Assembly (NCBI RefSeq): GCF_000143415.4
Contig: NW_003314265.1
Coordinates: 3,117,181-3,181,180 of the forward strand
DNA from: Selaginella moellendorffii
Lineage: Eukaryota; Plantae; Lycopodiophyta
Direction: 5' to 3'
Length of the DNA: 64,000 nucleotides
Position numbers and translations under genes: made by a program. Under the pieces are notes generated by a model. It was not told the origin of the DNA, ran no database searches, and saw only the letters and a list, made by a program, of their open reading frames with translations. The first letter of the stretch is position 1, and each line of letters opens with the position of its first letter. Positions 1 to 64,000 of this stretch are shown in pieces.

Positions 1-407
1 CCATCATGGCCGAGCTGCGCTACATCGGAATGATCAAGCCCGACTCCATCCGCCCCGACGCTGTTTGCTCGTTTCTCAACGCTCCGGACGAGTCCATCGT
101 CTCTTACTTCGCGGCGATCGCCTACGCGCTGCTCGTCTACTACCGCTGCTCCGACAATTACATCAAAGTGAAGCGTATCGTGGACTACCAAGTGCGATGG
201 TCGGCGCTCATCACCTTGGCTGCCAAGCACGACTTCACCACCAGGAAATCCATTCTCGAGTTCAAGCGAGGGCCACAGATGGTGAAAGGCCAAGACGTTG
301 TGGCGTCGCTGCCAAGCACCCCTGCCATCTCTCGGTTTGGAACGATGTTCTACGACAACATCCAGGAAACAATGCTTCAGCACATCATGTCAGGTACGTT
401 ATCTTGA
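1..407 (+). CDS. Nuclear-encoded group II intron maturase (nMAT-type), C-terminal domain X, 5'-partial
   Basis: Translation IVSYFAAIAYALLVYYRCSDNYIKVKRIVDYQVRWSALITLAAKH matches the maturase domain X pattern (YY..xDN....K..V.Y..R.S...TLA.KH). The frame is open from the window edge; stop at 405-407. Confidence 0.75.
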   Translation, partial: IMAELRYIGMIKPDSIRPDAVCSFLNAPDESIVSYFAAIAYALLVYYRCSDNYIKVKRIVDYQVRWSALITLAAKHDFTTRKSILEFKRGPQMVKGQDVVASLPSTPAISRFGTMFYDNIQETMLQHIMSGTLS

Positions 408-1219
408 CTTTTGTTTCGTGTTTTGGTGATGAAACGCAGATAATTTTTGCAGGATCCCGGCGGCCTCGATCGCAGTGACCATTAAACAGCAAGCAAGGAG
501 GTGTTCATCTCTTTTTTCAACTCTTCCACCCCGCTTTTTCGTGAACAACGCGGGAGGTTGATCATACTTTCTTGCTGAAACTACAAGGCAAGGTAGGACT
601 TTGCTAAAGGTGATTGAAGTTACTAAAGATGCTCGACCTTGTTGTTCTGGTCAGGCTGGAAGCTTCAAGGCCAGAGTGGAAAATGCGAGGAATTTTAGTA
701 GGCATGCCCAGAATCCCGTGTTTGACGTTCTCCCATTTTAAACAAGAACATACGTCCTTTGCTTCTTCTAGCAACTTCGAAAGCTCTCGATTATCAACCA
801 CGTTATTGTTTTACTCGGGGATATTGAAAATTATTCCCGGAGTGACAAACACGAACCTCTGCTGGCCATAGACAACCATACTATTAATCCGGGAGAGGTT
901 ATTTACCCTTTGCTATCGTTTTAAACAAGCTTAACTAAGATCGTGTGCCGGAAATGGACGCTCAGGATCGGTCCACCCCGCTAGAGTCCATCGCGGCTTT
1001 GGCTATGGAAGACGTCACTCTAGCGTTCTGGCAAGAAGCTCCATAACAAAGGGCTGCGTCCAATGCACTCTGATTCCTTCCCCTTGGATTTCTTTCCAAA
1101 ATCTTCTTCTGCCACAATGCTATCATCTCTCCGTCGCGAATGAGGGCTTTTCCTCCATCTCCATCCTCGTGAGAGACACGAATCCCTCCAATCCAATCCC
1201 CAATTCGATCTCTCCCAGG

Positions 1220-1762
1220 ATGAAGATGAACCGGCTCATCGAGAAGCTGGATGCGATTCGCGGGGGAGGCGGGCGGCGCTCGGGCAGCGACGAGGATTCG
1301 TCCATGGATCTCTTCAGATCTTCTTCCAAGCTCTGGCGCTTCTCCACCTCGTACAGGGAGAGCCTCTCGCCCATCCTCCCCGGCGGCGAGGCGGCGGCGT
1401 CCAATTCCTCGCTGGCGGTGCTGCAGCGCAGGGGAGATCACCGCCTCCTCTCGTGCGTCAAATTCGCCAGGAAGGCCAAGAGCAATCTGGTGACGCTCCT
1501 GGTGGGCAAGGAGGACGAGGAGCGGCAGGCGTTCCAGGTAGAGCCCCAGATCCTGGACCACGCCATCGTGCAATGCCTGCTCGAGAGATCCAACTTCGTG
1601 GCCGCGGGGCTTAGGGCGGGCGAATCGCCGCTGTACGAGGAGGACATCCTGCTCGATTGCGACGCCATTCTCTTCGAGCACATCCTGTGGCTGCTCAGCC
1701 GGGACGATCCATCGCTGCGCAACTTCAATCTCGAGGAGCTCATGGAGTTTTACACAATGTGA
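1220..1762 (+). CDS. SAUR-like (small auxin-up RNA) family protein, intronless
   Basis: VTLLVGKEDEERQAFQVEPQILDHAIVQCLLERS and ILLDCDAILFEHILWLL resemble the SAUR domain. First in-frame ATG at 1220. Confidence 0.75.
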   Translation: MKMNRLIEKLDAIRGGGGRRSGSDEDSSMDLFRSSSKLWRFSTSYRESLSPILPGGEAAASNSSLAVLQRRGDHRLLSCVKFARKAKSNLVTLLVGKEDEERQAFQVEPQILDHAIVQCLLERSNFVAAGLRAGESPLYEEDILLDCDAILFEHILWLLSRDDPSLRNFNLEELMEFYTM

Positions 1763-2213
1763 TCGATCATAGCCCCTTTCTTCCTTCCTCTTTCTTGGTT
1801 CTTTCTTCTCTGGCGATTGATCGACCCGCGATGGATGAGATACATTGGATCGATCGATCGAGCAGGGAGAGTTAAATGGTGATCGAGCAAACGATTATAT
1901 GGAAATTCGATTGAAACACGAAGACGAATCGATTGATAGGTAGGCCGACCTTCCTTTCTTCCGTTGGGATTCTTCCTCGCCCTTTTTAAGAGGTTTTTTG
2001 TTCTTTCTTGTTGCCTTCCATTAGATAGGTTGGTGGAGATAGAGAGAGCTCATTCTCCTCCATGTTTCTTTATATGCGTACGGCCGTGAAACTTGGCCAC
2101 ATGGCCATTTCAGGGCTAACGTGTCTAAATTTAAAATATTTCGCGGCAATTTTAATAGCCCTAAAACAGAGCACACGAGAAGAACACGAGAACACGAGAG
2201 GAGAAAGTAAGCA

Positions 2214-4550
2214 TCAAACCAATGAATGGGTTCGCCGATGTCGCCGCCTCACTTGAGGAGCCGCCACCCCCGCCGCCCTCGCCGCCGCCGCCGCCGCCTT
2301 GAGCGATCCTTCATCAAGATCATCCTCTGGCGGCGGCGCTGGCTGTGGCGGCTTCATCACGTCCTGCGGCTTTAGCGCGTGCGGCCTCGATCGGCAGCCC
2401 AGCTTCTTGGCCAGCGAGAAGCTCGACATCATCGACGCCGCGAGCACGGCGTGACTGCTCTTCACTCCACCGCCGCCGCCGCCGCCGCTCTTCCCGTTTC
2501 CAATCTTCTCAATCTCCTGCCTCATCTGCGTGCACTCCTTCTCCAGCTCGATCACGCGGCTCCTCATCCGATCCATGTCCACCTTCATCACTTGGTTCTC
2601 GCGTAGCACATTCGCCCAGCCTTCTCCACCACCTCCTCCTCCTGCTGCTGCTCGATTCGATGCAGCGGCGGCGGCGGCGGCGGCGGCGCCACTGGCAGCG
2701 TCGCGTGGGTTCTGGTAAGCTGGCCGCGACGCCTCCACGTTCTCGGACACGAGGAAGCAGCCGGCGATGGCGGTCCGGAGCTGCAGCTGCTCGAAGAACA
2801 GCACCTGGACGACGACGCGGAGGGGCAGGCGCTCGTTCTGAGCGGCGTGAGTGCACGCCTCGAGCGAAAGTTTCTGGCAATCCATGGTGCGACACAGCTT
2901 CTCGCGCTCTAGCTCCGTCAACCAGTGATGAGCCTGGAACCAAGAACCAAAGTTATAGAAGAAACTCACGAAGGAGGTGGCACGAAGAACTTACCTTGAG
3001 ATAGATATCAATCGCTCGGTACAGACCATCGTCCACCAGCCTCGCGTACTCGGGCAGCGATTCCGCCAGAGCCTGAAACTTCCCCATCTTGAGATTCACG
3101 TCCGGTGCCACCTCCGCGAGGTACGCGTCCATGAGCTTGGCGACTTGCATCATTGGCGTCACCGCTCCATTGTTTGGCGAGCCGTCGTGATCATACGACA
3201 GGCTCACCAGGTTCCCCAGCGTGTTCACGGACGATCCACCACCATCGCTGCTCAGGAAATGCTCCACGATCCGCTGGACGACGTCGATGTCGTAGAGGGT
3301 CTCCACTGTGTACGAGTAGTTCGGCATGAGGAGGTCGTCCAGCCCGGCCTGTTCCAGTTGCATACCAATCCTCGCTTCCAGGCTCGCCTTGCAATCGCTG
3401 CTTGCACCCAGGAGCATCGACAGCTTGAGCAGGCCGAAGAGAAATCGGACGGGGACGACCCCTTTCTGAGCCGGAAGAAGCCGCTGGATGGTCTCGAGTA
3501 GAATTCGTTGATCCACCTCAGAGAGCGTGGTGACGGGAGCCGAGTAGAGTCCACTCCGGGCGCTGCTACTTCCACCGCCGCCACCGCCTCCGCCACCTTC
3601 GCCTCTGCGGCGGTTTAATCCAGGGAGGTAGCGTTTTCCGTAACTCATCACTGCTCCAGCGACGATGTCGGGCTTCAATCCGCGAACTTCCATCGCAGCC
3701 ACCAGCCGCTCAAACATGCTCAGGCTGAGCGACGCGACGTCCTCGTACCACCAGTCGCTGCGAGAGTTCCTCGGCCGAGCCCCGGTGCTAATCCCGTTCC
3801 AGAGGACGCTGCCGCCGGGGCTTTGCATGGTGAGGTGGTGATCCATGAGCGGCCACCCGAACAAGCTCGGATCCGTGCACGCCTTACTGGAGATCGAATC
3901 CACACACCGCTTGACAATCTGGAGCTTCTCCGCCTGCTCGAGCACCTTCTCGCACGACTGAAGCGCCCGCACCGAGTCCTTCCAGCTGCGGAGCACCACT
4001 TGGTTGAGAAAGCCTTCGGCCTTGACGATGAGATTGCCTTCGCCAAGCTGCTCGGTCATCTCTAGGTACTCGGCGGCGCAACGGAGCGGGACAATGTTGC
4101 TGGCGGTGAGCTCGAGCTTGACGCCGTAGCAGAACTTTGCGGCTAGCTCGAAGGACTCGGTGCCGCCAGGGATGCCAGCGAGCTGAACGACGCAGCCACG
4201 CTGCTCTTCATCGTCCTCGTCTTCGTCATCTTGGTTTCTAAGTTGATCGCGGCTCTCTAAGGACTCGGTGATGAGTTTCTCGAGAAGCCCGCTCTTGGAC
4301 ATGAGAGGAAACTACAAGAGACATGGATCAGAACAATTGGATAAGATATCCAGAATAGAACCTTGTGAAGGTGGAAAGTCATTTCGTCGACTTGGACAAC
4401 CACATCGCTGGGAAGACCGGTCGTACAAAACCTGCGCAAGGAAAAGGAGGAGACAATGGGGCGAGAGATCTAGCAATTCCAAGCTTACCATGCTTGGCCT
4501 CTGCGAAGAAATCCCTCGCTCTTGGAGCCCAGCTTCATACTCGCCGCCAT
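2214..4550 (-). CDS. BTB/POZ-NPH3 domain protein (NRL family), 4 exons
   Basis: Spliced N-terminus [52 protein letters not shown]. Motifs [35 protein letters not shown] and [22 protein letters not shown] are present. GT-AG introns; GA-repeat 5' leader near 4682-4740. Confidence 0.95.
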
Positions 4551-5471
4551 TCGAATGCTGTGCGAGAAAAACTGCCGGGAGAGGAGAAAAACCCTCCGGA
4601 GTGAGTGATCTGGCGGAGCCTGGAATCTCGAGCAAAAAATTGGCTCTCCAGCAGAGTTCCTCGCGCTTCCCTGTGGGTGTGGAGAGAGAGAGAGAGAGAA
4701 AGAGAGACTTCAAAGTCTCTCTATCTGTCTCTCTCTCCCTTTTGTTCCTTCTGCCTGCCTTTGAATTGGCGATGGAAGACGCGCCAATCACATCAAGCGC
4801 ACAATGCCGATGCGTGTCATCACCGGCGACGACTCAAACCCGACCAAGAACAGTCGAGCGCTAGCGCACACCCCCTCCCTCCTCATAATCCTCTCAAATC
4901 CCGACCTCGCCGACAAACCTCCTGGATTGAATGGCGCGACGGCGTTGCGCAGCGCGCTACGCCGCTCCCTTCCAGCTGCGATCTCTCTCGATCGCGGCAA
5001 GAACCCCGTCGGAAAGCGATCAATCCCCTCCCCTGTTCTTCGTGCCTGTCCCAAAGGCAAAACCCTTGCCCTGAATGATCCGGTGGTTGGAATCGAACCG
5101 CTCACCGGGTCCTCCGTACAGCTACAAGCACCGTACGGCCGAGGGGATTAAAGGGTGAAAGCGCCATTTCCTTTTGCGGGTTGGTGCTGGCATTTTGTTG
5201 TTGGATAGACTGACGCCACAGGATGTAGCTCTCGCGCGATCTCGTCCGTCCAATCTCTGGCGCTCGCTATACTGGCTTACTGGCTACCTTTACACTTACA
5301 GCAGCCAGCAAGGCCAGAAGTGATTGATTTGTCTCTTTCAATTCAATTGCCTTTAGTTTTCATTTCACACTTTAGGGCTCCTTTAAAAGAAGATCGCATA
5401 TTCTACAGGCTCACTGTATATTCGTTTACCTTCGTCGTCAATGGTCCTAGGTTGAAGAAGCGCTGACCACC

Positions 5472-6620
5472 ATGCCACTGCCACACGCTCTTTCTTCTCC
5501 CCGGCAGTCCCAATCGATCCTTGCCTACCTCGATTCTCCCCATCGCCATCGCGATCGTGGCTTGTCGCCGCAATTTCGTGTCGAAATCCCTGCTCGCGCA
5601 ACGTTTCTCGCGGAAAAGCGATCCAGCCTGCCGGCCAGGAGAGCTCCTAGGGTTCTTGGATCTTTTGGGGGCGCGTCTTCTTTCTCGTCCTCTTCGTCCG
5701 GTGTAATGGCGCCCAAGCTCGATCCCTCGCTGCATTTGAAGGCATTCGACGACGGCGGCAAGCTCGCCGAGGGGCTGGCGGATCACATCAGCAAGCTCTC
5801 GGCTGCATCGATCGAGAGGAAGGGCGCATTCACTGTTGTGCTGTCGGGAGGATCGCTCGTCTCGGCGCTCACGTAAGTGATGATCTCCTTTTGCTCGATT
5901 CGATTCTTGGTGGCGAAATTCACGAGGGATCGATCGATTCAGGAAGCTTGCGCAAGCGCCGGTCGTGGACCAGATCGATTGGAGCCGATGGCATGTCTTC
6001 TGGGTGGACGAGCGCGCGGTCCGCAAGGATGATCCGGACAGCAGCTACAAGCTCGCGCACGATCTCTTCCTCTCCAAGGTAGAGAATTTCCTCCAGAATC
6101 TTTGCAGCTAGCTTCCAACACTTGGTTTTTTCTTCTTGGATCATCCAAGGTGACGATTCCAGTGTCTCAAGTCTACTCCATCAATGACGCTCTCGACGCC
6201 GACGCCGCCGCCGACGACTACCAGGCTTTGATCGCGCATTCCATCCAGACGGGGATCCTCGACACATCGCAGCAGGGACTTCCCCGATTCGATCTCATCC
6301 TCCTGGGGATGGGACCTGACGGCCACATCGCGTCGCTCTTCCCAAACCATCCGCTGATCCAGGAGAGGCAGCGATGGGTGTGCTCCATCACCGATTCCCC
6401 AAAGCCGCCACCCCAGCGCATCACCATGACGCTGCCGGTGATCAACGCGGCCGCCAACGTCGTGTTCGTCGCCTCCGGGGCCTCCAAGGCAGAGATGGTG
6501 GCGCGAGTTTTCGGGGAGGAGCTCCCGGCTGGGGAGTTGCCGGCGCAGATGATCTTGCCTCTTGATGGAAACCTGGTATGGTACGTGGATCGAGCGGCTG
6601 CTGGACAATATGGACGCTGA
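5472..6620 (+). CDS. PGL: 6-phosphogluconolactonase, 3 exons; Ser/Arg-rich N-terminal extension, second in-frame ATG at 5706
   Basis: Motifs GAFTVVLSGGSL, WSRWHVFWVDERAV, FDLILLGMGPDGHIASLFP, ITDSPKPPPQRITMTLPVIN. Introns near 5872-5942 and 6079-6149. Confidence 0.93.
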
Positions 6621-6820
6621 TTGTTTCGTGATCTCGCAAGGAAATAATTCTTTTGATTCGAAAGAAACTTCCGATGATTAAACGCAAGAACTTCATTGTC
6701 CTGCTAAAAGTCTTTATTTTGCGAAAGAAAGCTTCCAACTCTAGGTTCGCTCTATCATCTATCAAAGCCAAAAACGAAGTAAAAACGAAGTTCTATCACC
6801 TCGTATGTAGCTCTTGGAGC

Positions 6821-7543
6821 TTAGAGTGCCTTGAGGATCTCGTCGGCGCTGCTCACCGTGTAGGCACCACCCTCCTCGAGATTCAACACCTTGACGATCC
6901 CATCCTCGGCCAGCAGAGAGTAGCGCCGGGACCTCACTCCCAATCCCTCCACCTTGTCTGAAAGATCCACGGTCACTCCCAGATCGCGGGTAAACTTGCC
7001 ATTGCCGTCGGACAGCATGAGGATCTTGCCATTGACGCCCAGCGCCTCGCCCCACGACTTCATGACGAAGGCATCGTTCACGGAGACGCAGGCGATGGTG
7101 TCCACCCCCTTGGACTTGAGCTCGTCCGCCTTGTCGATGAATCCCGGGACGTGCTTGGAGGAGCAAGTGGGCGTGAAAGCTCCGGGCACCGCGAAGATCA
7201 CCACCTTCTTCTTGCTCGTCAGGTCCGACACCTTGATGCTCTGGATGGCGCCGCTCTCGTCGAAGTAGGAGAGCTCTCCATCGGGAATCCTCTCCCCGAC
7301 CGCGATGCTCGGCTTTGTGGTGGTGGTGCCGACCGCCGCGGCTGTGGCGAGGCTCCGCGATGGCGCCCTGGAGATGGTCGTCCCATAGACGGAGCTTCTA
7401 CTGTACAGGGATGGCGATGCCTGGAGCGCCGACGAGCGCTGCCTGAGGAATTGTCGCCCAGTGGTGAGGAGAGCGTGGCGGATTTGGGGCCTGGACGAGG
7501 ACGCGACGAGCGATGGCACGACGGCGGCAGCTAGCGACGCCAT
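6821..7543 (-). CDS. Type II peroxiredoxin, plastid PrxIIE-like, intronless
   Basis: [17 protein letters not shown] active-site motif, [13 protein letters not shown] and GLGVRSRRY. Ala/Ser/Arg-rich transit peptide from ATG 7543. Confidence 0.93.
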
Positions 7544-7822
7544 GGACAGATTATCGGAGATTCTGCGAAAGAATGTAGCAATCAATCGAGCGAACGAAGA
7601 CCTAAAAGCTTTTACCTCCGCCTCGCGAACGAACGATGTAGCCCTTGCGACGACGAAAAAGCCCAAGAACAGCGGAGGAGGAGAAATGTATGCGATGGGA
7701 ATATCTTCTCTACGTGGCCAAATTCAAGCGTGACACGTGGTAAACCCTCCCTTAGGGTTTATGCGGAGCGGCATTCTCAAGTCGATCCGGCATTTGGAGC
7801 GAGGGCGGCGATGAGCTAGCGA

Positions 7823-10800
7823 ATGCTGCGCAGTAAGTCTCGATTCTCAGGAATCATATCTTTGAGGAATCGATCTCCGGGACAAGATCTCTCCAATGCT
7901 GCCCACAGCACTGAATTTCATCATGGATCGTCTGTCGAGAGGCGGGCCGAAATATCGCCCGACGACTATGCGCAGCTCCTGGATGCCTGCGCGGCGAGCA
8001 AGGATCTCCACCAAGGTCTGCTGGTTCATGCTCGCATCTCCAACCTCGCGCTGGATTCTAACGTGTTCCTTGGAAACAGGCTTGTGGTCATGTATCTCGC
8101 CTGTGGTCGCCCCGACGAGGCCCAGCGCTCCTTCTACAAAATGCCCAACCGCGGCCCGGTTCCATGGACCAGCATGATAGGCACTCTCGCTCGAGAATTC
8201 CACTTCCACTCGGCTCTCTCGGTTTTTCACACCATGCTGCTGGAAGGAGTCCCTCCGGATAGTCCCACACTCGCGACGGTGATCAGCGTTTGCGGGAATC
8301 TGGAAGATCGAGGCCGAGCCTCTCGCTTACTCCACTCCATCGCCGTGGAGACTGGCAGGGACAGCGAGACCATCGTTGGAACTGCTCTCGTCTCAATGCA
8401 TCCGGATTTTGGCCATGCGCGGCAGGTTTTTGAGGGTGTTCTCGCCAAGGACGTGAGAACTTGGAATGCGATGATGGACGTTTATATGCGGAGGTCTGAC
8501 TACTCAGAAGTGCTGAGGCTCTTTCAGGAGATGGACGTGGAGCCGGACAGGTCGAGCTTTGTCAAGGCTCTCAACGCTTGCAGTGGTCTCGGGGATTTGG
8601 AACAGGGCCGGGTTCTTCACGAGCAGGCTATCGAGAAAGGATTCCATGCAGACGTCCGGGTGGAAGCAGCAATCTTTAGCCTCTACTCCAAGGGGCAGAA
8701 TCTGGACGTGCTGTTCAACTATGCTCCTCACCACGACAGCGTTGTCTTGTGGACAAGAAGGATGGCTGCGAGCACGAAGCAAGGACACAGTGCTACGACG
8801 ATGCAGTACTTCGGACTCATGCAGCTGGAGGGAATCAAGCCGGATAGAGTGACTCTGCTGACGATTGTTGACGCCTTGGATCGCTCTTGTTTCCTCGCCG
8901 TGGGCAGGATGGTCCATTCTCACGCTCGAGAACTGGGACTCGGGGGCCTCGCCAGCCTCATGAACGCTGTTATGAACATGTACGCGAGGTGTGGGAGCTT
9001 GGAAGAGGCAGTCCAAGTGTTTGCAGAAATTCGCAAGGATCTAATTTCCTGGAACACTATCATCGGAGCCTACGTACATCATGCACACTACGAAGAAGCT
9101 ATCAACTTGTTCCAACAGATGCAGCTCCAAGGTTTTCCACCGGACAAGATTACGTTGCTAGCGATGCTCAAGGTTTGTTCAAACTCAAAGTTCTTTCTCA
9201 AGAGCAAACTGATCCATGCTTGTGTTGTAGAGCTTGGCGACGAGGTAGAGCTAGCCGCTGCCATCATGGGAATGTATGGCAAGTGTGGAAACCTAGAAGC
9301 CTCAGCCACAGTATTTAGCAGCAGCGCCTTCCAGCAAAGTCCGGCGACTTGGAACTCGAGGTTAGCAGCACTGAGTCAAGAGGGACAGTCGACAGAAGCT
9401 CTTGTTCTCTACAGCTGTATGCTGCTCCAAGGTGTGATGCCTGACAGAGTTACCTTCCTTGCTCTTCTCGACGTAGCAGCCACTTTAGAAGCTCGACCGG
9501 TTGTGGAGGGACTACACGGCCATATAATCCAGCGTGGTTACGCTCGAGATACGTTCGTAGCCACTGCACTGCTCGACACTTACAGCAAGTGCGGAAGGCT
9601 GGAGGAGGCACGTTGCGTATTTGAAACACTCAGCCTTGGAGACCGCAACGTTGTTTGCTGGACTGCCATGGTCTCCGCCTACGGGCAGCACGGTTTCTTT
9701 GGAGAAGCGCTGCTGTATTTCCAACTCATGCAGCTCCAGGGTGAAGCTCCAAACAAGGTGACAATGGCTGCCGTGCTGACTGCTTGCTCGAAAGTGGAAC
9801 TTGAAGCTGATGAACTCAAGAGCGTGATGCGGGTATACCGGTGCTGCGTCGAACTTGGACATGATCGAGAGCTCGTGGTTGGAAATGCCGCTCTGAGCGT
9901 CCATGCCAAACTGGGAAACTTGAGGGAGGCCCGTGAGATCTTCTCTAGGATGTGGACACGCAACGTTGTCAGCTGGAACTCCATCCTGTCGGCCTGTGCT
10001 CAAGTCGGAGAAAGCAGGGAATGCCGGTGCCTGTTTCGACATATGCTGCTGGAGAGCGACTCCAGACCTGACAACTATACCTTCATCACCATCCTCGGCG
10101 TTTGCAAGCAGAGCCGAGAGGATCTAACTCATGGAAGGCTTCTTCATCAACTTGCCAGGGAGAGCAGCGGCAGCCTGGATCTTATCGTCGCGACAGCCTT
10201 GGTTCACATGTACTCGGAATGTGGAAGCCTCGAGGACGCGGCGACGACTTTCGGCACGATACAGCAGCCTGATGTGGTGTCTTGGAATGCGATGATCTCG
10301 GCCCTGTCGCACTATGGCGAGTTCCAGAGAGTTTTCGACTTGTTCCAGCGGATGAAAGACTCCAAAGTTGCTCCCGACAGCCTCACATTCGTTGCGGTCC
10401 TGAATGCATGCACCGCCAACTCGGAGCTCGAGCTTGGCCAACGTGTTTTCTCCGAGGCAGTCCGGGCAGGATTTGGAGCAGAAGTCGCAGCAGCTGGCAT
10501 CAACCTGTTTGGAAAGTGTGGAAAGCTGGAAGCCGCAGTGGAAACGTTCCTGACGCTAGTGCCACACGAGAAAAGCTTGCTGGCTTGGAACGGACTGGCC
10601 ACGGCGTTGGCTCACGGCGCAAGGCCGAGCGAAGTGATCCGAGTGCTCGAGTGCATGCGGCTATCGGGCATTGATCCGGACTTGGTGACTTTCGTGAGCG
10701 TTCTCTCCACACTGAGTCATGCCGGATTCGTGGAGGCCTGCTGCTACCAGTTGAGCTCCATGAGCACGGATCACGGCCTTACTCCATCGGCTACTCACTA

Positions 10801-11089
10801 CTGCTGCGTGATCGACGTGCTCGGCCGGGCTGGATTGCTGGACGAGGCCGAGGAGATGGTGGCCGTCAAACTTAGAAACAGGAGGCAGGAGCTTTCATCA
10901 TCCCGAAGTAGCGGTGGCAGTGGTGATGACCCTCTCGTCGTTCTCTGGACGAGCTTCCTAGCCGCGTGCGGGATCCATGGAGACTCGGAGCGTGGGAAGC
11001 GAGCAGTGGAGAGAATTCTCGCGCGCCAGCCTGAGGATGCTGCAACGTACGTAGTCTTGTCCAACATTGCTTCTCTGGGAGGAACGTAA
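7823..11089 (+). CDS. PLS-class pentatricopeptide repeat protein with E domain, no DYW domain
   Basis: 1088-aa intronless ORF with repeated WN.MI.A, PD.VTF and MY.KCG.LE.A motifs; ends HYCCVIDVLGRAG...ATYVVLSNI. Confidence 0.93.
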   Translation: MLRSKSRFSGIISLRNRSPGQDLSNAAHSTEFHHGSSVERRAEISPDDYAQLLDACAASKDLHQGLLVHARISNLALDSNVFLGNRLVVMYLACGRPDEAQRSFYKMPNRGPVPWTSMIGTLAREFHFHSALSVFHTMLLEGVPPDSPTLATVISVCGNLEDRGRASRLLHSIAVETGRDSETIVGTALVSMHPDFGHARQVFEGVLAKDVRTWNAMMDVYMRRSDYSEVLRLFQEMDVEPDRSSFVKALNACSGLGDLEQGRVLHEQAIEKGFHADVRVEAAIFSLYSKGQNLDVLFNYAPHHDSVVLWTRRMAASTKQGHSATTMQYFGLMQLEGIKPDRVTLLTIVDALDRSCFLAVGRMVHSHARELGLGGLASLMNAVMNMYARCGSLEEAVQVFAEIRKDLISWNTIIGAYVHHAHYEEAINLFQQMQLQGFPPDKITLLAMLKVCSNSKFFLKSKLIHACVVELGDEVELAAAIMGMYGKCGNLEASATVFSSSAFQQSPATWNSRLAALSQEGQSTEALVLYSCMLLQGVMPDRVTFLALLDVAATLEARPVVEGLHGHIIQRGYARDTFVATALLDTYSKCGRLEEARCVFETLSLGDRNVVCWTAMVSAYGQHGFFGEALLYFQLMQLQGEAPNKVTMAAVLTACSKVELEADELKSVMRVYRCCVELGHDRELVVGNAALSVHAKLGNLREAREIFSRMWTRNVVSWNSILSACAQVGESRECRCLFRHMLLESDSRPDNYTFITILGVCKQSREDLTHGRLLHQLARESSGSLDLIVATALVHMYSECGSLEDAATTFGTIQQPDVVSWNAMISALSHYGEFQRVFDLFQRMKDSKVAPDSLTFVAVLNACTANSELELGQRVFSEAVRAGFGAEVAAAGINLFGKCGKLEAAVETFLTLVPHEKSLLAWNGLATALAHGARPSEVIRVLECMRLSGIDPDLVTFVSVLSTLSHAGFVEACCYQLSSMSTDHGLTPSATHYCCVIDVLGRAGLLDEAEEMVAVKLRNRRQELSSSRSSGGSGDDPLVVLWTSFLAACGIHGDSERGKRAVERILARQPEDAATYVVLSNIASLGGT

Positions 11090-11169
11090 CTTGCTTGTGT
11101 CCTAAAGAGTAACACTGGAAGTCAGACATAGTAACTTGTTCTCGAAACTTTTACCTGTGGATCTATATG

Positions 11170-11597
11170 ATCCACCGCTGCCTCCATATCTCCCTGCGCT
11201 TCCGAAATGTCAGCCCAAAGTTTTAATCAGTTGACATGAATGAATCCACTTACTGGTGACTTCCATGCCCAAGCGCTGGGCGAGTTCCTGTAGCTCCACC
11301 ACCTTTTCGTCATCACGGAGAATGAGCTGCAGCTCGGGCGGCCCCCTGCGCAGAAAAGAGGTTAGCGAGCAAGAACCCAAAAAAACAAGAAAGGGAGAAA
11401 CAGAGAATCAAGATTCAAGAGAGAAAGACCCTTAAACTCACCTCAACAAGAGCGTCGATGTCAATAGCGATTGAAGAGATCTCCTGGGCTGCAGCGAGGG
11501 ATGTCCTCTTGGCGAGCTTCCACTCCTTGTGGACCAAGAAAAGGGCAGAAAAATCCACCACGATAACCACCGCAAAGAAGAGAAAGAAGAACACCAT
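11170..11597 (-). pseudogene. Internally deleted copy of an unknown gene with a hydrophobic N-terminus; inverted paralog of 25150-26560
   Basis: Exon MVFFFLFFAVVIVVDFSALFLVHKEWK...DALVE/gtgag. Its reverse complement aligns with 25150-25620; about 0.9 kb present in the other copy is missing here. Confidence 0.55.
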
Positions 11598-11776
11598 CTT
11601 TGAGACAAGCGAAGCTTGGCGCGCGCGAGAGAGAGAGGAGTGCCCACACACACGCAGTCCAATAAAAATAAAAATGGCCGACTTAGCCCTAGAACGATAT
11701 GATTTTAGCCCCTAAAGAATGCCAGCTGGTCCTTTAAGAAATCTGGTTTTAGGGTTTATAGACTAGGGTTTAAGGA

Positions 11777-14700
11777 ATGAGTGACGAGGCGCTGAAAGCC
11801 GATGTCGCCTCGTTCGCTGCGAATTTGGGGCTCGCGTCGTCGCAGGTAGGCTTCAATGATGCGGATTTCCGGAAGAAGGGGCCTCTGAAGCGCGGCACCG
11901 CCAGAAATCCCGACAAGGCCGAGAAATCCCAGAGGATCCCCAGGAAGAAGAAGGAAACCGGAGGTAACAGTAGAAGAGATGGTAGAAATGCGGGCTCTCA
12001 AGCTAGGAAATGGCCTCCACCGAAGCCAAGGGCCGAGGATTGGAAGAACGAGGCGAAGAAAGTAAATGTGAGCGTAGCCAAGGTCAGGTTTGGGAAGGAT
12101 GTCGTTCACTCGCTTTCGCGCTGGGCTGGAAGTGGCGAGAAATGGTACGAGACTGCCGCGGGGATTTCGTCGGCTATCCAGTTCGTGGAACCGGAGAAAG
12201 AGGTGGCTGATGGTTTTGTCCAGCTGAAACGCAAGGAGGCCGAGGCATTGCTCCAGCTGGTTGCGGTGGAGTTCGAGAGATCAAGGCGGAACAGCAGTGA
12301 CATGAGGATGATCCAATCGGCTCGCAGGTCGGGGACTTCTGGAGACAAAGTTGCTGCCATGACTATCTTGATCCAGGAAAATCCTGTGGCAAATCTTCAG
12401 ACGCTGGACTCGCTTCTCGGTAAGTATTGGTGCGAGTGTGTGTCTTGGGTTTGTGGTAACGCTTCATTTTCAGCAATGGTTACCTCGAAGGGAGGCAAAC
12501 GACACGCCTTGTCCGGGCTAGACGTCTTGAAAGAATTGTTTATCATGAGGTAGGCTTCCAAGTTTGATTGTTTTCCTCTTGAGATTTTAACTTAACCAGG
12601 CGTCAGCTTGTTGCCAGATCGGAAACTGACATATTTTGCTCGGCAACCGCTCGCGACTTTGCCTGAAACCAAAGAAGGTGCAATTCTCCTTTTGTGGTGG
12701 TTTTGGGAGGATTGCATTAAAGAGAGGTCTTCTGTGATTTTTCATCTGTTGCCCTGCTTGCTCACTGACTGATTGTTTTATCCAGGTACGAGAAGTTCGT
12801 GAATGCTGTTATAGAGGGAACCAAAGATGCGCTTGTCTACCTTAAGCTGAAAACAGTGAAGGTACTCGTTCGGTGAAATTCTACATTTTCCCGCTTAAGA
12901 ATAGTTTCCATAGACTCTGTACGAACTCTTGAAGGCGAAACCGGAACAAGAAAAGAAGCTGCTCTCAGCTGTCGTTAACAAGGTATTACTTACAGTTATT
13001 TCAGCTGCATTGTTTACGCTCGTTACGGGCAGCTTGGTGATCCTGAGAGAAAGGCTGCCTCCAATGCTGGTTATTTTCTGTCGTGCCTTTTGAAAGAACA
13101 TCCCAATATGACGGTAACTGATACCTCAGATTCATTTGAGCTAGTGGCTCATATTTTTGTTGCAGAAAGTAGTGTTGAACGAAGTGGAGGCATTTATGTT
13201 TCGGCCAAATCTTGGAATGCGCGCAATTTACTATGCGGTAATTTCTTGTTTGCTCATTTCGTTTTCAAATTGCAAAATGTTACTAATCTGTTCCATTTCC
13301 TAGTCCGTGTTCATGAACCAATTACGACTAAGCTATAAAGGCGAAGGCCCAAATCTTGCGAAACAACTGATCGACATTTATTTTGTAATGTTTAAGGTAT
13401 GCTTGGCTGTCTGTTTCTTCTTGAAAGGATCAATTTTGAATGCTTAGACCATCACCAGTCGTGGAATGAAGAAAGATACAAATCCGCAAAAGAAACCACG
13501 AAAGCAGTCTGAGGGCGCTACAAATGAAGATAATTCCAACAGCGAAGCTTCAGCTCTCGATTCGCGATTAATATCGTCGCTTTTGACAGTAAGTCTTGCT
13601 CACGGCATCCTTGTACCTTTTTTACTGTGTTCTGTAGGGAGTAAACAAGGCTTTTCGATTCGTAACCGAGGACAGCGCTGAAAACATTATTGAGGAACAC
13701 ACGCCGTCCTTGTTCCTTCTGGTAAGGATTTTCTTGTCGATCTAAATGGCGATCTAAATGGCGCCTTTTGTTTAGGCACACTCTACAAATTTTAACGTCG
13801 CAGTGCAAGCTCTTCTCCTTTTGCATCAGATTCTCGCTAAGCATCAAACCGTCAGCGAACGTTTCTACCGTGCTCTTTATTCTGTTATGCTTTCGCCTGC
13901 GCTTCTAAAATCTTCTAAGGTGAGATTCCTCGAGGAACTGTTGCTAGAGATGTTTTAATATGTGGCGTTTCAGATTGAGATGTATCTTGCTCTAGTTTTT
14001 AAGGTTCTGAGGTCCGACGTAAGCACGAGTCGGACTTGTGGATTTATAAAGCGTCTCATGCAGGTATCTTCAAGATAGTTTTTTTGTGGCGTTTTCAGGG
14101 TCTATTTCAGGTAGCTGTACACCAATCGCCCGAGCTAGGATGCGCTTTTCTGGTGCTTTTGTCAGAGGTGTTGAAGGCCAAACACATTCTATGGTGGGCG
14201 ATGCTCATTTTGTTTCAAAGACTTTCATGTTTTTAATGCTTTGTAATGTTTACAGGAACTTTATCTTAGAACCTGCAAGCCAAGGCGATGACGTCGAACA
14301 CTTCAAGGACGTGGAACTACCGGAGAACCAAGATGTGTCTGCGTTGCTGCCAGATGCTGCTAGCAAAGAGCCTTTGCGTGACGATAGCGATTCAGAGATC
14401 GATGTAGACGTTGAAATGGCAGCGGCGCTTGGAGAAGACGGTGACAGCGAGACTGAATTCAACAGAAAAGAAACTGGGAAGAAAATGCAGGCCATGCCTA
14501 CAGCTAAAGCTAGTCCGCTGCTGGCCGAAGCTGCGAAAAATACTCGTAACTCGAAAGGTTATGATCCTCGACATCGTGATCCACTCCACTGGTAAGTGTG
14601 GGTTTCTTAAAAAAAAATATATCTCACATCATGATCTGTGCAGTAAAGCCGATCAGACTTGTTGGTGGGAGCTTGCCATCCTCGCATCACACATTCATCC

Positions 14701-15567
14701 ATCCGTTTCAACAATGGCCAAAACGATTCTCTCAAATGCCGCGGTTGTTTACTCCGGTGACCCAATTCAGGACCTTGCCTTCACCGCTTTTCTGGATCGT
14801 TTCGCTGAAAGGAAGCCGAAAGCTCGCAAGATCGGGATTGACAGTACCAAAAAGGTGACCAAATTTTTTTCTACTTCTTTTCACTCATGAAGCTTTGATT
14901 CCAGGAGGCTGTTTCAAATGCGCCCATGGGCATGAAGTTGGCGTCCTTGGCGGAAGACGACGTTGCTCCATCGGATCTGATCTTCCACAGGTTTTACCGC
15001 GCAAAGGCCGAGGCTATGGGCAAACGCGTGAAGAAGAAAAAGAAAGCGCTCGAGGACTTTGATGACGACATGGTTGGAAGTGACGAAGAACTTAGCAGCG
15101 ATGATGAAGAAGGCGGTGATGAAGATGAAGAAGGTGGTGATGCTGGTTTGGTAGACGACGAAGGCGATTCGGAAGAGGAAGAAATCGATAGACTGCTCGA
15201 TGAAAATGACTCGGAGGGTGCAGAGTTTGATCTGCAGGACGACGACGATGATTCATCCGACGACGACGAGAAGCTACCCGAGGTTCTGGTTGTAGACAAG
15301 AAAAACAGTAAGAAGAAGAAGAAGAAGAAGAGCGCAAAGAACGTACCCGACGATGAAGATGAGAGCTCCGATGATGACGAGTTCGATGAGATCTTCCTGG
15401 AGGATACGAAGGACAAGACGAAGAACAAGAACAGAAGGGGCGCGAAGAACAGGACACAAGATGGATCAACGGGGTCAAAGAGAAAATCTCTATATGCAAG
15501 TGCCGAGGATTACACTCACATCTTGGAAGGAGAAGGAAGCATGAACAAAAAGAAAAGCAAACACTAG
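11777..15567 (+). CDS. NOC1/MAK21/CEBPZ (CBF domain) ribosome biogenesis protein, many short introns
   Basis: Motifs DVASFAANLGL, SGTSGDKVAAM, KPEQEKKLL, GYDPRHRDP, WWELAILASHIHPSVSTMA, YSGDPIQDLAFTAFLDRF, DLIFHRFY; acidic tail; SLYASAEDY near the C-terminus. Confidence 0.92.
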
Positions 15568-15630
15568 ACATTGAGAATGAAAGCTTCCTTTTTCTCTCTC
15601 CCGTGTACCTGGTTGTGGAGGAGGGAGCTT

Positions 15631-16803
15631 CTAGTACGGGATGTAACGTACTTCCTGCTCCAACTGGATGCCACTCTCGGCTCTCACGCGGTCCTTGATC
15701 ACCGAGATGAGGGACAAGACGTCGCTGGCTTTGGCGCCGCCCGTGTTGATCAAGAAGTTGGCGTGAAGCTCGGACACCTTTGCTCCTCCAATCCTCAGCC
15801 CTTTGAGCCCCACGGCCTCTATCAAGGCTCCCGCTGATTGGCACCCCTTGCCTGGATTTCGAAACACACACCCTGCGCTTCGCTCGTTCACTGGCTGGGT
15901 TTGCTTTCTCCTGCCGGAAGGTCGTGATGTTAGATGGAAGTGATGGGAGAAGGCTGAGCTCTCACCTGGCGAGATAGTCTCTTTGCCTGTCGCGAGAGAG
16001 AGGGCACGGCTGGAGCTGGAAGGTGGCGAAGAGAATGGCTCCAAGGTCTGGCATTCCCTGGAATGGAGACTTCCGGTAGCTGCAGGCAAGCTCTCCTTGT
16101 TTCTTCAGCAGCTCGCGTGTTTGTCCGTTCGTGTCGACGAACTCCACCGCCTCGAGAACTTCTATTGTTTCCTAGGCGCAACAAGTTGATGCTCGGGTTT
16201 TACTTACTTGAAAACATGGAAGGATCAAAGACATACCTGGCCATCAGCTCCAGCATTCATAAACACTGCCCCGCCTACAGTCCCAGGAATGCCAGACGCA
16301 AACTCGAGCCCCCCGAAACCCTGCTTTGACGTGTGAATGCCCAGGAGATTGAAAGGATAGCCACTGCCAACTCGGTAGCGTCCACAGCCATTCTCGTGCA
16401 TGTCGTTGATCCGACTGAGGATTACACAGCCGTCGAATCCGCGATCGTCGAAGAGGCAATTGGATCCTTTTCCCAGAGCCAGGAACTTGAGGTTGTGCTC
16501 GCGGCAGTGCCTGTGAAGGAAATGCTAAACTACGACAGAGACAGTGAAAAAAAAAACAACATACCTTATAGAAGAAACGAGCTGCTCTCTGTTTCGGACT
16601 TCTACAAAGAGCCGCGCAGCTCCGCCAATGCCCCAAGTCGATAGTTCACTAAGAAGCTTGCCTCTCACAAACTCAGGAGCCTGATCCTCGGAGCCAAAAC
16701 TCGGTGAACAAGATGAGCAGAGTGATCCCACCTTTTTCCTTGTCTTGTCACCAGCACCCAGAAATGTAGGAGGCGGAGCCGACTGCCTAGCATTCACTGC
16801 CAT
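15631..16803 (-). CDS. murB: UDP-N-acetylenolpyruvoylglucosamine reductase (plastid peptidoglycan pathway), 4 exons
   Basis: STWGIGGAA, LGKGSNCLFDDRGFDGCVI, GLEFASGIPGTVGGAVFMNAGA, YRKSPF, SAGCVFRNP, GGAKVSELHANFLIN and LEQEV form the MurB motif set, interrupted by spliceosomal introns. Confidence 0.93.
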
Positions 16804-16869
16804 TGCCAAAACCCTATAGCAACTCCCTCTAACTCTACCATACTGTACAAGCGCCTCCCATCTGTTTCC

Positions 16870-18274
16870 TCAAGCCATAACTCCGTCCTCAGTGCCATGT
16901 ACTCGCAACCGATACAAGCAAGTGTGCGTCGGACTGCCGTAGTTTGAGAGGACGTGCAACCGGATCATGTTGACTGAGGATGTCGGCTTGTCGGAAAGAT
17001 CGAATGTCTGGATGCTTCCTTTGTCGAGATCATACGTGAACCTCCCAAGAGAAGTAACGTTCCTGGCATCGAGAACGTCGTCTTTCACAGTACGCCAAGC
17101 AAAGATCTCGAAATCTCTGGGTGCACTTCTTGGGTCATAGGCTACTTTCTGAGAAAGCCAGCTGTTAGACCGAGAAACACAAAGAGAAAATCAACTTTTG
17201 CGTTACCTTAGACAAGTGCTCCAATGTCACCGCTTCTGGAAAAATGTGAGCCCGCAGCCTGATCTCCACTGTCACATTGCTGCCTTTGAGAGGCAGACAC
17301 TGCCCGGGCTCTCCAAAGCTGGGCCGGAGAAGCCTATCAGCCATCGGGTGCCTCCGAAAAACACCCGGGAGGACATGAATCCCCAGCCTGGTCCAGTGCA
17401 GCCCCTGGAAGTAGCCGTCCGAGTGATGAACCACCTTTCCTCCACCACTTTCCAGAGCAAAATCCACCCTCCCGATCCCATCCGCGGCATGCGTCTCCAG
17501 TTCACTCTGCACCACCTTTCTCGCGGCTGCGCGCACGTCGTCCAGGCTAATGGCCTTGTCACTCCCTTCTCGAGCGCGCTGGTCCATGGCCGACTTGACG
17601 AGCTCCAAAGTCTCCTCCCTGGACAAGAGCTCCTGGCTGTAGAGCATCTTGAGCGAGTTGTCCACCTTTTGGACCTGAGCCTTGATGCTTCCAATGTCCT
17701 TCTCGAAGCCCCGGGTCCTCTCCGACAGCTTCTCCTCCAGCTCCGATCGAACGCCCGACACTTCCTTGCCGATCTTGTCGTCCACCACATCCAGCTGCAC
17801 TTGCAACCACTTGCTCGTCTTCCTCATGAAATCCTCCACCTCCGAGACCTTCGCTGCCGTGGGCGTCTCTGGGAGAAGCTGCCCTTGATCGCTCTCGCGG
17901 AGGCTCAACAGCGTGGTGCTTATCCCCGCAGCCGCGAAGAGGAGGAGAAACACCTTGGCGGCGGAGAAAAACTCCCAGCTCTTGCGGATCTCCTGGCAAG
18001 AATCCTGGAACTCTACCTGAAGGTTCTTCTTAGCGGCAGGAGCCGCCGCGTCGGCAGCGGCATTCTTCTCCTTGAGCGCCTTCGCCCTGGACGCGGCCAC
18101 AGTCCTGGTCGGGAGCGCCTCCTTGGTAGCAAAATTGAATGAAGGAAGAGGAAGATTGGTAGCGGCAGCAACAGCAGCACGCTGGGCCTCGATCGCCGCC
18201 GCCGCCTCCGTGTCCGCCGCGGCAGCTGGCTTGGTCCGCCGCCTGCTCTGCCTCGCGGCGCCAGCGCCAGCCAT
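16870..18274 (-). CDS. C-terminal SUN-domain nuclear envelope protein (SUN1/2-like), one coding intron
   Basis: TM segment and coiled coil, then HAADGIGRVDFALESGGGKVV, PSFGEPGQCLPLKG, AVTLEHLSK/KVAYDPRSAPRD, SNYGSPTHTCLYRLRVHG. Confidence 0.92.
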
Positions 18275-18462
18275 AATCACTCCTTTCCAGGCCAGAACCG
18301 ATCAAGAAACGCACTCACCGCTGGGCGCCCTGGACGATACTTCCTCCTCGCTCTCTTAAAGAACCCTATGTTTCGTTTTCCCACCAAATCCCGGCCAATT
18401 CAAATAACAAAATAGAAACCGGCGTTTCATATCCACCCGAAGCATATTCCCTGGCTCTCTCC

Positions 18463-19698
18463 TTACATCCGCCGCTCTAGTTCCGTACTGGCCACATTGT
18501 ATGGCCACTGGTGGTGGAGCTGGTCGATCATGGACGCCGGCGCCATCGCCGGCCGCCCCCCACCGTCGATCGCGCCACGCCTTTCCAGCATCAGACGGCT
18601 GGTGTGCTGGTGCCACATGCGCATGAATCTCCGCCACCTCAGCATCTCCGCCAGCGCCACGTCGGTGCCAGGCTGGCGCAGCCGGACCGAGTCGGCCCGG
18701 CGGGCGCGCGGCCGGGCCGGGATGTGCTGCGCGAATATGTTGGCAGATGGGCAGGATCGCTCCACGCTGGCGCCGCCGTCGCCGCCGCGGCCGTAGATGG
18801 GTATGACGTCAGCGTCCGAGACGGCGCCCTTGCAGACCGGGCACTCGTCGTTGTGGGAGTGGACGTGGAGCCACTGGTAGAGGCAGGGCCAGCAAAAGAG
18901 GTGGCCGCAGCTCGTCACCACCGGCTCGCTCGCCACATCGAAGCAAACGTTGCAATCGAAGAAGAACTCCTTCCCGGATCCGGATCGCTGCTGCTGTTGC
19001 TCTTGATCGTCGCAGAGTAGCTTGGCCTGGCTTTGATCTTCATCCTGCTGCTGCTGCTGGTGCTGCTGGGGATTCAAATCCAGCGAAGAAGCTGACGCGC
19101 TGTTCTTCTTCCTCGGGAGATATTGAGACTTTGAGGACGATGACTGTGGAGCTTCAGTGGCAGCCACCGCCGCCACTGCTGCTGCCGGTGTCGCTCTGCC
19201 GCTTGAATTCAATCTGGTGGTCGTAGCAGCGCTGCTGCTCCTGGCGCCCCACCAATCGTGCTCGTGATCTCGATCGCCATCTTCTTGAGGGTGCTGCTCT
19301 TCTCCCTCGAGCAATGCCGCTTCCAGCTCGTCGTCTTCCTCGCGGAGAAAGTGATCGTGGAGGAGCGGCGAGAGATCCAGGTCGAGCTCCTGCCCAGAGT
19401 CAACGTCGGAGAAATCCATCCCCCAGAAGGGCGAGTGGTGTTCGTGGTGGTAGTCGTGGTAGTGGTACGGGTTGCTAAAGTCGATCTCCCCTGGCGATGG
19501 CGGGCTGGGGCTGGGCGGATACTCGAGGAAGAACCTCGTCCAGATCGGCTGTGGCGTCGGCAGAGGCTGGAAGTTAAACATGCCGTGGCCCATGAGCTCC
19601 GATCGCGATGGCTGCCACAGTGGATATGGCGGCGTCGCGGCCGGATGCACGGCTGCTGGGGGCGGCGCTAGGTGGAGATTGAGATCCAGCGAGTCCAT
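18463..19698 (-). CDS. C3HC4 RING E3 ubiquitin ligase, RMA1/RNF5-like
   Basis: [32 protein letters not shown]...ECPVCKG...IPIYGRG...IPARPRA. A probable 5' leader intron (gtaag..ttgcag, about 19803-19753) makes ATG 19698 the likely start. Confidence 0.88.
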
Positions 19699-19864
19699 GG
19701 CGGCGAAATGCGGCAATCCATCGCGTCCTCGGTAGTAGTGTGGGTGATGATCCTGCAAGAAGATCGGATTGGAGCTACTGGATAGGAAATTTACGGAGCT
19801 TACCATCAAGAAATCTTGGCGCTTCGCTTACGAGAACCCTAGTGTCGCGCTTGCGAGAGATTCT

Positions 19865-20059
19865 TTACCAGAATGGAGGCCGACTGCCGCCGCCGCCGCT
19901 CAATCTTCCAAACAGGAGCTTTGCCGAGAGGAATGCCGCGCCTGCGTAGAGCCCCCAAACGAAGAGCGAGAATGTGAGCTTGGCGGTCACGTACACGGCG
20001 CCCGCGGCGATCCCCGACGCGACCGTCGCGACGAGCTTGTTCCACAGTAGCAGGCCCAT
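19865..20059 (-). CDS. Putative 64-aa protein with two hydrophobic helices
   Basis: ATG-initiated ORF MGLLLWNKLVATVASGIAAGAVYVTAKLTFSLFVWGLYAGAAFLSAKLLFGR..., preceded by a TAGGGTTC leader motif at 20128-20121. No family recognised. Confidence 0.45.
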   Translation of the reverse strand: MGLLLWNKLVATVASGIAAGAVYVTAKLTFSLFVWGLYAGAAFLSAKLLFGRLSGGGGSRPPFW

Positions 20060-20258
20060 TCTGGCCGCAAAATCCCCCAGGCCTCGATCATCTCCCGCTC
20101 CTCTCAGGAAGAAGAACTAAGAACCCTAATTCATCGCTCGCGCAAGAGCTGCCCCAAAGCGCTCGTGTCCCTTCGTGGCGTGTCCAACAACGGCCCCGAT
20201 ATGTTTGAAACCGACGACTGTGATTGACCTAGGGTTCTTGCGATGCCCGGGCTCCGCG

Positions 20259-21998
20259 ATGGCGCTGCCAGACACTCTAATCTCCTGCAATGCGCTCCTC
20301 GCCCAGTCCGCGCAATCGGGCAACGCGCGCCTATCCAAGAAAATCTTCGATTCGATGCCGTATTGGAGCCTGCTGTCCTTCACCCCGTTGATCAACGCAC
20401 TCGCGCAGGACGGCCAGATCGATCTCGCCAAGGCGCTGTTCGATGGAATGCCGGAGAGGAATCTCATCATCTGGACATCCATGACCGCGGCATTTGCTCG
20501 GAATGGGCATCTGGATCAAGCGGAGGAGCTCTTTGCCACAGCTCCACTGCGCGATATGATCTATTTCTCCACGCTGATAGAGGTGTACGGGCATCACGGC
20601 CAGATCTCTAGGGCGAAGCGCGTCTTCGACGAGATGCCCGAGAGGGATCTTATCGCGTGGTCGCTAATGCTGGCGGTATATACCCAAAATGGGCTTCTTG
20701 CTCTAGCGAGGGGTCTGTTTGAACAGATGCCCGCCAGGGACATGGTGGCGTGGACGTCCATGCTGGCGGGCTACTGCCACGACGACAACCTGGTAAGAGC
20801 AAAGTTAATCTTTGATCGGATGCCCCAGCGCAACCTGGTAGCGTGGACGCTCCTCATTGCTGCAAATGCCCACCATGGTGACTCCAACGTGGCAAAGCGG
20901 CTGTTTGATCAGATGCCGGAGCAAAACGTGGTGGCGTGGAACGCCCTGCTGGCGGCCAACGTGGCAGCCGACTGCGCCGACGAGGCCGAGAGGCTCTTCC
21001 GCGCGATGCCACATCACAGCCTCAGCTCGTTCAACGCCATGCTGGCGTGCCACGCACACAGCGGCTTGCCCAACGCGGCACTGCGGCTGTTCAACTCGAT
21101 GCCAGAGCACGATGTTATCTCGTACACGTCACTGCTGACGGCATATGCCAATGTTGGGCATTTGGATCAGGCGCAGAGAATATTCGACAGGATGGAGTGG
21201 CGGAGCTTGACGACGTGGAGTTCCATGTTGACCGCATATGCCACGTCCGGGCATCTGGAGGAGGCTGTCCAGTTATTTAATGAAATGCCGCAGACGATAC
21301 TGCCAGCTTGGAACACGATTCTGAGTGTGTATGCCAAGTGGCGCCAACTCGACCAGGCAACACAGACGTTCCATTCCATGCCGGAGAGGGACGCTACGAC
21401 GTGGGCGTTAATGCTGGGAGCAATTGCCCAGGCCGGGCATCTTGACGTGGCGGAGAAGCTGCTGAGTCGGATGCCACATCAACACCTAGTTGGCCGCTCC
21501 GTGCTCCTGGCAGCGTTTGCTCACAACAGGGAGCTTTACGAGTCGAAGCTACTCTTTGACGAGATCAAGCTGGCGGAGCAAAAGATCGACCATGTTTGCT
21601 TCCTTTCGATCCTGGCGGCTTGCACTCACCACGGCAAAGTTCGCGATGGAAGATCGTATTTCCTGTCCATGGTTGGAGACTTTGAATTGAGAGCCACCAA
21701 GCAGCATTACTGCTGCCTTCTCGATCTGCTGGGACGAGCTGGATACCTGACTGATGCCAGTGATTTGATCCAAAGCATGCCTTTTGAGGCCGACGTTGTG
21801 GACTGGAGCTGCTTCCTTGGAGCTTGCTCGAGTCACAACAGCGTGGAGTTTGGGAGGGAGGCCGCGGCTCTGGCACTGGAAAAGGATCCCAAGAACGTAG
21901 CGGCCTACATCCTCCTCTCGAACATTAACCAGCAGCAGCAGAGAACTCCTGTAGCTCCTGTTCCTGGATTACGCATCACTCCTCGACGCAAATCATGA
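20259..21998 (+). CDS. PPR protein rich in short (S/SS-type) repeats with E domain, no DYW domain
   Basis: ~31-aa periodic LFD.MP.R....W motifs; ends HYCCLLDLLGRAG...AAYILLSNI. First ATG at 20259. Confidence 0.92.
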   Translation: MALPDTLISCNALLAQSAQSGNARLSKKIFDSMPYWSLLSFTPLINALAQDGQIDLAKALFDGMPERNLIIWTSMTAAFARNGHLDQAEELFATAPLRDMIYFSTLIEVYGHHGQISRAKRVFDEMPERDLIAWSLMLAVYTQNGLLALARGLFEQMPARDMVAWTSMLAGYCHDDNLVRAKLIFDRMPQRNLVAWTLLIAANAHHGDSNVAKRLFDQMPEQNVVAWNALLAANVAADCADEAERLFRAMPHHSLSSFNAMLACHAHSGLPNAALRLFNSMPEHDVISYTSLLTAYANVGHLDQAQRIFDRMEWRSLTTWSSMLTAYATSGHLEEAVQLFNEMPQTILPAWNTILSVYAKWRQLDQATQTFHSMPERDATTWALMLGAIAQAGHLDVAEKLLSRMPHQHLVGRSVLLAAFAHNRELYESKLLFDEIKLAEQKIDHVCFLSILAACTHHGKVRDGRSYFLSMVGDFELRATKQHYCCLLDLLGRAGYLTDASDLIQSMPFEADVVDWSCFLGACSSHNSVEFGREAAALALEKDPKNVAAYILLSNINQQQQRTPVAPVPGLRITPRRKS

Positions 21999-22082
21999 CA
22001 TCCCTCGCTTGGAAGCAAAGCTCGAGCTGGTTTTTTCTTGAGAAAAGCTCTCGAGAAACCTCAGTTGTGGAAGAGGAGGTTC

Positions 22083-24984
22083 ATGGAACTCTTGAGAGCC
22101 ACTTTACTGGTTTTGGTTCTAGTGAGCTTCGAGTTTGGCTTGGAGATATCTTCGGCGTCTCCCTCACAGGTACAACAGAGAGTATTTGATAGTTTTTCCA
22201 GCTTTTCGTTTCTCTTTGCAGAGCTACATTGTGTACCTTGGAAGCAGTCCTGAAACTGTAGACAAACAGAAGCTTGTTGCTTCCCACCAAGAAATTTTGC
22301 GGCCCGTCTTCCAGAGGTGAAATGTTTTTTCTTCACACGAGACAAGATTTCCTAAGCTTGTGTTGGATTCCAGTCTCCGGGCTGCCCAAAGGGCCATCTT
22401 CTACAGCTACACTCATGGCTTCAATGGATTTGCTGCTAAGTTACGCCCGGAGCAAGCTGCCGACATTTCAAGTACGTTTCTCTCTTTTTGCTCCTGAGCT
22501 GAAATCCTGCTGCCGCTCGCTAGGAATTCCTGGAGTTTTGTCCGTTTTTCCGAACAAGGAAAACTACCTACACACAACTCATAGCTGGGACTTCATGCAA
22601 CTAGAGTCACAGGGTGGTGAGATTCCAGCGTCTTCTTTGTGGAGCAGATCCAACTTCGGCAAAGATGTGATCATTGGATCTCTTGACACAGGTATGGCAA
22701 TAACGAGGAAGACTATAGAGATTTAAGTTCTTTTCTTGAAGGAATTTGGCCCGAGTCAGAAAGTTTAAACGACGAGAGCTTCGATGCCGTGCCAAGCAAA
22801 TGGAAAGGGAAGTGTGTAAGTGGCACAGCGTTCAACACATCTCACTGCAACAGGTTAATTTACAAAAGATCACGAAGAAAAAAAGAGCTAACAGCTGGTT
22901 TCTTCAGGAAGTTGATCGGTGCCAGGTACTACATCAAAGGCTTCGAGCTGGAAAATGGTCCTCTCAACGTGAACTCGACTGGGGACTTCAAATCTCCACG
23001 AGACAAAAAAGGCCACGGGACTCACACTTCCTCCATAGCTGGAGGCCGCTTCGTCCCGCAAGCAAGCTTCCTGGGCCTCGGCAATGGGACAGCCAAAGGA
23101 GGAGCGCCACTCGCGAGGCTTGCCGTCTATAAAGTCTGCTGGCAGAAGGAAGCGACTGGTACTCTCTGCTACGATGCTGATATTCTCGCTGCGATGGACG
23201 ACGCAATCCAGGATGGCGTCGACATTCTCACTCTCTCGCTCGGCGGCTCGCAGCCTCTCTCGCAGCTCTTTCAGGACGCCATATCCATCGGTGCATATCA
23301 CGCTGTCCAGAAGGGAATCCCTGTCGTTTGCTCGGCTGGAAACGGGGGGCCAGCCTTCGGAAGCGTTGTCAACGTAGCACCTTGGGTCCTTACTGTTGCT
23401 GCCAGCAGCACTGACCGGGACTTTTGCTCCACGGTTGTTCTCGGCGACAACTCGACGTTCCGAGTAATCTGTTTTGCTACCATGCCATCTTTTGCTCATG
23501 CGTCTCTTATGTGTCTCGAAGGGAAGCAGTATGTCCGAGTTTAAGCTTGAGGATGGAGCTCACCAGTATCCTCTCATCTCCGGTGGTGCCATCCCGGCTT
23601 CCTCCTCCAATGCCTCCGACAGGCAAGTCTAAAGAACTTTTGCATCTCCACTTAAGCATGCTTGCCTCTCGTCACCAGCCTCTTGTGCAATGCGGGCTCG
23701 CTGGATCCGGAGAAGGCCAAAGGGAAGATCGTCGTTTGCTTGCGCGGCTCGGGCAGCCAACTCTTCAAAGGACAAGTCGTGCAGCTTGCTGGAGGCGTTG
23801 GGATGATCCTGGCGAATTCTCCGTCGGATGGGAGCCAAACGCAGGCTACTTTTCACGTCCTTCCAGCAACCAACGTCAACTCGGAAGCTGCCGCAGCCAT
23901 CTTTGCATACTTGAATGCGTCAAGGTGCGTCCTCGAGATGCTCTTGAAAGGCTAAAGTTCTAGACATGCTTTTGTAGCTCGCCGACTGCAACTCTCACAG
24001 CTTCCACTACTGTCACCGGCATCAAACCGGCTCCAACTATGGCTCCCTTCTCGTCCCGCGGGCCCAACATGCTCATCCCCGACATCCTAAAGGTCGCTAT
24101 CCATTTTTTCTTGCTCAAGTCATGATCAATTTCTAAAATGCAGCCGGACGTCACTGCTCCTGGTGTAAACATCCTGGCATCGTTTTCCGAGGCAGCATCT
24201 CCCATAACCAACAACAGCACTCGAGCTCTCAAGTTCTTCGTAGCCTCTGGGACGTCCATGGCCTGTCCTCACGTCTCTGGCGTCGCGTCCATGCTCAAAG
24301 CTTTGTATCCCGAGTGGAGTCCAGCTGCGATCATGTCAGCTATAGTCACTACCGGTGAGAGTTTCTTGTTTCTTTGTATAGTACTGACTTAATCGCCTCG
24401 AAACAGCAAGATCTCGGGACAACCGCGAGCAGCTCATCCTCGCGGATGATTCTCAAGTCGCCGGTGCCTTCAACTTTGGCTCGGGTCACGTCGATCCCAA
24501 CGCAGCAGCGGACCCCGGCTTGGTCTACGACGCTGCTCCCCAGGATTATCTTCTGCTGCTCTGCAGCCTCAAGTTCAACACCAGCACCGTCCGCAAAATC
24601 TCAGGCCAGGATAACTTCTCGTGTCCCGTCCACCAGGAACCAGTGAGCAACTTCAACTATCCATCGATCGGAATCGCCAGGCTCAACGCGAACAGCCTTG
24701 TGAGCGTGACGAGGACGCTCACCAGCGTCGCAAACTGCTCGTCAACTTACGAGGCGTTCGTGAGGCCGCCACCGGGAGTTTCAGTTTCCGTGTGGCCCTC
24801 GAGGCTCACATTCTCAGGCAGTGGACAAAAGCAGCAGTTCGCGGTGAGCTTCAAGCTCACGCAGCCATCTCCAGCGCTGCCAGGAGGCCGCGCTTGGGGA
24901 TATATGGTGTGGAGCGATGGTAAGCACCAGGTACGAAGCTCCATCGCCATAGCAAGCACGGGAGCACTTATTAGTGATGCTTAA
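22083..24984 (+). CDS. Subtilisin-like serine protease (signal peptide, I9 prodomain, S8, PA, Fn3-like), many introns
   Basis: SYIVYLG, YSYTHGFNGFAA, LHTTHSWDF; catalytic IIGSLDTG, GHGTHTSS, SGTSMACPHVSG; NFNYPSI; WSDGKHQVRSSI. Confidence 0.95.
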
Positions 24985-25212
24985 TCGTGATTACTTTAAG
25001 AAAGGCTTAAGGGCAGCTCAGCATTCTCCAAATAGTTGATTGCGTATATTTTCTTTCAGCTCAGCATATTATTTTCTAAGTCGGTCTGTGATTGGGGTTT
25101 GGGACAAAGATTTCTTCTTTGACTTAGCTGCGTCGTCGTGTGTGTGAGGGCCTTCTCAAGCGCTCTCTCTCTTCTCTGTCGCGCTTAAGCTTGGTTTGTC
25201 TCAAAGATAAGA

Positions 25213-26560
25213 TGATGTTCTTCTTTCTCTTCTTTGCGTTTGTTATCGCGGCTGCCCTGTTCTTGGTCCACAAGAAGCGCAAAGCAGACATCCCTCGCTG
25301 CTGCCCAGGAGATCTCTTCCTTCGCTATTAACATCGATGGTCTCGTCGAGGTGAGTTTTATGAGTCTTTACTCTTGATTCTCCGTTTCTCCCTTTCCTTT
25401 TTTTCTCTCGTTAACCGCAGGGGCAGTGTCGCAGCCTCGTACAGCCGGATGATAAAAAGGTGGTGGAGCTACAGGAGCTCCGGAAGCCCGAGCTGGGGCA
25501 ATCCTTGAGCAGTAAGTCGATTCATTCATGTCGGATTGAAAGTTTGAGGGCTAACATTTTCCAGAGTCGAAGATCCAGTCCGTGGAGGAAGTACAGGGAG
25601 ATACCGAGGCACCGGTTGTGGCAGCGGATCATTGCTACGATCGTCGACCTCTTGGTCGCCATGAGCCGGCGGATCTGAATCTTCTTCTCCGCGAGAATCT
25701 CCGCGAGAAAGAGATCATGGCGATGGAGGTGGTCAAGTGGCATCCACCTGACTCGGACAGCTCTTCACCTCGCGATACTCGCTGCGATCACGCATTTGAT
25801 GACTATATAGTCATCGAGATACCGGAGCTCACGAGCAGCGATCTTCCTCTCGATGAAAACGAGCTCGAGACCATGACAGCAGTGGAGCATCGATCTGGCT
25901 TGAGTCTCGCAATGGAGAAGCAGCAGCAGCAGCAGCTTCGGCCGGAAGGAGGCGTCCATGGCGCATTCACCGAGGGTGGCGAGGCGGAGCTCACCTTGGT
26001 TTGCACACGCATACTACCGGGAGACGATACTCTGGAGCTGGAGTTTTCAGCAAAGTCTCCAACGCTCTCCCAGGCGAATCAAAGCCTTCCTCAGGTGCTA
26101 CGACTCTTTCTTTCCAGATTGTGGAGTTTTGAACTTGTTTTTGCAGGGAGCTACTTTAATGGTGTGGGACGAGCAAGGTCCAGCTTGTCTCGACGGTGGA
26201 GCCTCTCTTCCAATACCATGGGTAAGTTCATTGATCATTTCAACAAGAGTTCCAAACGTTAAACTTCTTTGTTTTCTTTGTTTGGCAGCCACTTTTGTCC
26301 AAAGAAGTGGATTCTCCGGCTACATCTCTACTGCCTGGGGACTTTGCGCAGCACGATCAGAGTGTTGGTAATGCGCCTCTGGAAGTTCGAGGTTTTAGTG
26401 GCGATGCATCTCTTCGCTGCTATCTTCAACAGTGGTGGTAAGTTAATCACGTAGCGTAGTCGGATTTAAGAAACTTAATTCGTCGTGTGTGCAGGGTCAG
26501 GAGTTCTCTGTACATGCAGGGTGTCACTGGCAACAGCGCATATTCGCATGAGAAAGAAAT
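25213..26560 (+). pseudogene. Unknown multi-exon lineage-specific gene, frameshifted in exon 1
   Basis: Exon 1 is 8 nt shorter than the intact exon of the 11.5-kb paralog, giving RY* early. Downstream exons with GT/AG borders include the 25582-26093 open frame. Confidence 0.45.
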
Positions 26561-26664
26561 ATAGATCCACAGGTAAAAGTTTTGGAAACAAGTTAGTATG
26601 TCTAACTTCCAGTGTTACTAGGCCTCCTTTCGTTCTACCCAAGCTTTAGGACACAAGCAAGTTA

Positions 26665-29048
26665 CGGTCTTCCCAGAGAAGCAATGTTACGTTGCAGCAT
26701 CCTCAGGCTGGCGCGCGAGAATTCTCTTCACTGCTCGCTTCCCATGCTCCGAGTCTCCATGGATAGCGCACGCGTCTAGGAAGCTCGTCCAGAGAACGAC
26801 GAGAGGGTCATCACCACTGCCACCGCTACTTCGGGATGATGAAAGCTCCTGCCTCCTGTTTCTAAGTTTGACGGCCACCATCTCCTCGGCCTCCTCCAGA
26901 AATCCAGCCCGGCTCGTGCTCAAGGAGCTCAACACGTAGCAGGCGCATGACTCAGAGTGGAGAGAAAAAGTCACCGAGTCCGGATCAATGCCCCACAGCT
27001 GCATGCACTCGAGCACTCGACCGAGTTCGCTAGATCTTTCAGTCAACGCCGTCGCCAGTCCGTTCCAAGCCAGCAAGCTTTTTTCTTGCGGCACTAGCGT
27101 CAGGAACGTTTCCACTGCGGCGCTTTCCACACTTTTCAAACAGGTTGATGCCGGCTGCTGCGACTTCTGCTCCAAATCCTGCCCTCGGAGAAAACATGTT
27201 GGCCAAGCTCGAGCTCCGAGTTGGCGGTGCATGCATTCAGGACCGCAACGAATGTGAGGCTGTCGGGAGCAACTTTGGAGTCTTTCATCCGCTGGAACAA
27301 GTCGAAAACTCTCTGGAACTCGCCATAGTGCGACAGGGCCGAGATCATCGTAGTCCAAGACACCACATCGGGCTGCTGTATCGTGCCAAAAGTCATCACC
27401 GCGTCCTCGAGGCTTCCACATTCCGAGTACATGTGAACGAAGGCTGTCGCGACGAGAAGAGCCAGGCTGCTGCTATTCTCCCTGGCAAGTTGATGGAGGA
27501 GCCTTCCATGGCTTAGATCCTCTCGGCTCTGCTTGCAAACGCCGAGGATAGTGACGAAGGTATACTTGTCAGGTCTGGAGTCGCCAGCAGCATATCTCGG
27601 AACAGGCACCGGCATTCTCTGCTTTCTCCGACTTGACCACAGGCCGACAGGATGGACAACGTTGCGAGTCCACATCCTAGAGAAGACCTCACAGGCCTTT
27701 CCCAGCTTGGCATGGACGCTCAGAGCGGCATTTCCAACCACGAGCTCTCTCGATCATGTCCAAGTTCGACGCAGCGCCGGTATACCCGCATCCCGCTCTT
27801 GAGTTCATCAGTTCAAGTTCCACTTTCGAGCAAGCAGGCAGCACGGCAGGCATTGTCACCTTGTTTGGAGCTTCATCCTGGAGCTGCATGAGTTGGAAGT
27901 ACTGCAGCGCTTCTCCAAAGAAACCCGTGCTGCCTGTAGGCGGAGACCATGGCAGTGTAGGCGGAGACCATGGCAGTCCAGCAAACAACGTTGTGTTCCC
28001 CAAGGCTGAGTGTGGACCTCCTACACCGGTGCCAGGTGCTCTACCACTGAGCTACCTGCCCTGGTTGTGTGTATGTTCAGCTTAATTCTAACACTCCCCC
28101 CTAAGTTGAATACGCCACACATCCTTGCCAGTTCATGCTTACCACACACCATCCAACCATAGCTCCAATACCATGTTGGAAAATGGATTTGGACAGGCCA
28201 AGGATTGAACCCAGGACCTCCTACACCGGTGCCACTGAGCTACCTGCCCTGGTTATGTGCATGTTCAGCTTAGTTCTAACACGTGCCTCCTCCAGCCTTC
28301 CGCACTTGCTGTAAGTGTTGAGCAGCGCAGTGTCTACAAACGTATATCGAGCGTAATTGCGCTGGATTATATGGCCGTGGAGTTCCTCCACAACCGGTCG
28401 AGCTTCTAAATTGGCTGCTACGTCGAGAAGAGCAAAGAAGGTACTCTGTCAGACATCACACCTTGGGGCATACAGCTGTAGAGAACAAGAGCTTTTGTCG
28501 ACGGCTAAGTGCTGCTAACCTCGAGTTCCAAGTCGCCGGACTTTGCTGGAAGGCGCTGCTGCTAAATACTGTGGCTGAGGCTTCTAGGTTTCCACACTTG
28601 CCATACATTACCATGATGGCAGCGGCTAGCTCTTCCTCGTCGCCAAGCTCTACAACACAAACATGGATCAGTTTGCTTTGGAGAAAGAACTTTGGATTTG
28701 AACAAACCTTGAGCATTGCTAGCAACGTAATCTTGTCCGTTAGAAAACCTTGGAGCTGCATTTGTTGGAACAAGTTGATAGCTTGCAAAATAGGCTCCGA
28801 TGATAGTGTTCCAGGAAACTAGATCCCTGCTGCAAACACTCGGACTGCCTCTTCCAAGCTCCCAGACCTCGAGTACATGCTCATGACAGCGTTCATGAGG
28901 CTGGTGAGGCCTCCAAGTCCCAGTTCTCGAGCGTGATCCTGCCAAAGCCGAGGAAAGAAGACCGATCCAAGGTGTCGACAACCGTTAGCAGAGTCACTCT
29001 ATCCGGCTTGATTCCCTCCAACTGCATTGTCGTTGCACTGTGTCCTTG
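26665..29048 (-). pseudogene. 5'-truncated, frameshifted inverted copy of PPR gene 7823-11089
   Basis: Near-identical peptides (RRQELSSSRSSGGSGDDPLVVLWTSFL, FQRVFDLFQRMKDSKVAPDSLTF, AINLFQQMQLQGF) in shifting frames. Contains a 21-bp tandem duplication near 27936-27977 and a TRIM insertion. Homology stops at parent position ~8780. Confidence 0.92.
28011..28281 (-). mobile_element. TRIM (miniature LTR retrotransposon) with tRNA-like LTRs
   Basis: On the minus strand: 108-bp LTR TGTTAG...CCAACA (28281-28174), PBS TGGTATTGGAGC (28173-28162, 10/12 to the iMet PBS), PPT AGGGGGGAG (28102-28094), then a second truncated LTR (28093-~28014). Absent from the parent PPR gene. Confidence 0.85.
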
Positions 29049-29439
29049 AGGATGTTGGTCTCTTCGCATTTCTTTCAAAAGAAAAAACAAAACTCCAGCG
29101 AGTGATCATCCAAGTGTTCTAACGCATCCTGCGGGTTGAACATATCCAGCTTTCCATGGAGGGGTAACCAGCACAGCTCAAGTAGATTGCAATCGAAGTA
29201 GTTCTTGGGGCAATTGCTAACCTGTATGGAGATGACGGATGTGCCACAAAAATGAGGTAGATATGTTGAGTACCTCTTGTAATGGGATCCTGGATATCTT
29301 TATTTCTAGAGGACTCTTCATGATCGCTTTCTGGCTTCACCTGGCTATCTTCAAATTTTTCAATCCTCCTCTGAAATGTTGGTTGTCTTCTTTTTATTGT
29401 CATCGTTTCTGATCAATTGTTGCCTTTGTAGATTGATAG

Positions 29440-30073
29440 ATGGGGCATTGGACTTGACAGCAGTGGTGAAAAAACATAATTGGTGGCAGCAAATCTCTTG
29501 CATGTGGTTTGATCATTCATCTGGAGAGGGAGTTTGGCTTTGGTAAGTTGATATCTAGGGGTAGCCTCCTATCCACATTGTTCATCCAGAACCGTTTTAT
29601 CTTTGGGAGTGTCGGGAGCTCTCTTTGGTCTAAAAGCTCATACATCTATTCCAACAAGGCACCTTTTGCTTTAAAGTAAATTTCGTGGTGTGTCAAGCAT
29701 AAAGCTTCTATTTTTTTCTTTGTTTTCTTTTTGCAAATTGCAGTGTTGATCATCATCAACATCAACTTGGGGCACCTTGCCTCACATCAACAGCTTCGCT
29801 CACATTGGAGGATTTGTCTCCTGGTTTTTGCTCAGTTTTGTGTAATTCCATTTGGATGGGTTGGCATCAAAGCCACGTTGGGATCCTAGGCGACCAGTCC
29901 TCCTGTCAAGTCGAAACAAAAGATCGTGCTTCTCATTGCTGCCATGCTTCTTTTATCATATCTTGCTCCTTTGAGTGATCCGCTGTGCTTGTGAATAACC
30001 CTCTCCAGGTACGACCTCCATTGCTCTTGTACAATGGAGTTGGCGTGAACAAGAAATGTAGCTGGTGTCACTG
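29440..30073 (+). pseudogene. Rhomboid protease (plant RBL-type) relic
   Basis: Fragments HLEREFGF, GSLLSTLFIQNR, LPHINSFAHIGGFVSWFLLSFV* and NGVGVNKKCSWCH in shifting frames. Confidence 0.7.
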
Positions 30074-31109
30074 TAACATTTGAATGTGAAGTATGTTTAC
30101 CTTTCTCTTGTTTTGTTTCTATTTTCTATTTTCTCCACATTTCTCAGAAACCGTCATTGTCCTCATCGTTTCTCTTGCATCATTCCTTTTATCTCACAAA
30201 TTCTTTTGTTTTGAATGGATCGATGTAGCAGAAGGCTACTTATGAGAGTAGTCTGCAAATATAGAAACTAATATCTGTAAAAATTCGTTTGAGAGAAAGT
30301 TTAAGTCGCATCTGTAAACAGTAAAAACCTTGAACGTCAGGTTGTACCATCTCCATGGGACAGGCTTAATTGATTGAAAATTATTGTGGCTGTAGCATGA
30401 TTCTTCCAACAAGGTGAACTCTTTCCAACGTGTTTGATTGAGCCATGGATGACAGCTGTCATAAGTAGAGCTAATTTACTTCACATTTTGCATTTCTACC
30501 TCAAGGAGTGTTTTGTCTCACGGACTACCTTCTGGTGCCATCCAAGCTCCATCTACCCCAGCAATGCCCCGTGCACGAGTTCCAGTTTATCATGACCAGA
30601 GAGGAGCTGCTCAAGATGTTTAGAGACATATTTCAGATCAAGAATGGAGATCACAACAGACTTTTCAAAAATTGGAAGAAACATGCCACTATATATAGGA
30701 TGGAAGATATTTTGAACGAGAAAATTCTGCCTGTCGCGTGCCCCCTGTGGGAACTAGTGCAAATTTGGCATTTGCAAGCATGAGAAGAACAAGAACATTG
30801 CAATGGGCCATCTATGGTGATAGTAGGCTTGATATCATTGCCCATGCTTACCTTTTTCTTTAATGTAAAAGCATTTTGCATTTAATTTAAAGTGAAGAAT
30901 ATGTGGGAGTTACTACTTATAAAGTTAAGTTTATACCGGTCATTTATTTATGTATAATAATTTAAAGACATAAGTAGTGTCATTAAAAAATATTCCGTTA
31001 ATTAATATTAACTAATTATATTTAAAAGTAAATTAAAATAACAAGAAAGAAAAACATAGGAAAAAAGTGCACGCAAATAATTCTAGGTTACGAGCTCGCC
31101 AGGGTTGCG

Positions 31110-32336
31110 ATGGCAAAGCGGAAATCGTCCTTTGAGGTAACTGCGAGCTCCATGACACGGACCGATTTCGAAATCTCGAACCCCTTTGTGAATGTGTGTG
31201 CCGGTACTGTGGACAAGTTCGAGACAGAGGCGCCGTGCGAGGAAGACGCGAGCGGTAAGGTGACGCGCGTCAACGGGGTAGACAAGCAGCTTCTCGACTA
31301 CTTTCTTCTGGAGCATCTCCTTCCCGCTATGCAGAAGGCGGCTAGATGCTACCGATCCAGTGAGAGGAAGTTAGCTGCGTCCTTCTTCCCCCTCTTCACT
31401 CACCTTGCCCCACTAGCGGGAGATGCAGGGCTTCTCAAGCAGCGCGAGGGGGATCATGTCCCGAGTGACGAAGCTATGAGCGGCTTGGCAGCTCTAGATG
31501 CCTCGGCTCTACAAAATGCTTCTGGATCGTCTCGGATCACAGCTGATAGCTCTGACGGGAACAGTCGACGTTACATTGACTTTGTTCATGAGGATGGTGA
31601 CGATTTGGGGCCCTGGCAGGCGGTCGACTTTCGTGGCTATGGCCATGGGTTTCCTGAGACTGGCGGGTACCGGGATATCGGCAAGACGTTCACGCTGCTT
31701 ATCACGGATTTCAAGCAAAAGAACTTCGTGTGGGATCCAGAGACGGCGGAACAGTCGGCATTTTACCAGCTAGCGGAGTATGCTTCTCGCGCAGCTATCG
31801 CCAACCTCAACATTCACAGGTACAAGCCTGTGCATATGCTTATCCTCGCAGATGGTGATTGGGCTTGCGCGGTGCTGCATCCCAAAGCCTCCGTCCAAGT
31901 CGAGAAGGGTGCCATCGACCCTGAAAGCTTTGACATGTATCTCGAGGGCATCAAGGAGAAGTGGTGCCAAGAGAACCCGGGCGGTGTATACCAAGCTCCA
32001 AGTGAGGCCCAGAAGCAAGAATGGCTGGCTGAGCAGAATGACAGGCTCGCTTATACCGAGCAGAAGATGAAGAAGCTGCGGATGGCTGGAAGCATTCCTG
32101 ACAGCAAGTCGCTTCTGGTTGGCACCATCGTGTACAATGCTTTGTCCCTGACCTGGACCAAGTTCCCGATCGCTACCTTGGGGACCACATTTGTGCCCAT
32201 GGATTACGTTCTCGTCTCGGGGTTGATGAGAGTCTTGTTTGGAGACAGGGTGTGTTCTTGGACAAAAGAGACTTTGCAAGCTCTTGCAGAGGCTCGAGAC
32301 AAGGAACTGCATGCCCTGCGTGTTAAGGTTTTGTGA
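31110..32336 (+). CDS. Intronless 408-aa orphan protein, putative PD-(D/E)xK (restriction endonuclease-like) fold
   Basis: Clean GC-rich ORF in AT-rich flanks with ordered motifs SERKL, YIDF/AVDF, LLITDFK, YQLAEY, ILADGDW. The fold assignment is inference only. Confidence 0.6.
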   Translation: MAKRKSSFEVTASSMTRTDFEISNPFVNVCAGTVDKFETEAPCEEDASGKVTRVNGVDKQLLDYFLLEHLLPAMQKAARCYRSSERKLAASFFPLFTHLAPLAGDAGLLKQREGDHVPSDEAMSGLAALDASALQNASGSSRITADSSDGNSRRYIDFVHEDGDDLGPWQAVDFRGYGHGFPETGGYRDIGKTFTLLITDFKQKNFVWDPETAEQSAFYQLAEYASRAAIANLNIHRYKPVHMLILADGDWACAVLHPKASVQVEKGAIDPESFDMYLEGIKEKWCQENPGGVYQAPSEAQKQEWLAEQNDRLAYTEQKMKKLRMAGSIPDSKSLLVGTIVYNALSLTWTKFPIATLGTTFVPMDYVLVSGLMRVLFGDRVCSWTKETLQALAEARDKELHALRVKVL

Positions 32337-32778
32337 GAAGGATGGCTCTCAAGAAATTTGAATCTTAATTATATATGTAGGGAATATATTTAAAATATTT
32401 CGGTATATTATAGGATATTTCTTAATTTAACAGCTAAACTAATTTAGTGTTTAATATTAATTATCTTGGTGGTTCTAATTATGCTAACATGACTAATCTT
32501 AACATCATACACACACTTTCTTTATATAATGTCCAAGTGTACAATTATATGCAATATATTATTAGTGTAATGAGATTTTGGTAGCCATTAGAGTTTTTAT
32601 TTGGATCACTCACTCTTATATATAAGTTAAGATTTCTTAGGCTAATCAAATATACACATTTTACATTCCACTTCCATATTTCATTTACATTAGTGGATGT
32701 GAGGGGCACCTTTGATTGTCCATGAGGAGTATTTCATGCTTTTGGTTTAGATTTAACTTCTATGTTGTTTATATTTCT

Positions 32779-32781
<3 letters not shown>

Positions 32782-32827
<46 letters not shown>
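32782..32827. repeat. (TA)n microsatellite, about 23 units
   Basis: Direct reading. Confidence 0.95.
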
Positions 32828-32830
<3 letters not shown>

Positions 32831-33694
32831 TTTCAATTTCTTTTCTTTTGCTCTTTTTTCTTTTTGTTCATCTTCATAGTAGAGTAATAGCTTTTTCCTT
32901 TGACTTTAAAGGAGCAGTTGGTGCAATTGCTTAATACTATGTAATTACAATTGAATAATCAAACTTAGTTGATAGTAATATTCATAATGTGTGATGTAGC
33001 TTTTTTTATTCTTATTGCAAATTATTGCATCTGACTAGAGGCTGGAGTTGATATATACAATAAATTTGAACACTTTATAGTGATTGCTACTTAAGAATGC
33101 AATCCAATGCTAATAATTTTGTGTAGTTATGCATCAAGGTTTCAAGAGTGACAATGCTTGGGCTGTTTGCTCAAGCTCTTAGTAGTAGATGGCATTAGGG
33201 CACATTGAACAATCCCTTAAAAGATTTATATCTTGAAAATATAAATTATCTCTCTCACTATTTTATTTTTGGTTCACTTATATTTTTATTTCACTTTTCT
33301 GCCAAGCCTAAATAAATAAAAACATCATATACATACTTTCAATTTGATTAGCAATGTAAAATTTAAATTTTGATATATAAGTTTACATTGGTGATGTTAT
33401 GCAAATGCTATTCTTACAATGATGCTTAATGTTTGCGCAAATTTCCCATATGTTTCCAAGGGATTAGTCATTTCATATGTACAATTTCTAGAAAATTAAC
33501 TTGCTAAATGTTATGTCAAATCTTGTAAACTTCTATACCTCAACTTATTACAACATTACAATGGTACAATGGTTTGAACACAACTACTCGTGTGAATTAA
33601 AGCCTTCTTTCAGATATCTTTAAGTATGCATTTGGGCATGTTAATTGTGATGATGCTTTTTAGCAATTGTATTGTCTTTGTTATTGTTTATTTC

Positions 33695-34760
33695 CTATAG
33701 TGCACATGGTTTTCACCCTTTACCCTAGGATGGTTTACCATAGGATAATTATGGAACAAAACTTTAACCCTCTTTTTGGCTATATACCACATGCCAAGGG
33801 CAGTGGAGTAGAACCCAAGTTTCAAGGCATTAAGCCATTGAACAAAAGGACAAAACCAAACTCCCAAATATAGAGCCAAGGAATGAAAGAAGTAGAACAT
33901 AAAATGACTCCCAAATATATAGCTCAAGGAGCTAAAAGATAGGAGCATGAAGTGACTTGGAATAGTCCTAAAACTTCTAACATCTTAATGTTATGACTAA
34001 TATACAAAATGGAGCCAAACAGAGTTTGGTGCTATTTTAATATATAGGTGGTTAAATGTGAAGATATGGGTACTTCATTAGCTAACATGGCATGGAATTT
34101 AGATTTAGACCCAAGCTAAACACAAAACAAAGACAGGCATGCAAGTAGAAACTAAACTATACTTTAAATTGGTTAGCAATGCCCAATCCCTACTATACAT
34201 TTAAAACCCCCCATAATCCCTTCATGTTTCTAAGAACACGCTTTGGGCTTTCACCTCAGTCCCAAGAGTTAGTCTCTGAGACAATCATGAAAATTTATTA
34301 AATATAGAATGGTGTTAATTTGGAAGTAGAAATAACACTGTTGTGTTCAAAATAATTTTTACATTTTGTAGATATGCCCAATTAGTAGATCTAGACACTT
34401 TTCATAAATACCCAATAAGACCAAACGAAACCAACATGTGAGATATGATAGCAAGGGTGTTTGACAGACATGGTAAATTATCATCTAGTGAATATTAAAG
34501 GACCAAACTAAATATTATAGGGGTTCCCAACATTAGCAAGTGCAATCTAACAAATGAATTTCTCTAACTAAGTCAAGTATGTTTAATTAATAACACTTAG
34601 GAATTATGTCCTTATGCTCATTTGGCTAAGTACACATGCAAAGACCAGTTTATCAACTAGCTTGGATGGAAACTAATAAAAGCATCTAGCAATACCGACC
34701 TCTTACCGTTGTGGCAGTAAGGAAAGAATATCTAAAAGGATATGCTGACAAGTAAGTTTC
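33695..34760 (-). mobile_element. Decayed LTR of the same family as 62433-63549, same orientation
   Basis: Colinear similarity, e.g. tgcacatggttttcaccctttaccctagg vs tgcatgtggtttttaccctttatcctatgg, and gtggcagtaaggaaagaatatctaaaagga vs gtggcagtaaagaaagaatatccgaaagga. Confidence 0.8.
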
Positions 34761-35507
34761 TATTGTGAATGACTGCAGGTATCGTAAGTTACTTGTCTGC
34801 TAATCCTTTCAGATACTCTTTCTTTATTACTACGGAATGTAAAAATTGTCCTGAACATAATAGTGTTAGTCTCATGTTCAAATTCACAATTTAGCACCAT
34901 TTTATATTTAATAAGTTTCAAATTAATCCAAGAAACTAACTCCTAGTGGTATTAAGGATGGCTAAAAGTGAAAGCCCAAAGTGTGTGTTCGTTAGGGGGG
35001 GGGTTTTAAATGTATAGTAGGGAGAGTGGGTAGGTTAGGCATGGCCGACTAACCTGAGTCATAGTTTAGCTCTTGCTTGTATGCTTGTCATATTTGCTAT
35101 ATGATAGTTTACTATGTTTGTTAAACACCCTCGTTATCATGCCTTTTGTGTTAGTACCATTTGGTCTCAATTGCTATTTTTAGAAAATGTCTAAATTTGT
35201 TAATTTGGCATATCTACATAATGTAGAGATTGTTTTGAACACAATGGTGTTGGTCTTATGTCTAAATTCGCAATTCAAGCATCATTCCATATCTAGTAAT
35301 TGTGACATTTGTCCTAAAGACTAACTTTTGGTATAAAGGATGACTAAGCGTGGAAGCCCAAAGCATGAATTCCTGGGGGGGGGGGGGATTAAGGGGTTCC
35401 AAATGCATAGTAGAGATAGTGGGTAAGGTAGGCATAGTTAAGCTTTTTATAGTTAATCACTATAGAATCAAGGGTGAAAGCCATTAACACTACATTTGGT
35501 ATCAAAG
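34761..35507 (+). mobile_element. Rearranged 5' LTR of the same family in opposite orientation, followed by an iMet PBS
   Basis: Begins TATTGTGAATGAC..GGTATCG (cf. TGTCGTGAATGTGAC..GGTATCG), ends ..cactaca at 35494, then TGGTATCAAAG at 35497-35507. Confidence 0.75.
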
Positions 35508-38136
35508 GATGAGTCTCAACAAGTACTATCCAATGAGATTAAACAACTAGTCTCGTTACATATGCAAAAATGAAGATAATGATTCAAGTGGGTATACATT
35601 TGGGTGCTGAGACTTTGCATTCTTTCTTTGGGTTCGAAATTTGGTTACCTTTTTGTACCATATTATATAAGCTTGCACTTGGGCTCATAAAATAGACTGA
35701 AATGTTTCATTTGCATGAGTTTGTGCTTGGGCTCATGTGTGAAGCATATTAGGTTACATTTTGAATTGACAGAATTAATATTAGTTTATCGATGGTTACC
35801 ATGAGTGGTTCTATGTACCGTGAATAAAAGTAAACCTTCCTTGGGTTTGCTATGAGTGGCGAATAAGCTGGTATATAGTTGTTTAGCATGGCACTTGTGA
35901 ATTCTTCCTAGGCATGATTATAGGTGGATTAATCAAGATTGTACGGATTAATCTATTGGTTTAAGTAGTCATTATTGCGCTCTTTTATAAATTTTTCTTA
36001 GATTTGATTGAAGGCAATGTGAATAGAAATTTAAGGTTTAGTTAAGTTGAGACCAAAAAGAGAATTATCAAGGACGAAGGATCAAACATTTAAATCATCT
36101 TTTTTTCCTTAAAAAAATGATTTGTAATAAAGTGTTAACTCATTGCTTGTATTTATATTATGCAATCAAGAGTTCCTATCTTGATGCATGTTGGTTATAA
36201 TAATCTTACAAATGGTGAGTTATAGGATGGATAACAGTGAAGCATTAAACCATTTTTTCTAGGCTTGCTATTAAAAACTTGGGTTACAATGCTTAATTCT
36301 TTTCCAGGAAACTTTACTATTGTTTCTTAAGTAATTTGGTGTAAAATTAGTTTTGAGTTTGGTCAGAAAGAGTGTGGCATAAGTTTGTCTATGTTGTGAA
36401 CAAAATTGGTGGTGTTCAATATTGTAAATATTTATTAGTGAGGTGTGGCATTTATATTGTTTTTTGTTGAATAGAGTTAACATTTGACACATATAAACTT
36501 TTAAAGTAATAATATAGACTAATTCATGGTGTTACTTGATTGATAATCCACTCATTGTGATTTCCATATCATATCTATATGATCAGGAGCAATGTGCTTA
36601 CAAAGTTGCTTACTTAAACAATAATCAACCCCAAAGTGGTTGATAGTGAAGCTAATCTACTTATAAGAAGTAGCATGGTAGTCACTTTAACTAAATTTTC
36701 TAAATGATCCATTTCATGCTAAGCTTAGGTTGGTATTTTTAGTTTCTTGAAAATTTTCTTATTAGTTGTTGGAAAAGGTTATGGCATTTATTTGCTATAA
36801 CTTGTTGGAAATCTATTAGCACTTAGAGTAGATTGTTGGATGGAGAAGATGTGAAGTTAAGGCATTAACATTGCTAACACTGAAGGTGATATTGTTGTTT
36901 CGAGTGATAAGGAATTTTCCTTAGACCATAATTTTTCATGTCATTTTTCTTTTTAGTATTTTTGCTTCATACTAGATCTTGAAAGTGATTGAAGAAAAAT
37001 GTTAGGGCAATGTGGATATTTGAAAATATGGCTTTTATAATTGAGTTTTAGATGTTCATTTTGCATTATATGGATGTTAGTGTTTGATTCATAAATATAA
37101 ACATGATGTTTGATGCTTAGACATACTGATTGGTTATGAGAATTAGTGTTGAGGTGAATCTTTATGAAATTGTAGATAGGAAGAAGTTGGTTGAGTCATA
37201 AGAATTTATATTCATTTTTTTTCTAGAATGGAAATTTTCCACAAATTTTTTTAGGTTTTTCCAATAGTTGATCTATTAATCACTTTGTTTGAAAACCATT
37301 CCATTTTCAAAAACCATTACAAACTAATGAAAGGGTTTAAGTTAACTTCAATTAGCTTAGACTTTAGTATGTAGTTTGTATAATGCAACCTAAAAGAGAT
37401 GTTGACGTTTGGGCCTAAAACAATTAAGTTGGATAGAGTCTAGAGTTGGCATAAAAAAGTGGTTACTACACTTTTCGAGAAAGATGACCTTTGTACCTTT
37501 CTTTTGTAGCGTTATGCTAAATGGCAAGTTGAACTTTATATTTCATTAAACTCTATAGTGAACTCTCATTGATTTTGACTTGTCTTGGTAACCTTGTGTT
37601 TTGGCTGAAGATAGTGATATCCAACTTAGTTGTTTGAGATTGAGGTGTTAGTATGCATACTATGAAGAGGTTGTGTACTATATGAATCCATCTTATAGTC
37701 TTTATTTTAATTTTGATTGAGTGTTCATTATGCATAACTAGCCTCTTCAAGGCATACTTAGAGTTATTGGCTAAATATGTTAGTGAGCTTATTGCAGTTT
37801 GATTAGATTCAAGTGCCCATTTAGTTTGTGCTTGTCTATGTTCTTATATCTAGTACTTAGGATATTACTTCATGTTGGACAAATATAACTTAATGGCATA
37901 AGTTTAGTGTTTTGGTTTTGTGAAATGCAAGTTGAAAAGTGATTGTTAGTTGTTTTACGACTAATGATTGTTTGTAGACTAATCCCTCACCAATCCGTTG
38001 ATAATATATAATTACAGATAATATATCATCAAGGAGTGAATCACCACATCTAAGACTCAATGTAATCCAACACTATAGAGTAAATGTAATTAAATGATAT
38101 CAATAAAGATGGAATCAATATGCCAATATGGAAAAA

Positions 38137-38218
38137 CCATACAAACCCATAATACTATCCTCCACAACACCATTTGACCATACAAACCCATAATACTATC
38201 CTCCACAACACCATTTGA
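38137..38218. repeat. 41-bp perfect tandem duplication
   Basis: ccatacaaacccataatactatcctccacaacaccatttga occurs twice in tandem. Confidence 0.9.
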
Positions 38219-38227
38219 TACCTACAA

Positions 38228-38690
38228 TCACATTAAGGACACTTTCCCCCTCGTTAGGGAAGATCAACATCCTTATTGATGCATACTCTAGTCTTAACTA
38301 TCACCAAGGAAACAACTTTAGAAAAAATTTACAGTGCTTACACTTTATATATGAACTTAAATAAGTTAAGAAGTAACCTCTTTGTCTAATGCAAATGCAA
38401 CTTAAACACCTTTTTAGCCGTCACTAACAAAGAGATGACCAATGGAGTTAGCCACTCTTGTTGCTCTAGGTGTCACTCATGTTACAAAAGATCATATGCC
38501 TCTATTTATAGGTGGTATAGAGAGAGAATCCAAAGGTTCTAACCCTCATGAGCAAAGAAACCAAACTCATCGGTAAAGTTTAGATAGATTATTGTAAATA
38601 AGCAGTTAGAGTTGTTTACACAGTTACACCCTTTTAACAGAATAAAGAATATCAAGAGAGAGGCAGGTGATATGATCAATCTACAATAGT
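38228..38690 (-). mobile_element. Decayed PPT-adjacent internal fragment of the same LTR retrotransposon family
   Basis: Colinear with 63538-64000 (ttagggaagatc, caaggaaacaact, gagcaaagaaaccaaac, gtaaagtttagatagatta). Confidence 0.75.
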
Positions 38691-39863
38691 TATCTCATAA
38701 CTATAGATTTCACTATATACACAAAGTCTAGAAGCTAATCTACCTATATTGGCATACACCCAAAGATCAAAAGATGAACAATATCAAAATTAGAGACAAT
38801 GATATTTTAGAGATCAAATTATCAGTGAATAAATCTTAGATTAAAACACAAAAGTATGCCAAGTAATTTATCATCCAATAAACTAAAATTAGAGTATAGG
38901 AACCACCAAGATTACTATAGGTGAAAGTTATAGGATTAACCATCTAAGAAAATTTAATAGCAAATATATCATCAAGAAAACTCAATAATAAAGTGTAATT
39001 ACCAAGATAGCAGGCTAAACAACTTATGAAAGACAACTCAAAGAATATAAATTATCATCAACTGGCAAATAAAATGTTTACAGATGTATCACCCAAAGGA
39101 AATAACATTTAATTTATCAAAACTAATTATAGCAATAAGTAACAAAACAAAATGAATGCAAAATAACCAATAAATGCTCATTCATACTAATTATCACATG
39201 AGCTAATCTAAATAGGTCTTAGTCAACAATATTAAGGAACTTGAGTTTCTTAAGAAAGTATCACTAACATTCTATTGATATCTTAAATCTAAGAGACCAA
39301 TCCAGAGCAAACCACAAAGAATATGTGATAATATAAAAAACCAAAATCTATTAAAGAAAACAACTAACCATCATAAAAAATTATCAATCATCCCATTAGT
39401 AAAAAGAGGTATTATCATTGTCAAAGAAATAATCCACCATTCCAAAAAATAACAAAATCACAACAAAAGTTCTAATTAGGATATGTGTTGTTCAACAAGA
39501 TGGAAGTCAAAGTTTAAAAAGAGTTTTACATGATGGTGGGATGCATACAGATCCTATTGCCAGATGAGATCCAGAAGCTTACACTGTGCAGGCACACAAC
39601 AGCACAGCAGGATTCCTATGGAGAGGCTTCAACCTTCGAAGTCTATGTTCTCTTTAGTTGTCTTTATGGTTTCTCTAACTGTTTGTTTTTGCAATGCCAT
39701 GAAATTGCAACGGTGCCATAGAACAACGTTCCAGGGCCAGCTTAGATGGAGATTTACAATTTGGCAGTGGCGAAATGAGACGATCTACACAAAGCACTCT
39801 TGAAAAGAAATGAATACCTTTACAAAGTTCGAGTAGCTATGTCAAAAAACATCTTCTACTTCA

Positions 39864-40045
39864 ATGGCTTCTACTACCTGGCAGCTTGAGGACGTCAGAG
39901 AGTGTCTCGTAGCGCTGCTTGCGGATCATCCAGATCCAGAAGAGTGGAGGCGGCTGCTCGACAAGGCCGTCTTCATCCACGTGATTGTACCTCTCCCTCT
40001 CGCTCTCGCCTGCTCAACAAGGCCCTCTCTCTTTCTCCCTCCCCC

Positions 40046-40077
<32 letters not shown>

Positions 40078-40950
40078 GGCTGTTGAGGCTAACTTTTCAA
40101 GTGCAGTTGACAATGCCAAAAAGAGAGAAGCGAGCATCAACCTTCGGACGAGATCATCGACGCAGTCCACGACTACATGCTTGCTGATGACCAGCGCAAA
40201 TGAGCATACTTGGAAGATATGGGGCGAGGGACGTATGCCTACAATAGCGTGGATGCTGCTGTGATGCCGATGATGGCTGCCATCCTTGAGGATCCAGTCC
40301 AGTTCCGGGACTTCATCCGGAACGAGGAGGGGTGTTCCTGTGCCGGGACATCAAGTGCTACGAGTGACTTTGGTTTCGCTACACAAGCTGTTGCTCAAGC
40401 TGGGCGTGTTTGTGTCGAATCAATATCCGGTGATGGAGCTGCCGCAGTACGATCTCTCCATGGATTACATCTACATCACTTGGATTCTGGGACTTTCTTG
40501 GTCAGCGCCTGCCATGTTGTAAGGGTACCTCCTGGAAGGTAAGCGTTTCTGGATTGCTTGTGCTTGTGTCTTTGTGTACATGGGGAAGATCCCCAAGAAC
40601 TGGTTTCAGCGCCTCCTAGTTCCAGTGCCCTGGATCAAGCTGGCCATTGCGTACTCGCCCGCTGTTAAGAGGATCGTTTGGAAGAGGCTCAACCGCAGTG
40701 AGAACTGTCTGTTTCGGATGGTGGTCGACAAGCTCAGCACTCCATACCAGAGCTTCGACGAGTGTCTCAACATCCTGCAGCTCATCTAGAAGTTTTTGTT
40801 CGCTGAGGACAGTAATAATCTTTATACCAAGGTTACTGCGAACCAGCTGGTGCATTCACTGTCAGCATTCAATCAGTCTCAGCCTGTAAGTAACTCTCCT
40901 CTTGAAAGTGTTTTACAAAGACTCTTTGTTTTCTTACAGGTGCAATAAGA
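39864..40950 (+). pseudogene. Unknown GC-richer gene relic with frameshifts
   Basis: Coding-like fragments in changing frames (MASTTWQLEDVRECL..., IPKNWFQRLLVPVPW...) with intron-like borders. No family recognised. Confidence 0.35.
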
Positions 40951-41921
40951 GGACAAGGATATGGAGGGAAACCTTGCATTGCTCACGGTTTTAGAGGTCC
41001 TGCTTTTTGTGTACTTAGGTCGTGAAAAGTGGATCGATTTAAATTGAAATTTGATTCGTACAATATTCCGGTGTTTTCTCCAAAAAAAAAAGAAAAATAA
41101 ACTTTATTGGAATATACCTAGAATAATATTCTTCAACTTTTAAATTATTGAGCTGGGAATTATAATCTTTGTGGGTACTTAACTTTTTGTTTTAAGAGCC
41201 TTTCTAGCTTGTCTTCTCATTTTCTATACACAGGTACGTAAGGTGTTTTCAAGTACTTCTAGGGCCTCAATATCTTAATTGTTCCTAAAGGAAAAGATTT
41301 CTCTCATTCTTCGTTCAAGTATCTAGCCAAATTCCATCTTCTAAAGATTTATGTTTTATTAGTTATTCATACTATATGTAGAGATCAAAGCAATGATCCG
41401 AGTAGGTACACATTTGGTTTGCTATGGATTAGCAAGCATTCCTTCGGTGTGGATTTGGTTACCTTTTTGAACTATTTATTATACCATCTAAAGTATGTTA
41501 TACATTTAGATTAATCAAGTATAAATATATTTTATAATTTAAAAACTTTCTTGAACAGCTATCTTCTGGATATTTATAAATTATAAAAATGTTTACAGTT
41601 ATAAACTTTCATAAGCAGCTAGTCTTGCCATAGACACAAAGCCACTCATTTCCTTACAATGAACTCATGTGTTTGGTTTCATATAAAGTTTAGAGTAGAG
41701 TTTTCTATGCAAAGTTTAGACAAGAGAGATCAAGAGTTCTAATGAATGAAATGAAAAAAAATCTTACCTTCATTTTTTCTCTCAAGTTCATCACCACATC
41801 CTACAGTACAAGCAGGACAGCAAAGAATCGCCACTCTCCTATCATCACATAAGAGCATATCACTCAACCCAGCACAGTAAGGTAATATGATTATTTTTGT
41901 TATGTTAAATTGTTTATGAAC

Positions 41922-42657
41922 TTATAGCAATGATGATGGTGTAGGAGCTGGGCCTGGTGCTGATGCTGGTGATTCTGGTGCCAATGTTGGAGGTGTTGGT
42001 GCTGCTGGTGACAATAGGGGTGGTGCTAATGGTGGTGGAGTTGGTGATAGTGGTGGTGTAGGTGGTGGTGGTGGTTGTGTTCTAGGTGGTGGTGGCGTTC
42101 TTGGTTGTGGTGGTAGAGGAGTTCTTGGTCGTGGTGGGGGTGGTCTTCTAGGTGGTGGTGGAGGAGGAGTTCTTGGTGGTGGTGGAGGTGAACAAGCATT
42201 TGGAGTAAAATAATAGGGTCCACAAGTGAACTTATTATTTCCATTATTGATGCATGTTCTTAAGGATTGGCCACTTGGTCCACCATTTATGTCTGTTAAG
42301 AAAGAACACCCTTGTGGTGCTCTACTTGTATCCACATTCACTTGGCAACTCCCAATATCTGTTCCAGTCTTCACTATTTCAAAGATATCAAAGTATCCTC
42401 TACTATTTGTAAATGATGAATCACTATCTCTTGGACAAACCAGGTTTACCTTGACATCTGAAAAATTTAACAAGATTAGAAAAATATAGAAGATAGATCA
42501 TTTTCTTACTGAAGATGCCACTCTGAGAAAGTGAACCACAGTTAGTGCAATAAACATAGCCGTCTACTTTGATACTTGTAGTGGCAGCACAAAAATTTTC
42601 ATTTTTCAGAATGACTGCAAGTAATAAAATTAAATAGAGAAATGTTTTGCTTTCCAT
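41922..42657 (-). CDS. Secreted pollen Ole e 1-like protein with extensin-like Pro-rich tail, 2 exons
   Basis: Signal peptide MESKTFLYLILLLAVIL, then VDGYVYCTNC / VKVNLVC..SFTNSRGYF..CQV..GP..F, followed by SPPPPPRTPPP repeats. 52-nt intron at 42509-42458. Confidence 0.75.
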
Positions 42658-43590
42658 ACTTACATGGTAATATGAGGTAAAAGAATGCCCTTTTATAATC
42701 TGCACTACATTAAGTCAAACATCTAAGGTACAACTAATCAAGACTTTTTTTCAAACCCAAATATTCTGACTTATGTCATCTCATATTTCCTACTTTTGCT
42801 ATGCTAATGATCTTAAACTTGTAATAATAATAATAGAATTTCGGTATATTTGTTTAGAAAGTACAAAATCTAAACTTTGCATCTAATATTGGTTCAAATA
42901 AATTAGCGGAACTATTGGATTAAAATGCACCTAGATTAGGAAAGAATATTCTCAAAATCGAGTGCCTAACTGAGCTACATGGAGGACAACACACCGTAGT
43001 CGTTAATACAAATAAGGCTCTACTGCATACAAGTTATCTGGGTATCTAGATAGGTGGTACAAGAAAAGATGGAAGATGGCAAACCTGTGATCCCACCTAG
43101 ATCTCTATGATGTTTGGTGTACCCCAATTTTCCCAAGGTAAAAGTCTTTGTGCAGCTGTAAATCTCTTTTTAACCTTTACCCTTTATACTTTGAAATTAT
43201 GGTCTAAAAGAATATTCTCAGAATAACCTTTATTTTTGTTTCAAGAAGATAGATCACCTTATTGCAACATGGCTGCCAAGCAATGGTTTCTTCATTCACC
43301 CACACTTTCTTGTAATGCTCAAGAAATTAGGTGCCTCTAGCAGCCAGATCACCATTGTGTCCTTGGATGTTGTTTATGGAAATAGTTTAGATTTCCACAC
43401 CAAAGATGCTGCAATTGATTAAGAACACCTCTTAGTCTAGTTATTTTCAACAGTTAAATCATATTCTTTCTATAAAAGCATTAATATCAGTGACAACTTT
43501 ATTATTATTGAGTTTAATTTCATGGTTGTAAAGAATCTCCAAGAAGAAAAAGATTTCTGCCTTCATCACTTTTGAAGGTTTAATACCTTT

Positions 43591-43797
43591 TTGATCTTGG
43601 ACTTAACCTCGGATTCAACCTTGGACTTAATCTTGGACTCGATTTCAGACTCGACCTCGGACTCTATCTCAGACTTGATCTCGGACTTAATCTTGAACTC
43701 GACTTCAGACTCAATCTCGGACTCTGTTTTGGACCCGATTTTAGATCTTAGACTTCGGTCTCAAACTTGGTCTCAGATTTGATTTTGAACTCAATTT
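43591..43797. repeat. Degenerate 12-bp tandem array (about CTCGGACTCGAT)
   Basis: Repeating ttggacttaacc/tcggattcaacc/tcagactcgacc units. Confidence 0.8.
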
Positions 43798-44978
43798 CAT
43801 CTAATAAACTTTTTATCATTTTGGTCATGCTTTTAGGAATCTTTTAGCCTATGACACTTTGGGGAGTTAGTTCTTTACACTTTATTTCACGCTTTCTGCA
43901 TACATACTGTGACTTTTCTATTTTAGGTAGGCATAAAAAACATGTATGATTTAGAAGTTAAATAAATTTTTCTATTAACTAAAGGTGCAATGTGATGTTA
44001 TGTAACTGTGTTTGGTGCTAAACTCATAATACTCCCACTCTTGCTGTGAAAGGACAGTCTTGCTACAGAAGGATGGTAGCTTATGCTCAAACCTACAAAC
44101 AAAAAATCACAAAAGCTATTTGGCATTAGAAGCACCCTCAATATGGCAAAAGAGAGGTATCTTTAGATTATGAGGGTTTTATACTTTTATAGATAATCAG
44201 TGGTTTAGTGGCAACCAAAGTTAATCTTGTTTATATCTACATTGTATGTATATATGAAACCTCACAAAGAATCTATATATAACAAATAGACAATGAAAAC
44301 TATGGAAGAAGCATGACATCTTTTCTTTCTCATCTTTTCTAAGGTCATTAAATTTCATATAATTTTCTGTACTTTATAACCAGATTTTTTATGATGCAAG
44401 ATAGACTGAATGAATGCCAAACCAAGCTTAGCTTGGTAATTTAGTGATGCCAAAGAGTAAAAAGTGGTTATTACCATATTCTTGTGGTGATGAAAACAAT
44501 GACCATGATTGAGTTTATAACTCTCATCCAGTAATATTCATCATCACCACTAGAATACTCTCACCACCTTTTGCACCATCTTACGTTGAGGATATTGTTA
44601 CTTGCACATGCTAGGAGTGATCCGTGAGGATGTTCTGGATTGGAAGTGATTGCTCTCATTAATAGCGTGGAATTAGCAACTAGCCCCTTTAAGTTTACCT
44701 TTATCCTTTTTATTTGTAAAGTAAATTTTAAACTCGTCAATTTAGTATCTAAAATTAAAAGTATTGTTTTTCAAAATTATAGTAAGTAATTTAAATTGCA
44801 TAAAGAGTATAGTAATTTTGATTCGAATTACCTAAACCCAATGCATGGTGGCCCCATGCTGTTATATCAGTAGGGAACAGGCACGAGGGATTCTTTTGGC
44901 AGCACAGGGAGGGCAACATGATAGCCTGTGAGTGCCACTGAACTTGAAAAACTAAAAAGCTTGAAAAGATGTCGCTAG

Positions 44979-45629
44979 TCACACATGTTTATCCTGGTGC
45001 TCTTGAATCTCATCGCTCCTCCTCACTGCCAAGCACGGATCACTTTTGATCCAATTCTCGCGCCCCATGTCGAAGTTCTTGGCGTAGCTCCCCTCGTCGT
45101 ACGCGAAATCGATCCCCTTCTTCCTCGCCATGAGCCCGCCGCTCATCTGCCGGACCATTCGCCGCCTCCGGCAATGGACCTCGCTCACGATCCTCTTGGC
45201 CATGATCCTCCACACCGCGGCATTGGCCACGATCGCCGCCTGGCTGCTGGAAGAATCCCGGGCCTGATCATGACTAGAGGCTGGCGTGCTGTTCTTCCTC
45301 CTGTTCTCGGGGGAAGAATCCAACCCTGGCCAAAGCCGCTTGGCGAGGAGCAAAGAAAGGAGCGGCCACGACTTAAAGAATGCCGTCGGCAAGCACGACT
45401 TTGGCGGCCTCCCGGCATCGTCGGGCCCCTCGTCCTGATCGCCGCCCGCCATCTCCTCTTGATCATCGAGACTCTTGCAATACTGCCGCCAACGCTGGTC
45501 GCGATGATCCTCGCCTTGAAGCTGCTGGAGGAGATTTTGATCACTGCCGAGCAGTAGCAGTACCGAGGAGGTGGAGTCCCTAGCCGGAGACGTCCGCGTA
45601 AAGCAGCTGATCACTCCGCGCCGATCCAT
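44979..45629 (-). CDS. Plant uncharacterised protein with an FxYDxxSYAxNFD motif
   Basis: Intronless 216-aa ORF containing FAYDEGSYAKNFDMG, a motif typical of a small plant-specific family. Confidence 0.65.
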   Translation of the reverse strand: MDRRGVISCFTRTSPARDSTSSVLLLLGSDQNLLQQLQGEDHRDQRWRQYCKSLDDQEEMAGGDQDEGPDDAGRPPKSCLPTAFFKSWPLLSLLLAKRLWPGLDSSPENRRKNSTPASSHDQARDSSSSQAAIVANAAVWRIMAKRIVSEVHCRRRRMVRQMSGGLMARKKGIDFAYDEGSYAKNFDMGRENWIKSDPCLAVRRSDEIQEHQDKHV

Positions 45630-46558
45630 GGATCGTCCAAACCTCCTCCCAAAGATTTCTAATCCCTATCCCATGCCGCGAGCCCACGATTCTATAGGCG
45701 AGCGGCGATCTAGCTTCTGTACGCTGCGAATGCAACGGGAATCGCGAGAGGAATAGAAATAGAAAAGAGGGAAAGTCATGCCTCTTTATGGGAGCCAAAC
45801 AAATGAAAGTGGTCGAAATGGGGAAATTGCCGTTTAAGCGAGAGGCAGCCGCCACGCGTCACCATCTCTTAGGGCTCCTCGAACGAGATTTGTTTGTGGA
45901 GGAACGCTCAAGCGTGACAAACCAGAAAAGCATGTAGAGTTTTAGCCGGTTCTCAAGCTGGACACATCCCGGGAAGAGCGCGATTAAGCTATCCAAACTC
46001 GTTCGGATGATATCGCCAAATTCCCTTTAGTTGCTCGAGTTCCCTCCGCCCGACGATCCAAACCACGGGTACAAGGCTGTCAAGTGTCCTGTGGCGATAC
46101 ACTCGTACTTGTGCCGTGTTAGAGTGGGATTCCAGGGACGGTTGGCGAGCTCATTTGCCGCCAGATACTTGTAGAAGCAAGCCAAGAGACAACTTAGGAC
46201 CCATTCTGACACGAACCACGGGAATATTTTGAGAATAGTCCATGGGCCTGGGGGATTGAGCTGGTCTAAGGTTCGCTCCCTGGTTGTTTCACATTCGAAG
46301 CTGGAAAAGTTAAATTGTCGACAGAACTTCTGGCTTCTTTCAAAGTTGTCATAAGCTGGTGTTCTATAGCTCCTAGAAGGGCCGTTCCAAGCCGATTCTT
46401 TATTAACTCACTGCTGAAAAGAAATCAAAAGGGAAATCACTTTTGTTAAATTAATAGAAACGTCTTTTATCCTTTAGAAAAAAGTGTAAATTAGAGCGTT
46501 AAAAAAAGGAAGCCCAGAAGTTGGCAAAGATTGAACTGACGTCACACTTTTAGGGTTC

Positions 46559-47122
46559 TTGGCAGCCAAGAGCCTGGGCAGCAAGCGGAGGAAAGCGGAG
46601 AGCAAGTACTACGCCGTGGTAAGATTCATCTTCGAGGACGATGACACGGGCTTCCGCAACATTGAGTCGGTGCCAAAGGGCTTCTACGCCACTCTGGGTC
46701 AAACGTCCTTGACGAGCTCTTTCGAGCTGTCGTAGCGATCTTCTTCCTCGTCGCCGTCGCCGTGGTCGCCCTTGTCATCGCAGTCGGGCTTCCTGGAGCT
46801 GGCGATCTTCTCTAGCGTCGAGACCTGGAACTGGATCGCCGCCGCATAGGTGCGCGAGGCCGTGTGCGCCGGGGGCCTGGCCTTGAAGGACGCGTACCAG
46901 AAGATGATGGAGCTGATCGATGCCAGCAACTTCTTTGAAACGACCCACAGAGTGATTTACCACGTCATGCCGGCGGCCGCCCCGATCGTGGACGACGAAG
47001 ACGAGCCCGACGAACATCTTTCCCAGCTCTTGAAAGACCTGGACGAGGATGCCGATTCCAGTTTTGAGCTGGACGACCTCCGGGACGCGTTCTGCTGCTA
47101 GGAGCAGTGGCTCTTGTTCTAG
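46559..47122 (+). pseudogene. Unknown ORF relic broken by in-frame TAG codons
   Basis: One GC3-rich frame with TAG at 46733, 46847, 47099 and 47120. No ATG; TAGGGTTC leader motif at 46551. Confidence 0.45.
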
Positions 47123-47252
47123 CTCTTGCTGCGAGAAAAACTACTCAAAGAAGTAGAATAAGCAGTACCAGATCTGCGAATAAGATAGGATAGATTTACC
47201 AGCTTCATTTTCAGAGTAGCTTTTATTTTTAGTTCCCATCTAGCGTGTGATT

Positions 47253-48402
47253 TCAATCGTCCCGCCTCACGGTGTCTGTCATCCAGCATCCTTCATGAGC
47301 ACCTTCTTCCTGCAAAAAGAAAAGCAAGTCTTCAGAAAGATCGTTTTCTCTTTTTGACAGACCACCTGCTTTGATAATGCCCAAGAGAAAGTTGCGTTCT
47401 TCCCATTGGCACCCGTAATGACAATGCGCTGCAAAATTGTGAAAGAGTATGACTGAAGAAAGCACTAGTTTATGGTACCTGCTGAAATCTATTCGGGCTT
47501 ATAGTCATCGAGCTGAGAATCCGAGCATCCTTATGTCCAATCATCAGCTGGATCCCACAAGATGGATAAGAAGATCACTAAGTTGCTGTATTTTTAGGAC
47601 TTACACTGTAAGCTCTCTCCATCATTTGCGTGAACCTCGGGAGCGGACCAGTGTGGCTCTTGTTTGCCGGGGAGGCAAACTCGTATCTAGAAAAGACGAA
47701 ATGAACATTCAGTAAAAAAAGAAAATTTCACCAGCTTACACAGTCGCGAGGTCTCGCTCTCGTAATGCTTTGAGTTGAGCTAGCACAACGTCGTCAGGAG
47801 TTACCTGCAAACGAAATAAAACCCGCAAAATTTCAGCGAAAGAAGAGGAAAAAAAAACATAACTTCTTACAGAGGAGGGAAATTAATCATACCGATGGAT
47901 CGGGCTTCACAGGCAATGCCTTCTCTCCACCTCTAGCAAAACAATATCAGTCATCCAAAACACATAACGTTTGAGTCAATAAACTCCAAAACTAGCACCA
48001 ATGAGCAAAGAAATGAAAGGAAAAGAAAATTGTTTACCCGTTCTGCGTTTGTCCGGGACCGGCCGATGCCGAGGCGCGCACGCTAAAATCTCTATCCACA
48101 AATCTCCTCCCTGGACTGAATTTCGTGCTTGCGATCTTCAGCCGCGAGGAAGGCGCTGCAAAATTCCTGCTACTACGGATGAAATTCCCCCCCTGGAGTG
48201 GCGCGTTGTGTATCCTAATCGAATCGATCGTCATGATCCTGCCGAAAAACAATGGCTCGATCGACACAACGAGCTCCCTACCGCTATCTGGAATCCCTCT
48301 CCCTCTAATCCCGCGCCCGATTCTTGCCGCGCCTTCGCAATGAAGGCCTCTCAATCTAAGCGACTGCTTCTCTACCCCGAGAATCGACGTCTCGGCAGCC
48401 AT
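47253..48402 (-). CDS. DUF4864-like protein, probably plastid-targeted, about 7 exons (start may be ATG 48234)
   Basis: Spliced exons VTPDDVVLAQLKALRERDLATV/YEFASPANKSHTGPLPRFTQMMERAYS/LMIGHKDARIL../RIVITGANG..FSWALSKQ/EEGAHEGCWMTDTV. The N-terminal exon ends SVRASASA, like a transit peptide. Confidence 0.7.
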
Positions 48403-48680
48403 TTCACCTGGAGGAATTGCGTGGCGCTCGCTACCACGCCACGGACTCCCGCTAAAGCCCTAGACGTGGGAATGAATGAATCTAGTGTGTGTGAATCGTG
48501 TGTGTGTGTGTATGACATGGATGACAATTACCGCCAGGTGTGAGCTGACGTGGCACTAGTGGTGATTTTAGGGTTTTGGCTCAAATGGCAGCTAACGAGG
48601 GAGAAGAGGAGCTTCTTCTTGGAGCTCAAGCGCGCAAGAAGGAGGGATTCACGGCGTCCGTGTCGCAATACGTGCGCGCG

Positions 48681-49249
48681 ATGGATCCGACCGTGTGGCA
48701 TAAGGTAGCGGCATTCTCCGGTGAGCGCTTTCTCCCCTTGTGGGTCGATTTTAGCGACGAATTTTGCCCCTTTTCTCGCAGGAATGGCCGCCGTGGGGCT
48801 TGGAACGTATGGATCGCATATGTACAAGCCAAAGAATCCCGTTTACAAGGAGGTATGGGAGGAGTTTTTTGGCTTTGCTCGAATTTCTTCGCGAATTTTT
48901 GTTTTGCGAAGGTTTACAACACCGCGGCATTGTATCATTTGATGCACACGGCGGCGCTGGTCGCGGCTCCAGTTGCCAAGCATCCTCACGTCGTAAGTCT
49001 CTCGATCGATCGATTCGTTCTTTCATCTTTTGTCCCCGCTTTCGCAGTTTGGTGGTCTTCTATCGTTTGGAATCGTCGCTTTCTCTGGAACGTAAGCTTG
49101 GATTGTTTTCTAGAGGAGGGAATGAGAGAGCTCTTACTTTTTGTGGCAGCTGCTACACTGTAGCGATTCTAGAGAACCGCAAGTATGCGTTTTTGGCGCC
49201 TTTTGGTGGAGCTTCGTTCCTTGCTGCCTGGGCATCGCTGCTCTTCTGA
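48681..49249 (+). CDS. TMEM256/DUF423 family membrane protein, 5 exons
   Basis: MDPTVWHKVAAFSG/MAAVGLGTYGSH../VYNTAALYHLMHTAAL../FGGLLSFGIVAFSGT/CYTVA..LAPFGGASFLAAWASLLF. Confidence 0.9.
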
Positions 49250-49347
49250 AAGTTCCAAACAGGATATAAGTGAATTGTCTGAAAAAAAAACCTTTTTTTA
49301 ATCGATTCACGAATTATAGTGTCAGAATTTTGATTCACCTTCAGATT

Positions 49348-49430
49348 CCGACCTTAGCTCAGTTGGTAGAGCGGAGGACTGTAGTTTCTCAGAAATCCTT
49401 AGGTCGCTGGTTCGATTCCGGCAGGTCGGA
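49348..49430 (+). tRNA. tRNA-Tyr(GUA) with a 10-nt canonical intron (49385-49394)
   Basis: CCGACCTTAGCTCAGTTGGTAGAGCGGAGGACTGTAG[tttctcagaa]ATCCTTAGGTCGCTGGTTCGATTCCGGCAGGTCGGA, followed by a T-run at 49440-49447. Confidence 0.97.
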
Positions 49431-49447
49431 CGAGATTCCTTTTTTTT

Positions 49448-52659
<3,212 letters not shown>

Positions 52660-52774
52660 GGCGACAACAAAGAACCCTAGAGAGAGGAGAATTTCCCGCT
52701 AAAACTTTCAAATACCTCTCTAATGTCAAATACCTTTCTATATATACCTCACATTTCAAAATTGTTTGCCATTG

Positions 52775-53872
52775 GCTCTCGTGGCCTAATGGATAAGGCA
52801 TTTGACTTCTAATCAAGGGATTGTGGGTTCGATGCAACGTGTATGTACATTTCTCCAAGTCCCTTAGGGATCAAAACAACATTGAGAGCGCACTCTCGAA
52901 GAAACTAGTGAAACTATGAGCGCGAACGCCCGGCGCTGCTCTTGGGCCGTCCACCTCCCAAGTGACTCCACTGCGGAGCTTGAAGCCACCTGCTTCGCCT
53001 CGCCACTCTTGGGCCGTCCACCTCCCAAGTGACTCCACTGCGGAGCTTGAAGCCACCTGCTTCGCCTCGCCACTCCTCCACTCGGTCACAATGATGTCAA
53101 GCCGGACGAACACCATGTCGATCTAGCTCGACGTCGTCGCAGCCAAGCAGTCCAACTCGAGCACGATGACCCGGCATCGCTCATAGGTCACTCGCCTCCA
53201 AGGTGATTCCACTGCACAAGCTGAAGCCACCTGTTACGCCCCAAGACGTGATGCTGTGTCTTGGAGCGCCTACCTCCCCAGTGTACTTCCAGCACTAAGT
53301 CAGTGCCCATTGCGAACAAACTCCAAGGCGTAGAACAAGCAAGGTGTGAGCCTCCTCCAGCTCTAGACTAGAGCGTGCTACCTTGCCTCCCACACTAGAC
53401 AAGTGCGCTGGCCCCCTTCAATGATATACGAGCCCCCGTTGCCGGCATCGCGACAATCACAAGACTTGCAAGCCTCCGCGAACCTCCTCAAAGGACTAGC
53501 CCTGAAGCAAGAACCATGTGGGATCCCCTCCGCGAGCAAACCAACTCGGCCATCCGCCACTGGCCCCCTTTGTGACAGCACTTCCCTGTCACTAGATCCA
53601 AAAATGCGCCCATAGTGTCTTCCACGTCCATCCACCGCGGACACTTCGCTATGTCGGGATGACGTCCCGAACTGTCCTCCACCAGTCAACAAAGTTCCCA
53701 TGACTTGGTCGTGTTTCCACGACTCAAGTCGCCAAGAACCTCCGACACATGCAGCTTCACGCTCTCCGTACCTCAGTCGCCACCTTGCATGGCCCGACCT
53801 AAGGCGAGAAATCCCGCTCGAAGCTGCGAGACCAACAACCGGGGATTGTGGGTTCGAGTCCCACCGAGAGTG
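52775..53872 (+). tRNA. tRNA-Arg(UCU) gene interrupted by a 1-kb insertion (5' part 52775-52832, 3' part 53842-53872)
   Basis: Collapsing the repeat gives GCTCTCG TG GCC TAATGGATAA GGC A TTTGA CTTCTAA TCAAG GGATT GTGGG TTCGAGT CCCAC CGAGAGT G, with all stems pairing. T-run terminator from 53876. Confidence 0.9.
52833..53841. mobile_element. 1009-bp insertion of unknown class with a 16-bp flanking direct repeat
   Basis: GGGATTGTGGGTTCGA at 52817-52832 and 53842-53857. No TIR, poly(A) tail or recognisable ORF. Internal 67-bp tandem repeat. Confidence 0.75.
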
Positions 53873-54087
53873 ATCTTTTTTTTGTTCTTTATTGCCACGT
53901 GGCAGAATATTAGAGGCTTATTTTTAGGGCGTCACGTCATTGTCGGGCACGCCATTGTTGTTCAAGCACGCGATCGCGCGCTGGTGGATCGTAAGTGCTA
54001 GATAGCCTAGATCTTAAGATTGTAGCGGCCCGGCCGCGGCTGGGGAGTAAGGAGAGGATTTTTGGGCGCTAGGGGTTTTCGGGGATC

Positions 54088-55242
54088 ATGAGCTATCAGG
54101 ACATAGAATCCAATGAAGGGCCTTCGCCGAGCAAGCAACAGCGGGCTACGTCGCTGCTGTCGAGCGGCGTTTTCCAAATCAACACAAGAGTGTCCGCCTT
54201 CAAGAAGCTCGTCAATAATTTGGGAACTCCCAAAGACACGGTTGAAGGACGCAAGCAGCTGTAAGTCAAAAGAACTTTGTTCTTCCGTTCATGCTGTGAT
54301 TTTATTTTCATTCTTGTCTAGTCACAAATTGCGGCAACAGATTGGGAACATGGTGAAGGACACCTCGGACGCGTTGAAGGAAGCAAGCAAAATCGACCAC
54401 AGTGTTCCAGGAAGTGTAGGATCTTTTCTCTCCTTTGTGGTTTTTTCTTTACTCGTTGATGGATCATACAGGCCAGCAAGAAATACGAAGATGCAAAGCT
54501 TGCAAGAGATTTCCAGGCGGTTCTGCAGGACTTTCAAGCAGTCCAGAAGAAAGCTGCCGAATGGGAAGCAGCGTATACACCGTTCGTCCCTGAAGCCGTT
54601 CTTCCTTCGAGGTACTTGCTTCATCACGTCAACCAAGTTTCTGATTTCCAGCTTCTTATTCCATATAGTTACACAGCCGGTGAGCTAAACCTTACTTCAC
54701 AGGAGAGTCGAGAGGATCGAGCTATGCTAGTCGAGCAAAGACGGTACTCTACTTGTCTGTTCTCTTTCTCTCATCTCTGAACTGGCTGATTGATGCAGGC
54801 AAGATGTCTTGCGTCTGGAGAACGAAGTCATGTTCAATGAAACCATCATCGAGGAGCGAGAAGAAAGCATAAGAGAGATCCAAAATCAAATAGGAGAAGT
54901 GCATGAGATTTTTTCCGACCTGGCTGTTTTGGTGCGAGAGCAAGGCAACATTATAGGTGAGGATTTGTTGCAAGACTTGTTGTGGTATCAAAACCTTTGT
55001 TGTTTTATTGCTGTATAGGTGAGGTCGAGACAAATGTGGATAGCTCCGAAGCTCTAACTCGCGATGCGAGGCGGCACTTGTCAAGAGCCGAGGAGAGTCA
55101 AAAGTCCGGAACATCTCTGGTAAGTTTGATCTCTTTTTTACCTCTGATTGGCAACTTTACCTTTGTTTTTCCGCAGACTTGTTTGTTGGTCTTCCTCTTT
55201 GGCGTCTTACTCTTGGTGATCCTCATAGTGTTTGTAGCTTAA
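54088..55242 (+). CDS. Syntaxin, SYP2 family (PEP12/VAM3-like)
   Basis: MSYQDIE, VFQINTRVSAFKKLVNNLGTPKDT, DAKLARDFQAVL, SNARE motif IIEEREESIREIQNQIGEVHEIFSDLAVLVREQG, C-terminal TM helix. Confidence 0.92.
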
Positions 55243-55472
55243 AGGGTGTTCTCTGGTTTGTTTTCCAGCGTTTCTCTATCAGAGCCAGCGATGTGGTGGA
55301 CAAATGTGTACAGTATTCTTTGCTGTGAATAATCAGCGCGAGCGATCCACCGAGACTTAGTCGTCCCAAAACTCGAGATAAGCCTTACATGAACTAGACT
55401 TACGCGGAAGTTTCTATTTGGAAGGTCAGCTCTAGCACAGAGGAAGGAGACGAGCCTAGGCGGCTCAGCAGC

Positions 55473-55979
55473 ATGGAGGATCGAGTGTGGCAGCCTTCTC
55501 TGTCCAAGTCCCAACGAGATGTCAGCTACAGGTTCGTGAAGAATTTTTTTTCTGGAGGACGGCATTTTGATCCTTCTCGTTTCAGCTGTGGAGCTTGCGG
55601 ATTTGCTTTGAAGCTAAGCTCGTCGGATCGCTTGGTGCAGGAGAGGGGGAGCAAATACGAAAGCTTCAGCCGAAAGAAAGTTCTGGTGTTCGTGGACATC
55701 GATGACAGCCGGTTCCAGTTGGAAGAGGCTACCACGTACTGCTGGAGCTGGAGCTGGAGCATTGTCAAAAATCGCCGGAGAGAAACATCCAAGCTGCGGT
55801 GTAAGAAGTGTGGAGCACATATCGGCTGTATCCGAGAATCGCATGTAGAGCCCCACAGGAGGTACTGCGTGAAGATCACCAAAGTTCTTCCGGAGCAAGA
55901 TATCGCCCCTATCACCACCAGGTTTGAGATTCTCGTTCAGGACGGGCATAGAACTGATCTCTTCTTTCTCCAGCTTTAG
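55473..55979 (+). CDS. At4g08330-like (Yippee/Mis18-type CxxC..CxxC) protein, intronless
   Basis: QRDVSY, FSCGACGFALKLSSSDR, VDIDDSRF, SKLRCKKCGAHIG, RYCVKI. Confidence 0.75.
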   Translation: MEDRVWQPSLSKSQRDVSYRFVKNFFSGGRHFDPSRFSCGACGFALKLSSSDRLVQERGSKYESFSRKKVLVFVDIDDSRFQLEEATTYCWSWSWSIVKNRRRETSKLRCKKCGAHIGCIRESHVEPHRRYCVKITKVLPEQDIAPITTRFEILVQDGHRTDLFFLQL

Positions 55980-56175
55980 AGGAGACTTCTCTTGGACTGA
56001 AGATCACCAAAGCTCTTCCTGGACTTCTACAGGAAGTTTCTAATGCGTCGGCCAAAGATCTCTCTTCAAGCCAAAGTAAGTTTCCAAATAGCCTTGATCA
56101 TCACCAGCACCACAAAGTGAAGATCACCGAAGTTCTCCTTGGAAGTTTCGAAGAGCTATAACGATTTCTCTAGAG

Positions 56176-56647
56176 CTACTTTCCTTGCTGTGCTGCTGCT
56201 CCGGCCCTGGATTGATGCAAAGCTTTGATCTTGAGTCGATACCTTGGAAGTCGAGGAACTACTTGGCTCGGCCCAAATCCATACTGCCCTGTTGGATTGT
56301 CGGTGATGGCCGGCCCATCTTTGTAAATGTAGCCAACGAGCTTCCCGCAAGAAATGCACAGCAGCTTGATCCGGTCGCGCTGGATCCCCCAGTGATCGAT
56401 CGTCTCGAAGAAGGGGAAAATCCTCTTGTCGCGCTCTTGCCTGAATTTCGTGTCGTCGATGGCGGTGAAGGAGATCGTCCCCTTGTTCCCGGCCTCGAAA
56501 TACGTATCGGCAGGGTAGACGTTGGAAGGATCGAGATTGAGAAGCGCGCCACAGCACACACAGCTGCGAGAGATTTCGATGGATGGATTCAATGGGATCG
56601 ATCGAATCAAAAGAAGGAAGCGAATACCTGAAGACGACGTCGTCCAT
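56176..56647 (-). CDS. Second At4g08330-like zinc-binding protein, 2 exons
   Basis: MDDVVF/SCVCCGALLNL..YFEAGNKGTISFTAIDDTKFR..IFPFFETIDHWGIQR..KLLCISCGKLVGYIY..GPSQVVPRLPRYRLKIKAL. Confidence 0.85.
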
Positions 56648-56934
56648 CGTGCCCAAGAACCCTAATTTCTTCCAACGTACATTCCGTCGAGGTCTCTAGA
56701 ATATACCATCTCAGTCATTCTAACCGAGTCGCGGAGGAATATTTGTTCCTTCCAGTGGGCTATGGCGTGATCGAAGGGCGCGATTGCGGCAAGGCGCGTG
56801 GTGCCAGGAATTCGAGGCGCTGAGCCGGTCGACGCGAGAGTTTCCGAAATCGCGAGGTAAGATCTGGATCGAGAGTCTAGGTTTTCGATGCAAGCGAAGA
56901 ACGCAGGGCGCGATCGATCTGGGAGCTCATCGGA

Positions 56935-58165
56935 ATGGCGAATGAGGTGCTGGAGGAGCTCGCGCAGATATTCCGAGCTGCCAGCAAGAAGATGTCAGCT
57001 CTAGTCTCCTTTCTCATGCATCACAAGGTAAGAGCAGCGCTTTGCTCTCAAGAACACCGATTCTTAGCTCGGGGAAATTGTAGGATGCTAGCTCCATCGG
57101 GGCAATCGCAGGGTTTGCCATAGCTCTGGTGTGTACCTGGAGGTACATGAGAAGCTCCAATCCAGTTCGTCGTCCCAAGCCCACCGTCAAAGTGGAGGCT
57201 CCCTCCTCATCCTCTTCGGACTCCACCTCTGGCAGCTCCACTGCGATTGAGTCCCGTGGATCACAAGCCAGGCAGCGTGGAGTGGCCATCCAGGAGGCTC
57301 CTTTATCAAAGGTAAGCTAGAAAAAAAATTGTTTCCTTCTTCTTTGTGTAGTGACAATGCGCTCTCTTCTTCCTTTTAGCTCACTTTGGCTCAGTCGGTG
57401 AAGCGCCAGCTCAAAGGTGGACGAAAGGTAGCGAAGTTTATATCTTTTCTTCTGTGTTGACATGGTGAAATTCGTGACCAGGTGACTTGCCAACTACTTG
57501 GAGTGGTGCTTCAGGAAAATTCGACTGCTGATCTCGAGGTAGCTTCCTCCTTGTGAGTTTGCATTCTACTCCGAGTTTAGCTTTTTTCACGATGAAAGTT
57601 TAGGCGTGTTTGACAATCGTCAAGTTCTCGCTAACAGAATCATGCTGTGGTGCGACCAGCGGCAGCTGACGTTCTCCTAGAACTGGCCCAGTGCTGCGAT
57701 CTCTACCTGATGTCCAGAGTTAACGATGATGCAAGCGAGGTGTGTGTATGGATGTGTATCTTCGCTGCTCACAGATATCTGTGCAGGAAGCAATACTCGC
57801 CGCGTTGGATCAGATCGGCCTGTTCAGCAAAGCAAACTTCAACCGTAACAAGGTGAAGCCGAAGTACTTTTGGCAAAAGGTTTTTCACTGAGTTGGTGCT
57901 TTGAATTCAGGTACTCTTTTGCAGTTCCGAGGCTGGGAGGTGCTCCTTCGTGAGGCAACTCGAGCCTGACTGGCACATCGATACGTCGGTAGACATTGTT
58001 AATCAGCTGGCTGTAAGTTCATTCTCATCTGTTCTCCCACTTGACGCGGTTAGTTTGCAGCGGTACATACACCACGAGCTCCTCATATCTCCAGCACCCT
58101 TGGGATCCATGCCGTCCAACGTCCTTGAAACGAACACCCTGGAGAGCTACTTCGACTGTCGCTGA
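56935..58165 (+). CDS. PEX22: Peroxisome biogenesis protein 22, about 8 exons
   Basis: SIGAIAGFAIALVCTWR, GGRK/VTCQLLGVVL, CDLYLMSRVNDDASE, K/VLFCSSEAGRCSFVRQLEPDWHIDT. Confidence 0.88.
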
Positions 58166-58307
58166 TTCTGGTATATCCTAGTAAATAAACAGTTCTTTGA
58201 GGTATAGAGCGTTGTATTTTGAGACTTCTAATAAGAGCAGAAGCAGGGTTTTTCCTTTGCAGCTTACCGGTGAGATGTATCCCACGATTCTTTTGTGACT
58301 GATCTTC

Positions 58308-60002
58308 TTGATGTTGGCAATTCTAAACAGGCGACGAAGTAATCCAGTGAAGCTTACGTGCTCCAAAATCTGGGAGCTGGTCTTGGTTTCCAGAAGGGAC
58401 TACAAGTTTTTAAGCGAGCAGGGAAGAATAGAGGCTGAGAAGGGGAAGGTCAGGGATCAAGTAGACAGACTGGTCCAGGCAGGGGTAGACGAAGGCGCTC
58501 AGACTTACGCGCATTTGCTACTTAAGTGTGGAGACTACAAGCTTTTGGCTGAGGGGGAACGTCTTCATGCAACTATCTACGAGAGATGGAGGCAGCGTCC
58601 CGAAAGATTGCTCCTGAACTGCTTGGTGGAGATGTATGGCAAGTGTGGAAGCTTGGACAAGGCATGGCTGGTGTTTAGCTCCATCAAGACGTGCAATGTC
58701 TACTCCTGGACGATTGCGATCGCTGCATATGCCGTCAACGGGGACTACAGCGGGGCACTTGCTCTCTTCCGGAAGATGGACTTGGACGGTGTGAAGGCCA
58801 ACTTTGTGACTTACGTGAACGTGATTAGTGCGTGCTCTGGGCTGCTGGACCCGAGAGAATGCACGCGAGTCCACAGCCGTGTGGTCGAAGAAGGCTTTGA
58901 TGGAGACTTGGTGGTGGCGACGGCTTTGGTCACTATGTATGGGAAGTGTGCTGACTTTGGCGCTGCTAGGATGGTGTTCGAGAAGATCTCCTCGAAGAAC
59001 GATGTGGTCTCCTGGAACGCGTTGATAGCAGCTTACGCTCAGCAGGGACTGTACCGGGAGTGCGTCGAGCTCTACGAGAGAATGCCCGTGAGAGCCAACG
59101 AGGTGACTTTCGTGAGCGTGGTCGACGCCTTTGCGGGTCTGGGGGACCTGGAACACAGCCGGAGAGTTCATGCCAGGATTGTCGAGGACGGACTGGAGAA
59201 CGACTGCCTAAAGTCGGCACTGGTGGACGCTTACGGCAAGTGTGGGAGCCCAGCGGAATCAAAGCAGGTGTTCGACTCCATGGTGTGGAGGGAGAGCTCG
59301 ACTTGGAACGCGCTCATCGCAGCTTTCGCCCAGCAGCGTGACAGCGTGACTTGCGTGGCGATCCTCCGGCAGATGGACCAGGACGGGGTGAGGTCCACCG
59401 AGCTGACGTTCGTGAGCTTGCTTGGGGGATTCTCTACGACGGCGAGCTTGCGAGCGGGACGCCAGCTCCACTCTCGAGTTCTAGCCATGGGGTTCTACTC
59501 GGACTTGATGGTCGGCTCGGCGCTGGTGACCATGTATGGGAGGTGCGGCGCTGTGGAGCAAGCCCGGGCAGTGTTTGACGGGATGGAGGAGAGGAACGCG
59601 GTGAGCTTCAATTCCATGATCGGAGCTTACGCGGAGCTGGGCCTCGCGAGGCAGGCGCTCGAAGTTTTGTGGGCTATGGACCAGGTGGGACTGGCTCCAG
59701 ACTCGGTGACTTTGCTCAGCGTGCTCTTCTCTTGCAGCCATGCGGGGTTGCTTGGCGAGGGCCTCGCCAACTTTCGGTCCATGAGAGATGATAGGGGGAT
59801 GGAGGTGAAGCTGGATCACTACCGGTGCCTGGTGGACCTGTTCGCGAGGTCGGGGTGGCTTGCTGAGGCGGAGGAACTGATCGAGATCAAGTTTGCAGGC
59901 TGCGATGATCTCATGTCGAGGCTGAGCTTGCTGAGTGCTTGTATCATCCAGGAGGACGGTGAGAGGGGATCCAGGTCGGCCACGCTTCTTAACTTTACTT
60001 AG
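58308..60002 (+). CDS. PLS-class PPR protein ending in a partial E domain
   Basis: 564-aa intronless ORF with MYGKCG, VVSWNALI, VTFVSV repeats and HYRCLVDLFARSG. Confidence 0.9.
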   Translation: MMLAILNRRRSNPVKLTCSKIWELVLVSRRDYKFLSEQGRIEAEKGKVRDQVDRLVQAGVDEGAQTYAHLLLKCGDYKLLAEGERLHATIYERWRQRPERLLLNCLVEMYGKCGSLDKAWLVFSSIKTCNVYSWTIAIAAYAVNGDYSGALALFRKMDLDGVKANFVTYVNVISACSGLLDPRECTRVHSRVVEEGFDGDLVVATALVTMYGKCADFGAARMVFEKISSKNDVVSWNALIAAYAQQGLYRECVELYERMPVRANEVTFVSVVDAFAGLGDLEHSRRVHARIVEDGLENDCLKSALVDAYGKCGSPAESKQVFDSMVWRESSTWNALIAAFAQQRDSVTCVAILRQMDQDGVRSTELTFVSLLGGFSTTASLRAGRQLHSRVLAMGFYSDLMVGSALVTMYGRCGAVEQARAVFDGMEERNAVSFNSMIGAYAELGLARQALEVLWAMDQVGLAPDSVTLLSVLFSCSHAGLLGEGLANFRSMRDDRGMEVKLDHYRCLVDLFARSGWLAEAEELIEIKFAGCDDLMSRLSLLSACIIQEDGERGSRSATLLNFT

Positions 60003-60987
60003 TGGACATTTCAACATGAAAGAAAATGACGACTTGAAAAAAAGACATCAATCCGAGCCTTTGACGAGACCATCACAGGGTTTGATCAGATCTTGTGTCG
60101 ATAGAAAAGGAGTATGTAAACGTTATTAGACTCACCCAGTACAAGACTTGCTCCTTCCAATCAGCACAGCAGCAGTTTGGAGCACTCTCGTCCACTCGGA
60201 CCAGGTATTCTTCGGGGTTGACCGAGAGACCACCTCGGTGCTCTCGCATTGATTCATCCTGCAAGGCTAGCCGCCAGCCATTTGTGTATATAATTCCACG
60301 TTCGCTGCATAGAATCACACAACCAAGCTTTTCTTCTGAATTTTCACTCTAGCATTTCCTCTTCGTAGTATTTGGTTTCTTGTTTGTGTTTTTCCTGGTA
60401 TAGCTGGTGCAGTTTGCTCTTCTTTTATCTCAGGTACTCCAAAGAGAATAAGGAAATTTAGCTGTCCTTCCTTGTACTTCAGAAAGAAGTTTAGATTGTG
60501 GTCACACTAACTTGTCCTGGCAGTTCAAAGGTAAAAAACGAAATAAGTTACATGATATCCAAGCCAGTAAAGGAACCAGTAGCAGCATAACATATTTCTG
60601 AAAAGAGAAAAGCTCGTGTCAAATGCCAAACACCCCTCTGCTTTTTGTATCTGACCTCCAACAGGAACTACAATAGCGTCATTCTTTCCGTTTACAAACC
60701 ATTCTTTTATGTCCCCGTTTTTTATCACAAACTTGTAAGAGCCGACTTTACAAACAAGTTTGAGGTTCTTATCTCAAACCACAAACTCGGAAAAAGAAAA
60801 CAAAGGTCCATCACCATAGGCTTGCAAGAGGTAAAGGGTTCGGGTACTTGAGGGTTCCCGTTGGCTGAAAACAGTTAGCTATAGTTGATGTACTGTACGT
60901 ACCTAGGGGAAGGAAACCATCGGGTCTAACATCATATATCTCCACCATCGCTTGTTCGTCTTCAGACTCATCCAGGTCTTGAGGCAC

Positions 60988-61645
60988 TGCTCGTTTTCCA
61001 AATCAACATGAGTGTCCGCAAGTCCTGGAACACTGGTCGACTTTGCTTGCTTCCTTCAACGCATTCGAGGTCATGTTCCCAATTTGTTGCCGCAATTTGT
61101 GACTGGACGAGAGACAAAACGAATCAAAATCCTTGACTTAAGATGAGTGTAACATAATCTTCTCTTCTTTTATGCTGGTTGTTTATTCATTGATCGATGA
61201 TACAGGCCGGATGCAAAGCTTGCAAGAGATTTCCAGACAGTTCTGCTTCAAGCAGTCCAGAAGAAAGGTGCCGAATGGGAAGAAGCGTATCCACCCTCCG
61301 TCCATTCTTCCTTCATCTCTGAACTGGCTGATTGATCCAGGCAAGATGTTTTGCGTCTGGAGAACGACCTCATATTCAATGAAGCCATCATCGAGGAACG
61401 AGAGAGAGAGATCCAAAATCAAATAGGAGAAGTGCATAAGATTTTCTTTAACCTTGCTGTTTTGGTGCGAGGGCAAGGTAACCTGATATGTGAGGATTTG
61501 TTGTGGTATCAAAGCCCTCCTGCTCTAAAAGATATCAAACTTACTAGAGATGTTCCAGATGTTTGACTCTGCTTTTTTTATTCCAGTGTTTCTTTATTAG
61601 AGCCAGCGATGTGGTGGACAAATGTGTACAGTATTCTTTGCTATG
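60988..61645 (+). pseudogene. Scrambled partial duplicate of the syntaxin gene
   Basis: 60995-61019 matches ~54170-54198. ~61023-61110 is the reverse complement of ~54311-54411. ~61195-61645 matches ~54455-55325 with deletions, including intron and 3' flank sequence. Confidence 0.85.
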
Positions 61646-62432
61646 AGCATTGCTGCATGCATGTGCAGCAAATTATTTAATGATATTAACATGGTGCACA
61701 TTCTAAAGTTGGTTTAAATTATCTAAGAGTTTTGGTGTCTTGAAGATGACCTTCTTTATTTTATAAGGATGGATTCTGATAATTATTATGGCTGGTGGTG
61801 CTTTCAGTCTTTATTTCATATTTTTTCCACACTTATTATGATTTTTTTATTCTATGTAGGCATATGGGACATCATTATATGACTAAGGAGTTACATAAGT
61901 CTTTCTATTGATTGAAGATGCAACATGATGTTATTCAGTCTTTATATAACTGTATTTAGTGCCAAACTCGTAATACTCTCACTTGTGTTACAAAAGGAAG
62001 GTTGAAGTTAATTACAATTTTCTATTTATTTGAGTTGGTGGCATTTTATATGATGGGGCCTTTTCCACAGTCAACTGTTGGCAATGAGTATATCATTATT
62101 GTTTCTAATTACTTAACTCATTAGGTGGAAATTAGAGTTCTTATTAGTGTATTTGCAACTACTGTTAGATACTTCCCCTTCAATCGAGTGGTGCTCTAAC
62201 ATTCCTATCCAAAGTGAATTCTTTTGAATAATAGTCTTACATTTATGGTTGAGGTATTTTCACATTTTAACATATCGATTGGGGATATGCCACACTTTCA
62301 CAAATGCTCATCATCCACAGTCAGATGGTTTTATTTAGACCTTCAAAGGGATGATCGCAAAGTATTTGAACTTTCAGCATTCGGATTGAGATAATTATTT
62401 GCCATCTCTTTAGTATATGTATATCACAAGGG

Positions 62433-64000
62433 TGTTGTAGTGCATGTGGTTTTTACCCTTTATCCTATGGTGATTTACCATAGGATAACCACAAAGTGGA
62501 ACCTAAACCCTCCATGTGCTACATGTTATATGCCATGTGTCACATGCCACGTGTCCAAAAGACAGTGGTGTGGAACCTGAGTTTCAAAGCCTTGGGCCAC
62601 TGAATGAAGGAACGATGCCAAACTCGAAAGCATGGAGCCAAGGAGCAATGGCACTGGAGTACAGAACGACTCCCGAGCATTTAGCCTAAGGAGCAAAGGG
62701 GCAAGAGCATGAAACAACTTGGAATAGTCCTAGAGTATCCAACATCCCAATGCCAGAACTAACACATAAAATAAAGACAAAAGGAGTTTGGCACTATTTC
62801 AACATACCGGTGGCCTAATCGAGGATATAGGTACTTCACCAGCTAGCATAGTGTGGAACTTGGGCTTAGACCCAAGCCAGACGCAGAACAAAGATAGGAA
62901 CGCAAACGAGAGCTAGGCTATACCTCAGGTTGATTGGCCATGCTGATCTACCCACTATCCCTATTATACATTTAGAACCCCACCCCTTGAGGAACACATG
63001 CTTTGGACTTTCACCCCACAGGAGTTAGTCTCTGGGGGATAAGCTTGAAACTTACTAAATATGGAATGTTCTTAGATTGCGAATTTGGACACGGAACGAA
63101 CACCATTGTGTTCAAGATAATCTCTACATTCCATAAATATGCTAAATCAGTGAATCTAGACACTTTTCATAAATAGCATTTGGGACCAGAATGAGACTAA
63201 CACAAAAGGCATGATAGCGAGGGTGTTTGGTAGACACGGTAAGCTATCATCTTGCAAATATTGAGGGACTAAGCTCAATATCGCAGGGGTTCCCAACACT
63301 AGTAAGTGCAAGTCAACGAATGAGTTTCTCTAACCAGGTCAAGTATGCTTGACTAATAGCACTTAGGAATTCCGTTCTTATGCTCATCGGTTAAGTACAC
63401 ACGCGAAGACCAGTTTCTCAACTAGCTTAGGTGGAGATTAATAACGGGTCCAGCAATACCAACCTCATGCCATCGTGGCAGTAAAGAAAGAATATCCGAA
63501 AGGATTAGCCGATAAATAACTTTCGATACCCAAAGTCACATTCACGACACTCTCCCCCCCCTTAGGGAAGATCGATGTCTTCGTCGATGTATACTTGAGT
63601 CTAGACCACTGGCAAGGAAACAACTCTAGAAAAAGTTTATGGTGATCACACTATGTGAGAAATGCACCAACTTAAATGAGTTAAGATAACCTCTTTGTCT
63701 AACACGGATGCACTACCAACTCAGATACTTTCCAGCTGTCGCCGACAAGGAAATGACCAACAAAGTTAGCCACCCTTGCTACTCTGGGTGTCACCCAGCT
63801 TACAAAAGTGTGATACACCTTATTCGGAAGGACATAGAGAGAGAAGCTAGAGGCCCTAGCCCTCTTGAGCAAAGAAACCAAACCCGTCAGTAAAGTTTAG
63901 ATAGATTACTGTAAACAGGTAGTTAGAGTTGTTTATATAGTCACACTTTTTTAACGAAATAAGGAGAGAGGCGGGTGATGTGACCAGTTGACAGTAGCTA
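62433..64000 (-). mobile_element. LTR retrotransposon 3' end: ~1.12-kb LTR (62433-63549), PPT (63550-63563) and internal region running off the window
   Basis: Termini TGTTGTAG...TCACGACA (TG..CA, imperfect inverted repeat). Minus-strand [17 protein letters not shown] abuts the LTR. Homologous copies lie at 33.7-35.5 kb and 38.2-38.7 kb. Confidence 0.82.

What the first reader, a model, noticed from the sequence alone, without database searches (positions are those of the whole stretch)
52775..53883. tRNA-Arg(UCU) gene split by a 1-kb element with an exact 16-bp duplication: candidate tRNA-targeting mobile element
Seen: the tRNA breaks after T-loop position 58 and resumes 1009 bp later. GGGATTGTGGGTTCGA (positions 43-58) is present on both sides, and both tRNA parts still pair, implying a recent event. 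The insert has no TIRs, LTRs, poly(A) or recognisable ORF. Known: long TSDs are typical of target-primed non-LTR retrotransposition; small-RNA-gene-specific elements exist in animals and protists (Dada, Tx1- and NeSL-clade families); bacterial integrative elements use tRNA-derived cores. I know of no such element in land plants. Inference: a truncated or non-autonomous site-specific element. Recombination between the 16-mers would restore the tRNA precisely.
Basis: partly seen in the sequence, partly recalled or inferred. Interest (0 to 1): 0.85.

Follow-up and report, generated by a model that had tools for sequence, protein, structure and literature searches.

The report
LINE passenger copy splitting tRNA-Arg gene
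In one of the two parental genome copies of the spikemoss Selaginella moellendorffii, a tRNA-Arg gene is split by a 1-kb shortened copy of a non-coding jumping element that shares its tail with a LINE; the family also lands repeatedly at the same short motif (G-A/T-T-C-G) outside tRNA genes, so it is site-selective but not tRNA-only.

Summary
A perfect tRNA-Arg(UCU) gene is split after T-loop nucleotide 58 by 1009 bp flanked by an exact 16-bp duplication. The allelic scaffold of the same public assembly carries the empty site: an intact gene with one copy of the 16-mer.

I could identify the insert. It is the 3'-terminal 941 nt, plus a private 67-bp duplication, of a ~1.7-kb non-coding retroposon ("P"). 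Its sense strand is antisense to the tRNA.

A 20-kb stretch of scaffold GL377641.1 holds eight more P copies (96-97% identical) and a 5'-truncated L1-type LINE (zf-RVT ORF2 end) that has the same 3' tail. They are stacked head to tail at two other sites. One site lies just downstream of a hammerhead ribozyme hit, in what looks like a Penelope-like element.

Every copy has the same 3' end, a variable 5' end and a 16-nt duplication. Every 3' junction follows G(A/T)TCG. These are marks of target-primed reverse transcription by a sequence-selective LINE.

The tRNA T-loop (GGTTCGA) fits that motif, but none of the other copies I could reach sits in a tRNA gene. "Truncated, non-autonomous, site-selective" is supported; "tRNA-targeting" is not shown.

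This scan had already noted the family on other DNA (s1-419997, s1-385051, s1-410701, s1-346902).

The parts
52775..52832 (+). 5' part of tRNA-Arg(UCU), nucleotides 1-58 (acceptor, D arm, anticodon arm, variable loop, 5' T-stem and T-loop up to A58)
   Evidence: ARAGORN on the joined sequence. Identical to the intact allele at L001 5493-5565.
52817..52832 (+). Left copy of the 16-bp target-site duplication GGGATTGTGGGTTCGA (tRNA nucleotides 43-58). Its 3' end is the inferred first nick, the primer for reverse transcription.
   Evidence: The empty allele has a single copy.
52833..53841 (-). 5'-truncated copy of the ~1.7-kb non-coding retroposon P (positions 744-1684 of the 1684-nt copy P5). The element's sense strand is the window's minus strand.
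   Evidence: 96-97% identical to seven of the P copies in L006. The left end is the end shared by all copies. The right end is where this copy is cut short, because other copies continue beyond it.
52833..52892 (-). Conserved 3' tail of the element (small UCCC/GGGA stem-loop, then AAUGUACAUACACGUUGCA), shared with the L1-type LINE fragment in L006.
   Evidence: Alignment A1.
52939..53075 (.). 67-bp tandem duplication (2.0 copies, 100% identical) found only in this copy. A diverged third unit at 53175-53241 belongs to the family sequence.
   Evidence: The L006 copies carry one unit; 68 alignment columns are window-only.
53842..53857 (+). Right copy of the 16-bp target-site duplication.
53858..53872 (+). 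3' part of tRNA-Arg(UCU), nucleotides 59-73.
53876..53883 (+). T8 run, the Pol III terminator of the tRNA gene.
   Evidence: Read from the sequence. Also present in the empty allele.

Best explanation
The insert is a 5'-truncated copy of a ~1.7-kb non-coding, non-autonomous retroposon (P) of Selaginella moellendorffii. It was most likely copied into the tRNA-Arg(UCU) gene by target-primed reverse transcription carried out by an L1-type LINE that shares P's 3' tail.

Inferred steps: the LINE endonuclease nicked the tRNA-sense strand in the T-loop, right after GGTTCG(A). That 3'-OH primed cDNA synthesis from the 3' end of P RNA, so P lies antisense to the tRNA. Reverse transcription or joining stopped 941 nt in. 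The second strand was cut 16 nt upstream, which gave the 16-bp duplication.

Shown: the event is present in only one of the two haplotypes of the assembly. The family is sequence-selective, with G(A/T)TCG at the nick and a fixed 16-nt stagger, and it re-inserts many times at the same sites. The tRNA T-loop (the B box) matches this motif and is one of its targets, not its only one.
For: Filled and empty alleles: the window is identical to GL377569.1. GL377656.1 has the intact gene with one 16-mer. The public assembly holds two haplotypes (PMC3095285).

Family: a translated frame of the insert hit one Selaginella gene model, P0124. Its locus L006 holds eight P copies; the seven compared are 96-97% identical to the insert, and the eighth is seen only at its 5' end.

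TPRT hallmarks: all copies have the same 3' end (alignment A1). Their 5' ends vary, or are near full length with 4-8 extra nucleotides. Flanking repeats are 16 nt: six exact CGATCTCGCCGGATTT and three exact CGAACAGCCAAAAGCC.

Selectivity: all three target sites read G(A/T)TCG on the primed strand at the junction. By my own estimate, two further sites matching by chance is about (1/512)^2.

Partner: inside one stack, between the same 16-mers, lies a 1761-bp LINE fragment whose 529-codon ORF carries zf-RVT (E=4e-9). Its last ~60 nt resemble P's tail, about 84% identical.

Other mechanisms: no TIR, LTR, poly(A) or coding capacity.
Against: Only one locus with other copies could be reached, so genome-wide copy number and target spectrum are unknown.

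The LINE fragment lacks its endonuclease and RT core, so neither its clade (L1 or Tx1) nor its activity could be tested.

G(A/T)TCG is too short to explain repeated hits at two particular sites. The extra determinant is inferred, not shown. Candidates are annealing of a read-through 3' flank, longer recognition, or local re-insertion.

The window copy has a diverged 3' end: 91-92% identity over the last 175 nt against about 97.5% elsewhere, ending GTTGCA rather than GTTTAG. Its donor is therefore not among the copies seen.

An older, 70%-identical relative of the tail in L006 (ending at 2299) is not followed by CGA.

Confidence: 0.8

Rival explanations
1. tRNA genes are a dedicated, regular target. 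A tail-variant subfamily of P and its LINE homes to the tRNA T-loop or B box, and the window copy is a typical member of it.
For: The insertion is exactly at GGTTCGA| of a real, otherwise perfect tRNA gene. The window copy has a distinct 3' tail module, as expected if tails go with targets. Site ii in L006 (GGCTTTTGGCTGTTCG) loosely resembles the tRNA 16-mer, about 11 of 16 positions with gaps. Two unchecked earlier notes of this scan report related LINE fragments and a non-coding passenger landing right after GTTCGA of a tRNA-like motif (s1-410701, s1-346902).
Against: This is the only insertion in a real tRNA gene that I could see. The eight other P copies and the LINE fragment lie at non-tRNA sites, and Rfam finds no tRNA in L006. 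The neighbouring tRNA-Tyr gene with GGTTCGA is unoccupied in both haplotypes.
Confidence: 0.25
2. An accidental landing of an ordinary, non-selective retroposon in a tRNA gene. The shared motif would be coincidence.
For: A whole-genome scan will find a few young insertions in tRNA genes by chance. An old relative of the tail in L006 sits at a site without the motif.
Against: Three independent sites share G(A/T)TCG at the junction and a 16-nt duplication. Two of the sites were hit repeatedly: six and three exact copies of the respective 16-mers flank the stacked copies. This is not expected from random integration.
Confidence: 0.06
3. Capture of P cDNA or DNA as filler during repair of a double-strand break in the tRNA gene, without a LINE endonuclease.
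For: P has no poly(A) tail, and captured retroelement cDNA at breaks is known in other organisms (my own knowledge).
Against: A clean 16-bp duplication of the same length as at the other P sites. The insert's left end is exactly the family's 3' terminus. The junction motif is shared. Break repair would give arbitrary ends and usually deletions.
Confidence: 0.03
4. Site-specific recombination of a circular element through a 16-bp core shared with the tRNA (integrase- or Crypton-like).
For: A single instance of direct repeats cannot tell a recombination core from a target duplication.
Against: The 16-nt repeats differ completely between the three sites, so they derive from the targets and not from the element. 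No recombinase gene is present. Variable 5' truncation is not expected from recombination.
Confidence: 0.01

Closest known systems
Sequence-specific APE-type LINEs of animals: R1 in 28S rDNA, and Tx1-clade families that target snRNA, 5S rRNA, tRNA arrays or other transposons (Kojima & Fujiwara 2004, cited in PMC8869645; Tx1L endonuclease, Christensen et al. 2000)
   Same: Insertion at one exact nucleotide of a defined motif. Fixed-length duplications of more than 10 bp. No poly(A) tail. Head-to-tail stacks, because each insertion recreates the target.
   Different: The host is a land plant. The only readable protein part is a plant L1-type zf-RVT C-terminus, and the endonuclease was not seen. 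At least three different target contexts share only a short core, so specificity looks looser. A 2025 review of where plant transposons sit (PMC12477314), searched for 'tRNA', 'non-LTR', 'Selaginella' and 'rDNA', showed no such plant LINE in the passages returned.
SINE/LINE pairs that share a 3' tail (the stringent recognition type)
   Same: A non-coding element with a defined 5' end and the same ~60-nt 3' tail (with a small stem-loop) as a LINE in the same stack, inserted with the same duplication length.
   Different: P is 1.7 kb long and has no tRNA, 5S or 7SL-like Pol III head (no such Rfam match in L006), so it is not a classical SINE. How it is transcribed is unknown.
Dada DNA transposons (PMC3706591, PMC8869645)
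   Same: They land inside tRNA and snRNA genes at fixed positions.
   Different: From my own knowledge, Dada elements are DNA transposons with a transposase, terminal inverted repeats and short duplications. Here there are no inverted repeats, the duplication is 16 bp, and copies are 5'-truncated.
Retroelements that target the neighbourhood of tRNA genes (yeast Ty3, Dictyostelium TRE5-A; my own knowledge)
   Same: Association with Pol III genes.
   Different: Those insert next to tRNA genes by binding Pol III factors and leave the gene intact. Here the gene itself is cut at a sequence motif, and non-tRNA sites are used as well.
Earlier notes of this scan on the same genome: s1-419997 (1.7-kb non-coding element in the Penelope-like element's end), s1-385051 (LINE in the same tail), s1-410701 and s1-346902 (LINEs and a passenger landing after GTTCGA)
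   Same: L006 shows what the first two describe, and I checked it myself: a 1.7-kb non-coding element and a LINE stacked at one spot beside a hammerhead hit. The window's junction, GGTTCGA|, is what the last two describe.
   Different: I could not compare sequences with those notes. s1-419997 gives a 19-20-bp duplication where I count 16 exact plus 0-8 extra nucleotides. New here are a hit in a working tRNA gene, an empty allele, and one family spanning the two kinds of target.

Membership tests
Insertion made by LINE machinery (target-primed reverse transcription) | Target-site duplication, proven by an empty site | tested here: met
   16-bp duplication. The empty allele in GL377656.1 has one copy.
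Insertion made by LINE machinery (target-primed reverse transcription) | Constant 3' end and variable 5' truncation among copies | tested here: met
   Seven P 3' ends and the LINE's align to the base (A1). The 5' ends fall at different element positions or are near full length with extra nucleotides.
Insertion made by LINE machinery (target-primed reverse transcription) | Absence of terminal inverted repeats and LTRs | tested here: met
Insertion made by LINE machinery (target-primed reverse transcription) | Poly(A) or simple-repeat 3' tail (typical of L1, not of R1- or Tx1-like site-specific LINEs) | tested here: not met
   The tail ends ...ACACGUUGCA, with no A run.
Non-autonomous partner of a LINE (SINE-like passenger) | No coding capacity | tested here: met
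   For the insert: no Pfam match and no credible relative. The one protein hit, P0124, is a gene model laid over another P copy. ORFs inside the P copies of L006 that I scanned had no Pfam match.
Non-autonomous partner of a LINE (SINE-like passenger) | 3' tail shared with an autonomous LINE | tested here: met
   The LINE fragment at L006 15830-17590 ends with the same tail, about 84% identical over ~62 nt, and has the same junction.
Non-autonomous partner of a LINE (SINE-like passenger) | Head derived from a Pol III-transcribed RNA (classical SINE) | tested here: not met
   No tRNA, 5S or 7SL match in the P copies at E<=1. The unit is 1684 nt long.
Site-specific LINE system | Independent insertions at the same nucleotide of the same target sequence | tested here: met
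   Six and three exact copies of two 16-mers flank stacked copies. All junctions follow G(A/T)TCG.
tRNA-gene-specific element | Most copies sit in tRNA genes at one position | tested here: not met
   One of nine P copies seen is in a tRNA gene; the other eight and the LINE fragment are not. L006 has no tRNA. The sample is only one locus, so this is weak.
L1-superfamily LINE (the presumed partner) | ORF2 with APE endonuclease, RT, and a C-terminal zinc-binding domain | tested here: inconclusive
   zf-RVT PF13966 at E=4e-9. The endonuclease and RT core are missing from this 5'-truncated copy.
Dada or other TIR DNA transposon | Terminal inverted repeats and a transposase or related copies | tested here: not met

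The most novel reading that the evidence does not exclude
Selaginella harbours an L1-type LINE and passenger system whose endonuclease reads G(A/T)TCG. One tail-variant lineage of it uses the tRNA T-loop (B box) as a regular landing site, while sister lineages use the end of a Penelope-like element. This would be the first tRNA-gene-cutting, sequence-specific non-LTR system in a land plant, caught here as a filled and empty allele pair.
Probability: 0.3. Interest if true: 0.75.

Novelty: new variant of a known kind. Interest (0 to 1): 0.6.

Why it matters
Sequence-specific LINEs are textbook cases in animals (R1, R2, the Tx1 clade), but the papers I searched do not describe them in land plants.

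This locus offers three things. The first is a clean filled and empty allele pair in the sequenced plant itself, which shows the exact nick site and the 16-nt stagger. The second is a link between an insertion in a working tRNA gene and a family otherwise seen stacked at the end of a Penelope-like element. The third is a short, testable target core, G(A/T)TCG.

A plant endonuclease with a fixed nick site and fixed stagger, together with a 1.7-kb RNA that it mobilises, would be a useful system for studying target choice by LINEs. It would also help explain how such elements move between "safe" multicopy targets.

The insertion destroys one tRNA-Arg(UCU) allele. That is probably harmless, because the other allele is intact.

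Tried and rejected
**Sequencing runs.** No place was reported as human-like. I later searched the tRNA 16-mer only inside the window.

**Protein searches with the insert.**
- The 107-aa ORF gave nothing.
- The 153-codon frame, searched against 1.8 billion representatives, gave only a spurious repeat protein.
- Pfam on ten frames gave nothing.
- Only the third frame, 52874-53122 on the minus strand, found the gene model P0124 that led to L006.

**DNA and RNA searches.**
- Two exact-pattern scans of metagenome contigs found nothing.
- Rfam on the insert found nothing credible.
- Folding the insert's ends showed no significant structure.

**Random sampling.** Three other Selaginella loci (L002-L004, 73 kb) held no copy and no LINE.

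**Exact-product look-ups.** Three failed.

**Earlier findings.** The search of earlier findings by sequence was blank.

**Readings rejected.**
- tRNA intron: the position is wrong, and a duplication is present.
- Helitron: the ends do not fit.
- Solo LTR or MULE: the duplication length is wrong and there are no inverted repeats.
- Organellar DNA insertion: it is a nuclear repeat family.
- Assembly artefact: a precise duplication and an allelic empty site argue against it.
- Remnant of LINE ORF2 coding sequence in the insert: there is no homology, and the open frame is not significant.

Full report
**1. The observation**

- The exact 16-mer GGGATTGTGGGTTCGA occurs at 52817-52832 and 53842-53857. 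No other match with up to three mismatches exists in the window.
- Joining 52775-52832 to 53858-53872 gives a 73-nt tRNA-Arg(tct) with a perfect cloverleaf. The break lies after nucleotide 58 of the T-loop (TTCGA|GT), and the 16-mer is nucleotides 43-58.
- A T8 terminator follows at 53876-53883.
- As it stands, ARAGORN does not call the gene, and Rfam scores the 5' part below its gathering cut-off.
- The 1009-bp insert (52833-53841) has 57% G+C and is C-rich on the plus strand.
- It has no inverted or long terminal repeats, no A or T tail and no polyadenylation signal.
- It has no ORF with a Pfam match or a credible protein relative. Its longest open frame is not unusual (p=0.27).
- It contains a perfect 67-bp tandem duplication at 52939-53075 and a diverged third unit.

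**2. Organism and the empty site**

- A PPR gene 4.5 kb downstream matches Selaginella moellendorffii proteins at 99%.
- The window is identical to scaffold GL377569.1 of assembly GCA_000143415.2. The insert is at record positions 3170013-3171021.
- A second scaffold of the same assembly, GL377656.1 (locus L001), is collinear with the window: 98.98% identity over 5.6 kb on the left and 98.05% over 8.6 kb on the right.
- The two alignment blocks overlap in L001 by exactly 16 bp. L001 carries an intact tRNA-Arg(tct) identical to the joined window sequence, and also the neighbouring tRNA-Tyr.
- The published assembly holds two haplotypes of the sequenced plant (PMC3095285).
- The insertion therefore looks heterozygous, with a true target-site duplication. 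It lies in the 396-bp spacer between an MCM8-like gene and a syntaxin gene.

**3. What the insert is**

Most searches with the insert failed (see Tried and rejected). One translated frame (52874-53122, minus strand) hit a single Selaginella gene model, P0124, at 87% identity. Its locus L006 (GL377641.1:875975-896348; the scaffold is 914,710 bp long) turned out to be full of copies of the insert.
- *Orientation.* In L006 the copies lie on the plus strand, which corresponds to the window's minus strand.
- *Identity.* The seven copies compared are 96-97% identical to the insert and 97-99% identical to each other.
- *The 67-bp unit.* They carry a single 67-bp unit, so the duplication is private to the window copy.
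- *3' end.* All copies end at the same nucleotide that forms the insert's left edge (alignment A1).
- *5' end.* At the insert's right edge, several L006 copies simply continue.
- *Unit length and truncation.* Near-full-length copies start at a common 5' end (...AAAAGCCCTAAGTTGTTTGAGG...), preceded by 4-8 extra nucleotides. Copy P5 is 1684 nt long. The window insert corresponds to its positions 744-1684.
- *Conclusion.* The insert is a 5'-truncated copy of a ~1.7-kb element that I call P. P has no tRNA, 5S or 7SL-like match, and the ORFs scanned within its copies have no Pfam match.

**4. How the family inserts**

L006 holds two head-to-tail stacks.

*Stack i (14008-20277 and beyond)* reads, in order:
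- flank
- P4 (902 nt)
- P3 (871 nt)
- a LINE fragment (1761 nt)
- P2 (1660 nt)
- P1 (977 nt)
- a further P copy that runs off the locus

Each unit is separated from the next by an exact copy of CGATCTCGCCGGATTT; there are six copies with no mismatch.

*Stack ii (5301-10427)* holds three P copies between exact copies of CGAACAGCCAAAAGCC. Three copies of that 16-mer are visible, and an assembly gap may hide a fourth.

Each insertion has therefore duplicated 16 nt of its target and recreated the site for the next insertion.

On the strand that would prime reverse transcription, the three known sites read as follows:

| Site | Sequence at the junction |
|---|---|
| Window, tRNA-Arg | ...GGGATTGTGGGTTCG(A)\| |
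| Stack ii | ...GGCTTTTGGCTGTTCG\| |
| Stack i | ...AAATCCGGCGAGATCG\| |

All three show G(A/T)TCG at the junction and a 16-nt stagger. By my own estimate, two further sites matching this degenerate 5-mer by chance is about 4 in a million.

These features are the signature of target-primed reverse transcription by a sequence-selective endonuclease:
- a constant 3' end;
- a variable 5' end;
- extra 5' nucleotides;
- a fixed-length duplication;
- repeated use of the same site.

That mechanism is an inference from this anatomy. No enzyme was tested.

**5. The likely partner**

- The 1761-bp unit in stack i (15830-17590) sits between the same 16-mers.
- It carries a 529-codon ORF with the zinc-binding zf-RVT domain of plant L1-type ORF2 proteins (E=4e-9).
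- It ends with the same tail as P: a small UCCC/GGGA stem-loop followed by AAUGUACAUACACGUU. The tails are about 84% identical over 62 nt.
- It is 5'-truncated, so its endonuclease and RT core could not be seen, and PDB sequences gave no match.
- P therefore behaves as a long, non-coding passenger of this LINE lineage.

**6. The other targets**

- Stack i begins about 115 nt downstream of a hammerhead ribozyme hit (HH9, 40.8 bits, E=2e-7, below the gathering score) at 13827-13894.
- A telomere-like CTAGGGTTAGGGTAG lies at 13808-13822.
- An RT-like ORF (12109-12993) has no Pfam match, but its nearest Atlas clusters are rotifer retroelement proteins.
- Together these point to the 3' end of a Penelope-like element. 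Such elements are known at Selaginella chromosome ends (Gladyshev & Arkhipova 2007, as cited in PMC12477314). I did not test membership further.
- The host sequence of stack ii is A-rich and unidentified. No tRNA is present in L006.

**7. Reading of the tRNA hit**

- The tRNA T-loop (B box) GGTTCGA matches the nick core, and the insertion has the family's usual 16-nt stagger. It is a regular product of the system, not a repair accident.
- Whether tRNA genes are a favoured target is open. This is the only real tRNA hit I could see.
- The tRNA-Tyr gene 3.4 kb away, which also has GGTTCGA, is untouched in both haplotypes.
- The window copy is a slight outgroup. Its last 175 nt are only 91-92% identical to the L006 copies, against about 97.5% for the rest, and its extreme tail (ACACGTTGCA) is closer to the LINE's (ACACGTTCAG) than to the other P tails (A1).
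- This suggests a tail-variant subfamily whose donor lies elsewhere.
- *One possible explanation (inference only).* P RNA may include some of the donor's downstream flank. That flank could then pair with the nicked target. Donors beginning CGAAC..., as in stack ii, could pair with any GTTCG site, including tRNA T-loops.

**8. Relation to earlier notes of this scan (leads, not evidence)**

- s1-410701 and s1-346902 report LINEs and a passenger landing right after GTTCGA of a tRNA-like motif. They left open whether real tRNA genes are hit. They made me test the antisense orientation.
- s1-419997 and s1-385051 describe a 1.7-kb non-coding element and a LINE at one spot of the Penelope-like element's end. 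L006 shows this independently.
- New here: the insertion in a working tRNA gene, the empty allele, and the link between the two kinds of target through one family.

**9. Literature**

Searches for Selaginella with non-LTR, target-specific, tRNA or Tx1 terms found no description of such a plant element. A 2025 review on where plant transposons sit mentioned none in the passages returned. Site-specific LINEs and tRNA-targeting Dada transposons are described from animals and protists (PMC8869645).

**10. Limits**

- The family was seen at one further locus only.
- No contig looked human.

Noticed in passing
window 28011-28282: A miniature LTR-type element with two ~75-85-nt direct repeats that carry an antisense tRNA-like sequence (weak Rfam tRNA hits on the minus strand). 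It fits the Helenus family that Kojima (2024, PMC10886601) described from S. moellendorffii, with a 120-bp LTR and an 85-bp internal part.
   Followed up: partly
L006 13808-14023 and 12109-12993: The target of stack i appears to be the 3' end of a Penelope-like element. Evidence: a hammerhead HH9-like ribozyme (E=2e-7, below gathering), a telomere-like CTAGGGTTAGGGTAG, and an RT-like ORF whose nearest Atlas clusters are rotifer retroelement proteins. A GTGCCGC/GCGGCAC inverted repeat brackets the insertion point only if the first bases of the adjoining LINE fragment are counted.
   Followed up: partly
L006 5367-5471, 8771-8871, 17632-17736: The 5' region of every long P copy folds into a long GA/CT-rich hairpin that gives weak miRNA-precursor-like Rfam hits (MIR156 at about 31 bits, far below the gathering score of 62). 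This is probably just a hairpin, but it is conserved among copies.
   Followed up: no
L006 2160-2299 and about 2900-3700: An older relative of the P/LINE 3' tail, 70% identical, ends at 2299 at a site that lacks the CGA junction motif. Downstream, by eye, lies a decayed LINE endonuclease-like stretch (GDFN motif).
   Followed up: no
window 52833-53841, plus strand: The plus strand of the insert has no run of four or more T. Pol III starting at the split tRNA gene's A box could therefore read through the whole antisense insert to the original T8 terminator. About 1.4 such runs would be expected by chance, so this is not significant.
   Followed up: partly
window 49348-49431 and L001 2075-2158: An intron-containing tRNA-Tyr(GTA) gene lies 3.4 kb upstream of the tRNA-Arg gene. 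It is intact in both haplotypes although its T-loop also reads GGTTCGA.
   Followed up: yes
window 62435 onward and L001 14123 onward; L001 18487-21039: Collinearity between the two haplotypes ends at window 62435. L001 then has a stretch with long overlapping open frames on both strands, most likely a low-complexity or tandem repeat.
   Followed up: no
L006 5301-5330: The last 7 nt of the stack-ii target 16-mer (AAAAGCC) equal the first 7 nt of full-length P. This may be microhomology used at 5' joining, or chance.
   Followed up: no
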